Positions 1 through 64,000 of a DNA stretch of 64,000 nt are shown piece after piece. Origin of the DNA: Klebsormidium nitens (lineage: Eukaryota > Plantae > Klebsormidiophyceae); NCBI GenBank assembly GCA_000708835.1, contig DF236952.1:434001-498000 (forward strand), read 5' to 3'. The notes beneath the pieces are model-generated. The model was given only the letters and a program-made list of their open reading frames with translations. It had not been told where the DNA came from and searched no databases. The stretch's first letter is position 1; each line of letters opens with the position of its first letter. Both the position numbers and the translations under genes were made by a program.

Positions 1-3000
1 GGAAAGAAACGGCAGATTGATGTTTCCCGCAAAGCACGAAGACGTCAGGGGGGCCCAAGTAGTAGGCAAGTGCCCCTCAGTACTCGTATCAAAGCAGGAG
101 CTGCTCTCTGGGCTGCCGAACACCGGCTCAGGAAAGGAGTCCATGGCTGGTTGCCTGAAGAGCGGCCCATTGTCACAAAATGATTTACATGGACAAGAGC
201 ATGTATGCAGATCAAGCACCCAAGAACAACAACAAAAGGATTTGAAGAGGGCACTAAACAGAAGACTCCATGCCACATTTGAGGCAGGCTGGGAGCAGGG
301 TGGAAAAATAATCTTAAGATTGTCACAAAACAGTGCGAGGCTATACCTTGTTGTGGTGAAGGTGCCGCTGTCTTGCTTGAGAAAGGCCACAGACTCCACC
401 TGTAGAACAAGGAAGGCAACTGATGACTGCTGTGTTCACAGAGACCCTGCAAAGATTACAGACCTCAAATCATTATTACCCATGACTCATTTTATTTGAG
501 TTTCGTCAATGATTCGCTTCCAATGGAGGCAACTCGTAAGAATGATGCCTGGTAACGGTGCCATACACCGCACAGAAGACAGAGACCACCACCACATACT
601 GAACCACAGATGGACAGGGGCCAGCGTGAAAAACTTGCAAAAAGTGGTTTACAGGCGGGCAAACAAGTGCACAAAGGAAAAGCTTGAATACGACTCATCA
701 AGCATTTCCAGAGTCCCTTTTCTAACGCTTTATGAAAGCACACAAGAGAGTCAGAGGCCAGCAAACCGGACAGAGGCGAACCACATCCAACATTTAGGCC
801 ACATCAAAACTTAAGATGTCCCAAGCCCGTCGTCCCGTTCGCAGCACCTGTGGCCGCGGCGGGATAGCGAGGGCTGGGTGCATGTGGCAGGCAGGGTCTT
901 CAGTCCTGAGAGCCGCACTGCTGTCGCTGCCTGGGAACGGGCTCATGGGCATAGAAACGACCAAGAACCAACTTTAAAGGAGCCAAGACCACTGAACTTC
1001 AAGCTGTGAAGAAGTCGTTTCTTATTGAGATGGCAATGAGGTCAAACTGCTTTGGACCGCTGCTTTTGGACATTGGAGACAATTGGGAAGGGAATCTACA
1101 CTTAAATGGAGCATTTCAGTTCTGTAGACTTAGACAAAGAGGATAGGCACAAGGGACGTACTGACGTAAATGGCCAAGGCGATCAGAAAACTTTGAAGAC
1201 TGATCATTGTTTGATCCACACCGGCGTGGGCCTATTCGGTTGGAGAAAGATCTGAATCATCATCTCGCGGGCCAGGGATCCGACGCAGTTGCAAAAATGG
1301 AGAAACAATCTACTGCTTACAAGACAAGGGCAAAGTTGGTGAGGGTAGAGACCACAGAATTGAGAATTTATCAGAGATTCAGATAGAGCTCAGATTTTCT
1401 GGTATGCTAACATGTGCAGAAAAACAAGAAGCATGCACCCTCTCAAGCACCAACCTAAAGTGCAGCATTTGATGAGCAGAACAATCCATTTGGTGGTTGC
1501 AAGAGACCTTGGATCAGCTACTGGCTTGGCTCCGTAGAGCTATCGCAAAGTTGGAATCAGCGTCGATCATTTGGGGAAAGGGTCATCCTTTCCAAGGCCT
1601 CTTGCATATATGACATGAGCAGCAGAATAGATGATCTGTGTGTTTCGGCAATTTAAAAGAGTGGCTTAGAGTTTGTCTGTGTCTGGTAACATCAGACTCT
1701 ACTGACTACTATCAACAGGGAGCGCAATCAGAAAGGACAAAAGGAAGCAATGGAAACAAATGAAACCCCTTTCAATGAGGTGGTAATGGTTGTTGATAAA
1801 ACTCGTAACAAATGATGACAAAACCTAAAGAACTTCAAGATTCCACCCCCCCTTGATCCAATCAAAAACAATAACTGGTCTGTAGCAGAACAATTCAGCT
1901 GCCGAGCAACCTGAGTGTACCAACTCACCTTTCTTTTAGGATGGCATTTGTCTGCAGGTTGCAATGTACGTCCGGTAATCCCTGCCGAGAACAAAACAGC
2001 AAGGTGAGACATATTGCATTCCCTGCAAAACAAATGGAACTCCCGAGAGCAGACTCTGGGGTTTGAATGTACACCTCTAAATTCGCCGCTGGTCATTATG
2101 TTCACGAGGCGACTCAACGAGGCTAACCTCTGCGGCCGTTGAGGATTCCTGGACGAAATGGCATTGGGTCCAAGAGAAGACGTTGGCCGCTACGAATGGA
2201 TGGAACACGACTACCTCAAGAGCAACTTGATGAGGCGATCTGGTTCAGTCATAAGCTGGTTATGATTGCGCGACAACCCAAGACAGTGGTAATGGTTTTG
2301 AAGTACAAACACTAGTGTTCAATAGTAGGATGAGAAAGTGACATTGGAAAGTGCTCAAACACACAAGGGACATTGATGATAAAGACTGATACGAAAGAAT
2401 ACAAAACTTACCTTGGTTACTTGATCTCCATGAGGGCAAACAGGCCCTCAATAGTAAGGAACCTCATGCTTGAGAAAGCCATCTCCTCCCAAAATTCTGC
2501 AGCTGTCAGCCAACATTGCCATTGAGCGATACTCCGACCGCCATCAGCAGAAATGCCACACCTGCTGCTGAGGAGTGGGAAGTGCAACGAGGAATGAGAG
2601 CGCCGATGCGGCGCCCCCTCAGGTCAAAAGAAGACCGCTGAGAATGGTGACCTCTGCGAATCTGTGGGTGCTTTGAAGGCTGAAGCCGCCACCTTCTGGC
2701 ATTGGCGTTGACAGTGCATAGGTCTGGACTCTGAAGTCAGCACTGTGACACTGAAAGATTCTCTGGCGCTTTGGTAGAGTTGGAAATCTGGTCATTTGTC
2801 GTCAAACTCTCTGGATGCTAAGGCCGTACGATCTGTCAAATCAGGTTTTGACCGTCGATAGGAAGGCCCTAGGTGAGAGCTGCAACCGTCAGATAAAATA
2901 GCGCCACGATCGAACGGATGAGATTGACGTGATCAGACCTAAAGTTCCTCTCACGCCAAGGTTGCCAGTTGATGCTAGGTACCTAGCTAGCTAGCAAAGC

Positions 3001-3834
3001 AGCCTGGACAGCAGTCCCTAGATTCGGGATTGAAGACTGGTCATCAGCTCTTCAGCTCCACGAAAAGGTGCAACAGCGAGGAATTTCAATGTACAAATGC
3101 ACAAATATGTGCCATGTAAGCCAAGAGCAGAGTACCTAATTGTAAGCTGAAAGGGAAATGTGGATTTCTTTGTTTGCGAGATGAGGCTGGGAACCCTGCT
3201 GATTGCTGTACCCATTCTTAGGGGGCCTGGTTGCCAAATGCCCACGTGACCACATCCCAACAGCCCATGACATTTGATTTGGGGCAAGCGCACACACCGA
3301 TCTGCTTCTCGGCATTGTGCGACACGTTGTGGGGGTAAATCAAATAGTGCTGAAGAAGGGACCTGAGCTTTGCACTAGAACCCGTGGATTGGACACCAGG
3401 GGGGCCTGGGAAGTTTTTGAGACGTGCTAAAACAAGGTTCAATGCTACAATAAAACAGCACACTCGCCAACTGCCTACACCAACTTCGTTTCCAATGTAG
3501 AACTGCGGCGGAAGGGCGGTGAGGCCTGCCCTCTCTTCTAGCTCGTAGGTACTTTTACAGCAATCATTGGCCAGCTTGTAGTAAGATTCAAGAACAGCGA
3601 TCAAGTGAAACTGTGGGGATAATCTGACTAGTTGCTTGCTGGAAAGTGCGTCAAGCTGCAAGGATCATATTGCAAGACGCTTCCAAGAGTGTTCCGAAGT
3701 TGTTCTGAAACGCTGACGGGAAGGAGACGCAGGCCGCTGCGGCGAGCACGCAGCTACAAAAATGGAGCACGCAAATCCTTCGCAACAAATGGTGGAAAAG
3801 TAGATATAATTTCTGAAAACAAATAAGAGAAAAG

Positions 3835-6800
3835 ATGGACCCTGCGACGAACGTCACGGCGCTCGCTCTGCGGGTGGCCACACTCGAGGTGGGACTGCAG
3901 GAGCTGGCCGCAACGAGCACGCTCCGGACGCTGGTCGCCGGACACCTCTGGACGCTGCAAGCGGGCATCTTTGTCTTCCTCATGCAGGCAAGCCCCACCT
4001 TCCTCGCGTATGCCACTTGGGTTCTATCGTTCTCGTTTTGAGTATGGGCATCTGATCTTTCTGTTTTCACCGGTTCGCACCAGATTTTGGATTTGTTTTT
4101 CCCCCATCCCCTTGGACATGATTCACCTTATGTCTTTTTGTCCGTATAATGAGCATCCTCTCAACTTTGACTTCCTTGGGTTCTTTCTTTGACGTTCCCT
4201 GACACACATGTTCTGCTTTTCCCCCCCTTGCACAAGCCTCTTCGGATTCTCCCACAGGTCTCGGACCTTAAGTCCTTGTTCTCGAGCCCCTCTGGAAGCT
4301 TTGCCTACAAAGTGACAAATTGATTGTCCGCTCTTGCGCTTTTGCTTGTCAGAACCATGAACATTGTTGTGGGCGCTTAAACAGTTTTCATGTTCTGGGC
4401 CTCCTCATAAGGTAACCGAGCCCCAGAATTAAAAAAAAGGGGCACTTTGGGGTTTAGCCCCCTCTCAAAGTCTTGATGCTGAATTCAAGACGATTCAATC
4501 TGGTGATTGCACCATTCCCGCACAAAGGCGTTCGCGCCTTGTACGACCCGGGTTACCAAAGTTGTCTGTGAGCAGTCAAGAATCGCAAAAAGTTCCGTTA
4601 GCTCAAACGTGAAAGGCAGAGGTGTATAGGGAGCCTCGAAACAGATCCACTGATGCTGACGTGTATCGGTGCAATCATAGTTGCTGGGTTCAGTGAGTTG
4701 CTCATAGCCGGATTGAAAGCATTCTTACTGCAACACGGTTTTGTTTTCCACAATCAACTGCGCAAGCCGAGATGGTTTGGCAAGAAGTGATGCACACCAG
4801 GTGAAAAGCAGAGTAAATGCAGAGAGGTTTTTGCTTTTTGTGTCGTACTTTGACACGCTCTGCTGATTGGGGCAGGGAGAGTGCACCTTCAAGACCACGC
4901 TCAAAGTCGGACTGAAAGTTCTGATATGATCCTCACGTTTTGCAGGTCGGATTTGCGCTCGTCGAAGCGGGGACGGTGCGCACGAAGAACACCCGCAACA
5001 TCATGATAAAAAACATTCTTGACGCCTGCATCTCCGCGGTCGCGTTCTGGTCGTTTGGATACGCGCTTGCGTACGGGACCGGAAACAAAGTCCTGGGTTG
5101 GCGGCACCCGGGTAAGGACGGTTAAGCTTAACCTGTTTGTGTGTGGCGGTTTGATGACCTTGATGGGGTTACCATATTGGTGGTCAGTGGGGTTCCCCTT
5201 TCGTTGGAGCAACATGTAGGCACTATCTCCTCGATTTTGCAGATTGCTTTTGGATAATCAACGGTCTTCTCGTTCGCCCTTACATTTTATTACATATGGA
5301 GATTATTACATGGAGATTATTACATGTGGGAAAATTTTGACTTTCGCCATAGCTCATGGCTTTCCTTTGCACGTCGCTTCTGGGTCTGCCAAGTTTTCGG
5401 TCCCTCTATCCGCATCCATAGCTTATGGTCTCCCTCTGCGCCCTCAGATGGCTCTTCGTCCGCCGCGTTCTTCAACGAGCGCGACAAGGTGCGGTGGTTC
5501 TACAAGTGGACGTACGCCGCAACGACGGCGACGATCGTGAACGGAGCGGTGGCGGAGCGAACCAAGTTCCCGGCTTACCTTGTATATAGGTATGCTTACG
5601 CACCCGAAAAGCCTTTGGGCTTCGAGAAAGACCTTTGTGGGCCGTAGCTTTCCAGCGAGTATTGTCGTCTGCTAGTTGGCCCCATGGGCTAGCCGCAAGA
5701 CTCGTTCTATTTTTGAGGCTTTTTGTCCTGTTCTCAAACCCACGCTTCCAGCGACCCGGAAGGGGTTTCAAGGATTGAAGGCGGACAGAGTTGGGACAGG
5801 GCGGCTTGGGGCCCCGTCTCACCGGGTGGGTGCAGGATTGCACTTCGCTTGAAAATCTGGGACTTGGAAGTCAGGGTCTGGGCGGTTTGGTTTTGGGCTC
5901 GTGACGAGACTTTTTGCCTTCTTTCGAACTTATCACTGTGCACGTCCCTGTTATGATCCAATCCGTCAAGAAACCTGCATCGCATAGGCAGCACTTCCAG
6001 CTTATGTGTGGACTATCTGCGTCTGGTCTGCAGCGCCTCAATCGCATCATTCCACTTCGTTCGCATGCCGCGATGAAAAGATCATTTCTCGCAGTGCCCA
6101 TCTCCTACACTGTCTCCTGAGCGGCTTAACATTCTATCTAACTGTCAAGCCCCGTGCTTGCTTCTGTGGTTGCTATGTCCTGACTCTGCTGACACTCCCT
6201 TTCTGAGCAGCTTTCAAAACCAACACTTAGGAGCCACGTCAGTAATCGCAATGTGCCTTTAAGATGCACGCCTTTGCCCGTCCCCTGCAGCTCTCTTCCG
6301 AGCTCCTATTGTACCTGAGCCCTTATGGATGTCATAAGCTATTGATGCACCTGCCCATCGCTGCAGTTTTCTTCTGAGCGGCTTCATCTACCCGGTGGTC
6401 GTCCATCTGATGTGGTCTGCTGATGGGCTGCTGAGCCCTTATACGTACCATAAGATATTGGGCGGGGACGGGTATATCGACCTGGCGGGGGCGACCATTG
6501 TGCACGTGACAGGGGGGGTAAGCTATCCCCACGGGTTGGATATGGTTGGTGGAGTCTGGTCTGAGTCTGGTCTGAACTCGTATGATTTTGTCAATTCTTA
6601 GGAGAAGGCTTCTTCTGAGGTATGCGGCCAAGAAATCTGCACCAATTAACACGTACCGGAACAAGCGCATAAGGATGCGTGCCGCTTTAATGACCTTGAT
6701 AAACTCGGTCCATGACTCCGTAGATTCACATGGTTTCGAAGTTTCCTCCGATTATCCCTACGTGCCCCTTGCTCAGGGGAGCTAGTCATTTCTTTGAATC

Positions 6801-9800
6801 GGACAAATCGAAGCAAAATAAGCCTTTAAATTCAACTGCAAATTCAATTTTTACCCCGTGCAACTCAGATTCACCTGGGCGCTGAGGAAGGGGCCCCTGC
6901 ATAAGCACCAGTACTTCGAGCTGAGTGTTGTTTCAACCCTGTACTGAAACCTTGATATACTCTAACCAACCTGGTGCATCCCCAATCCCTTCTCAGCAAA
7001 CAAGCTTTCTGGCCGCCTGGATGGTTGGCTCCCTGCAGCAACACCAGTTCTCGATCCAAGTTCTGACTGTCACCATCTAAAGCGACTTCTATTTTTCGTA
7101 ACACCGCACTAAACTCTTTCTTAACCCTGGCAGTTAACGAGCTTTTTGGGCGCTTGGATGGTTGGCCCCCGCATCGGTCGCTTCGACATCGACGGCAAGC
7201 CGATCGAGTTCAAGCACCACTCGATCGCCTTCATTGCAACCGGGACTTTGATTCTTTGGGTCGGCTTCTACGGGTTCAACGGCGGGAGTGTGTACATATC
7301 CGACGACCTCCAGGTTAGTGCTTTCTACACCTAACTGGTTATTGACAGCCGATCACGTCATCACCGCGACTCATATTTTTGGGTCGGCTTCTTTGGGTTC
7401 AATGGCGGAAGGGTACACATATCCAACGACCTGCAGGTTAGCGCTCTTCTATTCCTTCAATCAGAGTCTGACTGCAGAATGTATTGTTTGTATGAGTCTC
7501 ACTATCTTCGTCCGCTTGTGCAACTTTGATGGCGGGAATGTGTACATATTTAACGACCTGCACTATAGCGGAATCTCCAATTTTTGGATAGATTCTGTTA
7601 GAAGTCAACGTTTTGTCACGCCGGAATGCTTCAGGGCGCTTGCAAGGGCCATGGGGACTGCCGTAAAGGGTCGACATCTTAGGATGCAAAGAGGTTCGGA
7701 CGCAGACGTCCAGTTCTGTCGAGGAAGTCGCAACTCGGTCGAGAGGAGAGGGTTATTCAAGCCTTGCCAAAACTGCCTTTGAGCCAGAAAAGCGTATCTT
7801 ATAACCTTTTCCGAGCCAAGTTGCTACAAACGAGTGGGTAGTGTCAGTTGAAGGGGCCAAACTTGCTCATCATCAACAGATAGTTCCGAGCAAAGCCGTC
7901 CAAACCAAGCCCTCTGGCTTTCTTAAAACCCAGGTTACTTTTCCGTTACAGTTATGGCTCGACACGATCGCGCGCATCATGATGAACGCGACGGTCTCGG
8001 CGGCGTTCTCGGGGCTCACTGTCTTTGCGGTGTCGCTCATGGCGTCAAGGGCGGTGCAGCCGTCGGACACGTTCAATGGCGTGATTGGGGGCCTTGTGGC
8101 GGCGTCTGCAACAGCGTGAGTGATTTGTTTTACCGGAGTGGCGTTTCCCGGAATTCCGAGAAGAATTCCAGAAACCTTCCAGGTGTTTCCAAGCCCCTTC
8201 CGCTGCCTTTGAAATTCAAAGATGATTTTGACTTTTGGAAGTCAACACACGTTCTACGGCGTGAACGGGGGCCTTGTGGCAGCGTCCGCAACAGCATAAG
8301 TGATATGTCGAAGTGGAGTTCCTTTCGCGGAGATCTTTAGAGGATTCTAGAAGCTTCTGAGCTGTCTCTTATGTTGACTCTGATCTTGAAACGCGGTACG
8401 CTCTGGAAGACAAGACACGTTCAACGGCGTGATTGGGGGCCTCGTGGCGGCGTTAGCAACAGCGCGAGTGGCAGAGTTACCTTTACTGGGAGATAGCTCG
8501 AAGTGCAGTCTCGTCGGAACTGCTTAAGCGTTTCCTTGGACGTTTGTAGAAATCTTGCAGTCTATGTCCAGGCTGCTTATGCTGATAGGAACACAAAACC
8601 GGCTCTTGAAGACGAGAGACGTTTGTTGTGTCTCATGGTGCACGCCCGAGACAAAAATAATGGGATCACCTCGATCGTAGGTTTTAGGCAAGCCGCTCAG
8701 ATCGACGCTGACTTCACAACACTGGCAATCCAGCGTACCTCGTTCCACGCTACTCTGATATCCATCGCTTAGAGAAGGACGACAGATGTTTTATACCGCA
8801 TTTTCAGACGGCCGAAGCATCTCGGTACCTGGGAACCCTGAATATCCAACCCCGTAATGTGCGGGGGCTCTTAACCCCAAAGCTCCTCACCCAATCTCCA
8901 GGAGCGTACCCAGACATGGGCGGCATGCATCGTGGGCTTGCTTTCGGGGCGCACCTACTTTAGTGGCAGCTGGATGTCATATATTATGCTCGGCATAGCT
9001 GTTTCAGTTTCCAGGTCATCAATAAGCCCAGAACGGCTCGGCCTAACAGTCCTAAACCTTTATCTCCAGGAGCGTAACCCAGTCATGGACGGCGTGCATC
9101 GTGGGCTTCATCTCAGGCCTCGACTATTTCGGCAGCAGCCGGATCCCAAATCACGCTGGGAATAGCAGTTTCCAGGACTCTTAACCCAGAGTCATAACCT
9201 CCTTGTTTTCAGGAGCGTAACCCAGACGTGGGCTGCGTGCATTGTGGGCTTCCTCTCGGGCCTCGCCTACTTTGGCAGCAGCCGCCGGGTTTCAAACTAA
9301 CGCCAGGAATAGCAGTTCCAGGACGTTAACCCTGACTCATAACCTCCTTCTTTTCAGGAGCGTAACCCAGACGTGGGCCGCATGCATCGTGGGCTTCCTC
9401 TCCGGCCTCCCCTACTTTGGCAGCAGCCGCCGGGGTTTAAACTTACGCCAGGAAAAGCAGTTCCAGGACGTTAACCCTAACTCATAACCCCCTGAGTTTC
9501 AGGAGCGTAACCCAGACGTGGGCCGCGTGCATCGTGGGCTTCCTCTCGGGCCTCGCCTACTTCGGCGGCAGCCGCCTCTTCCTGTGGCTGCACATCGACG
9601 ATCCCGTAAACGCCGCGGCGGTCCACTTGTGCTGCGGCTGCGTGGGGGGCCTCGCGGTGGGTCTCTTTGCGACAAACGACGGGATCCGCGCAGCATATGG
9701 GATTCCGCAGCCGCGCGCGCAGGGGCTGGTGTACGGGGGGGACTTCACGCTGCTGGGAACGCAGGTAAGTCGACAATGTGAATACTCTAGCTCGGTGGGT

Positions 9801-11265
9801 TTGCAACGAACGATGGGATCCGCGCAGCGTATGGAATAGCGCAGCCACGGGCGCAGGGGCTGCTGTACGAAGGAGACTTGACATTGCTGGGAACGCAGGT
9901 GAGTAGGCGGTGTAAATACTCTTGATGTGTTAAGGAAACGGTGTGTGGAGGAAGTTAACAATGCTGGGAGCGGAGGTGAGTAGGCAATGTGCATATCCAG
10001 ATGTGTTTAGGGGCTTGTACGGGGGGGACTTCACACTGCTGGGAACGCAGGTGAATACGCGGTGTGAATACTCCAGGTGTGTTCGGGGGCTGGTGTAGGG
10101 GGGGGACTTCACACTGCTGGGCATGCACGTGAGTCGGCGGTGCGGATTCCCAGCCCCGCTCAGAGGCTAGTGATGACAGCATTTGTATCGGTTGAACGAG
10201 TCCGACGTCTTTGCAGGTGGTGGGTCTGTTGTTGATCATCGGCTAAGTAGGCGCAACCTCATAGCGCATGTTTGTCATCCTACCTGTCATCAGGAAATCT
10301 CCTGAAACGGATACTCGTCGCAATCTCTGTTATTAGTTTCAAGTTTTCTGATTCTTGTAATAAGTATCTTTGAAACCACCTCGCTATGTTTTGCAGGTGG
10401 TGGGTTTGTTGCTCATCATCGGTTGGGTGGGCGCGACCGCGTTCTGCATGTTCTTCATCCTTCTCGTCACGGGGAACCTCCGTAGCAGCCGGCAGGCAGA
10501 GGAGGTGAGCTCCTGAGTTTATTGGGCCGTCTCAAGCAACAGTAGTAATCTCTTGAAGTGCTCGGCGGACAGCTAGCTCCAGGTTGGGGCTTAGGGCGGC
10601 CTTTGGCGCGGAGCCAAGCGGGCTACGGCGTTCTTTCTGATACTATTGTCTGTTGGGGCTGGTTCCCGTGATTCGACTATTGATTGAGGCTTTTTCTGTA
10701 GTGGGCGTCTAGACATACGGCGCCTCTCTCGTTCTCAAAGGACGCAACAGCAACTGTGGGGCCGCCAGCGATCAATCGCTGCTACCGCGGGGCACTTGCG
10801 ATGTTATCTTCATCGCACAGTACCACCCATGCTCGACCCTTTCCGAAACTCAGAAGACCGTTCTAAGATACTGAACGGGCGATTCTATGCCACGTTGGTC
10901 TAGACGTTCCATACCGCGGCAACATGTCCGACGAGCTCCCTGCGCAAGTGTTCTTGCGCAGAGCGTTTCCTTGACAGATGGCAACGAGACGATCTGGCAG
11001 CACTCCGGTATCTCGGGTGTCAAGTCCCCAAAGTTCATTAGCCCTGATTTTGGAAACCGGTTCCGCAGGTTGGTCTGGACGTTGCATACCACAGCGGCAC
11101 CTCCGACGAGCTCCCCGCGCAAGAGCAGGGCATTTTTGTGGGCGCAAATCATCAATACGTTCCGGCGGCGCTTGCTTTCTCTGGTTCTTAGAATTTCAAC
11201 AGCTGCAATTCTGAACTTACAATTGCCATTTGCAGGTTGGTCTCGATGTTGCGTATCACGGGGGC
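3835..11265 (+). CDS. AMT1: Ammonium transporter domain (Amt/Mep/Rh family, AMT1-like) of the fusion gene
   Basis: Motifs seen: FLMQVGFALVEAGTVRTKN, GAVAERTKF, GFIYPVVVHLMWS, DLAGATIVHVTGG (first pore His), GPRIGRFD, GFYGFNGGS, IDDPVNAAAVH (second pore His), and C-terminal GLDVAYHGG. Confidence 0.93.
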
Positions 11266-14200
11266 ACCTCCGACGAGCTCCCCGCGCAAGAGCAGGGCGT
11301 CTTTGTGGGCGCCATCAACAAGACGATCCGGCGGCGGCTCAGCTCGAGTGGGTTCGGGTCGTGCCGGAAGAACGTGCAGTGGTGGCGCAGCCGCTCGTTC
11401 TTGGGCCTCCCGGGGTTCCAAAAGAACCTGAAGCGGACCCCCCTGGGGCAGTACGCGCTGTCGACGTACGAGGCCAACTACTTGATGGAGGACACGTGGC
11501 ATGTGAGTGTTGCTGTGCTTTTTGACTGATTGATAGGCGTTTAGGGTTTCAGGGTTTCGTCCTACAGTGTCGTCAGCCTTAGCAGCTGCCGGGTTTTCAG
11601 TAGAATTTGAAGCGGACCTGGGGCATATGTCCTGTCGACATATGAGGCGAACTACCTGATAGAGGACACGTGACATAAGCGTATTTCTGTGCCTTTTTGG
11701 AAGACAAGGATTCAGGGTCTCATTTCACTGTGAGATTAGAGGTAACTGCTTTCTAAAAGCAACTATCGGGCTTCCAAAGAACATGAAGCAAACCCTGGGG
11801 GAGCGCGGTGTCGACTACCCTCTTGGGAGCCACGTGGCGTTGGGATCTCAAGCCTTTTGAAAGGTTCAACGTTTCGGGACGGTCTTGGACGGGGAACCAG
11901 AAGCTGAGGGGATTTAGTGGGATTTAGTGACGGCAGAAATCTGAAGGTGCGCAGAACCATCGCAGAGGTCGTAGTTTGTGGGGATATTGAAAAGCATCGC
12001 TGGATCTGACGGCGATCCTGACACTGATTATGCTGCCCCCCTCGCCAGATGGATTCCCTCCCCAACCTGATGTACATGGGCGTTTTCGACGGGCACGGCG
12101 GCACAGAGGCCGCCACCTTTGCGAAGGAGCGACTGCACGAGCATCTCCAAGGTGAGGAATGATACCCCCAGTTCCTTCGTCCTACAGTAGTTTTTCTGCA
12201 CTGGGCGCAGTTTCGATCACGACTTGGAAAGGTCGAGCAGCATCACTTGGAAATAGGAGCGTTGCACGGACGCCTTTATCCTTTGAGGCGTTGCTGCTTG
12301 CCGAATAGCGATTACACGAGCATCTGCAGGGGATGAGGTAGCTGCTCAATCTCTGTTTCTTCATACTGCTGACCGCCACCTGCAGTCTGTCCGTAGACGT
12401 CCGCAGTCTTTCTTGCGAAACGTTGCAGTCTGTCTTACACAACCTCGAAAAGCTCCCTCTCAAAGCGTCACTGGCAAAAGTAGGCGTTCTGGCTGCGGAC
12501 CCAAAGTTCGACGTGTGTGCGTCCAAATATTCACTTGTCGTAGATTGTTCGACTGACCACACCGGTTTTCTGAAACCCGCAGATTCACGGCAGAGAATGG
12601 TCTCTCGGAGATAAGTTTCGATTTTATGTTGAGTCAGGTGTATGTTGAGTTAGATCAGTACCCCGGGCGCAAACAAACTAAGAACCTAAACCCAAAGTTA
12701 ACATGCTCCGCACCCGTACCCACCCTAAACCCCCAAACCAACCTCACCTGTCCCCCGGGCATGACCTAACTCAACATAGCCATAACTCAACATAAAATCG
12801 AGACTACTTTCTCGGAGGACACAATTGCCGAGAGACCATTCTCGGCGTTTTTCAAGAAGGACACCGAGTTCACGGACCTCGTTGCACGGCCCACGTTCCA
12901 CTGACCTCGGTCGATCTTCTTATTTGCGACCAACCACTCACGCCGGTTATCCTGACCAACTGAATAACCGTTCTCCCTAACCCCGCAGATTCGGTCGCAC
13001 AGAACGGTCTCTCAGAAGACTCAATCGCCGAGGCGTTCCTGAACGCGGACGCCGAGTTCACGGACCTCATCCGGACGGCGTTCGTCCGGTCGCCGCACCT
13101 CGCGACGGTCGGGAGCTGCGCGCTCGTGGCGGTGCTGACGTCACAGGCCACGTTGTACGTCGCCGGGCTCGGGGACTGCCGCGCGGTGCTCGGGACCGGG
13201 AGCAACGGTCGCCTAAAAGCGGTTCAGGTGAGGGAGCATTTTGGGCGAGCTGCCCATCAATCAGGTCCCGGTTGGCTTCAGTTAATCGTGGTTTTCAGCC
13301 GGGCAGAGGTTTGACGGGGAACCGGCCGGATCCGCTGCTTTTTGAAACTAACCCGTGTGCGGGTTCGATTGTTGATGGAGGGCAACAGACCATCTGCCAA
13401 AGTGCTTCGCGAGGCTGTGGACCATATCTTCAAGTCTCCACAACCAGGTAGTCTGCATGTTACGTCAGTGGGCTCGCTCAATTGAACTTAGCAACAGCAC
13501 TCAACAACAGCACCTCATATTGCGATGAATGATTTGGAGCAGCTCCTAGACTGGCAACGTTCACCATAACAAGTATTACTTACACCCACTGATTTGCAGA
13601 CTAGAATCTATATACACCACACTCGCAATGGGAGCTCCTCGCAAGCAAAAACCAGATATGCTCATCTCAGCCTGACCCCTCGTCGAGAGTGGCATTCGTT
13701 TTCAAGACGACAAAGGTCTGAAGCGACGTCTGCTGCTTGACATTCGATCTGGATTTGCTAAACCAGTTCGTCGTGGCCCCGCAGTTGTCGGAGGAGCACA
13801 ACGTGAACATCGCGAGCCACCGCAAAGCGTACCTGGAGGGGCATCCGGAGGGGGAAGCCGCCGTGGCGTGCAAGAACGGCATGTACCGGGTCAAGGGCAA
13901 GCTGCAGGTGCGCGCGCTCGTCGTTTTTCCATCATCCATTGCTTGATTGCATACCCGCGCTTCCGTTGACCTTTGACCATCTTATCAACCCAGGTCTTTT
14001 AGTTCCATCTCCCACCTCAGGTGACCCGGTCGTTTACGACCCTCATCAACCTTTACCTCCTAACCGCGTGTTTCCAGGTAACCCGGTCGTTCGGCGACTG
14101 CTACATGAAGCTCCTGGAGTTCAACTCCGCCCCCCTCTTCCCGCGCTTCCGCTGCCCGGCGCCATACCACCCGCCGTACGTCACTGCGCGTCCGTCCGTC

Positions 14201-15768
14201 ACTGTCCGGCAACTGCAGCCGTCCGATCGTTTCCTGATCCTAGCATCGGACGGCCTGTGGAACTACTTGGGAAGCCAGGACGCCGTTGATATTGTACAGA
14301 AGAACGTCCGGGGGGTGAGCGTTCGACTGCTTTTTGGGTTTTGGCTTTCGCACCTTTGGACGTCCGCAAGTTGGGGTGACTCCATTGCTTCTTATCTGTC
14401 CGAAGGGTGAGCGTCCCGATTGCTTTCGATGTTTTTGGATTTGTGTTTTCGGGCGTCCGCAGACTGAGCGCGACTCCAATGCTTTCTGAGGATGTCCGAA
14501 AGGCGAGCGTGCGACTGCTTCTGAGATGCTTGCGTGTGCAATTTTGGCCGTCCGCAGGCTGAGGGCGCCTTCCATCAATGCTTGACGATGTTCGGCAGGA
14601 GAGCGGCCGGCCACTCTGTTGAGACGTCAGGGTTTGTACGAGGGCTTTCCAAGTGAATCGTGAATAAGTCTGCATGTTCAAACGTTACGCCCCCTTGCAT
14701 TTCGGAGCTGATGCCGCTCTTTGGAAGAGCTTCATGGACCGCTCTGGAAGCCTGCGAGGCTACTGTGTGTTACGCCCTCAAAGTTTCGACCTTTGTCGCC
14801 AGACTGAAACTTCACGCATATGCCCCCGACTTCATTTCTTCGTTCTGGTCTTGCAAGTTTCAAAGCGCGCTAGTCGCTCAATCGTTGGACGAGTTTGTAA
14901 GAATACGGCACACCTGTTCGTAACCTGCTTCACGCTCCTCCGATTGGTATCGTGAGGTGTTGAGGCATTCTCGGTTCTCTTTTCAGGACGTCGCTCGGTT
15001 GCTCGTCCGGACAGCGCTTCAGCGGGCAGCCCAGAAGCACGAGATCACCTTCGAGGAGTTGATGCAGCTTCCCAGGGGGATGGTGAGCCACGCAGTCGTC
15101 CCCCCCAAAAAAGAAAAGCTTTCTACCTGCAACGACATCTAGAAAGTCATACACATTTCGGATTCTTAGGCTGCCTTCCTTTGTTGTTTCGCTCGAAAGT
15201 CAATCACTGTACGTCTGCTGGAACGGGCGGCAATCGAGCCAAGGACACGACGCTCGACTCCATTGTCTGACTTTGAAGACGTAGCTGATCGTTGAGACTG
15301 ATTGCAATCGGCGCTGCGTTGGTCTTCAAAATCCAACAGCTTCTTCTTTTCCTTTCTTTAAGAGGAACCTTTCCTAAGAAGTGGCTTCGAGTAGCTCAAC
15401 AGCATGCTTTCTGATGCTCGCAGAGGCGGGACTACCATGACGACATGACGGTTGTGGTGTTCTTCTTCAAGCAACCGAAACCGTCCGACTCGGCCCGGGC
15501 GATCGACTGGGAGGGAAGCTTTCACCGGCGGATATCGAGTGCGTCTAGCCGGCAAGGCGACGATTCTAGGGACGTTGAGATGGGGGAGGTTAAGGAAGAA
15601 GAGAACGACGGACGTCCCGACTTCCGGAACTTGCCGACCCTAAAAGTCACAAGAAGGGGGCCAATTCACACAGGGTCCTCCAATGATATTCTATCTATGC
15701 CGACGTATGAGGGGAGGTCCTTCCGGATGAGTGGGTCTCTACTGGACAATGTGCATTCTCCAACGTGA
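3835..15768 (+). CDS. Ammonium transporter (AMT1-like)-PP2C clade D phosphatase fusion protein, 15 exons, 911 aa
   Basis: Exons: 3835-3987, 4946-5111, 5448-5589, 6367-6517, 7134-7313, 7952-8115, 9503-9764, 10397-10504, 11236-11502, 12049-12151, 12989-13227, 13785-13907, 14078-14314, 14987-15082, 15424-15768. They total 2736 nt, all phases are compatible, and the reading frame is open to TGA. Amt motifs and PP2C motifs are both present, and exon 9 spans both domains. Confidence 0.88.
7377..7570 (+). repeat. Two degenerate intronic copies of the 3' end of AMT exon 5 and its donor region
   Basis: Intronic gggtcggcttctttgggttcaatggcgg...gacctgcaggttag and ggcgggaatgtgtacatatttaacgacctgcac resemble the real exon end gggtcggcttctacgggttcaacggcgggagtgtgtacatatccgacgacctccag|gttag. 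Confidence 0.85.
8262..8470 (+). repeat. Two degenerate intronic copies of the 3' end of AMT exon 6 with mutated donors
   Basis: gggggccttgtggcagcgtccgcaacagc|ataagt and gacacgttcaacggcgtgattgggggcctcgtggcggcgttagcaacagc|gcgagt, compared with the real ...acagc|gtgagt. Confidence 0.85.
8880..9580 (+). repeat. Tandem array of about 145 bp (5 copies) of the intron 6 acceptor plus the start of exon 7
   Basis: cag|gagcgt(a)acccagac... recurs at 8902, 9070, 9213, 9358 and the true exon at 9503. Spacings are 168, 143, 145 and 145 bp, and divergence increases away from the exon. Confidence 0.95.
9790..10135 (+). repeat. Four degenerate intronic copies of the 3' end of AMT exon 7 and its donor
   Basis: Variants of ggggacttcacgctgctgggaacgcag|gtaagt recur with donor-like ends near 9900, 9977, 10052 and 10130. 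Confidence 0.88.
10217..10305 (+). repeat. Pseudo-exon copy of AMT exon 8 with intact acceptor and an in-frame stop
   Basis: ttgcag|gtggtgggtctgttgttgatcatcggcTAA lies 180 bp upstream of the true ttgcag|gtggtgggtttgttgctcatcatcggtTGG. Confidence 0.85.
10894..11191 (+). repeat. Two upstream copies of the start of exon 9, one with an intact acceptor at 11068
   Basis: gttggtctagacgttcc... at 10894 has its acceptor mutated to CAC. ccgcag|gttggtctggacgttgcataccacagcggc... starts at 11069. The true exon starts at 11236. Confidence 0.88.
11440..15768 (+). CDS. PP2C (PPM) Ser/Thr phosphatase domain, plant clade D-like, of the fusion gene
   Basis: Motifs seen: GQYALSTYEANYLMED, GVFDGHGG, VGSCALVAV, GLGDCRAVLG, LSEEHN, YRVKGKLQVTRSFGD, FLILASDGLW, VARLLVRTALQRAA, RRDYHDDMTVVV. 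These match the clade D pattern and retain the metal-binding Asp residues. Confidence 0.92.
12593..12843. mobile_element. Foldback/MITE-like imperfect inverted repeat in intron 10 of the AMT-PP2C gene
   Basis: The left arm gagaatggtctctcgg...tcgattttatgttgagtcagg..tatgttgagttagatcag..ccccggg (12593-12667) is the reverse complement of the right arm ccccgggcatgacctaactcaacatagccataactcaacataaaatcga...ccgagagaccattctc (12752-12843). No target-site duplication was identified. Confidence 0.6.
14306..14570 (+). repeat. About three degenerate ~90 bp tandem copies starting at the exon 13 donor
   Basis: gtccg(g/a)(g/a)(g/a)gg(t/c)gagcgt..cgactgctt / cgattgctt recurs near 14306, 14398 and 14494. Confidence 0.75.
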
Positions 15769-16201
15769 CCCGCGTTGAACCTTGCGTAGTAACGGAGTTA
15801 AGGACTTGGGGATGTCAGTCTGCGTCATATGGAAGGGTCAGGACAGTTGGGCGCGCGGGTAGGGCGTCATTGTACATTACAAAATATAAGATGGTTGTAG
15901 CAATTGGGATTGAGGTGATTAAAAAGTCAATCACTTTCAATGCCCGTTATTGTTGAAGTAATCTTCCGGGTCTAGATGTTGACCGATCGGCCCCACTTGT
16001 GCGTCTGAAAGTCGTGATTGCACGAGATTTTGTGCGTCGGATACCATCGATAAATGAGCTAGCCGCCCAACGAAGCATATCGCCTGTTCATCACAGCACA
16101 TGATGTTGGAAACACGCAGAAGGAGCGATTAGCAAGGTCGTGTCGATTGCACTAAATCCTAGTTCTACAATCCTTGTAACCTGTTAATCTGGAGCTATCC
16201 G

Positions 16202-16295
16202 GAGGTTATATAAAATCTGCATCTACATACATGCGGCTATGCATATCTGCCTAGAGGTTATATAGAATTTGCATCTACATATTCTGCTATGCATG
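16202..16295 (+). repeat. Intergenic 52-bp direct repeat, two copies
   Basis: gaggttatata(a/g)aat(c/t)tgcatctacata...gctatgcat occurs at 16202 and 16254. Confidence 0.8.
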
Positions 16296-19200
16296 CATCC
16301 GCCGCAACCGCTGCGTCGAATCCCACCCGAGTATCAATCAGAGGATATACGAAACCATAAGCCGCGTCGCCGTGCCTCGTGTGCATGTGTAGGCAAACTA
16401 AAGCTCTCGTGCATCATTGCTGCAATCCGGATCTGATTATAGCGGATGTATGGCACGGGGGCATCTAAGTTTGCCGCACCGTGGCAACCCGGGTGGTCCA
16501 TGGGTGCTAGGGCCTCAGCTGGCTTCGATGAGAGACCAACCATTGAATGCACCGCGCTGCACCAATCAAATGAGCGCGCTGCAATATTGTCTAATATACG
16601 TATGTTTTATGATGGCTATTCAATCATGTGGCCAAATATGGAAGGCGACTTAGATTGGCAGCCGCGGAAAGGAGCATGATCGAGAGCATGCCCTAGAAAG
16701 CATATCTGATGGGCCTTTATGCGAAGGATCCACCTACGTACTCGGCCCCAACTAGCTTGCTAGGCTTGCATTGCCTTCCAAGCAGGCTTTGCATTGACTG
16801 TGCGTTCATGCAGGCCATGTAACACTGATGGCCCCAACCACAAAAAACTGCAAACTATACTTCTATGTTACTGTCATGACGACAACATGTTCCAACGCTT
16901 TAACATATATAAATTGGATTCTGTGCAGCTAGGAGTCCCCACCTGCAGCGCTTCATCACTGTGTTGGATCGTCATCACTGTGTTGGATCGACAACCTGTG
17001 CATTTATATTGCAGTATCCTCACTTTCAAATATTGGACAAGTCATGAAGTGGGGATAACATACCGAGCTGTTGAATTGTGACTCAGGCGTCCAATCCCCC
17101 GGCCGCCTAGCGCCTGACTCCGAGTCCAGCCGAGCGGGCCCGGGGGGTCCCGGGGCCGGAGTCGGGCCAATTGCAATTGCTGATCAGCCGGGGTGCAGGC
17201 CGCGGAGCTGGCAGTGGACTGTTGCAGGGGAGTGCTGGCACCGTACGGTACGAGTGCGCATTGCGCAGTCCCTCAAGTCTCGTCTAGGTATCGTACGGTA
17301 CCTACCGTAAGGCTGCGTAAGCTTCAAGATGACAAGATGTACCTATGGCCGTACCTACCGGTATACGCCGGGGACCGGACTGTCTGGATGGATCACACCG
17401 TGATGTCGACATGATATACCACGGTCCTTGATAGGTACCTACCTATGACGGGATGCGCTGTTGAACCGTTTAGCCGATCCCGCTTCTATGGCAAATTCAA
17501 CTGATACTGGAGAAGTTCTTGCCCTCCCTTTCCGGAATCCGGAGTTGAGTACGGTACGCCCGGCCCAGCCTCAGGGCCCGCAAAGTCCGGGCCGGACTCT
17601 CTGGGACCAGCTGGGCAGCTTGTCTGCATACCGGTACCTAGGACTCGCCATTCCTATGCCATTGCGGTACCATGCTTGGACTCTGATCTTGATTCTTGAA
17701 GTGTACAGTCGCAAATGCTTGGCATACCTATTCCTGGGACTCGGGGAGGAGCAGGAAGGCTATGGTCGGCGGCATGCTCCTTGTGAGCTTGCCAGCAGCT
17801 TATTGGTAAACCTCGCCGCGGGGGCGCAAAATAGGCATATATATATTCTGGGTAGTCGTCGCGTCCAGTGCTTCCATTTTGAGCGCCGCTGGAAAGGTAA
17901 AGGTGAGTCATTATACAGAGGCTTTGCGCCACAACATTGCCCTCAAGCTGTCAGTTAAGATCTGCTTCTTTGAATTTGAGAGTCACCTACAGCGGATGGG
18001 GTTACATTAGTCTCTTCATGCAGACCTGGCTGCCCGTGCCTGGCTGAATCCCTTTGCTTTTCTTGGGATCTTCCATGTTTGAGTGAGACCTGACGAGCTG
18101 TGTCGCTGTGGCGCAGACTCTATCAAGACAATATGTAGGGGTGTTGAAAGCAAAGGGCTGCCTGCTCAGCTAAAGACTGGGCCAGCATAGTTGCTGGTTT
18201 TGGGGGTTTCCTTTTGTGACGTCAAGGGGATTAAGGAAAGGCAATGTTGAGATCAAGTAGTCCTGTTGAAGGCTGGTTCTTCTAGGATCACGGAGGGAAG
18301 AGTCACCCAATCGTGTTGTGCCAGCTTTTGACATTGTCAAACTCACCCCTGTGCAGTACATCTCGTACTGGATTGCGCAAAAAGGTGTATTTAGCTCTTG
18401 AAAAGCTCATTGTCTGACAAAATGGGGTTAAAAAGTCTCAGCTATGGCCATCAAATCTTATGCATTTCTGTCCAAAGCATAAAACTTGAGAAGATAGTAA
18501 GACGATGCCCCAGAGCCACCTAGGAGCAACTTGCTGTCAAGTCTGCTTGCAGCTTTGAGGAAAGACCTGCGGATGTCCAAACGTGTTTGCCCAGGTTGAT
18601 AGACTTTATGTTGCTGCACTGCAAGCTCCTGCCCTGATTGCCTTGCGCTGCCCTAAAAATTTATGCATAGTTTTGGAATCTTGACTGCAAGATCTTGCGT
18701 GGCCACGATCGGCGGACACTTTTGATGGTTTAAGAGTGACAATAGGCAAGACACTTTGTAGTGCCTGCTTAGTAGCCTCTCCAGGTCTTGGGCAGGGATG
18801 TTCTGGGTCGGCAATCCTAATTAGTCATTCAGGCTGTAAATCGTTCTCACAGCCCCAAGATCAGTAACAGATTCCAATGCAACACTTCCAGGTAGACAAA
18901 GTGTTCTCAGTTGGTTGCATGTACTGTGCCCCATTGGTTGGGGCTATCAAGAATTCCTCCTCAAGAATGGAACCTCCGCTTGAAAGTTACGATTAGAGGC
19001 ATGTTGACAGTACCCTAGGACTTAAGCCCCGGTCAATGTCCTACCCACAAAGCTTTGCTCTCAAATCCGGGCTGACCTGATTTTTTTATACATCTATCAA
19101 GTTCTGACAATGCTTTGATACTTTGCAGCAAAGTTGAAGACTTTCTCCAAGTCTATTATCAGTACTCCCAGTTATCAAGTCTGCAAGGGAACATATCTTC

Positions 19201-19875
19201 GGAGCTGACGTTACTTACGTCAGTACCCAAAAGGTGAGGATGCACATCCTATATTTTATGCAACTTGGCCAGTTTGTCCCTTGTTGCTGCTATATTCCTG
19301 ACTCGGCGCATACACATCCCTGATAGCTAGCTTTAGACTTAAAAGTTGAAGTTCATTTCAGGCTTGGATGGGCGCTAATTCCAATGCGTAAGTGATGCAG
19401 CGATGCAATTGTGTCTGAATCAGTGGTAAGTGGCTAATCGAGTCCCAGCAAGTGCTAAGCGCTCCAAGAAGGGTTGTCATGTTCGAGTCGGGAATATTCC
19501 TCTTTTTAGGGTCAGGATACTGCTGTTCTGATATGAATCTCATCAGCCAGATCGAAACCTGGGCACTTGTGCAGCCTTTCATCAAAGCTGTGTTTTCGTT
19601 TTGGCGACTGCCAACGCCTCAAGCAGGTCTGGTGTGCTCTCGAACACTGCTCAGTCGTAGCTATGTAAGCACAAGAATCAGAAAGGAAAGTACACGAGAA
19701 CTAGCTTCAATCAAATTAGTCTTCACATGCTCAGCCCTGTCCACAAGGAGACCCACTTCTCCTCGTCCCTGGTCGCCAATATTTCCTGTTCAAGCAGCCT
19801 CTTCTTCAAGAACAATTCTGAAACCCGTTTATCTCACCACATCTTTCCTGTTTTCCATGCAGTCCAGGGAAACGA

Positions 19876-22800
19876 GTGATGGCCATGCGGCTTTTCGCCA
19901 TGCGACACGTCGTTGTGTTGGTGTTGTGCCTGCTGAGGCTTCTCGGGGGAAACCATGCCGCAACGATGGACGAGATCTCGGCCTTGGTTCAGGGAGACAT
20001 CCGCACCCAACAGAGGCTGTCCCTTGACGACAAGGGACTCAGTGGCCCAATCCCTCCGGAACTGGGTCTCTTGACCAACCTGACGCATTTGAACCTCGCC
20101 GCGAACGCGCTTACAGGCCCCATTCCTCCGGAGCTCGGAAACCTCGCGAATTTGCAGAGGCTGACTTTGTCTAAAAACAGGCTGTCGGGGGAGATTCCCG
20201 GGGCTCTGGGCAAGCTAGCCGGGCTAGAGTACTTGGATCTTGATGACAACCAGCTCTCGGGGCCACTTCCCCCCGCCCTGTTTGCCAACCTGGCCAAGCT
20301 GGGCTGGTTAAGTGTGTTCAACAACAGCCTCACGGGTGCCATCCCCCGAGAGGTCGCGGGGCTCACCTCCCTAGTCGTATTGGACGCCCGGTACAACCGC
20401 CTGTCTGGACCTATTCCGGCGGAGCTGGGTCGACTTGGCAATCTGCTCCGTATGGATCTGTCCCGGAACCAGCTCACAGGGGGGATCCCCCCCGAGCTGG
20501 GCAACCTGCCTAGTCTTCGAAGGTTGAACGTCTCCAGCAACTATCTGAACGGCTCGCTTCCCCCAGCTCTTGGGCGGTTGGCATCTTTGGAGTATCTGGA
20601 AGCCTTCGCAAATCAGCTTTCGGGCGAAATCCCCCCCGAGTTGGGTCAGCTGGGGAAACTTGTGTGGTTGGAGTTGTTCAATAACCGAATCTCTGGCGGG
20701 ATCCCTCCCGAATTGGGCGACCTGACGGCTCTTCAGGTGCTCAGCCTCTCCCGAAATAATCTAACGGGGCCCATTCCCCCGGCTTTGGGCAAATTGAGCA
20801 ACCTGGCTGACCTATACTTGTGGAACAACAGCCTTACGGGAGGCATTCCGGCCGAGCTCGGGAATCTTCAGCGCCTCGAGATGATCGACCTATATAACAA
20901 CAACCTTACGGGCCCCATCCCCCCAAGCCTCGGCGGACTTCCCTCCTTAACCTACGTCAGCATGGCCGCCAACAGTCTCAACGGCTCGATTCCCCCGCAG
21001 ATCGGCGCGCTAAACAACCTCGAAACCCTCTATTTGGGGGATAACGGCCTCTCTGGCCCGATTCCCTCGGAGCTGGGACGCCTGGGAAAACTCCAAGTCT
21101 TGGACCTGTCATACAACGGCCTATCCGGCCCGATTCCCCCGGCGATTGGCAACCTCACCGCGCTTTCATACCTCAACCTTCTGGCCAATTCGTTGAATGG
21201 TACATACCGCAAGAAGTGGGCGCCCTGACCAATCTGCAGTTTCTATATCTCTCCTTCAACCTGTTCGCCGGCAGCCTACCGGAGACACTAGCCGGTTTGA
21301 CCAACCTTCGGGAGTTCCACTTCCGGGGTCCCACCCAGTTCACTCAATTCAACTACAATCCCGGCTTGTCCGGCCCTATCCCTCCACAATTGGGCGCTTT
21401 ACGCAACCTGCGCATCCTTGATTTCCGGAAGCACAAGTTCTCGGGGCGCATCCCCCGGGAGCTCGGCGCGCTTGGCGCCCTAGAGGAGTTACACCTTCAG
21501 AGCAACAACTTCTCTGGGCCCATCCCCGGGGAGCTCGGCAACCTGCGCAGCCTTCGGGTGCTCAACCTGTCTGACAACAACGGCATTTATTACACTGCTT
21601 ATCCTGACGCCCCGAGGGGTCTCGTCGGTCCGATCCCCCCGGAGCTCGGCCGCCTGTCCAACCTCACGGCCCTGGACATTTCCGGAATATTCAATTTCTC
21701 GGGACCAATTCCAACGGAGCTTGGCGCTTTAACCCGTCTGGAAGAGCTTTACCTTCAATATAACAATCTTACTGGGGCAATCCCGCCCGGTTTGGGCAAC
21801 CTGGGCCGGTTGCGGGTCTTGAACCTTGCTGCTAATCAAGAGCTTACCGGGCAGATTCCGCCGGAGCTTGGCAACCTGGCGCGGCTGGAGGTGTTGATAC
21901 TGAGGGATAGAATATTCGGCGTTCAAGCGGCGAAGTTGTCGGGGTCTATTCCTGGGGAGCTCGGTCGACTGTCCCGGCTTAGGATTCTGGATCTGGGCGG
22001 TTTGGGTAATCTGTCGGGGGGCATACCCCCGAGTTTTGGGAGCTTAAACCAGTTGTCCGTCTTCAGAGTCCCGAGCTGCAACCTGTCTGGTCCCCTCCCG
22101 CCGGGCCTATTCAGATCCATGGCAAACCTCGTATATCTGGATCTCTCCGGAAACAGTTTGTCGGGCCCCATTCCTCCCGGGCTTGGCAGCAGCTTACAGT
22201 TGAGGGAGATTTCTCTCGGGGAAAACAACCTTGACGGCCCTATCCCTGTTGAGATTGGCAAGCTCTCGAGCCTCACCAGTTTGTTTCTCGGCTTTAACAA
22301 CCTGTCTGGGCCCATACCTCCAGAGCTTGGAAACCTCTTAGAGTTGCGCTCCCTAGGACTATCCAACAACAAACTAACGGGGCCCATTCAAGTTCCCATC
22401 GGCTTTGGGACCGGGAATTCGTCTTTTGAACGACCGTCTCTCAATCTGTCCAATAACCTCCTCTCCGGCTCGATTCCTTCGGAGCTGTTCTCCGGTCCCA
22501 GGAGAGGCTGGGGCATGTTTACTACACTTGACCTCTCCAATAACAGCCTTTCTGGGCCTATTCCAACAGCAATAGCAAGCGTTTCCATCGAATTCCTGCA
22601 CCTGGCCAACAATAACCTGTCCGGCCCCCTGCCCCCTTTAGCTGGCCCACTATCTCTTGTTCGAGAGATGGACGTTTCCAACAACCGCCTGTCGGGACCC
22701 ATCCCCCCTTCCCTTGCCGAGCTTTACTTCTGCAAGAATATCCGCCTCCGAAACAACAGTTTTACCGGGCCCCTCCCCCCCAGGCTCAAGACTACAATAG

Positions 22801-25240
22801 CATACCGGTGGGCTGGTCCCGAGCTTCTCGACCTCTCCCACAACCAGCTCTCGGGCCCCCTCCCAGACGACCTCTGCATCCCGACCGTCGACCTCAGCTT
22901 CAACAATATAACCGGAGAGCTCCCCCAGTCCTTCACCAGAAACTGTACCCTGTTTGACAACCTGGACCTGAGTGAGAACAGCCTAAACGGTGCACCCCCC
23001 CCCGACTTCCTCACAACCCGGAGACTCGTTGGTTTCGACTACCCGGTTCCCCGCTACCTACTTAACGCCACCAATCTTACGAGCCTGCGACTCGGGGTGA
23101 GCGAGCCGACAGTGTCAACCGTCGACCTGTCGCACGTTCCTGCAGGGTGCAAGCTGGTAACCCTGGTCGGGGCGGCCCCCCGGTTGATCGACATCAGGTT
23201 TTGGGCGGGGTGCAAAGAGGGGTGCGTGGTCGACATTATCGGCACCGGGGCGAGCTTATCGCAGAGAACCCGCCAAGAGATCTGCCTCAACAAGATCTCC
23301 GTTTTCGTTCGGGGGGATTCCCCGGTCATCGTCTCCCCGACGACCCCCGACGGCCGGCCGTTGCCCCCCTACCTCACAAACTCCCAGGGCATCTACCTGT
23401 TCAACGACAGCGCCTTTCTGGACAAGATCGATCTGGGTCCGGGGAGTCTAACCTACACCGGGGTCTCCTTCACCGGGGTCCAGAACGGAAACCTCTGCCG
23501 GAACCCCGACGCGCGTCTCACCGTGACCGTCGCCTGGGGGGCGTTTGCCGCGGCCCTCGCGCTCGTGCTTGTCGCGTGTACGCTCGCGCAGTGCCTGATC
23601 CGCGGGCGCGGCGGGGGGGGCTCTTGGCTCGACAAGCGCCCGAGGCTCGCGGCCGCGAGCGCGGCCGCGCTATATCTGTGGGGCGTCGTGACGTCACTCC
23701 TGCCCTACGTGGACCTGTACACTGACGTCACGGTCTTGCGCCAAGTGTGGGGCGCGTGGCCGCGCAACGTCCTGCTCCCGTCCATCGTCGCGCCGTTCCT
23801 AGTTGCCGGCCTCTTCGCGGCGGACGCCTGGGCCGTCGGAGGGGGGGTCTTCGGCCTGCCGTTCTGCCCCCCCGGGTTCCGTTTCGATGTGGCCGCCTCA
23901 CATTCTTGGCGGCAAACGGTGGGCACGGAGGACCCAGTTCGCGAGCGCGCCCCTATTCAAGGGGTGGCGCTGGCTGAAGCCGCTCTACCTCTGGCCGCTC
24001 GCCATCCTGCGCTTTCCCATGTTGGACGCTCTGGGAATCGCCGCGGGCTGCGGGTGTCTTGCGCGGGCAACACTTGACCTTTATGGCGAGCCAGACGGTG
24101 AGAAGAATGTTTTGTCGCGCTGAGCTTGAAAGGGGGGCGGCTTCGACCTACCGTTCTGCACCCCGTCTGTAAGTAGGATCAGTTCAGAGGAGATCAGGGT
24201 AATGTTAAGCTGTTCCTTCGGTTGGCTTGTCAGCAATGCAGGAATGTTGCGCGTTGTTTCCCAAAAAGTTGTCGCCGTTTGGATCGAACACGGCTTGACG
24301 GACACTGTTCCTAAGAGCCGGATTCTGGCCTGGAGTCGCGCCACCATTGGAGGAATGAGAGATTAAAAGCAGGGCTCGTCACGGATTAAAAGCAGGGCTC
24401 GTCACGGATTGAAAGCAGGGCTCGTCACGGATTCCGGTATAGCTTTGGAATGTATTTTCGTGATCTTTCACTGTCTTTACGGCGTTTTCTAGAGCAGGTT
24501 CACTGACGGATCTTATCCACGTTAGATTTTCGTAACGGACTGTTTGAGGAGGTGCCAAGCGCCTGACGTCTTGGATTACATGGCAGTGCTTCGTTTGTTG
24601 CAGAGGGTCAGCCGTAGTAGGAGTCAGTGGACGTAAGATTGAGAAACTTAGAGATGAGCACTGTCCAATCATCCCGTTTGTTGCCGGACAGATGTTGAGT
24701 TTCTCGTTTTTTTCCATACTTGTGTCTCTGCTTCTCACTACTTGAGATAACCGCATCTTGACCACGAAGCGTTCATCTCTGATCGGACGCCTTCCCACAT
24801 GTTTCTCAACTGCTCAAAAGGGTCAGGACTTCTTCGAGTGAGCGGAGTCGCACTGTGAGCTGAAGTTCAGTCCCCATCTCATTCATTTGCAGCGCTCGTG
24901 GGCATGGAGGAGTACATGTCCTCGCGCCAGCACCTGGACAATCTCCTCCGGTCACTCCCCCAGTCTATCTTCCAGTCAGTGCTGTACGTACAGGGCAGCT
25001 CCCGGGGGACGCGTATCTACATCGACCGGGCGATTTTCCTGCCCTCCATTGTGCTCTCCCTTGCGTCATTAGTCGCTCACGTCGGGAAGCTGTACTGGGA
25101 GGCCCTCGAGGGTGGGCAGAACTTTTTGGTGCTGTTCTTGGCTCGACCCCGCAGAATGCGGGCGGTCACCTTCTTCACCGAGAAACAGCCTGAGACGACG
25201 GCTGAGGACGAGGGACTTGCTTGGGAGGACGGATCGGAGG
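19876..25240 (+). CDS. Large plant-type LRR protein (~40 LRRs) with a C-terminal multipass XK-like membrane domain; two 1-nt frameshifts (pseudogene or sequence error)
   Basis: An N-terminal signal peptide is followed by the LxxLxLxxNxLxGxIPxELG consensus across ORFs 19876-21228 and 21216-24077. There is a frameshift near 21203 and another near 23840-23900. The intron 24098-24892 (phase 1) joins to the exon encoding LRSLPQSIFQSVLY. About six hydrophobic segments follow the LRRs and no kinase domain was found. Terminal exon(s) after 25240 are unresolved. Confidence 0.8.
24361..24433 (+). repeat. 23-bp tandem repeat, three copies (intronic)
   Basis: gatt(a/g)aaagcagggctcgtcacg occurs at 24361, 24384 and 24407 with no spacers. 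Confidence 0.95.
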
Positions 25241-28200
25241 GTGAGGTTTTGCTGCACTGTTCTTGTTTACTGTTTGAGCGCCTCACTGACTGCACGGATG
25301 GCCTTTCAACGTGTTCGATGGGCTTTTCTAAGAAAGGATTTCCCCGTTTTCTGCTTTGAATCAAGGAGAGGATTCCGGGCCAGTGAGTTCGTCTGTTCAG
25401 TTGCTTCTGACGGATCAGGGCATTTGAACACAAGTCTTTACGTTTTGACATTAAACGAAGTCCTGCTTGAGGCCTCATGTCTCACCAAGTAACGCTTAAT
25501 CTTTAGTGCTTACGACTTGACGAACGGACTAGGCAGAATTTTCACTTGGCCAGAGATAGCACGCCGAAAGTCTTCGCCGTTGGATTCTCCATGAAAACCT
25601 ACATTCCGAGCTCTCTGACGGTCCTTTTTCATTGGAAATATCAAACACATCAGCACCAGCTTCAGTTTCACAACAAGAAGATTGGCAGAGCAAGCTACGT
25701 CTACGTCTTTCGCTGTGCCTTTGCGTAATTCTCCTCATCCGCTGCATCCGGAAACTCAAAAACTTTCGCTCATCAGACACAAGTCCCCCGTTTTCTAACA
25801 CGGCCGTCTTGCGCAATGCAGTTCCCGCCTAACTTGAGGCGCAGATGTCCGTTCTCCGCTATCGTAACAAGGTACGACCTCTCAAACTGACTTTCCAAAC
25901 CAGATTGTCGATTTGTTGCCCCGGAAAAGAAATCCTGAACAATCCTCAAGGGTTAGCAACTTCGGAGTTTCCAGACGATTACATGTGCTTGAAATGCTGA
26001 TGCGGGTGTCAATCTCAGCTTTGTGAAGCCCCGACTTTATCTACGTGCTGACGAACGGAAATGTCAACGCCCTCTCTATATAGCTGAATTTCTCCGTAAG
26101 GTCAAGGGTTCCCAAAGCCCTTCATCCGAGAGATTCTGCAGTTTGAACCTTTTGCTTTTAACAATCAACAAGACAGAGAGGATCCTTTTCTGCACAGGTG
26201 TTGGAGGACTGGGCGGCCTTAACAAAGGCGTTGAACAGTTTCTAGGAACTTTTAGTCCTAACTGAGCACGAGCCCGTCTTCTGGTACGTTTCATGGCTCT
26301 GTAACTCAACTGCATGAGATCTGCTTTGCGTTTAATTGGCAATCAGTAAGTCTGCTAGTTCCAGCTATCTCAGATGATAAGGAAAGATGGGACGAGTCGG
26401 AGTCTAGGGCGACGTGCAGCTACAAACGAATGTTTATGTCTGGTCAAAGTCAAACGGTCAAAAGGTGTTGGAGCGTCCGTCTGCGAGATTGCGCTACGCC
26501 TCTAAGCGAAACTCATGGTGGCTTTTGTTGTTCTTGAATTGTCATGTCCCGAACACTTTTTCTGCGTCTATGTTTCAAAATCTTTTTGGGGTTTGCATCA
26601 AAGCTCCTGGTTGGGGCAAACTGTTAAACGAAATGGAACGAGAAAGTTTTTGCGTTTGAGCTTCAAGGCCGATAAATTTTTCTGGAAGGACGTCTCCAAC
26701 CTCATTGGAACGGGGATTTGAAGCCCTCAGACTCGAAGCTTGTCAGGCCGAAAATCCTGTATGTTGTAAATTTTCGAGTCGAAAACTCTCAAAGGAGCTG
26801 AGAGACAGAAAGACAGGCTGTGATCAATATGATTCGCTTCAATGTACTGATAAGTCCCAGCTCTATGCACGCTTTGGTGACACGCTGATTTGATATGTAG
26901 GGCGTCTTGCATAGTGCTCGAGTCGTCGAGCTCATTACGTACTTGAAGCGAGAGTCCTGGAAGCTTCCTTGCTTAGCTGGAGCTTCAAGGCACCTGCAGT
27001 AACCAATCACAATGCACGTATGATCATGATCATGACACGCAAGTGTACTCGTGGATCGGATGTATCTAGCCATTCACAAGCATGCATCATCGATCGTTAT
27101 CGTCTCATGTAACCTGAAGTCTCGAAGCACCTATGCTCTTGTCAAAGTCTAGAGACGCATCCAACATGTGCAGACCTGATGCCTGCCACCGTCCGGCGAA
27201 AACTGGTTGCCTCTAGTTGCATTAGCTAGGCAGTGTTTGGTGTCCTGGTCGGTTGCTTGGGAAGGCTGCACAGTTCTTCTGCCAGCATCGTACATTTATA
27301 TATGCAGAGACCATGATCTGCCGGACAAGCTCGCAACAGGCCAGGCAACAAGCTTCGGTGAGGGCATGGTGCCAGAAGCTTACAGCAGTCACAGGCAGGC
27401 GCCCGAACAGGGGCCTGATCCACTGGCTGTGATGGGCCAGTGCAGTACTGCGGCCTGCCGGTACGATGTCAGAATGTCACACATTCCGGTCGGAAGTCGA
27501 GGCGCCGGAAAGCCTGACAACTCATCCGACCACACATCCGGTGAGAGGCCCCGGTGTGAACCCTGACGACGTGGAGCGACACGGAAGCCTGCCGCTCTGC
27601 TCCTCTGTCGCTGAATTTCTCGGTCACAAGCGACTGCTGGAAGTGACCGGTTGATGACGTTGCATCTTCGGACGGCCTTAATTTCAAACCGACCGTACCA
27701 ACCGTCCGAACGAACTTTCGAGACTCGGGTTGGACATCAGGTTCCGTTTTATCAACCGGGCAGCTTTTGAGTTTTTCCGGGGTTGCAGATCGCGGTTTAC
27801 TTGGTACCTAGCGGCTAGCCACCTGGTGACGGTCAGTCACAGGCAGGGGAGTCGGGACTAACCCTCAAAAGTACAGCTCAGGTTGGGAGTGCCCGATCAT
27901 ATTGCTTGTTGGCGGTTCCGGGTTGAAAAAGCTCCCATGCACTAAAATGTACGCGTAAGCTTTTATCCTGCGTCCGCATCCGTTTCCGACGGGAATTTCG
28001 GCTGCATTGTCCGTTTTGCCCTAAAAACGCATGCATAATGCACTTTTGAACGCAGCCGAGGCTCTGGATACCTACATCAAAGACTACAGTCTTCCTTCCT
28101 TTTGGAATTTCTGCAGGAACCAGGATTCAGGAATCAGGAGCATTTGATCTTTGAGAAACTCTGCATTTTGGTGGCTGCCCGTTTCCTGGCACCTTCGTGG

Positions 28201-29638
28201 AACGGACCCGTGGAAGTTGAAGTTGGAACCGGAGGAAGGTTTGCGTGACAAATCCAACGCAGTCAATTATAAGACTCCATGCCAATGGCTTCACTAGTTG
28301 CGCCTTCATCCCCATAAGACTTCAACTTTCAGGCAGCAGAATCTCCAAAGCCGATGGGAGGTCCAGCTGGAACAAACCCCTCGGTGGTAAGGTGCGCAGA
28401 CGTCTGCTGTGCAGTTAGCAAAATGATTCATAAGTCTCTCTTTGGTCACATCAAGCTTCACGGAAAGCTTTGGAACCTTCTAGTCTGAAGTGTGTTGCAA
28501 TCGCTTTTCTAGAAGGCCTCGAATGAGAAGGGGCAGGAAGTCTTTTGGTGGTTGCACTTGCAATAAACGTAGAGATGTGGCATCCTAATGAACGCTGGCG
28601 AGAAAGGGGTCAACTTTGTGCTCATCTACAAGTCGGCAGCGTCAAGAGCATTCAAAGTGTTGCACATGCTACATTTGTTTGCAAGTTCAAGTGGCCATGG
28701 CAGGTTTACCATAATAAAAAGCCATCCGTGTTGCTAATGAACGTCCGCAGGGGTCTGTTGACATTTGAAAAGCATTCTGTCTAGGCTTGAGATGGGCAAC
28801 AACTTAGCAGCAAACGCTCTGTTGCACTATTTAGCTTCCAGCAGGTTGTGGGATCAGTAAGTAATGTGACCCCCAGCGAGAGATATTGTTTTTGTATTTT
28901 CAGCAAGGGACTGAGATCTCTACCCGAACATCGTTTTTAGGCAACCACTTTCTTCCATCCTGTAGCATCAAAGTGACACCCCAATGTCAGACGGAGTTGC
29001 TTCTGTGGAAGGCCTGTTCGCCAAGTTTGGTACTCTAGAGCTTGAATCGGATTATGGAATTCAGTACTCAGAAAAATCTCGCTGAATTTCAGCATTTGTG
29101 ACCAACTAAAATCTCTGCCGCTCTCTCAAGTTATGCTTCTTCATCACTGCAGTATTCGAGAAGGGAAACAACACCTCTGGTGATGCCCTGACCTACGCCC
29201 TGCGCTGAGCTCGCTCCACATCTGGCACTAGCAAATCGGGATCGCGCACCTTGGCGGTGTTGTGATGCTGGCATGGTAGCATCAAGAATCGAGGGGAATC
29301 GATGGGGAATGGGGATTGAAGCTAGAATGTTTCCCGCTCTCTTTTCAATGCCTCCTGCGGCTAGGAAAGTGCAACTCCATCCTTCTGCCGCCCCAGCAAC
29401 TGAGCATTCAATGTAAGCAGATTGGAAAGTTCCACACTCAGCTTGAACACTCAGCTTGACATCCCCCAGATTGGGCGCCAAAGTTCGCTAGAGGGTCTGC
29501 ATACAGGAATTGTTGCTTCCAGAAAGCCAGTCAACAAAGGAGCAGGATCCAGCAGGCCCCAGCAAAGCAAGCCTATAAACTGTAGTCAATTGAGAAGGGG
29601 ATAAGCAGGGAAGTGCTCAGACCGCTTCAATAGCCGCC

Positions 29639-32600
29639 ATGTCTCCTGACCGTGAGCCCAGCCCCACTAGTGTCATCCCTTCTGCCCGAAAGGACAATGG
29701 TCTAAAACGAGACACCAATCTCACCGCACTGTCAGCGAAGTCCCTTCCTGCATTTGCCGGGGACTTCATCATCTCCCCCCGGGACGGCCCAGCAAAAGGG
29801 GAAGGAGAACTGGCCCCTCAAGGCCTTGTCAGAGCAGACCTCGCATCCCTGTCCACTCTCGACCGGCGCGCACACCTTGAAACAGGGCCTGCCGAGAATG
29901 GGGTTCAGGTTCTTGGGTTAGGGAAAGCCTGGAATATTGATCTCGATGCGGTGATGTGCATGAATCTGATTGCGTCGGGGGCATTTGGGTCCGTGTACTA
30001 TGGGCGGTACCGGGAGAAGGAGGTTGCGGTTAAGATCCTTAACCCACCGTCCGAAGTTTCGGACGCTGTGATGAAGGAGCTGGCGGACAGCTTCCAGAGC
30101 GAGGTGGGGGTGTGGCACGGGCTGAGTCATCCCAACATTGTACAGGTGAGCGCCAGCTTTGATACTTCAGGGTTTTGGAGGACGTGCGACCCGATTCTCA
30201 AAAGGGGCAGGTGTTTGCATTTTGAATACGTCGCTTTAGCTGCTCAAACAAGGGGCCAACAAGCAGGGTTTTGACACAATCAAGTTTTGAGTTAGCTGGT
30301 GAGAAGATTTTGACGCGAGGTCGTAGTCTGACACAGGCTGAGGCACATTGTGCAGGTATGGAGTTATTCAGTTTCCTAGCTTCTATAGCAGTCAGTCAGA
30401 TGTTGGGCGCCAAAGCTGATGAAGGGCAGCTAGCCAGATTGTATGGGCTTAGCCTGTTTCAAGCATTTGCGAGCCTGAAGATAGAGCTGGACTTGGTTAG
30501 GAGACGCGACCTGAGCGCGGGGGCCGTAAACGTTTGCTCGAACCATGTTTGAGTTCAGTGAATGAACGATGAATCCGGCTTAATTTCGTTTGGAGGTCGT
30601 CCTTTACGGCATGGGATTGGTGCAAATAGTCACATTTTTGGCTGAATGTTCACACAAACTGACGGTAAGTCTGACTGCAGGATATTGGTGACTGTTGATT
30701 ATCAATGATCATCGAGAATGTCTGCTGCACCAAGGCGTACAGGCAACCAATATTGTAACAGGGAGGCACTCCGCGTGTGCTCCGCAACTGTTTGTGATAC
30801 TCCCCACTTCCAATACTAAGAGTCTGGACTTCATTGTTGAGATACAAGATTCTTGCAGATTTGTCGTTTCTGAACCCCATAAATTAAGATTTCCAGACTC
30901 AATCTTGAGCTTCAACAGTTTGCATCTTAAACATCTCGTCACCCCTGCAGTTCTACGGCGCCTCCGCCGGCACTGTGAAGACAGCGGTGAAGGGCGTCGA
31001 AGGACAGAAGCCGGGCGCGCCTGTCTGGGCGATCGTGACGGAATATCTTTCGGGGGGGACCATCAAGGACCTGCTCAAGAAGCAGCGGCGACACCCCTGG
31101 AAGGTCGTGGTCAGCATCGCGCGGGGTATCGCGTCAGGGCTCGAGTAGGTTCTTCTTTCACTATGTTTACCCCTGTTCGTCACGTTTTTGCCATTCTGTT
31201 TCATATCCTTCGGGAATTCTTCGTCACGTAAGCGCTCTGCCGTCGGCCTGGGACTTCCTTGAGGGCGTGCTTTGTTGCTGTTTGTTTCCTGTTTTTGAAT
31301 CAATCTCTCCACGGAACCCCCGCTCTGAACACCGCGCGCATGTAGGGTTTTTAGTAAGCCTCTCTGCCGCTTCAACCATTGCGCAAAGATTGCCCTTGGG
31401 AGTCCCTTGTACTTGAGTAGTACGCCACCTGAAGTGCACGAAATGCGAAAAAGCGGTATGTCACGGGACTCCGAGAAGGAGCCTACTGAAAGTCTGCGGG
31501 AAGCAGTGCAATGGCACTAGCAACCTTCTTTCCATGGTTTGCAAACCCAGTCCATCATCACTTCAAGCTTCGCAATCTCCTAGCTTGTGACAGAAGCCCA
31601 GACCTTGTGCCACTGACACGTGTCGTCCTCTGATACGCAGGTACCTCCACAGTCAAGGGATCGTACATCGGGACATCAAAAGCGACAACCTGCTCTTGGA
31701 CTCGCACAAAAACGTCAAGATCGCGGACTTTGGCGTGGCGCGCATCGAGGCGGCGAACCCTGTGGACATGACCAGCGAAACCGGGACCGTCCGGTGGATG
31801 GCGCCCGAGGTACGTACTGTTCCGCGTTTCGGTCCACTGTGGCTCTTTCAGGTTCCGCAAGTGTGTTGGTTGATGCCAGAAAAGGTGTTCGGACCTTGCC
31901 TGCCAGCCAAATTGGAAGCTTCAAATTAGGACGGCCGTCCGAGACTCGAACGATCATTGGCTTTTGATTGCCGTGCACAGGGTCATATCTTTGAGGCCTA
32001 TAGCCAGCGCTTCTAGCTGCATTCAGGCACTCGCGACTTGACTGGAAACTTTAACTAGCTCAAATGTTGTGCTGATCAGACAGCTGTCGCGTCTTCAGAG
32101 CTTTGACCCCTAGCCATGCGCGCCTCCTTCCGACGGCTTGGATTCGTTCTTCTGCGCTGCAACTCGCAGCGAATGCTGGCCAAATCAACTAGTTATCGTC
32201 GGAGTGTTGAGTAGCGGCCGTGCCCGAGAGTTTTGACCGCAATCTCACAGCGTCACGCATGACGTCGTCATCGCATGAACTGATTCCATGTGGAACTTGC
32301 AGATCATCGACCACCAGCCGTATACGAAGAAAGTGGACGTGTACTCGTTTGGGATCGTGCTGTGGGAGCTGTGCACGGGGGATCACCCTTTCCGCGAGCT
32401 CACCATGCTGCAGCTAGCCTACCAGGTCGTCAACAAGGTGGGCACATAACATGCACACTTTCTGTGCTGGAGTGGGGCATCACAGACTTTTAGTAGGGAT
32501 GACAGTTTCGTGTTGCGATCGTACTGTTGGGTATCCAAATTCGTTCTCTGGGAATCTAGGGACCAGAATTATTTCAAGGCGCCTCTGCTGAGGGTGCTGT

Positions 32601-32990
32601 CTTGTCTCCGGTTGAAGAGCGGCAACTCGAGCCCATGTGCGACTGATTCAATCTGCTTCTTGGATTCATCAGAGCCCCCCACATCTCGTTCTCAGGGCCT
32701 CGTCCACAGGCGGGGTAAAGTTGAAAACCGCATTCACGCAGACTCGAGCCCTGACTAGCAAGTCTCCACGTTTCTGTCCACAGGGCCTCCGCCCGCGCAT
32801 CCCCGAGTACGTCCCAAAAGAGCTGGGCGCGCTTATGCGGCGCTGCTGGGACCAGGAGGCGTCGAGGCGCCCGGATTTCGCGGACGTCATCAAAGAACTA
32901 GACCGGATTGACCGGGGGCTGGGGGAGGAGAAGGATACCCGGGCCCCGCTGCAGAAGCTGTTCGGGGCCTGCTTCGGGGGGGGCAAGTGA
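29639..32990 (+). CDS. Raf-like (group C) / STY-type protein kinase, 5 exons, 403 aa
   Basis: Exons: 29639-30145, 30951-31144, 31641-31809, 32303-32437, 32784-32990 (1212 nt). Motifs seen: [64 protein letters not shown]. The start has a gccgccATG context. Confidence 0.92.
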
Positions 32991-34757
32991 AACCGTGTTG
33001 AATACGGGGGTTGGAGGGAGGGAAGGGATGGAGGACCGGCTGACTTATGGACACGTCGTCAAGAGGAAGGGTTTCAGAAGAGGAGCGTTTGAGGGGAAGA
33101 GGATGGACGTTTGAGTTGCGGATCCGCATATGGGCGGCGGTCTATTGTGCCTCCGCTTCGGTCGACTGGGTGTTAGCGGCCGTCGAAAGTGCGCCTCAAC
33201 GAGGGACGAACGAATGGGTTTGAGGCGAAGGTGATGGCGTCAAGCTGACGTGGCTGCAAGCGGTGGCCAAGCGGCACGTGGGGCATCCTAGAAAGGGAGG
33301 GGGCCGCGAAAAACTGCATTACATTATTGCAACCTCCTAAGGGTCTGCAAAAACGTGTTGATGATTAAGGAAAGGAAAGGTCCGCAGGACCTCTTTACGC
33401 GTTAAGTAAGGGTGTAAATAGTTGGGGGCTAGCCAGAAGCATATCTATTTATGGTGACTTGTGCGGTGTAGTTCATCATGTTGCAGTTGCGGGGAAGCCG
33501 CAGATGCAGTCTTCTCGGATAATCTGAAGAACCTGTTGCCGTGGCTCCCGACTTCATTCTTTTGCGACTCTGCAAACAGCCCGAGGTTTTGAGAATCGAT
33601 CTCGCTAGCCATCCGGAAATATTATACATGGTCCTCAACAAAGACATCAGACATGCACCAGAAAAGTTCGGCTGTTCGTCGGAGTACGGTACTGCGGGCA
33701 AAACCAAACGACTTCCAAAAGACATCGACATAGGATAGGTATATGTCACCGGGCAGGCTTTCTAATGTAGCAGTATGGTATATCAATATTAGATTGGGTA
33801 CCGGCCTCCATCGTCGCCATTCAGGCCAATAAACGATGTTTGGACACTTTTGAATGGCGAGCCGGGGACCTTGCAACAGACGCGGTTAATTGTGCTTGAA
33901 CATGTATTGCAGCGCAGCTTTGGAGAGCAGGCTTTCATTTATTGCATTGCATGTGGCCGCGCATCGGACCGTCGGACATGGAGTCAACTCAACAGAGTTG
34001 GCTGCATGGATTTCATAAGTGGGAGCTGCGGAATATAGCAAGGTCTTGAGCTTTCGCCAAATGTATAAGAACTAGTTCCGATGATGTATAAGATCCTACA
34101 GCATTTTCTTGAAGGTTGTGCCAATACGTATGGGGATGGGGGCATGCTTTAGATATATGATGATGATTCTTACGAGCTTCATAGACAAGCTTCTCATCGG
34201 TGTGATTGACTTATCAATTAGAGGCTTATAGGTAGTTGACTTAATCGGGCCGAGTTAATTCAGATAACCCTTCCCCTTGCACTCTTGCCATGCCTTCTCG
34301 TGCCTGCACACGCGGTCAATGATGAGTCGATTGTAAACCAGGAAAGCGGTAGCTACCGCTTCTGCCACTGTATAGAACCACTGAACGCTTTGTCTCGTCT
34401 CATACGGTATGTGCGCCTCGTCGCTATCCAGTCATATTGCCAACTGTGCTGATCGAACTCTGCCTTTCTCTGCTTCAATCTGGCAGCATTTGCCTGGCCC
34501 TGTTTCTTCGCGCAGGGATCCCTCTGGTGAGAGTTACGCCACGTGTCGATCACGAAAGTTGCCAGGTCAGTAAACCAATGGCACACGTCCCTCGTGAGCA
34601 GTACTGCTCTGGATTGTGCCGCTGAGGCATAAGAACAGATGCAACAGCAGTGGACAAGATACCGTAGGTCCTAGATCAGCCCGCTTGTTTTCCTTGCAAA
34701 AGCAGGGGATTCCAAGCGACTCAGGTGTGCTGCAGGGAGCCATTTCCCGTGGTTAAG

Positions 34758-37700
34758 ATGCACAGCATGGCTTCATCTCGGAGCGCCCAATCCTCGGCAA
34801 TGCTTACACAAGAACTGCGTCAGGCCGTTTACCAGTCTGGTGGGGACCCGCTTCCGCGATGGGACGTGTTCAACACAATAGCAAGAAGAGCACCTGTTTG
34901 TGCTGCATGCAGGCGCAGGGACTCATTTGCGGTCTTGGCTACACAGAAGAGACACCAGAATCTTGCTTCTTGTTCCCCTCTTCCAAAGGGCCCAGATCCA
35001 CGTTTTCCCTCAGTCAGAGCTTCCACCAGCAATGCGGAGGCAATAACGCCTGCTAGCAAACCTGTTTTGAGGAGAGCCAGGTTGCGGCCACCAAAGAGCA
35101 CAGCTGTCGACCGGGGGGCAACCACAGGTGCACCTGGGTCTGTCGAAATTAGGGTTTCCAGGGGGGTCGAAGACGGGACTGGATATGATAGCGATGTGGA
35201 GGTGGGGGATGCGCAGCTGCCGGCCGAGCAGCCGTGGGGGGGGGTGCATCCAGCCGTCCAGTTTGTGGCGGAGTTTCTGAGGGTGGAGCTGCCAAAATTC
35301 TTTGCGGAGGAGGGGCTCTCGACTGCGGTCTATGCAAAGGACGTGAGTAATGTGCTGTACGCATCAACAGCCGTTGGGCGTAGCTGCAGCTTGCTTAAGT
35401 CAGGACACCTTTCAGCAATGTCTTTTGCTGAATGGTTTTGCTAGTATATGAGCGTATTTGAGGATATCGTCTTTAATCAAGATTTAGTTCTGCTAGCTGA
35501 ATGTCGGAAGTTGGCATAGGGAGCAATGCGAGCTTCTGTGGCCTCGAGTCGTTTGATGCTCCTGCGTTGTACTGTTGAGCATTGTGGATTTTCAAAGACT
35601 CTGCCAGATTCTGCTGAACCCTTGCTGATAGGGGCTTTGGCAGGGGCTCCATAAGATGAATTGCTACGCTAGCGGCACCAGTGGTTCTACCGTGACGTGC
35701 TCTTGGTTGCCAGCATGTAGGCCACACATGCTGCAGTCTGCAAGTGGGACCCTTCTGGAGGCAGTTAAGAGTGCCTAAGTGCAAAACCAGAGCCCCTCAC
35801 CCTTCATTCTGTAGTCCCTGGACTGTCTTTCTCCAGTTACCCCCAATTAGCTCCTCCTCCAGTTTCCTTCGATATGCCTCACTACAGCTACACTGCTTTA
35901 ATCTCAGGCAATTTGCAGCTAACGCACTCAACTCCGTTTCTCAAAAGCAGCTCTATTTCTGCCTTGACTTGAATGGCCTCAAGGCTTAGAGTGTGGGCCT
36001 CGCCTGCTCTTTGAATCGAACACCCCTTCCTTGCCAGGTGCATTTCAGAGACCCCTTGATCAGCATCCGGGGAGTCCGCCTCTTTGAGCTAAACGTCTTC
36101 TTCCTGCGCCTATTGTTTGCTGGGGGCCAGTTTATCCTCCACGATATCGCTGCGGCAGGCAGAGATGAGGTGGTGGCGCGGTGGACGTTTGCGCTACCAG
36201 CGAGGTTTCTGCCTTGGTGAGGGCTTCAAACATTTCGTCTGGACTCATCCAAATGGAAAAGAAATCTTCGTCGCCCAGAGCATTCTTGAGGGCTTTCGCT
36301 TGTGGAGCAGTTTGAGGTTGCTGCTGATTGACGGGTTTTCTTACGGTGAGGGATCTGACGCTTCGGGATAGAGATTGGTCTTGAGGGGTCTTCCCAAGGA
36401 GGGCGTAATGATTGGAACTCGAAGAGAGTGATACAAGTGGTATGCCGCTTCTGGAAACATCTACCGCAATTTCAAGTGACAAAATCCTCTCATGTGTGGA
36501 CTGGTTCGACGACATGCCCTTGATGAAGGGCAGTTTTTGAAGCGGGCATGGGCGTTTGTACTGTAACATCGATGCCATCCCGTTCAGAAAGTGCAGCCTC
36601 TTCTCTAAAGTCGGCTGCAGCCTTCTGGCTCGACGCACCGAAAGTCAACACTCGACCAAATTTAACCGAACGCAATGAAAGATGACAGCTGGCAGTAGTG
36701 CTACAAACGCCTCAGGAGGCAGCCGCCTCCGAAGACGGCCTTTCAATGTCACGAGCTTTGATTGCCCGCAGATTGATCCCCCTTGCCAATCCTGGTTTGC
36801 ATTCTTATGTGTTCTTACTTTTTCTTCGTCGCCAGGCGGCCAGTGGTGTTCTTCACAGGCGTGTCAAAGTTCGGAGTCGATCTTCAGCAAGCGAAGCTGA
36901 CGAGCCACTACGACTACTGGGATAACCTGGGAGGCAAGCAAGTACGTAGCAACGTTCACGCTTTGGTTATCCACGGTCGTTTCAAAGCTCTTCTCGCTCC
37001 TTTTTCTGTTTCTTCCTTGAAGAAAAGATTGTCTTAGGATTCTGACGTAGTAAACAAACCGTGTGCGCTGGGATCCTCAAATTTTCGCGGGAATCGTGCA
37101 CAAGGCCACACATATAATTGCAGACAATCTAGTCTAATCTTCTCGCCATTCCGCCATCAAACGAGCGATTGGCCTCCCGTTTGCAGAACGAGCCCCCGTC
37201 TTTCGCCGCCATCGCAAGCATCGCCTCTCAGATCCAACCGCTGACCGCCTTCAACCGACCGCTGGACCGGCCTTATTTGTTGCTGAGACGGGCCCGGGAT
37301 TACGACGTTAGGTGAGGGGGACTTGTCTCAGATTGCCGGTTCCCTTTCCTTCATCAACAGGGCTAATGGAAGCTGGGCGTTTGTAGTTCGAGGTTTGACT
37401 TCGTGCAAGAGGTCCTTTGATAGTACTTTGCTGGTACTTTGATGGTATTTTGATGGTACTTTGATGGTACTTTGACGGTACTTTGACGGTACTTTGATGG
37501 TCGTAAAAAGTACCTTTCTGATGGTACTTTGAGGGTACTTTGATGGTATTTTGGTGGTCGTATAAATTACCTTTTGGTACTCTTCACGACCATCAAACAA
37601 GTTGTTCGGGCTGAGCTGAGTTGTTCTCGGCTTCTTTTTTGTCTTCAGGCAGTACGAGATAGCGGACAACTCGGAGTGTGCCCGGACAATCGCTGTCCGT

Positions 37701-38066
37701 AGGGGCAACGCGGACCTGATACGGGCGCTCGAGGACGATAGGATACGGTACGTGCCTTCATAAGCGACGTCCGCCAGGCTTCCTTACCTTTCTGGTATTA
37801 TTGCTTTCGTAACTTGTCACCTTTCAGCGGAAGCGTGGTGTCCGTGGCCGATAACGCGATATTTTTGGATTGCGGGTAAATCCTGAAGCACTAAACGGTG
37901 GTTAACGCACGAAAGTCATGGATACGTAGTCAGTTTGAGCACCGAATGTTTTGCTTCCTCCAGGCGTTTCTCGGAGTTGGGCTGTGCTTTTACGGCTAAC
38001 CCCGCCGATTTCACATCTCCTTCAACAGTGTGTCACACCTTGGTTGAGGTGGCGGGGCATCTTTAG
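34758..38066 (+). CDS. DUF2358/SnoaL (NTF2-like) domain protein, probably plastid-targeted, with a short SOUL-like segment; 7 exons, ~414 aa
   Basis: Exons: 34758-35342, 36038-36216, 36836-36941, 37187-37311, 37649-37747, 37828-37875, 37964-38066 (phases compatible). Motifs seen: YAKDVHFRDPL, VVARWTF, FTGVSKF, HYDYWD, PYLLLRRARDYDVRQYE. The N-terminus is S/A/R-rich. The start codon and last exons are less certain. Confidence 0.72.
37419..37580 (+). repeat. 11-bp minisatellite (GGTACTTTGA[T/C])n in intron 4 of the DUF2358 gene
   Basis: ggtactttgat/ggtactttgac is repeated directly many times, with interruptions. Confidence 0.92.
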
Positions 38067-40697
38067 CAGACCGGGACTTCGTTCTCACCCTCAGTTTTTC
38101 TAAACCTGCGCCGCGTGACCCGAGCTGAATTGCATGAGCCAATTCCGAAACGTAACCCAGTACGCAGAACGTGTGCTGTTCTGATAGGGTGCATCCATTT
38201 CCAGAAATCCTGGACTTGTCCATGAGCTGGATGCAGCACACGTTTCTGTCGCGACACGCTTTGCGAATTGGACCAAATGTAACGTTCGGGTCAAGTCAGT
38301 CTTGGTCAGGCGGCCGGGTTATACCGAACCCTAGTAAGAGGGTGTCTGGGAAGCTAGTCCGTAGGCGACCACGTAGCGGAGGCTCCGTTTTGATTGTCGC
38401 TCACATTGGCACGTGCTTGCAAACGGCGGCGACAGTCATTGATCCGTTTCGTCGCTCCAAAAGCTGCGTGTCGCCAGGGACGCACGTGGGAAGATGCTCT
38501 CTTTCAGAACCGAAAAATTCGTTGGACCTTAACACCTGGTTTCAGAAGGATCTCCTGTGATTCCCCCATGGTAACCAGTCCTCAGTTTGAAATTTAATTT
38601 GAAAACCAGTGGCGGCCTGGGATTCTTTCGCAAGGATATTGTATCGAACCTGGACTTTCAGTTTGACCGCTTGTTCACTGCTGCGTGATCCGTCAAACCT
38701 GGCGGCAGAATGTGCGATGTGCGATAATTGCAAAGGGTGATCTAACGGCTCAGACGTAGTTCTGCCACCAGCTTGAATTGAAATGGGGTCAACTTGGCGG
38801 TTATTCTTGACAGAATGCTGTGTATCCTAGGAATCACCGATTAGGGTTGTAAACTCTGTCAGTCTTCACAGGGCGCCTTGGCTTCAAACCGGAGGGGAAC
38901 CGGGGACGAACCGGGGCGTTCCGCTCCGGAAAAGTGGCGGACGAACCGGAGCTGGCCCCGGTTCGAGGCCGGTTTGCTAAGAACAGGAGCTGGTTCTTGC
39001 AGTCCGGAGCCGTTTGGCATGAACCGGTTGTGACAAGCTCAAGTAATGCCTGCTTTCTTTGGTTGCAGGGTTGAACGGACAGAATGCTCTGTCCGAATGG
39101 TGCGGACAAGCTGGCCGCATAAGGAATTGCGAGAGGTCTACGTTCCCGTGGCTTACGTTCCAGTCGTCGAGGAAATTGACAAAGGTGCGAACACGTGAAC
39201 GTCCTGACATGGCAGCTCAGATACGTTGATTTAAACGTGGTACATAGGTAGTTAGGAAAGACTGTAGTACGGTAAGCGAGAATTGATGCAGCTTAAGTGT
39301 TGAGCCCAAGATTTGAGGCGTTTGTTTCAATCTGTAGAAAGTCGCCGCTCGACCGGTTTGGGTTCCTTCGATCCATTGAAAAGGTGATGCTTGGAAGTGA
39401 ACAGAGTAGGCGCGGTTAGCGACGACAGTTTGCAGGGTGTTCGAGAGTGAGCGTCCAGAGGTATAGCTGTTTGACGGACTAGTGTGGATTGCGTCCTTAG
39501 TAGAAGGTTTTAGAAGGACAGCTTCATGTTGACGAAATTGTGTTGTTGATTGCGTTAGGGACTATCTTAGACAATAATTGATTAGTATAATCCGGTGGAT
39601 GGGGTATAGTACATCTTATTGCAACAGCCTGTGGCGCATGAGATTGTGGTTAATTGGCACGCCGAAAGTTGCGTGGTACCGGCACTTGGATATATGGGGT
39701 ATTCGTACATGCATGCATGTGGGTTGCGCCTAACCTCTTGGCCGCAGCGGGCTAGGTCCGACCATGTGGCCAATGGCCAAGCTTAGTCTTTCAAGGGCCA
39801 ATTGTTGCATGCAGTCACTTCTTTCTATACACGCAGGCTTAGGCACCCATGGGCCCATGGCGCAGAAACAAGCAATAATTCCGGAGTTCGGGCTTCATCG
39901 AATTAAATGCATCAACTCCATGACCTCTATGTTGATTGGTCTTGAGACCTATACATTCCAACACATTGGTGACATGCAGTGCGACTGACCGAGCTCCAGC
40001 TCAAGCATCAGATATGTACGCAACCGTCAGAAATTGGCGACAAATCTTAAACTTTGGTCGTCAACTATTATGTTCTTGCTCGCACTGCATGCATACAACG
40101 GCCAGCTCGAGCCGCCTCGACTCAACGACTAACTAACTTCACTCGTTTCATGATTCTTGCTGTTAGCTTCAGCTTGGGACTTTCGGAAAGCGCGAGTAAT
40201 GATAGTGCTTCCGGCTCTCAGTGCCATGATTCGTATAAAAGTTTACTGGATGCAGATTTAGTATATATGTCCCGTGACTACTTGTTGCCGCGTCGAGTGG
40301 CCCTGGGCCGCGCGGGCAAACCAGCTTACACGCAACATGAGCGAGTCCTAGCATATTGCACAACACATCAAGCCGCGGTGCATCAAATCCGACCAACTAC
40401 GGTCGATCTGAACATTATGGCATAAATTCAAAGGGTCTCCAAGGCCGCCCCTACTAAAAGAGGTGCATGTTATACCGTATCCTGAGGCCTTTTGCACACA
40501 TGGAGTGGGAATTATATTGGGGTGCGCAGGTGGAGATTGGCTGGCCGCTTAATGGCTGAAGGACTTTATTGGCTCTCAAATACAAACACTGCCAGATTTT
40601 GGTCTTTCGAGCTACATTTCTACAGGGTGATAAGCGAGCTCTTGTTATCACCACAAATCAATAATGGTTTCCTAGACCTATGCATGGCGTTCTCTGT

Positions 40698-43600
40698 TCA
40701 ATCAAAATCGTCCTCAATCTGGCTATGCTCTGATCGGCTGGTGCTATCCTCCTGCTGTTGCCTCCACCGCCGGTAGCGTACCCCCAGCTTATCATAAGCA
40801 ACTGGATGGTTCCACACGTTTGCCCCTCGAATCATCCGGTCCTGCTGGCCCTCTACCAACCGGAGGTCCTCCGATAACACCTGCAGTTGAGTAGCAAGTG
40901 GTCAGCACTCTAACAAAATGGCCGACTTTGTGAAGCAATCAAGAATAAAGACAACAGCTGACACTAGAAGAATGGATGAATGCAACCAGTCGAGAACAGA
41001 CAGAACAAAGTTCAAGTCGAGTCGCAGTTGACGACTCTAAACGTTTGGATTACTGTCTGGTCCAAGAGCAATAACAGGGATTGACCGTCAACCTGCTCAG
41101 ACCAAAAACCGGAAGCCCGTGCTCACAGCATTGGGTCGATTTACCAGCTTATTAAGGGCACGGTACTACGCCAAAGAGCAAAATCCCTGCACCCCATGCG
41201 CCTCCAAAACCAAGCTACTCAAAGTACGTTTCTGTTTGGAAGGACGTCATGGGACATGTCCCACACGGAGACTCGATGCCCGGGATTCAACTTCCGCAGT
41301 CCCTCCCGATAGCCATGTAGGCCGGTGTTCAAGCGACGGGCAGTCGATGCACGGATATCGCTCCAAGCCACATGGGGTAGACGGCCCCCTGAAACCAATA
41401 AAAGTGTGTGCTCACCTGGTTGGCCATGTACTCCCACAGCTTGTGGATGAAGGGCACGTACTTCGCCCACCAGGCAAAGTCGAGCGACATGCGGTACAGT
41501 AGCCGGGTCGTGCCCGTCTTGGACGGTACACACACATGGAGTTGGTGCAAGTGGTTAGGGCAGTCCTGCAAGGGGAGGCGGTGTCAATAAGGATGTATAC
41601 GAAGGACCTCGGTTGGTGATCTGAGTTATTTGTAACAGACGAGGCATTTTGCTTCAGAAAGAAGAAGTCGGTTTTAGCATGGATGTGCGGACTTGTAGTT
41701 CGGGAAACACAATTGCAGTCTACACCAGCCTTGGCGCACAACAAAACTGCATGAACCGAGATAGGAGCCTTCCCTTGCATAAAATCTGGATCCCCTCATT
41801 AAAACAACCAAACATCACCTGTTCGTCAACGCCTGATATCGAACGATTAACCCCTTATGAGATGAAGGTACTCAAATCTTTTTTGGGTCTACAACTCAAT
41901 GATGGCACCAAGACCCGTAGACCTGCCAGAAAAACCGCGAAAGGCAAGTACCGTACTGCTACGTAATTTCGGCAAAAATTAAATAATTATGTGCCCTGCC
42001 GAATTCCGCCGAGAAATGTTTTGGAGCGATAATGGTCGATAATGGTATGTTTTAGCAGGTAACTCTAGGTCTGCCGAAAAGATAGAAAGTTTCATAATTA
42101 ATTTTTCGGCGTCGAAGTTGCCGAAATCAAATAGCAGTACGGTACTTTCAAATTCGAGCACACAGGACTGTGGCTCACTTTCGTGTTAGTGCCGGAGAGC
42201 TTCCCAGGCTGCGAGAGCCCAATAGTGGAGAACACCATGCAGGGGGGGCGGAACTCCATGTCGATCGGATAGGGGTCCCAGAAACCGCTCAAAGCGGCAG
42301 CGGCAGCGGTCTTGAATTTGACGGAACTGCAGTCAGAAGAGGAGGCACGACAGAAAGTTAGCACAGTTGGAGGGGTTGTAACTCTCCCTGTCTGGTTGAA
42401 CAGCAATAAACTCGGCCTCTCAAACTCGGCCTCTCAGACAAATGGCAATCTGAGCGATCCAAGAACCTTGAGACCCCCGGAGCAATCGGTTCACCGTTTG
42501 GGAAGAGCCGTACTTGCATTACAATCCTTCTCTCAGCGCGCTTTGTTTGCGATACTGGTCCTTCCTTTATCTAGGGCCAGTCAACGAATTACCCCATCTG
42601 AGGACCAGACTGTCACACTATCAACAGAAGTTATGCAGGCCTTAAGCGGGCGTTACATAAGAACCAAGGTCAACGTATGTAATCAAAGAAGACTTTCGAA
42701 TAAACACCCAGTTTGAAGATCGGTTTGAATCGTCCAGGTTGGGATATACCAATCGAAACGAACTTCAACAGCACATCTGAGACGGTCCATCTTGTCCGAG
42801 TCTGGAATTCGGCAAGGGGTTTGCACTTACTTGGGCACTGGCCAGCCCTTGGCGAAAGTGGTGGTGTGGGTGAAGGGGGCGTGCGCCAGGTCCAGCAGGT
42901 TCTCCACGAGCAAGCCGTGCTCAACGGGGACCTCTAGAGTGATCTGCAATCACAACAGCAGGCTGACGTCAGTAGCTGTTCTCAGGGATTGAACAAGCGC
43001 AGAGTACTGCAAACCTGCTTCGGATGGGACAGTGGCGAGCGGGTCTTTATGGCTTTTCGCATTGTGTGGACGACTTTGCTGTCATATTGCAAACACATAC
43101 CAGCAAGGACTTGGGGTATGCTCTTGCACAGGAAACGGCTTTTCAGAACATGGTCGGCAGAATGCTCCGAGGGGCTGTTCGCACCTTCCTTTCAAAGGAG
43201 CAAGGAGCACATCAATACCTGCCCACACCTTTTCCACATGTAACAATGACACAACTCGTCAAAGCATGAACAAGAATGATTGCGAGAGAGAAACGGGAGA
43301 AACCCTTACCTGTGCATGGATGGTGTAACCAGAAGGGGGGCTCAGGTCAGGGAGGGTGGCCTCCGGCACTTTGTCCCCGGGCCAGATCCAGATCATGCCG
43401 TCTTGCTCAACGCAAGGGAGGGCGCGGACAGAGGTGGGGGCCTGGACTGTGGAGGGCATGTGGGTGCACTCGCCGGAAGTGGTGTACTCCCAACCTGCAG
43501 AAAGGGTTCCAGAACAGGGTCAGGAATTTGGTTATAGAGGGTTCTGAGTCGGTTCTTTGACTTCAGGACTCTTCGGGGCTTCCATTGGGAAAGTGCAGGT

Positions 43601-46600
43601 CAACCACGCAGCGGACAGATTAGAGGTTGCTTTAACAGTCCCAGGAAAAATAACACGGAACAAATCCAACCTTTGATCAAACTTTTGATACTCACAAAGG
43701 GGGCCACTACGATGACCAACCTTGCAGCAAAACGATGGGAACCTGATCCACAACCGAGACAGCATCATTCCAAACGAAAGATTCGTAGAAGCCTCCTCAC
43801 CATGGTATGGACATTGCACTTTCCCATCTACGAGCGCCCCCAAGGACAGGGGGCAGGCTCGGTGCGCGCATTCATCCCTGATACACCCCGCTTTTCCGTC
43901 CTGATCTCGGAAGATGACCCAAGGCTCGTTGAAACAGTCTATTGGTACCTGTAAATGGACAAACAAAGGCTGCTGAGAAAAGTGATCATAAGGAAAAGGC
44001 GAGTTTTGTTGAGCTCTACGTCCGTACTGTATAAGAAAGGGGCTCTTTGCTCGGCCTTGGCCCCAGATGCAGAGGCGCTGCATGCTTCTTGCCAAAATCT
44101 GTCGACATGAATGTACATGACGCAGAATTCAAAAAGATGAGGCCTGCAACTCTCCAAGGCGATAAGGTTTTCTACCGCCACATATCCGCCTCTGGTGTGA
44201 CGAGCTCACCATGGTCTTACTGTCCACATTCTCAGAGAAAGCCACCGGGTACCAGAAGTTTTTCAGCGCTGGGGAAACCTTCGGCTTTCCCGACACATCG
44301 AGAAAACTCTTCTGCCCTGCTCGCCGTTGCCGCCGAGCCACCTGCTCCGACAAAAAGCGAGGCGTGAGTTGGCCGACCAATAGTAGTCAGTTGCCTTGCA
44401 AACTTCGCTATACTCTGATTGACATGGTCCTGCATCCATAGTCCTGCATGAGGCCATAAGGATTTGCCTCCAGGTGGATCTGAGTAAGAAAAGGCTGCAC
44501 TCCAGTCCATGTCAAAGACATCTAGTTCGTGGCGCCTATGGTCCGCATCTGAATTCCAAGCAGCCATCAGCTGCTAACCGCCAGTCCGACCCTGCATGGA
44601 TCAGACGAGATGTCGACGGCGGGCAGCGACAAATCAGCTCAAACCGCAGTTCCATCACCAGACATATGCGTACATATTTCTCAATTCACTCGGCATCTTT
44701 TCAGTCCGAAGACTCGGGCTGAAACGGTTGTCAAAAGCCGACAGTGACAAAAGCTTCCCGAGCGCACCTCCTGCTGAACCTCCTCTGCAATCTCCCTAGC
44801 CTCCGGTTGCGTGCGGGGCAGCTCTTGCGTCTGCGCCTGTGACCGCTGCTGGGGGGGCAACGTCTCCATCAGCTTGTCCTCCATATCCGTGAGTTTGCTA
44901 AGGGTGTGCTCGACCCTCGCCTCCGATACATGTAGCTGGCACCAACAAAAAACCCAGGTTAGTATTAACCTTCCTCCCAAATCTGGTTAATCTCACTGCC
45001 AAGCGTCAATGACCTAGCTTTCAACTGTGCCAGATGCACTCACCTAAAGCAAGTCCTAGCCCCAGCAAATGGAACGATAACCTGGTCTGGACGGGCGAAT
45101 TGCTTGCTCTCAATAAGAAAGCCCTCACGCACACAACAATGTGGCAATATCATGCAATTTGTGCTGACATGTCATCACTATGCTCTGAATACAGCTGCAA
45201 TTCTGAGCACGGCAAGAGGCGTTAATGTTCAGCTGCAACAACAGCCGCAAATGCAGATTATGAAATCGGTCCGACGCCGACTCTTCTATCATGAGTAGGG
45301 AACCTCAGAAATGGTACCCTCTCTCTGCAACCAGTGAATCAAGTGAAACCCAAGCCCCCATGCTCAATAGAACAATGCCCCCAAGGATTGGCCCAGTTCG
45401 GATGCAAGGGTTGTTGAATCTTGGACACACACCAATCTGCGCGGGTACTGTTAAACCCATGCTCAGCAGACGAGATAAGCCATCTTGTGCTCTGCGTCAA
45501 TCTTGGCCCACACACTCTGCACAGACTCCCCGAACCAGCTCCTATAAGCTGTTGGGCCAGTGCAGGCAGAATCGGTTTGCAGTTTACAACCTTTGACATT
45601 TTCCCAACGCTTGTCTCCTCACCTGTGCATGGGCCTTTGACAGCTCATCTTGCAGCGCAGCAAGCTGGTTCTTCAGAGTTGACACCGACTTGTGCTCACG
45701 AGCGACCGGGTTGAGTGTCTCTACCACCTGCAGAGTGGGGCCAATTCGCTTTTCATAAAATAGTCCATGTGTCCCAAGGTGCAATGATTTGCTCTAATCC
45801 CTATGCTTGTGAAAACCAACGGACCAAATCCCCCTCAGACATCGGAGTGTACCCTCCCACAAGAAAGCTGAGGGAGCTTGGTTGACTCATTGCCGGAAGG
45901 TAGCTCAAGAGGAGTGCCACGATCCAGGGCAGCATCTCTCACAGGTTGGCTTTTTCTACTCCATTTTCAACCATTAACCATTGGTTTGGCAAGGAACTGA
46001 GGCACGTCGGTTCTGTCTGATCCCAAGCGAGCTCCAAGCCACGTAAGAGTGACCTATGTGCTTAAAGTACAGGGCAGTCTTCTCACATTCAGACCCCAAG
46101 CGTCGGGTCACCATGTAGGTAGTAGGTTTCCAGCTCCTGTGGAGCTGGCAACAACTCTTGAAAGCCTATAATCAACTATTCATCAATCAAAAGCGGTTGG
46201 CATCAGACCCCGCACATTGACATGCCCAAGGAGCTAGCACTGAGCCAGATCTGTGTCCTTTGCCAAACTTGTAAGATTTCAGGATACTTTGTAGTGATGC
46301 ATTTGTCTACCAGCATTGTGCACTTCCAAGCAACTTCCATCACAAAATTCCAGGCGGGAAGGTGAATACCAACAGGCGGATACCGCATGCCAGAGACCAC
46401 AATTGGGATCCGCTTCTACTAAGGGAGCTGGCGTTACTTTGAGTTCAGCTTTGACATGTGCAGCTCAGACATTGAAGTGTCGGCGCATGTTTTCAAGGCT
46501 TCAATCTGCAGTGCATGCGCAGGGGAGTGCAAGATTCGATCTAATTAATGCTCTGTTGGGAGCCACATGCTGCCGTCCATGGCACTCTGGCTTCCTATCT

Positions 46601-47369
46601 TAGTGAATTGGCCAGAGTCGCTCCACCCGCACTTGAATTAGCTGGCCCAGTATCTCTCTTACAAGCGCAAACCCCATTGCGTCAAACCAACCTTCTGTTT
46701 GTAAACCAGAGGATATGTGCAGATGTAATGAGGGCAGACAAGGCAGGCAGGAAAGCCAGCAACAGCTGAAAGATACAAATGTGCTACAAGCCAAGCTCCG
46801 AGTTCAACGGAGTCTACATGGCTGACATGACATGCCATATGCCAAAACCAGGCGCGATAAAAAAGTCAGCACACCCTCTAGAGAAGCATACCTTCTGCAA
46901 AGGCATATGACAACAAAAACCTGCTGACCTTGTCATGAGCTGCTTTTATTGCATACACGTCCTGCCTCGCCCGCCAGTCCAGGTATCGCACGTCATTCAG
47001 CACGACATCCCAGTTATTCTTGAGCCTGCCACCCTGCTCTCTTGGGTCCGGGACCTGAAAGAGCTCCTCCCACCCCCCATCGTCCGGCCCATTCCGTGAC
47101 TGCCTAGGTGATATATGCACACATTGTACAGCCGATCGCTTGCCGCTCTCCCTGTCTAGTGGAACCCTCTGCCCTGCAAACTCTCCTAAGCTGACTGTAC
47201 CCTGCTTGCGCGCCTTCCTTCCTACTGGTCTCACGCTCTTCACAAGAGCCCTCACAGCCACCCCATGGCTAGAAGGATCGGTCAAGGCCCGGCAGCTCGC
47301 CCGTGCATGCAGTCCCCCAATAGGACCCTTTGCCAAACCCTCAACGCTTACTGCCGCTCCTACCATCAT
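40698..47369 (-). CDS. CAO: Chlorophyllide a oxygenase (Rieske non-heme oxygenase), 10 exons, 590 aa
   Basis: Exons (minus strand): 47369-46929, 45727-45623, 44935-44768, 44341-44210, 43948-43801, 43494-43310, 42943-42831, 42326-42179, 41565-41416, 40880-40698 (1773 nt). Rieske motifs CAHRACPLS and CPYHG and the mononuclear-iron motif [13 protein letters not shown] are present. Also seen: [30 protein letters not shown]. Confidence 0.96.
41951..42142. mobile_element. 192-bp MITE with TA target-site duplication (Tc1/mariner-pogo-like) in CAO intron 8
   Basis: aagTA|ccgtactgctacgtaatttcggcaa ... ttgccgaaatcaaatagcagtacgg|TActt. The terminal inverted repeats are about 25 bp, the interior is AT-rich, and the inferred empty site is the palindrome AAGTACTT. 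Confidence 0.82.
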
Positions 47370-49353
47370 ACTAGCCTGCTGTTCCGCCTGTTCAACCTGT
47401 TTCCATCAACGCAGCATGAGCGATCTCAAATGCACACCTGTTTCCTTGTCCTTTGCCAGCCTTCAAGCCTCGAACATCAACGTCGCTCTACCTGTCCACC
47501 CTACAGAGATCCTTTCCTTCCGAAGTGTTCCCCTCAGCATAAATCAGCAACCAGCACGCTTCTCGCGACAGGGCTGCTCAAACCAGCAGGAGTCAGCTGT
47601 TGCTTCAGAAAGACATAGGCGGTCACATGCGCCATGAGGAAGGCGAATCCGCGGCACACGATGTCCTGCGCGAGCGCACCAGCAGAATGTGCAATCTAGT
47701 GTAGGGAGCGCTTCCTTTTTGCTTGGATTGAAGATTTCGTATACTCTGATTATTTGCAAATTTCCCACCCCACACTTTCAGAAGTTTCAGCCAATCCAAA
47801 CTGCGGCTTTTCTGTGGCGCGGGCACCGGCAAGCCTATCGAAGTGGCTGAATCAGATTCTCTGATCATGGTCGTGGCCGCGCCTGGGCCCGCAAGCGGGC
47901 GACGTACCGAGAGGCGAATCTGGCTTTCAGCCAATCAGACGCCAGCATTTGATAAAGTGAATCGCAGATATTACAAGATAATAGGAGCCTGCGAGCTTTG
48001 ATACCTGGATAGCGCCTCGGTAGATAGTCACCGGCTGGTCGATTTGACTTGCTTCTGGGTCGTTCTGGTTGGAAGTACGCCCGGTTCTCTGATTCCGCCT
48101 GTTTTTTCCTCGGAAAAGTCCATAACCGTCCAAGGCCCAGGCATGTTGGACGGTTTGTAATCCGTCGATACTGCAAGTTACTTATAAGCAAAAATCGACG
48201 GTCCAAATGCCCTCAAGCAATTCAAGCACTATAACCGTCGATGGCAGCGGCCAATGCGGCGGATCTTGATTGACAAATGAGCTCCACGAGCTAAGCTGGC
48301 CGCCCTCCTAGCCTGAGCTCATAGCAGTACGGTAGTTCATCTGCATGACCGGACAAACTCACTGAACCAGAGTCCGTGTGTTCCCCGTGTGATGACAACC
48401 CTTAGTAAGCTTCAAGCGGCAACAAGGCAATTGTTCACTTTTCAGAATGCACAAAATCACGGATGCCAGTCATCTTGTATTGTACCCCGGCCCAATGCAT
48501 TATTCACACTGGCCGCCGCCGGCATGCAATCATGGTGACCGCAAGGCCGGCACTGCAATATGTGTTGTCAGTGTGCATAATGCAATGTACATGGAATCTC
48601 TATCGCATGATCACCATTGCTTCCTGCGGGGCCAGAAGTCTAATGACGTGACTGCATGCTAGCTTTCACACGCGTTTCGCTTGTAGTATGATATACATGT
48701 GGGGTTGACAGGTAGTATATGGGACAAAAGCCCGAATCATCGCGAATGATTAAGCGGGTCACAGTGCAGAAGTCCATCAGCCTAGGATCTGCAGCAGTGC
48801 AAGGTGTGACGGCCGCCCCGCCTAGACGCCCGACGATCGTACACTTTCGACGCTCCGGTGCCTCTTTCATCGTAATGCGAGAGGCCAGTTCACCCGACCA
48901 CTTGCAAGTCTCCCACTCTGGATGCGTGGACTTCAAGCCTGGCTGGTGATGCGACCTGACGAGGTCATCATTGATCAAGTTCAACGCCACGTCATTTTGT
49001 AGATTCAGTATACCTCCGTCTCTTTCCTAGCGACCCACTCGAGATGTCCAAAGCTCTATGCAATGATGGATGCAATGTTGCAGCGTCGTTGCTTATGCTC
49101 AAGCAACCTTCTATCCAAAAGGTTTGAGTCGTCAGTCTCAATGTTCCAATGCGAGTGTCCCTACATGCCTGCACTGTCTTAAAACTAGCGCAGGTCGCAG
49201 TTTCTGCCGAGACCCTTGGCTTGCTGCGACCGTGCTTTATTTCTAGACTCGCTCGGGAATCTACTAAGGCTAACTTTCCAATTTTGACAGGAAAGAATTG
49301 TTTCGATTCGAAACTAGAGAGACCGCCTCAACGCTGTACACTGTGTCCGTCGA

Positions 49354-52300
49354 TCATCGAACAAAAGGTAGCAGGAAGTACTCCGCATAGAATAACTGCA
49401 GTTGGGAGAGTAGCGTCAGTAAAAGTACTGACCAACACACAAACCTTTGTAGGACAAAGGACGGCCTTTCATCAGGATATGACGAAGGCGGGTACAGCAA
49501 GAAGGAGCAAGTCCGATGTCATCGGAAAGACTGTAACCAAGTGGTGAAGTGTCAGGCGCGAGAACGGCCAAAGAAGCGCACGAAGGGCTTACGGTTATTG
49601 GAAAGCATGGTTGGGGGAAGAGTACGCCCCGCGAAAGAAGCACAATCAGAGCTAACGAACGACCACAGAAGAGAGGGAAAGATGGACCGAGCAGAACGAA
49701 AGGCCGGAGCGGGAAACAAAAGTGAGAACGGCTGACGGAAGCAAAAGTCGACGGATAATGTGGATCGAGCCAAGCTGGACAAGCGACGGCTCGGACAGAC
49801 CGAATGACAGGCAAAAACAAAGAGAGAAGAATAAATGGGACCGGAGGAAGAACTGGCAAAGGACGGAACTAGAGACGAGAACGGCCTACCTTCCACACAA
49901 ACATGTAGAAGCCGACAATGGACGCCTTCTTGGCGAAGTCCACGTGGCGGGCCCTATGCCACAGGATGCCCCCAAGCGCCGCATGCGCGCCAACTGTCAC
50001 CACCTTGCTCCACAGCCGGGAGCACGTGAAGCCCACTCCGATTGCGCCCACGTATGCAGCGCCCAGAAGGCTGACGCAGATCCAAAACATCTGGGGGGAA
50101 AGGACGAGGGAAGAGATCATTTTAGAAATAGGCGCCAGTCGGTTGTAACTTGAAACAATCCCAATCCCCTGTGCCTATCCGCTTTCTATGAAACATCTCG
50201 TTTAGGGACTGCGGTAGCGGAGTCTTATCAAGGAAGCTCGCACCCCGATTTGGGGCAGATATTGTTTCCACCGGAACGACTCAAGCGGGTCGGATAAATG
50301 ATTGTGGGGGTTTTATGCTCAATTAACTCGTGCTCCAATGCAGAAGGACAAGTTGGCAAGCCCATTCTAAACCTCGACTCCTTCGGAAAGCACGCATCCA
50401 AGAATGAACCGCCGAGAGCCGCTCGTCGACGAGGAACAAGACAGAAGTGGTTGAATCTTCGAAGTCTCGCGTTTTGCGATTTACCATGTTGGTGCGCAAC
50501 AGCGCAGAAGAGAAAAGCAGAAAAGCAGCACACGCAGCATAAGCTGACACCGGAAATATCCCAGCAGAGAGCCATGGATCTCGAAGAGAGGGAAAAGCGA
50601 GCGCGCCATTACCTTTTGCTGCCCCATCCGCACGGTAAAGGACTGAATGTTGAATTGCCGGTCGCCCTCTAGATCAGGAATGTCCTGTAACAACGGACAA
50701 TTCGCTTAGCTACAATCGTATGCTGCAGAAATTTCTGAGTTCCTGTACTGCATCCTGAAATCCCGCAAGGGCAAGAAAAACCCCAAACTCAAAAGGTGCA
50801 CAGATTTCTGTAAACGCAGAGAAGCTTCGCTTTCAGCTTCCTCTTTGCTCTCTTTGCGTTTAACGTCACAGGGACGCTTTTGCAATCCAGGCGCAGATGC
50901 GACCAGCCAGTCCCGAATGCCACTAAAGGCTGTTTACCTCTGGTGCAATATCGCAATATTGTTCTAACCCAAGTCTGAGAAGCTGACATGTGGAGACTTC
51001 CAAGGAACAGCTACTGGCTCGCCACAACACACATGGCGCACTAATATTCTGGGGGCCATTCACACTGCCTCCGACTCCTCACCTTGCAGAAGGCGATGAC
51101 GAGGGAGAATACGCTCATGAAGGCGGTGCCGAAGAGGACGGGCCGACTCAGCACCGCAGTGCGCTTGAGGACGGACACCTGGACAGACGACCAACTTTTG
51201 TCCCGTCTCTAGTTGTTCCGCAAGCCTTAAAATGGAAGAGGGTGGAACCGGGCTCGTAGACAGGTCGCTTGACTGCCCACCTCCCGCAATCTACGACCTT
51301 TTGCCATCGACAAAGCTTAGCAGGCGAGAATCGGACGGGGAACACGCCTGTCATTTTTGCCCTTCTGATGAACCTTGTGATTGAGAGTACGTTCTCGCAG
51401 CTTTGAGAGGCCGTCTCAAACAAGTCATACCACGAATACACAAGTCGTGCGCTCTCGCTTGGGTTGAGTAAACATACTTGTGTAAGCGACTCATGCGCTC
51501 CAGTCATCAAACCTTGTTAAGAAACCTTTTGGTGCATTATTTGAAGGTCGAAAGAAAGGGATGGGGCCGGAATGGGAGAAAGCTGTGCAAATCAGAGCAG
51601 TGCAAAGCGTGCTTAGCGCACAATGGAAAACGGTCAAAGAAGACTCTGTGCACGACGAAGTTGGGCCCCTGACCTCCCCAGGAGACTCATAGCCCCTTGG
51701 AAGCAGCGTCACTAACGACTAGTCGGACGAGTATGGTTAGAGAGCAGTCACCCTTGGGTTACGGCCTGGTCACCTGCTCTTGTCAACGTAGACTCACGCT
51801 GATTGCAACCTACAAACGAGCCGAGAGCGCAAGTTTCATAATTCGCAGGCTTGCTTGACCACTTGGTTTCCATGCTTAACTGGTACGTTTGTTAATCGTA
51901 GTCAACTGGCTTAACTAAAGGCCGGGTTAGACCACGGTTTGGGCATGGTTACCTGCATGTGGAGGTAGAACCCGATTTGGACGAGGACCGCTCGGACCGC
52001 GAAGATGCACCCGGCAGCGAGGATGGGGTACTTCTTCCACCGCAAGAAGGGGAGCTGCACCCGAAACACGACGACTCAATATGCATAATATGCTAAAAGC
52101 GGCCTTCAAAAGTTTAGAAGGTCTGAGCTCAACTTCAGTTTCTCATAATCCGACGAGGACCTGAGATAGTTCAGGTCTCGTCGTACAACTATGGCGAAAG
52201 AGCTTTGAAAGGCGGATCACAAGGAAGACCAGATCCGCGCACTCGCTTTCATTACGGTACGCAGACCTCAGCAGCAGTCTGATGAATGGTGAATGTACTC

Positions 52301-55300
52301 GTCTGTTTCGCAGTTCAGAGAATTGATACTCGGTGGAAAAAGGCCTCTAGTAATCCAGGTCGGTAAGCAAAACTGAGGTGTGCCAAAAGAGACCGACTGA
52401 GCAAATTCTTCTCTGAGTTCACTGGCGCACCAGCATACCAGAAACTCTGCTCAGTTTTAGAACCCCGACAGGTACCTGATTAGAACGGCCCAGCAAGTTC
52501 TTAAGTAAGTGACCTTTCAGGAGTCGCATCTCATTTTGCAGAATTGCTAACAAGCTAACTGACGCAGAAAGTGAACCAAGACAAGTCGTTCGCTGTTCTC
52601 GTAAAGTCGAACCGAACCGGAGCCGCCTTCGAGCGAGGCAAGTCCGGCCGCAGCCCAGAAAAACGTGAACGAAATTCTGCAAAGATTGCGCCCCCGCAAC
52701 GCTCTTGCAGTCCCTCTTCCTAGAGCATCAAATATCACGCTCACCAAATCTCACGCTATTCTTAGGCAAAACTTGCATGCGTACGTTCCTGACTTATCCA
52801 CGCAATGACGTGGTTCTTCAAACCCAGATCCCCGGCCCTCTGACTGCAGATCACTCCGGCGGTTTCTTAAAGAAGACAACCACATCACACTCACGTCGGT
52901 CGAGTATGCAAAGCCGAGCAGCAGGCTCAGCGAGAGCGTCCAGAGCAGCGGCTGAGACCCGACTGCCAGCCCAATGAGCAGACTCGCGATAGCGGATGCG
53001 GCGACCAGGCCCACGCCCTGCGCCACTGAAAATTCGCCGGACGCGAGCGGGAGCGTCGGCTTGTTGATCTGCGCGACAAAAGAGCGTGATGAAGCGGTTT
53101 GGAGCTACTTCCGACGTGCGAGATCGCCACAAGACCGAGAAACTCGATTGAAAACATGTAAATATATTCGTCGACGGTTGTTGGACGCTTCTCAGCTGTA
53201 CGGTGCGCATTATGTACGCGAGCGAGTGTGCGGACATCCGGAGTGGGTGCCAACAATTCAGGAAGAAATCATCTGAGAAGTCCACCTCGAAGGAGCACAC
53301 CCCTCGAGACTTCTACCAAAGGCCTATCAAATGCGACAAGCCCATGCTGGAAACAAATGTCAATGTTATCCATAGTCCTGAGGGCTCCGTTGGCAGGTCA
53401 AACCGTCAAACGAGTAAGAAAGGAAACCCACTCATCGCGTGATAAGGGGCGCGTTGGAAGGTTTCACCTTAAGAACCGGTCCCAGAGGAGGCAGTCTAAG
53501 ACCCAGGATTGTACGATAGACGTTCGTAACATGAAACACAATAGGATCCCTATCCAATCCCTCCTTCGTGATGACCTCTCTTCCAAGAGTTATAACCACA
53601 GGAACGAGGGAGCCTTACAGGTAATGGTCATCGACCAACACGTCAAGACCTCAGAAGATCTAGGGTCAAGCTTCTTTCCAGGAATTGCACCCACCTTATC
53701 GATCTCGATATCGTAGACTTGGTTGAGCCCCACGATCGCCACATTCGCTTGCAGGGCCGGAATGAGAGCCTGGAGACATGGGTAAAAGAAACGTCAGAAC
53801 GAACACAAGGTAAATCAGCAAGTCAGCCCCAGAAGAGGAGAGCAACAGGCGTTGTAGGATCTTCAATGAGGGTAGACTAGATCGGTGTTTGTAGAAGCAA
53901 CCGCGACAGGCAAAATGCATATCGGAAGTGATACCACTGATCGATTGGGGCCTGTGCTGACACTCGACGGCTTGCAGTCGCGTGCTTCTTTCTTGTATCC
54001 TTTCAGAACGCCGAACTTAGAAGCACTTTGTCGATCGTGGCCTAATATTGCTCGCTTCCTGACCATGCATCGTTCTCAAGTCCCGACTCATACAAAAAGT
54101 AAGCCGCTGTAACAGCGAAAAAATCGATTGCACGTTTACATACGAGCTTTTGGAACTTTCTATCATTTACCACAACCTGTTCTACATCACTTGACCTCCC
54201 GTGTACCCCTGGATGATAGCAGATTCCAACCCTCGAAGTACAGACGGGGTAGAAAAGCGAAAAGAGGCAACGATCGAAGCTCTCACTGAGATGGGTGTTA
54301 TCAACCAGCCGACAAGTCCGCAGCAGCTTCGAAGTTCTATCATAAACATAAACAGCGCTGAACGAGCCGAAGGAAGCTGTACGTTTTCATCCTGATACTC
54401 AAAGATCAACACAGAAATCTACAGTACTCGGTATCTTTTGAAAGCCTCGGGCGTACCTGTAGAATTCCGATGAATGCCTTGTGACTGAAGTCGGCGGGAC
54501 TGGTCATCGCGAGCAGGGACACCGAGACGATGCTGAGAGACTGGGGCAACAGGCAAAGGGTGTCAACTCGATGCTTCTCGAGGTTGGGATGTAGTGCACT
54601 CTTTGCTTCGATGCAGGACTTTGCTTGTTACCATTGATCGGGCATAGTTAGTACCTCGTAGGCAAGTTGCAGACTACCATATTTACTAGGGACTTGATAA
54701 GTTGCCCTTTTCCGTATCAACTTCTCTGATGTCATTCTCGAGAGTGCTTGAACAAGCTAGATCCTTGACATTGGGCTCGTCCATTCACCCAGCAAGGATG
54801 GCTCTGCGAAAATCTTCGGATTCTGGTTCCTGTTCCTTCCACACAATGAGCACAGTCCAACAGGACCCAATCCCATTGTGAAATTGTCTAGCGGTGACTC
54901 TTGCGAATGGCCCTCCCAGGCAACGAGAAGCTTCACACGTTGCCTGGTGATCTGAGTCGAGGATGAAGCATGAGCAAAGGACACCAAAACGACCCGCTAA
55001 GGAGCTAGTTGTCTGCTTGCTTGTTACTGAGACAAACAGCTGAGAACAGATGGATCAGACGTCTCTCTGCTGCCGAGCCACCTTGCTCTTCTCGGGAAAA
55101 ACTGACTTATTTGTTTTTCCAATTCTCCATTCTCCTGCATACCGCATTCTCCTGAATACCGCTATCCCGATACCCCGCAAACCGAGGCAGTCAGTGGACT
55201 TTCTGAAGGTGGGGTTCCACTCGCTTGGGGTTGAAAAAGAGTTGAGTATCCAAGCTTGAAACGACGTCTCACCGTGCCAATGATTGTATGGGGTCTCGCA

Positions 55301-56224
55301 AAGCGCACAAGAGCGTCCGAGAATGCAGTCACCTCGTCCCATGCTCTTTGTAGCCCAACCTGCGTGTACAATGGGCATCAATGAGCCCCCAAAAGGCTTG
55401 CTGAAAGTCCTGCAACATTTCCTGGTTTCCCGCTTACTACTTCAGGTCAAAATGGGCAGTTTCTCACTTCTGAGCGCACCTGCTGAGACGCGATCGCAAC
55501 CTTCCCTTTCCTCATTCTCCTGACTCAATGTCGGGAAGAAGGTATGAGCAAAGTAAAGTCCTGAACAGGGATAGTAATCCTTATTGATAAAGTGGGTATG
55601 GAGCAGTCTCGTCCAAGAGTTGACGTTCAGGTTAAGGCTTACTAGTCCTAACGCTTATTATTCCCACTGGAGGATCACGAGTAGAGTCTTCACCTTCTCG
55701 GACCCGATAAGAGCCTCCCCATCTTCTACGTTGAGGTGCCCGGCCGTCGCTTGCGCAACGCCCGTTCTCGCCCGCTTGGCCCGCTGCTGCCGCTGCTTTT
55801 GCAGGGGAGTGTCCAGCTTCTCGCTGACGTCAGCATCGTCTCCCCCGTCGATTGCCAGGGACGACGCGCGAGGCCCCTGGCGGTGGCGCTCATTGGGAGA
55901 GCGGCGCTCTGCAGGTTGGAGTGCTTGTCAGTGGAGGATTTGGGATCAACCAGAAAGTGTTTGAATCTCCAGCGTCTCATCTCCAGATCAGGAATACTCC
56001 TCCGGCGGCTGACTTCGAAAAAGTTCAAAACTTCCTGATCCACATGATGCCTCTACATGGTTGTGAACTGATCCAGAGGACCCCTCATGAGCTGCACTTT
56101 GATCCGGAGGACGCGTCATCTGCCGACAAAATCCAAGCGAACAACTCGTGAAACTTTCTGAGATGTAGGACATGTACAACCACGTCGGGAAGTAGTGAGA
56201 AAGGCCAGGAGAGCGGATGAGCAT
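49354..56224 (-). CDS. VTE2: Homogentisate phytyltransferase (UbiA family, tocopherol biosynthesis)
   Basis: Exons (minus strand): tentative exon 1 ~56224-56012, then 55908-55694, 55359-55273, 54540-54457, 53769-53695, 53068-52895, 52054-51953, 51178-51083, 50684-50613, 50090-49890, 49395-49354. Motifs seen: [50 protein letters not shown]...SFTVRMG, LFYAEYFLLPF. These are HPT-type rather than HST-type signatures. The first exon is uncertain. Confidence 0.9.
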
Positions 56225-58121
56225 GCAGCATTCCGAGCGGACAATAAAGCGAGAGAGAGAAGCCTCGGAACATATTCATTGGCAACCCGGGTGGTGCGTC
56301 TTGTGCACTATCCTTGACACCACTTGTCAGATGCCAGTCTCTGGTTGAGGAAGAGTTGGCAAACATAGAAAAAGTGATGGGAGAAATTGTGAGGTTTGGG
56401 ATCCACTGGGCAGCGCTAGGATGTGCAAAATGCGTCAGCTTTGAAGCGATTGCGATGATATCAGCCCGACAAATCAGCAATGTGCATGGGTTTCTATGTC
56501 TCAAGAAAAGCATCCCTGTGTGTTGTCTCCATAAAATCTCTGCTTTGATCCAACCTCCGCAGTTGATCAGCTAGCAACATTCAGACAAGTCTGCTGGTTA
56601 ATGTGGACGAATGCAGGAGAAGCGGTTTCTCACAGCAAAAGCTACATGCAATTTACAATCACCTCATACATTTATTTGTCAAGATCAGCAAGTTGACCAA
56701 GGCTTCCGTGATTCAACACTTGCAAACACGGCAATGCATGCAGCATTGGAAAATGTAATCCTAGAAAGCCATTGTCTTGCCTTTCTAGGCCTCATCTCTT
56801 GTTCATGCACTGGCAGACTAAAAAGCACCGGCACCATAAAGAACGACCTAGACAATTGTGCAAATTCCAACTTAGCGCACACTTTAACCAAAACACAATC
56901 ATACCAAACAGAGCACTCAATACCCCTGACAAAACTGTGAGTTCGCTTCAAACGAAACGCAAATCTGGGAAAGCTGCTGTTTACCTGCTTCCTTCGATCC
57001 ATGCAGCCGCGCCGGAAAGCTCCTCACTCCTAGATCTCCAGACAAAAACCTCCTTCTCCCGTTCCCATGCGGACAGCAATCGCTGATCGCAGCTGATTTC
57101 CACACAGCAGTCACCGATTGCTGCTTTGCATCGATCGGGAGGGCTTGCCTGGGACTATTTGACGAATTTTGCAAAGACCGCGCTGCAGAAAGGAGTGGTT
57201 GAGTGCCCCCATGGCAGGCGGTGAGGGCACCCATGCGTGGTCCGGAAAGGCTGATCTAAAACTCGGTTGAGTAGAACCTTTTTCTTCTTGTGCTGCCACA
57301 AATCGAATCACACAATCGCATTCGATTCAGAAGGTTGAACCGGAATGATGTACTGGCATAAACGCTCCCAGCAAATTGGGTTCAGGGTGCAAGGATATGG
57401 ATGCTGAAGTGTGCAGCTTTCAATCTGTGCATGTACAGGGTGTCTGATGATCAACCACGGCTGAGAGGACTGCGCGTCGAGGAAGCAACAGACGCCCCAG
57501 CTCGGCAAAAGCAGGCTAGCCACTGTAGCTTTCAAGTTTCCTTCGAGTTCAGGCAGAGCTAGACTTGAAGTTGAAGTTGAAAGTTGAAACCTGATTGAAA
57601 AGCTGAAGTGTGCGTCTGCCCAGAAAAGCATTTTGATTGGCCGGCGAACCCAGCTTTTTGGAAGTATCCCGTCCACGTGACACATTCGTGGCTTTACATT
57701 GGTAGGAAGCTGGGGCCATTTAATGCACCATGATGCCAGGTGGCAGCTTGAACAGTTGGAACCTGGACCTTTTCGCGCGCATTCTCACGCTTTGCCCCGA
57801 GCAATTTATCCCGTCTGGTGTCAATGATGAACACCAACGTTCATTACGTTTACAGGAGACACACAGACGAAGCAGAGCCGCCCGGGACTTAGCAAGGGGT
57901 TAGCGGGGGTTTCTGCCAGCGCATGCTGGCAGTGGAAGAAACATCATTCTTTCAGCATGCCCGGGCCCTCGTGTGCTTCATCCGTCACCGTTCTCTTCAG
58001 CAGCATTTTGTTGTCCAGATTGAGTTTTGTCTGAAAGTTGTCGAGAATCAGTTGCAGCGTCTGAGGAAGAATCCGTTTTCAGACCTTGCTGAGGGCTTGC
58101 TGTTCAGGTGGGCAAAAGTCA
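56225..58121. promoter_or_regulatory. Putative shared (bidirectional) upstream region of VTE2 and VTE4
   Basis: About 1.9 kb separates the divergently oriented start codons and contains no recognisable gene. The function is inferred from position only. Confidence 0.45.
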
Positions 58122-61100
58122 ATGGCATCAGCAAAAGCCCTCCTGTGCAGGAGCTCCTTCCAACCGCTTTCTCTGACTGAAAGCTGCAGCAGCCTGTCTC
58201 TAGAACCCAAAAGCATTCAGTGCAGACTGCCACTCCCAGTCTCCAAGTCATTTCGACATAGATCTAAGGATTCCTTTGGTTCCTCTAGCAGCCTGACGTT
58301 CGGCAGGCAAGCACGGGTAATCTGCGCAGTGAGCACGGTTCCTGAGAGGACCGTGCCTGAGTTGAATGAGGGGATCGCGGGGTTCTATGATGAGTCGTCA
58401 GGCGTTTGGGAGGAGATCTGGGGCGAGCACATGCACCATGGATACTATCCCAAGGGTAAGCTGGTCTGGCTGCTCGAGGCTGCTCTGTCCTTCTGATCCT
58501 GGTTGCCCATCTGCTCAGATTTTTGGCATTGAGCAGGCAGTAATTTCTGTGTGCTCTGTTTCAGTAGAATCTGGACTTTGACACAAATCTCACTGGCCGG
58601 GGTTCCTGCGATCACTAACCAACAATCGGCGCCTGGAATTACAAACGGCACAGCTAGAGGTTGCCGGACAAATTAGCAAAGTGCTTTCGAAAGGAGGTGC
58701 CTCCCTGGTCGATATCATGGATAGGTATTTCCTCATCCTGACATAAGTCAATGCCAGCATCAAAAGGAAGATCACTGAGAGTTCTCAGAACTGGTGTTTC
58801 CCACCTGATCTCAAGGAGGATGCGAGCATGTTGGGTTTCAAAAGCTGACAGCAGTACCCTTGTGGAGAAGGCTGATTGATGGTCGCACAAAGTCAAACGC
58901 AACAGAAGCAGGGGATGGTAATCCATTTGGCTATGCTGGCATCGTTGGCACCCAAGGTCTTGCTCAAAGCTTTTTTTTGCGCTGGTGCAGGAGAGAAGAA
59001 GGATCACAGGGAGGCGCAGATTGACATGATTGAGGAGACCCTCAAGTGGGCGGGTGCAACAGGTGAGCCTTGGAAGCTGCAGTTTTCCTCGAGCCTCTCC
59101 TTTTCGTTGTCTCTCCTCCCTTTTAAGTGCAGCCAAGCTGACTTTGATCAAGAGTTAGGTGACAATCAGACCTAGGGGATGGGATAAGGAGGGGGATTGG
59201 AGGGGTAAGGTTGCTGAGCAGTCACTTTTGGGGGTTAGGAGTACCTGCTTTGCTGCCACATCAATGATCCTCAATTTTGTGAATCTGATCGTGGCATTGA
59301 TCAAGCCTGACCCAGTCAACGCCAAGTATCCAACCTTAAGCCCCTTCTTCCAACTACTGGTCTTATCGGTGTGTCAAACAGAGGTCAGACACATGGAAAA
59401 CGAGCAGCACCTTCCGAAAGAACCCAGGCGCATAGGCAGTCACCATTCATGAATGTTTATCGAGACTTCTTTGGAAACTTGCCAACTCTGGTATCTCCAA
59501 GCTTCCAAGCCTCAAACAATGATGCAACGATGATGAGATAGGTTTCCCAATGTCCAAAATACATGTGTGAGGAAGGCCCGTCGCTGTCTTCAGTTTCAAC
59601 TGCGACCATGTGGTTCACGTCCGAATGCTTCTGCACAGATGCGGAGGGAGTCTCAGCAGGTGGAAGATTTGCTTACGCTGTTCGGAAAGCCCTTTATCAC
59701 AAGAGGTGATGAACTGAGTGAAGAGTCCTCCTCTGCTTTCTCTCGCAGGCGCAGGAACCCCCGCTCCCAAAACCGTCGTGGACGTCGGGTGCGGCATCGG
59801 CGGAAGCTCACGCTATTTATCGCGGAAGTTTGGGGCAAAGGTTACGGGAATCACCTTGAGCCCGGTGCAGGCTGCCAGGGCCGGAGCGCTTGCTCGGCAA
59901 CAAGGGCTTGCCGACAAGGTAAGAACCACTGTTCGCTTCTGGCTTCAAGAAAAGACAAGAAGGACTTGCAAGGATCGGCACGAATTAACACTCACGTCTG
60001 TGTAATATTCTATCAGGAACCCTGACGTTGCAACCGAGCTGTTGCAGGCATTGTCGAACTCGGGTAGGACCGGGAATTTTTTCGGTCGTCAGGAAAAAGC
60101 AGAAACACTCTCTGAAAGGAGAGCTTCTGTTGAGTTCCCCTCTGGAGGCCGTTAGTTGCCTAGATTGCCCCTTTTGCCCGCGTTACAGTATGTCCGGTTC
60201 TTGTTCCACTTAGCTCCGACCAGACGTCGCATTTCTTCCTTAAGTATTCCCTCTCGATGTAACGACCCCTCCCTTTGCTTGCTGGTAGGAAGGTGGATCG
60301 GTTCGCTTGACGGACGGGACTGCAAAGAGCATGACCTTGCATTTTCATGGCAAGACTCTCCCCCGCTGAATTCCAATGGTAACACGTACTTCTTTCAACC
60401 ATGTAGTATCGCTTATCCCCTGCTCTTATTCAACGCGTGCAGGAGTCGTTTTGAATGTCGCAATACAAGCCCTCAACCTCTCGAATATGGATCTCAGTCT
60501 TTTCGATAGGGGAACGGTCTCTCCTGCTGACTTAAGCTCGGTCCAACAGCACTGTCTCTCGGCGCTCAAAAATGAGGACAACAAGCCTCGTGTTAGCAGC
60601 TTGGCTAATTTGCGATTGGGCCCGCTTTGCAGGTGTCGTTCCAGGTAGCCGACGCATTGAACCAGCCATTCGACGACGGACAGTTCGACCTCGTGTGGTC
60701 CATGGAAAGTGGGGAACACATGCCCGACAAAACGAAGGTGAGAGGCGAAAACCCCTGTGCAAACCAGTTAAAAGGCCACCCGTCGTTCCGCAGCTTCCAG
60801 CGGATTGGACCTTTGCATCTCATGCAGAAAGTAATAGCTTTGATGGACAACTTCACTCAGCCGATCCAGCCTTCCGCACTCTTGTTCCCAGGTCAAGAAT
60901 TCTCAGCCGCTCGCTCTTACCGTTCGCATTTCATGAGTTCAGCACTTCGTTCCCTCGCAACTTTGAGAGCATACGCGTCAGATGATAAGGAAAGCCTGTG
61001 CCTGCTCTCTACATCTGACGTCACCCGCTGCATAAGTCCTGACTGTGACGTCTTCCGCCCCCCGCAGTTCGTGAACGAGCTCATACGTGTTGCCGCGCCA

Positions 61101-63709
61101 GGGGGCCGCATCATCATTGTGACGTGGTGCCACCGGGACCTGGCCCCAGGGGAGACGGGGCTCCAATCGGACGAGTTGGTAAGTACAGAGGGATCCCTTT
61201 CTGATGCCCGTACTGATTTTTGAATTCGACCCCCAGCCGGACGAGCTGGTAAGTTTCCAGTTGAACAGAGGGATTGCCCCGCGGGCCCGGATCGAACCGT
61301 GATGTAGACGCTCCAACTGGACGAGCTGGTAAGTCGCCACGTGTTTCAGAGGGATCCCCCTCCAGTCGCTTCAAATGAATAGTAGATGAGGTTTCGATCT
61401 TCAGCGTCGCTCTGCGTTATGAGGTCCCAGAGGCGACAGGTGCTCTCTAAGGCGACAGAGCAGCAGATATGCAGCTTTGCAAGACCGCCGATGGTTTGCA
61501 CGTTGCAAGAACGTGGAGGTCATCGAACCCTGTAGCGCAGTTTCGGAGCATGCATGATCGTCAGAGTGTGCTCAGCAACGGGATCCGTTCTATCTTCGCG
61601 CAGGACCTTTTGGCCAAGATCTGCGATGCGTACTACCTCCCGGCCTGGTGCTCCGCTGCGGACTACATCCGAATTGCGAAGGCGGCGGGGTTGCAGGTAA
61701 AGGACTGAGTTTGATCGCACCTGTCCTTACTTTTCGTCGGCGTCGACCGGTGTGACAGCGCATCTGCAGTCCCTCGAACCAATGAGACTGCTTCAATCGA
61801 TCACGTAAATCTGGAAGACAGACTTGGTGTGCCTTTTAGCTGGAGAACATAAGACTACCTGCATGTACGTGGACCGGAGGATGGAAGCTGGAAACCCGAG
61901 CATTGTTGGTCGAAGCAAAGTCTTAAAGCTGCTTCATCTCAACGGCCCTTCAATTCCGGCTTCTTCTCTTTTTGCCACGACACCTCCCGTGACACGTCGC
62001 CTCCCATGGTAGCCTTCTCTTCTTCGGTCATTTGTTCTCGTTGGGCGGTTGTTGCTACGCCGGAAGGGGACGTCGTTTCTGTTCCCGGTCGAAACGGCCG
62101 GATGACGTCAGCAGTTCGTGCGACCATAACGTCCTCGACCGACGTGCTAGTAGATTGTTTTTGTAAAGTCGTTTCGCTTCGTGTACGGCTCCTGGGCCGA
62201 CTTTTTCTGACCCTTTGAACGTGTCTCACTAGAGCTATAGACTTCAGACGGACAGGATGGGTCGCAAATCTTTCAAGCGGATGTAGCACGTCCCTTATTG
62301 CACTGATCTTTGCGGTTTGTATTCCTGCTCTTCCTATTCTCTTCTTTCTTGCCTCTGCTTCCTTCTTCGGCTCTTACGGATCTTCAAGCTCAACTGTCTG
62401 GCCCACGCCACCGACTCTCTCAATTGCTTTTTTGCAGACCCGCCTGACACAGTTTCAAAGTCTCATCTCTTTATTCCGCCACCAACACGTTCTCGTTCCT
62501 TGCAGGCCAGCCTGACATTCCTCTGTTTCTCCCTCTTAGAATACTCAGTTGCCCCTAGTGACCCGCTACCGCCATACTCTTTTGTTGACTGACGAACATG
62601 ATTTGAGTCGTAGTTCAAGAAAGCCGCCGTCAACATTCTCCTTCTTCCGGAACATCCTGTGAAGTGACTCATTCTAGACAGCCCGGTCACCAACAGTGTT
62701 TCGTTCGTTGCAGAATGTCATCTCCGATGATTGGTCGGAGCGCGTGACGCCCTTCTGGCCGGCCGTCATGGCGTCTGCTCTCAGCTGGAGGGGGCTACTG
62801 GGGCTGGCAAAGTCGGGTGAGATGTCAAATGCCCTCCGCCGTCCGTCTCTTTCTCGTCTCTCTTCCTTGCTTTTGACTTTTCTTAACATTCTCTCTCTCA
62901 TCGTTGTTGGTCGACTTGACCGCCTGTGCTTTCTTCTTTCTTCGTCATTCATTTCCAGTGTGCTCTAAAACCTCTTCTTCAGGGCTATCCTAAATCTTTC
63001 GTCCAAGTTGCTTCCATTCTGTCTTTCTGAGCGCTGCCTCCTCTGTCGTAATCTGATTGGACTTCTCCGGAGCGGTCTTTGTATCTCCACACGCTCGAAA
63101 TGTCCTTGAATTTGCTCTGCTGGTTGTAGCGACTGCTGCCTTGCTTCTGTGGCCCAGAGGTTTCAATGTTGCACGCATCGAAGGTAGATGAGCGCACGTG
63201 GATCAGAAGGCAGCTTTTAGAAAGAGATTGTGCCTTCGCGTTTGGCTCGGAAACAACGGCGAGGGATTGCCCTTGCGACCACGGATGGCGGCCCCAGCTT
63301 ATGGCCCCTTACTCGTGGGATTAGTCGGTAGCAAAAGTATTTCGCAGCGTGTTGCCGAGTCCAAGTCTCGGAGCGTCGGGCTCCGTAGACCTCGCCAGAT
63401 ACCGAAGCGCCAAACTGTCTCTGTCTCGCCTTTTGTTTCCTCCATTTCTCGCTCTCTTACTTTCGCGTAAGAAGGATTGTGAGAACCGCCATGCAATCTA
63501 TTTGATGCTACCTACTACGAAGAGCCTATCAAGCATGATAATAAAGTTTTTTCAGTGGTAGTATGCGTGTAATCTGACATCTCCTGCAACGCTTGCCTGC
63601 AGGTTGGACGACGATCAAGGGGGCCTTTGCAATGGCGCTGATGATTCAGGGCTTCAGCCGTGGTCTGATCAAGTTCGCGTTGATCTCCGGTACGAAGGCT
63701 AGTCAATAA
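58122..63709 (+). CDS. VTE4: Gamma-tocopherol methyltransferase (SAM-dependent), 8 exons, 364 aa
   Basis: Exons: 58122-58455, 58991-59062, 59749-59918, 60633-60737, 61068-61178, 61604-61696, 62714-62816, 63603-63709 (1095 nt). Motifs seen: GIAGFYDESSGVWEEIWGEHMHHGYY, VDVGCGIGGSSRYL, GITLSPVQ, FDLVWSMESGEHMPDK, APGGRIIIVTWCHR, ICDAYYLPAWCS, DWSERVTPFWPAV, GWTTIKGA. Confidence 0.96.
61235..61340 (+). repeat. Two intronic copies of the VTE4 exon 5 end and donor
   Basis: ggacgagctg|gtaagt occurs twice downstream of the true ggacgagttg|gtaagt (exon ends at 61178). Confidence 0.8.
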
Positions 63710-64000
63710 TGATAGGAGAACCGTAAGGTGATTGGTTCTTTACATTGCAGAAATCTACACGCCTCCATGTGCAGCATCCTTCTTTAGTTACGGTCGGGTT
63801 GGTGAATAGTACATTCTTTCAGAGCCTCTCATTGAGGCCGCATTGAAATAGCATTTTGTGCAAGTCCCGACAATATGTATTGACTCATTATACCAGGGAA
63901 CAAACTGTAGAATTTTCGGCGCTGGCTTCCATTGCCAACTTTCGTGACCGCGAAGTCATCAAAGCTCCACTCATAAGTTAGACGAATCTCGCTTCACTGC

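Follow-up and report, generated by a model that had tools for sequence, protein, structure and literature searches.

The AMPC locus of Klebsormidium nitens, studied in a window of 64,000 nucleotides (the whole stretch of DNA analysed; assembly GCA_000708835.1, contig DF236952.1, positions 434,001 to 498,000 of the forward strand), is a real, expressed gene that encodes, as one gene and one mRNA, an ammonium transporter (AMT) fused to a PP2C phosphatase. The AMT-PP2C architecture was named AMPC in PNAS in 2024, where the phosphatase was proposed to regulate the transporter (PMC11665922), and the identity and architecture of the K. nitens protein as a member of this family can be regarded as virtually certain. 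The polypeptide comprises an 11-helix AMT-type module with a cytoplasmic C-terminal region (aa ~36-452), a short basic linker (aa 453-503), a complete PP2C domain of clade-D type (aa ~504-820) and a disordered tail. The overall explanation considered probable is that the transporter places, and maybe regulates, a phosphatase that would act in trans. The present analysis adds to this family the congruent trees of the two domains, the retention of the pore and N1/N2 residues, the absence of the AMT1 phospho-switch, and the intact residues for PP2C catalysis.

Joining the 15 exons (Table 1) rebuilt a single open frame of 2,736 nucleotides (911 amino acids), and the protein was 100% identical to the NCBI entry 'probable ammonium transporter [Klebsormidium nitens]' (P0003), an NCBI/UniRef protein annotated with both Pfam domains. 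The 15 phase-compatible exons proposed in an earlier note on this DNA were thus recovered in full. All introns are GT-AG, except for intron 1, which is GC-AG. Several splice junctions are present as tandem copies, and those at the start of exon 7 are spaced 145-169 nucleotides apart and decay with distance.

Table 1. Features of the AMPC gene, in positions of the window.
Feature	Position	Strand	Content
AMPC gene coding region	3835..15768	+	15 exons, 911 aa, TGA stop 15766-15768
Exon 1, aa 1-51	3835..3987	+	start codon, N-terminal NVT motif, GC donor
Exon 1 Q51	3985-3987	+	N1/N2 signature
Exon 2, aa 52-106 + one base	4946..5111	+	transporter helix I; PF00909 E 2e-12
Exon 2 residues	F54; E58 4964-4966; N74 5012-5014; D77 5021-5023	+	
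Exon 3, aa 107-153	5448..5589	+	Y129, outer Phe-gate position
Exon 3 T132 and T135	5522-5533	+	N1/N2 signature
Exon 4, aa 154-204	6367..6517	+	W170, D192, first pore His H200 (6503-6505)
Exon 5, aa 205-264	7134..7313	+	GPRIGRF motif; Phe gate F252, S256 in GFNGGS
Exon 6, aa 265-318	7952..8115	+	N306, position of exit-constricting Asn-269 of Sd-Amt1
Intron 6 acceptor + exon 7 start, five tandem copies	8891..9574	+	only last copy spliced
Exon 7, aa 319-406	9503..9764	+	second pore His H360 (9624-9626)
Exon 7 end + donor, five tandem copies	9722..10147	+	only first copy used
Exon 8, aa 407-442	10397..10504	+	last transmembrane helix, start of C-terminal region; ends E441-E442 of ExxGxD
Intron 8 acceptor + exon 9 start (GLDVAYHGG region), three tandem copies	10890..11312	+	only last used
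Exon 9 (fusion exon), aa 443-531	11236..11502	+	G444-x-D446; A448 (11251-11253), T460 equivalent
Exon 9 basic linker, aa 453-503	11266-11418	+	low-confidence
Exon 9 end (YEANYLMED region + donor), tandem copies in intron 9	11407..11794	+	
Exon 9 PP2C start with MED	11485-11493	+	
Exon 10, aa 532-565	12049..12151	+	DGHGG metal-binding motif 12088-12102; PF00481
Exon 11, aa 566-645	12989..13227	+	PP2C core, G627-D628; PF00481 E 3.7e-9
Exon 12, aa 646-686	13785..13907	+	PP2C flap region
Exon 13, aa 687-765	14078..14314	+	PP2C core, S743-D744-G745; PF00481 E 5e-18
Exon 14, aa 766-797	14987..15082	+	PP2C C-terminal helices
Exon 15, aa 798-911	15424..15768	+	RRDYHDD (H802, D803, D804); predicted disordered tail aa 822-911; stop codon

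The two halves meet in exon 9, an uninterrupted frame of 89 codons that codes, as had been claimed, not only for the end of the transporter C-terminal region but also for the first metal motif of the PP2C. Its first residues are VGLDVAYHGG (aa 443-452) and its last are YEANYLMEDTWH (aa 520-531); its sole methionine lies inside the MED motif, and it holds neither a stop nor a usable start codon. Four RNA runs, each from a different study, gave contigs that contained all the modelled splices from exon 7 to exon 15, with introns 7-14 exact; these contigs were assembled from short reads and are not single long molecules. One contig of 3,845 nucleotides has 1,766 nucleotides upstream of exon 7 and reaches exon 13 or beyond, with matches listed on exons 7-9 and 11-13, and read depth was ~2 in intron 9 against ~200 in the exons. 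Before testing it was conceivable, since exon 10 begins with ATG, that exon 9 marked a mis-join of the assembly or that two genes lying side by side had been read as one, but no support for this artefact was found and it is now extremely improbable: besides the lack of a stop or usable start codon in exon 9, the spliced contigs from the four studies cross exons 8-9-10 unbranched, and the same junction is kept in other genera and in the K. nitens paralogue. In that paralogue an intron separates the halves, whereas the junction studied here lies within one exon, yet the annotated paralogous protein is fused and matches its own locus exon by exon. The spliced contigs and the identical NCBI protein bear out the earlier note's view of a single gene rather than two neighbours, and they also refute a mis-join.

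The Pfam scan that the earlier note had called for was performed exon by exon and found both domains, Ammonium_transp (PF00909, profile positions 16-386 of 399) from exons 2-8 and PP2C (PF00481) from exons 10, 11 and 13. The same fusion is annotated in Chara, Marchantia, Closterium and Mesotaenium and in a second K. nitens gene, with at least 13 fused proteins; the Chara homologue (P0002) matched PF00909 with E 8.5e-98 and PF00481 with E 3.5e-38. The architecture is not new, and the supposition that it was undescribed in the green lineage fails, the fusion being already annotated in NCBI/UniRef and in at least five other streptophyte lineages, and published as AMPC (PMC11665922). In separate domain trees the K. 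nitens protein grouped with the Chara, Marchantia, Closterium and Mesotaenium fusions in one AMPC clade (support 100 in the AMT-domain tree) whose members branched in the same order in both trees. This congruence suggests a single ancient AMT-PP2C fusion, the domains having stayed linked from a time before Klebsormidium split off. In the AMT tree the AMPC transporter domains make up a separate clade with a long stem.

The transporter module is of the AMT side of the family and not of the MEP/AMT2 or Rh side. The earlier 'AMT1' label was too specific, since the protein has neither the T460 phospho-switch nor the conserved C-terminal Tyr; the GLDVAYHGG motif is part of the universal Amt/Mep ExxGxD C-terminal motif, is not AMT1-specific and lacks the regulatory Thr of AMT1. 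The best matches among solved structures were the bacterial sensor Amts 8qj3/8qpf and 6eu6 (E ~1e-51, as against 1e-33 for AmtB), and in phmmer Mep2 reached ~1e-26 where the sensor Amts had 1e-51. The pore residues W170, D192, H200, F252, S256 and H360 are kept, with Tyr (Y129) at the outer Phe-gate position of the K. nitens copy, and the N1/N2 'ammonium receptor' signature (PMC11152129) is complete (Q51, E58, N74, D77, T132, T135). This signature is also borne by transport-competent plant AMT1s (PMC11152129), so it does not prove signalling; in AMPC it is compatible with ammonium sensing. It could be that the module is a pure receptor that binds ammonium without transporting it, as Ks-Amt5 does, especially as the top solved-structure matches are two bacterial sensor Amts, the N1/N2 signature is present, and Asn306 occupies the exit-narrowing Asn-269 position of Sd-Amt1. 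However, only one of the three Ks-Amt5 pore-blocking residues is present (F54), the small helix-I residues V57 and T61 standing in place of the other two bulky ones (pore-closing Y30 and F34), and plant AMT1s with the same signature do transport, which leaves this reading quite improbable.

One interpretation from the literature is self-regulation, in which the PP2C keeps the transporter open by clearing inhibitory phosphates from the C-terminal region of the AMT to which it is fused or of one nearby (PMC11665922). Plant AMT1s are closed by C-terminal phosphorylation and activated by the PP2C ABI1 (PMC9516733, PMC4852598), the AMPC phosphatase lies ~50 residues from the C-terminal region, and the linker has Ser/Thr beside basic residues (e.g. 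RRRLSSS 472-478), a pattern that recurs in similar form, R/K-R-L/I-S/T, in Chara, Mesotaenium and the paralogue. However, these linker sites are not strictly conserved, the counterpart of AtAMT1;1 T460 (ExxGxD plus 2) is Ala448 (of 13 aligned AMPCs, 11 have Ala here and 2 have Val), and the counterpart of the conserved C-terminal Tyr (AtAMT1;1 Y467) is Asp455. Self-regulation at that site is thereby weakened, and as an explanation it is unlikely; without that Thr, its own C-terminal region hardly offers the phosphatase a T460-type switch to reset.

The phosphatase is clade-D-like by similarity, and its nearest named relatives are those of clade D, as the earlier reading had it: the best unfused matches were land-plant PP2C 38/42/46/60/64/78, the best reviewed matches were Arabidopsis PP2C 48/38/79/46/67/64/63, and identity to the nearest clade-D enzymes was 39-45% over the whole catalytic domain. 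The metal-binding motifs (MED, DGH, GD, SDG, DD), earlier described as all intact, were each located, at MED 526-528, DGHGG 545-549, GD 627-628, SDG 743-745 and HDD 802-804, and the metal ligands are conserved. With its catalytic residues intact, the domain is, as judged from sequence, catalytically equipped. An AlphaFold2 model (mean pLDDT 85.5, pTM 0.80) was confident for both domains and fell below ~65 for aa 456-503. The linker is poorly conserved among AMPCs in length and sequence and is predicted to be flexible, which speaks against a rigid mechanical coupling like that of bacterial Amt sensors and makes a purely tethering role equally possible. The AMT module might then be a passive membrane anchor that only localises a constitutively active PP2C.D, with no ammonium dependence, and the unfused PP2C.D enzymes of angiosperms also work at the plasma membrane (PMC11665922). 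However, the pore residues and N1/N2 ligands are invariant across 13 AMPCs that are ~50% identical overall, and the long shared history of the two domains also speaks against a passive anchor, which is considered somewhat unlikely.

In the preferred mechanism, the transporter module would bring the phosphatase to where ammonium is taken up. AMPC, like other Amt proteins, should trimerise in the membrane, and a trimer would carry three phosphatase domains on the inner side of the membrane. The predicted N1/N2 ammonium-binding pocket may regulate the phosphatase; such ammonium-dependent control, making AMPC a true transceptor, is a plausible but tentative reading with somewhat less than an even chance. 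Acting in trans, the phosphatase would work on phosphoproteins in the membrane around it, the candidates being canonical AMTs or the plasma-membrane H+-ATPase, a substrate of clade-D PP2Cs in angiosperms. We infer the transport and phosphatase activities of AMPCs, and likewise their localisation and substrates.

Compared with the published AMPC proteins of charophytes and bryophytes (PMC11665922), the K. nitens member has the same order, an N-terminal AMT and a C-terminal PP2C.D, with no structural difference. Land-plant PP2C.D enzymes (Arabidopsis 38/46/48/63/64/67/79) share the metal motifs and the FS-x-A-x-x-x-AN-x-x-x-ED start with the AMPC phosphatase (TM-score by hit 0.76-0.82), but they are soluble or peripheral proteins of ~370-400 aa without a transporter and form a well-supported clade apart from AMPC. 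Plant AMT1s are the best of the reviewed matches by structure and by sequence (34-37% identity, TM-score by hit 0.80-0.87) and share with AMPC the twin His, Phe gate, Trp/Ser site, ExxGxD and N1/N2 cluster-2 signature; they carry the T460 switch and C-terminal Tyr that the K. nitens protein lacks, and no land-plant AMT1 was found among the 120 best unfused matches.

Ks-Amt5 (Amt-histidine kinase) and Sd-Amt1 (Amt-HAMP-diguanylate cyclase) resemble AMPC in that the Amt C terminus is joined to a cytoplasmic signalling enzyme, and in the N1/N2 ligands and the Asn at the exit position. They differ in having a continuous helix or HAMP connection where AMPC has a predicted flexible linker and a phosphatase output, and the pore-blocking residues of Ks-Amt5 are mostly absent from AMPC. 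Fungal Mep2 is a eukaryotic Amt-family protein with proposed transport and signalling, controlled via its C-terminal region (PMC4852598), but it is of the MEP clade and signals via separate partners, without a fused enzyme, whereas AMPC is of the AMT side with a fused PP2C. Bacterial AMT-SpoIIE (PP2C-like) fusions join a transporter to a PPM-fold phosphatase by the same domain logic as AMPC, and since they are reported to be phylogenetically distinct from AMPC in both domains, they point to an independent origin (PMC11665922).

The window gene, a member of the AMPC (AMT-PP2C) family in which an ammonium transporter is fused to a clade-D PP2C phosphatase, was rebuilt from the raw sequence. The 15 exons were found to join into a single 2,736-nt frame of 911 codons, with GT-AG borders at every intron but the first, whose donor is GC. 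When the exons were scanned singly against Pfam, exons 2-8 matched Ammonium_transp (PF00909; profile positions 16-386 of 399) and exons 10, 11, and 13 matched PP2C (PF00481). The junction lies within exon 9, whose 89 codons run without interruption from VGLDVAYHGG, the tail of the transporter C-terminal ExxGxD motif, to YEANYLMEDTWH, the first PP2C metal-binding motif. Since the sole methionine of exon 9 lies inside MED, a separate phosphatase could not begin in this exon. No convincing open reading frame related to the AMPC gene was found in the flanks at 1-3800 and 15800-19900. The earlier note had described one 911-residue frame, with both motifs carried by exon 9, and had proposed a Pfam scan for the two domains; at the sequence level this observation is real and was correctly read. 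The use of the GC donor of intron 1, which lies outside the stretch covered by RNA reads, is indicated by the annotated protein of identical sequence described below. Separately, an N-x-T/S motif precedes helix I in most AMPC N termini (alignment A1), which is in keeping with an N terminus outside the cell, possibly glycosylated, and a phosphatase in the cytoplasm.

Exon 9 alone was used as a query against a representative library and returned two matches, P0001 and P0002. The first is a low-complexity repeat protein and was discarded as spurious; the second is a 971-aa Chara braunii protein whose match spans the junction and in which both Pfam domains are present. Searching with P0002 led to P0003, annotated as 'probable ammonium transporter [Klebsormidium nitens]' (911 aa), which is 100% identical to the rebuilt model and has both Pfam domains annotated. 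Public annotation therefore already holds exactly the model of the window gene. Annotations with both domains also exist for a second K. nitens gene (P0006, 891 aa), for Marchantia polymorpha (875 aa), several Closterium species, Mesotaenium endlicherianum (953 aa), and two transcript assemblies. A cluster search of the AlphaFold DB gave no full-length match with both domains. An N-terminal AMT domain on many charophyte and bryophyte PP2C.Ds has been reported, the construction being named AMPC; it is absent from vascular plants, and bacterial AMT-SpoIIE fusions are mentioned as independent (PMC11665922). In that paper, experiments were confined to an unfused Chara PP2C.D, whose binding to the H+-ATPase CbHA2 was assayed, and in the literature searched the fusion was mentioned in no other paper. 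The AMPC architecture is thus already annotated and published, and the earlier supposition that it was undescribed in the green lineage did not hold. Six proteins from Closterium and a transcript assembly (P0019, P0021, P0122, P0209, P0237, and P0241) are annotated as AMT-only or PP2C-only and nest inside AMPC clades. In one case two such models lie on the same contig, and P0241 begins with the transporter C-terminal motif. These models are probably split or truncated fused genes, so that counts of the fusion taken from databases are too low.

Expression of the fused message was explored with public RNA data. RNA runs contain approximately 0.20-0.28 of the sampled words from 10397-13227, in agreement with an exonic share of roughly 0.25. 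Splice mapping over 9490-15480 was based on four RNA runs from four studies, and introns 7-14 were all seen as GT..AG joints at the predicted positions in spliced contigs, which are short-read assemblies and not single long molecules. The splice joints hold the main depth (36-270), compared with about 2-10 for intronic contigs. For one contig of 3,845 nt, exons 7-9 and 11-13 are listed; it reaches 1,766 nt beyond the 5' end of exon 7, long enough to hold the 956 nt of coding sequence that precede this exon together with a 5' UTR. A fused mRNA is therefore expressed, as supported by short-read contigs across introns 7-14. Between exons 8 and 11, neither a branch nor an alternative start was seen in the contigs of the four runs. 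A separate PP2C transcript starting from the ATG that opens exon 10 was also considered and was rejected, as the MED motif would be missing from its product and no branching of the contigs was seen at that point. That the fusion is an artefact, arising from two neighbouring genes or from an assembly mis-join near exon 9, is accordingly very improbable, being effectively excluded by the spliced contigs; the first reading from sequence had judged two neighbouring genes unlikely and had named a mis-join as grounds for its rejection.

Trees of the two domains were built separately, as had been proposed, and in both the window gene groups with charophyte and bryophyte fusions. In the transporter tree, built without land-plant AMT1s, the AMPC domains make up a separate clade with support of 100 and a long stem. 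The two trees agree in branching order (K. nitens, Chara, the K. nitens paralogue, Marchantia, Zygnematophyceae), and this congruence points to a single fusion event older than the divergence of Klebsormidium. In the PP2C tree, which is unrooted, the unfused clade-D branch joins beside the earliest AMPC branches, and a branch with support of 99 divides the AMPC phosphatase domains from the unfused clade-D enzymes. The tree is unrooted because P0021, tried as the outgroup, proved to be a Closterium AMPC fragment. Placement inside or sister to clade D among the PP2C clades has been reported (PMC11665922).

The phosphatase domain was examined further. Its best unfused relatives are land-plant PP2C 38, 42, 46, 60, 64, and 78, together with 'Pp2c clade D 6', at 41-45% identity over >90% of the domain, and the best structural matches among reviewed (Swiss-Prot) proteins are Arabidopsis PP2C 48, 38, 79, 46, 67, 64, and 63 and their rice counterparts. 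By the nomenclature, the numbered proteins matched are clade-D members, and the clade-D assignment proposed earlier is upheld by these nearest named relatives. Clade-D enzymes dephosphorylate the plasma-membrane H+-ATPase and are inhibited by SAUR proteins. The closest solved structure is pyruvate dehydrogenase phosphatase 1. The PPM catalytic set is complete (E527/D528, D545/G546, D628, D744, and D803/D804), as the earlier reading of intact metal-binding motifs had it, and varies little or not at all across the family. Only the K. nitens paralogue P0006 departs from it, with SGG in place of the metal-binding SDG; judged from this substitution, its phosphatase may be impaired.

The AMPC gene and its paralogue also share an unusual repeat structure (see the table). 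Nearly every exon-intron boundary of the AMPC gene is accompanied by one to four decaying tandem copies within the adjoining intron, making up 17 families in 12 kb; TRF likewise showed arrays. The copies include intact-looking splice sites that are ignored by the main mRNA, only the outermost sites being spliced. The same pattern is present at the paralogue locus, at different positions, and at a stricter threshold (repeats of 45 nt or longer, spaced by up to 400 nt) no such repeats were found in the other 48 kb of the window. The paralogue has an extra intron between its transporter C-terminal exon and the exon that starts the PP2C domain. Within intron 10 of the window gene, low-depth RNA contigs with unrelated flanks enter a MITE-like inverted repeat, which suggests a dispersed element transcribed from other copies.

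Coordinates of the AMPC gene, its paralogue, and associated repeats (window positions unless a locus is named)
Feature	Position	Detail
AMPC gene, + strand	3835-15768	
N-terminal stretch with N-x-T/S motif	3835-3900	NVT; aa 1-20
Intron 1	3988-4945	donor GCAAGC
Boundary repeats, whole span	6994-14500	copies spaced about 75-190 nt
Boundary repeat, example	7255-7572	
Boundary repeat, example	8067-8487	
Boundary repeat, example	8891-9574	
Boundary repeat, example	9722-10147	
Boundary repeat, example	10890-11312	
Boundary repeat, example	11407-11794	
Exon 9 (fusion exon)	11236-11502	
MITE-like inverted repeat, intron 10	12600-12810	RNA contigs enter at 12705 and 12736
Paralogue gene (P0006)	L001:3001-15458	
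Paralogue boundary repeats	L001:5296-15005	13 families
Paralogue transporter C-terminal exon	L001:9424-9561	
Paralogue PP2C-start exon	L001:9831-about 10004	

The transporter domain retains the features of an Amt protein, namely W170 and S256 (Trp/Ser), Y129 and F252 (Phe gate), H200 and H360 (twin His), and E441-x-x-G444-x-D446 (ExxGxD); W170, D192, H200, F252, S256, and H360 are conserved pore residues, and the outer Phe-gate position is occupied by Tyr129. The closest reviewed proteins are plant AMT1s (34-37% identity; TM-score by hit 0.80-0.87 to AMT1 models), an identity no higher than that to protist and bacterial AMTs (37-45%), which make up the best 120 unfused database matches; no land-plant AMT1 is among those 120. 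The position of AtAMT1;1 T460, two residues after the Asp of ExxGxD in a C terminus numbered G456, D458, T460, and Y467 (PMC4852598), is Ala448 in the window protein, and each of the 13 aligned AMPCs has Ala or Val there. The Y467 position, nine residues after the same Asp, is Asp455, and conservation stops right after HGG. The 'AMT1' label of the earlier note is too specific: the Amt fold and the pore motifs are there, and the T460-type threonine and C-terminal tyrosine are absent. It has been speculated that the phosphatase autoregulates its own transporter (PMC11665922). The absence of the canonical AMT1 shut-off site weakens that idea at this site, and self-regulation is considered unlikely, even though the linker contains loosely conserved basic-Ser/Thr stretches that could, on their composition, serve as alternative phosphorylation sites.

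A different possibility is that the phosphatase is governed by ammonium. For the ammonium receptors of cluster 2 a signature of the N1/N2 ammonium-binding pocket has been proposed, Q-x6-E-x15-N-x2-D-[F/T]-x54-60-T-x2-[S/T], and plant AMT1s are placed in the same N1/N2 cluster and regarded as possibly bifunctional (PMC11152129). The signature is present in the window protein (Q51, E58, N74, D77, T132, and T135) with two small deviations, an Ala after D77 and a spacer of 53 residues, and a relaxed form (any residue after the Asp, spacer 50-62) is matched by 12 of the 13 AMPCs. True ammonium dependence of the AMPC phosphatase is a real possibility, though one that falls short of probable. An ammonium-responsive or ammonium-localised phosphatase would act in trans on membrane targets. 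A fuller reading is that of a transceptor, in which N1/N2 occupancy would control the phosphatase and, through it, phosphorylation of the plasma-membrane H+-ATPase or other transporters, the AMPC being the ancestral form from which the free land-plant PP2C.Ds, regulators of acid growth, would have arisen by loss of the transporter. This combination is compatible with the data because pocket and catalytic site are conserved, the fusion is older than the split of Klebsormidium, and in the unrooted tree the clade-D branch lies beside the earliest AMPCs; taken as a whole, it is rather improbable. Should the phosphatase prove responsive to ammonium, AMPC would be the first nutrient transporter of a eukaryote to carry its own signalling enzyme, and at the base of the land-plant lineage it would tie the uptake of nitrogen directly to control of the proton pump; an AMPC gene is present in Marchantia. 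What is added here is proof of the K. nitens transcript, together with limits that single residues place on the mechanism: the T460 switch is absent, and the pore, the N1/N2 pocket, and the catalytic site are intact.

The bacterial ammonium receptors are also the closest solved structures by sequence and fold, with phmmer E-values of about 1e-51 for Sd-Amt1 (8qj3/8qj4/8qpf) and Ks-Amt5 (6eu6), ahead of AmtB (1e-33) and Mep2 (1e-26). That the AMPC transporter module is a pure receptor that does not transport is judged quite unlikely. Of the bulky helix-I residues that close the pore of Ks-Amt5 (F27, Y30, and F34), the window protein has only F54, the others being V57 and T61, whereas N269, which narrows the exit in Sd-Amt1, is matched by Asn306. 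An AlphaFold2 model (111-sequence alignment) gave a mean pLDDT of 85.5 and a pTM of 0.80, with both domains confident and low confidence at residues 456-503 (pLDDT about 41-64) and 822-911. The linker (aa 453-503) varies in length across the family, and a structured helical connection to the output domain, as in N1/N2 receptors, was not found in the model. Given the low pLDDT at 456-503, the connection looks like a flexible tether. Another interpretation is that the transporter passively anchors the phosphatase at the membrane, which is possible but on the unlikely side; the mechanistic readings overlap, and the weights attached to them are not meant to add up to a whole. Sd-Amt1 has a rigid helical relay, whereas in the predicted structure of the window protein the corresponding link appears flexible.
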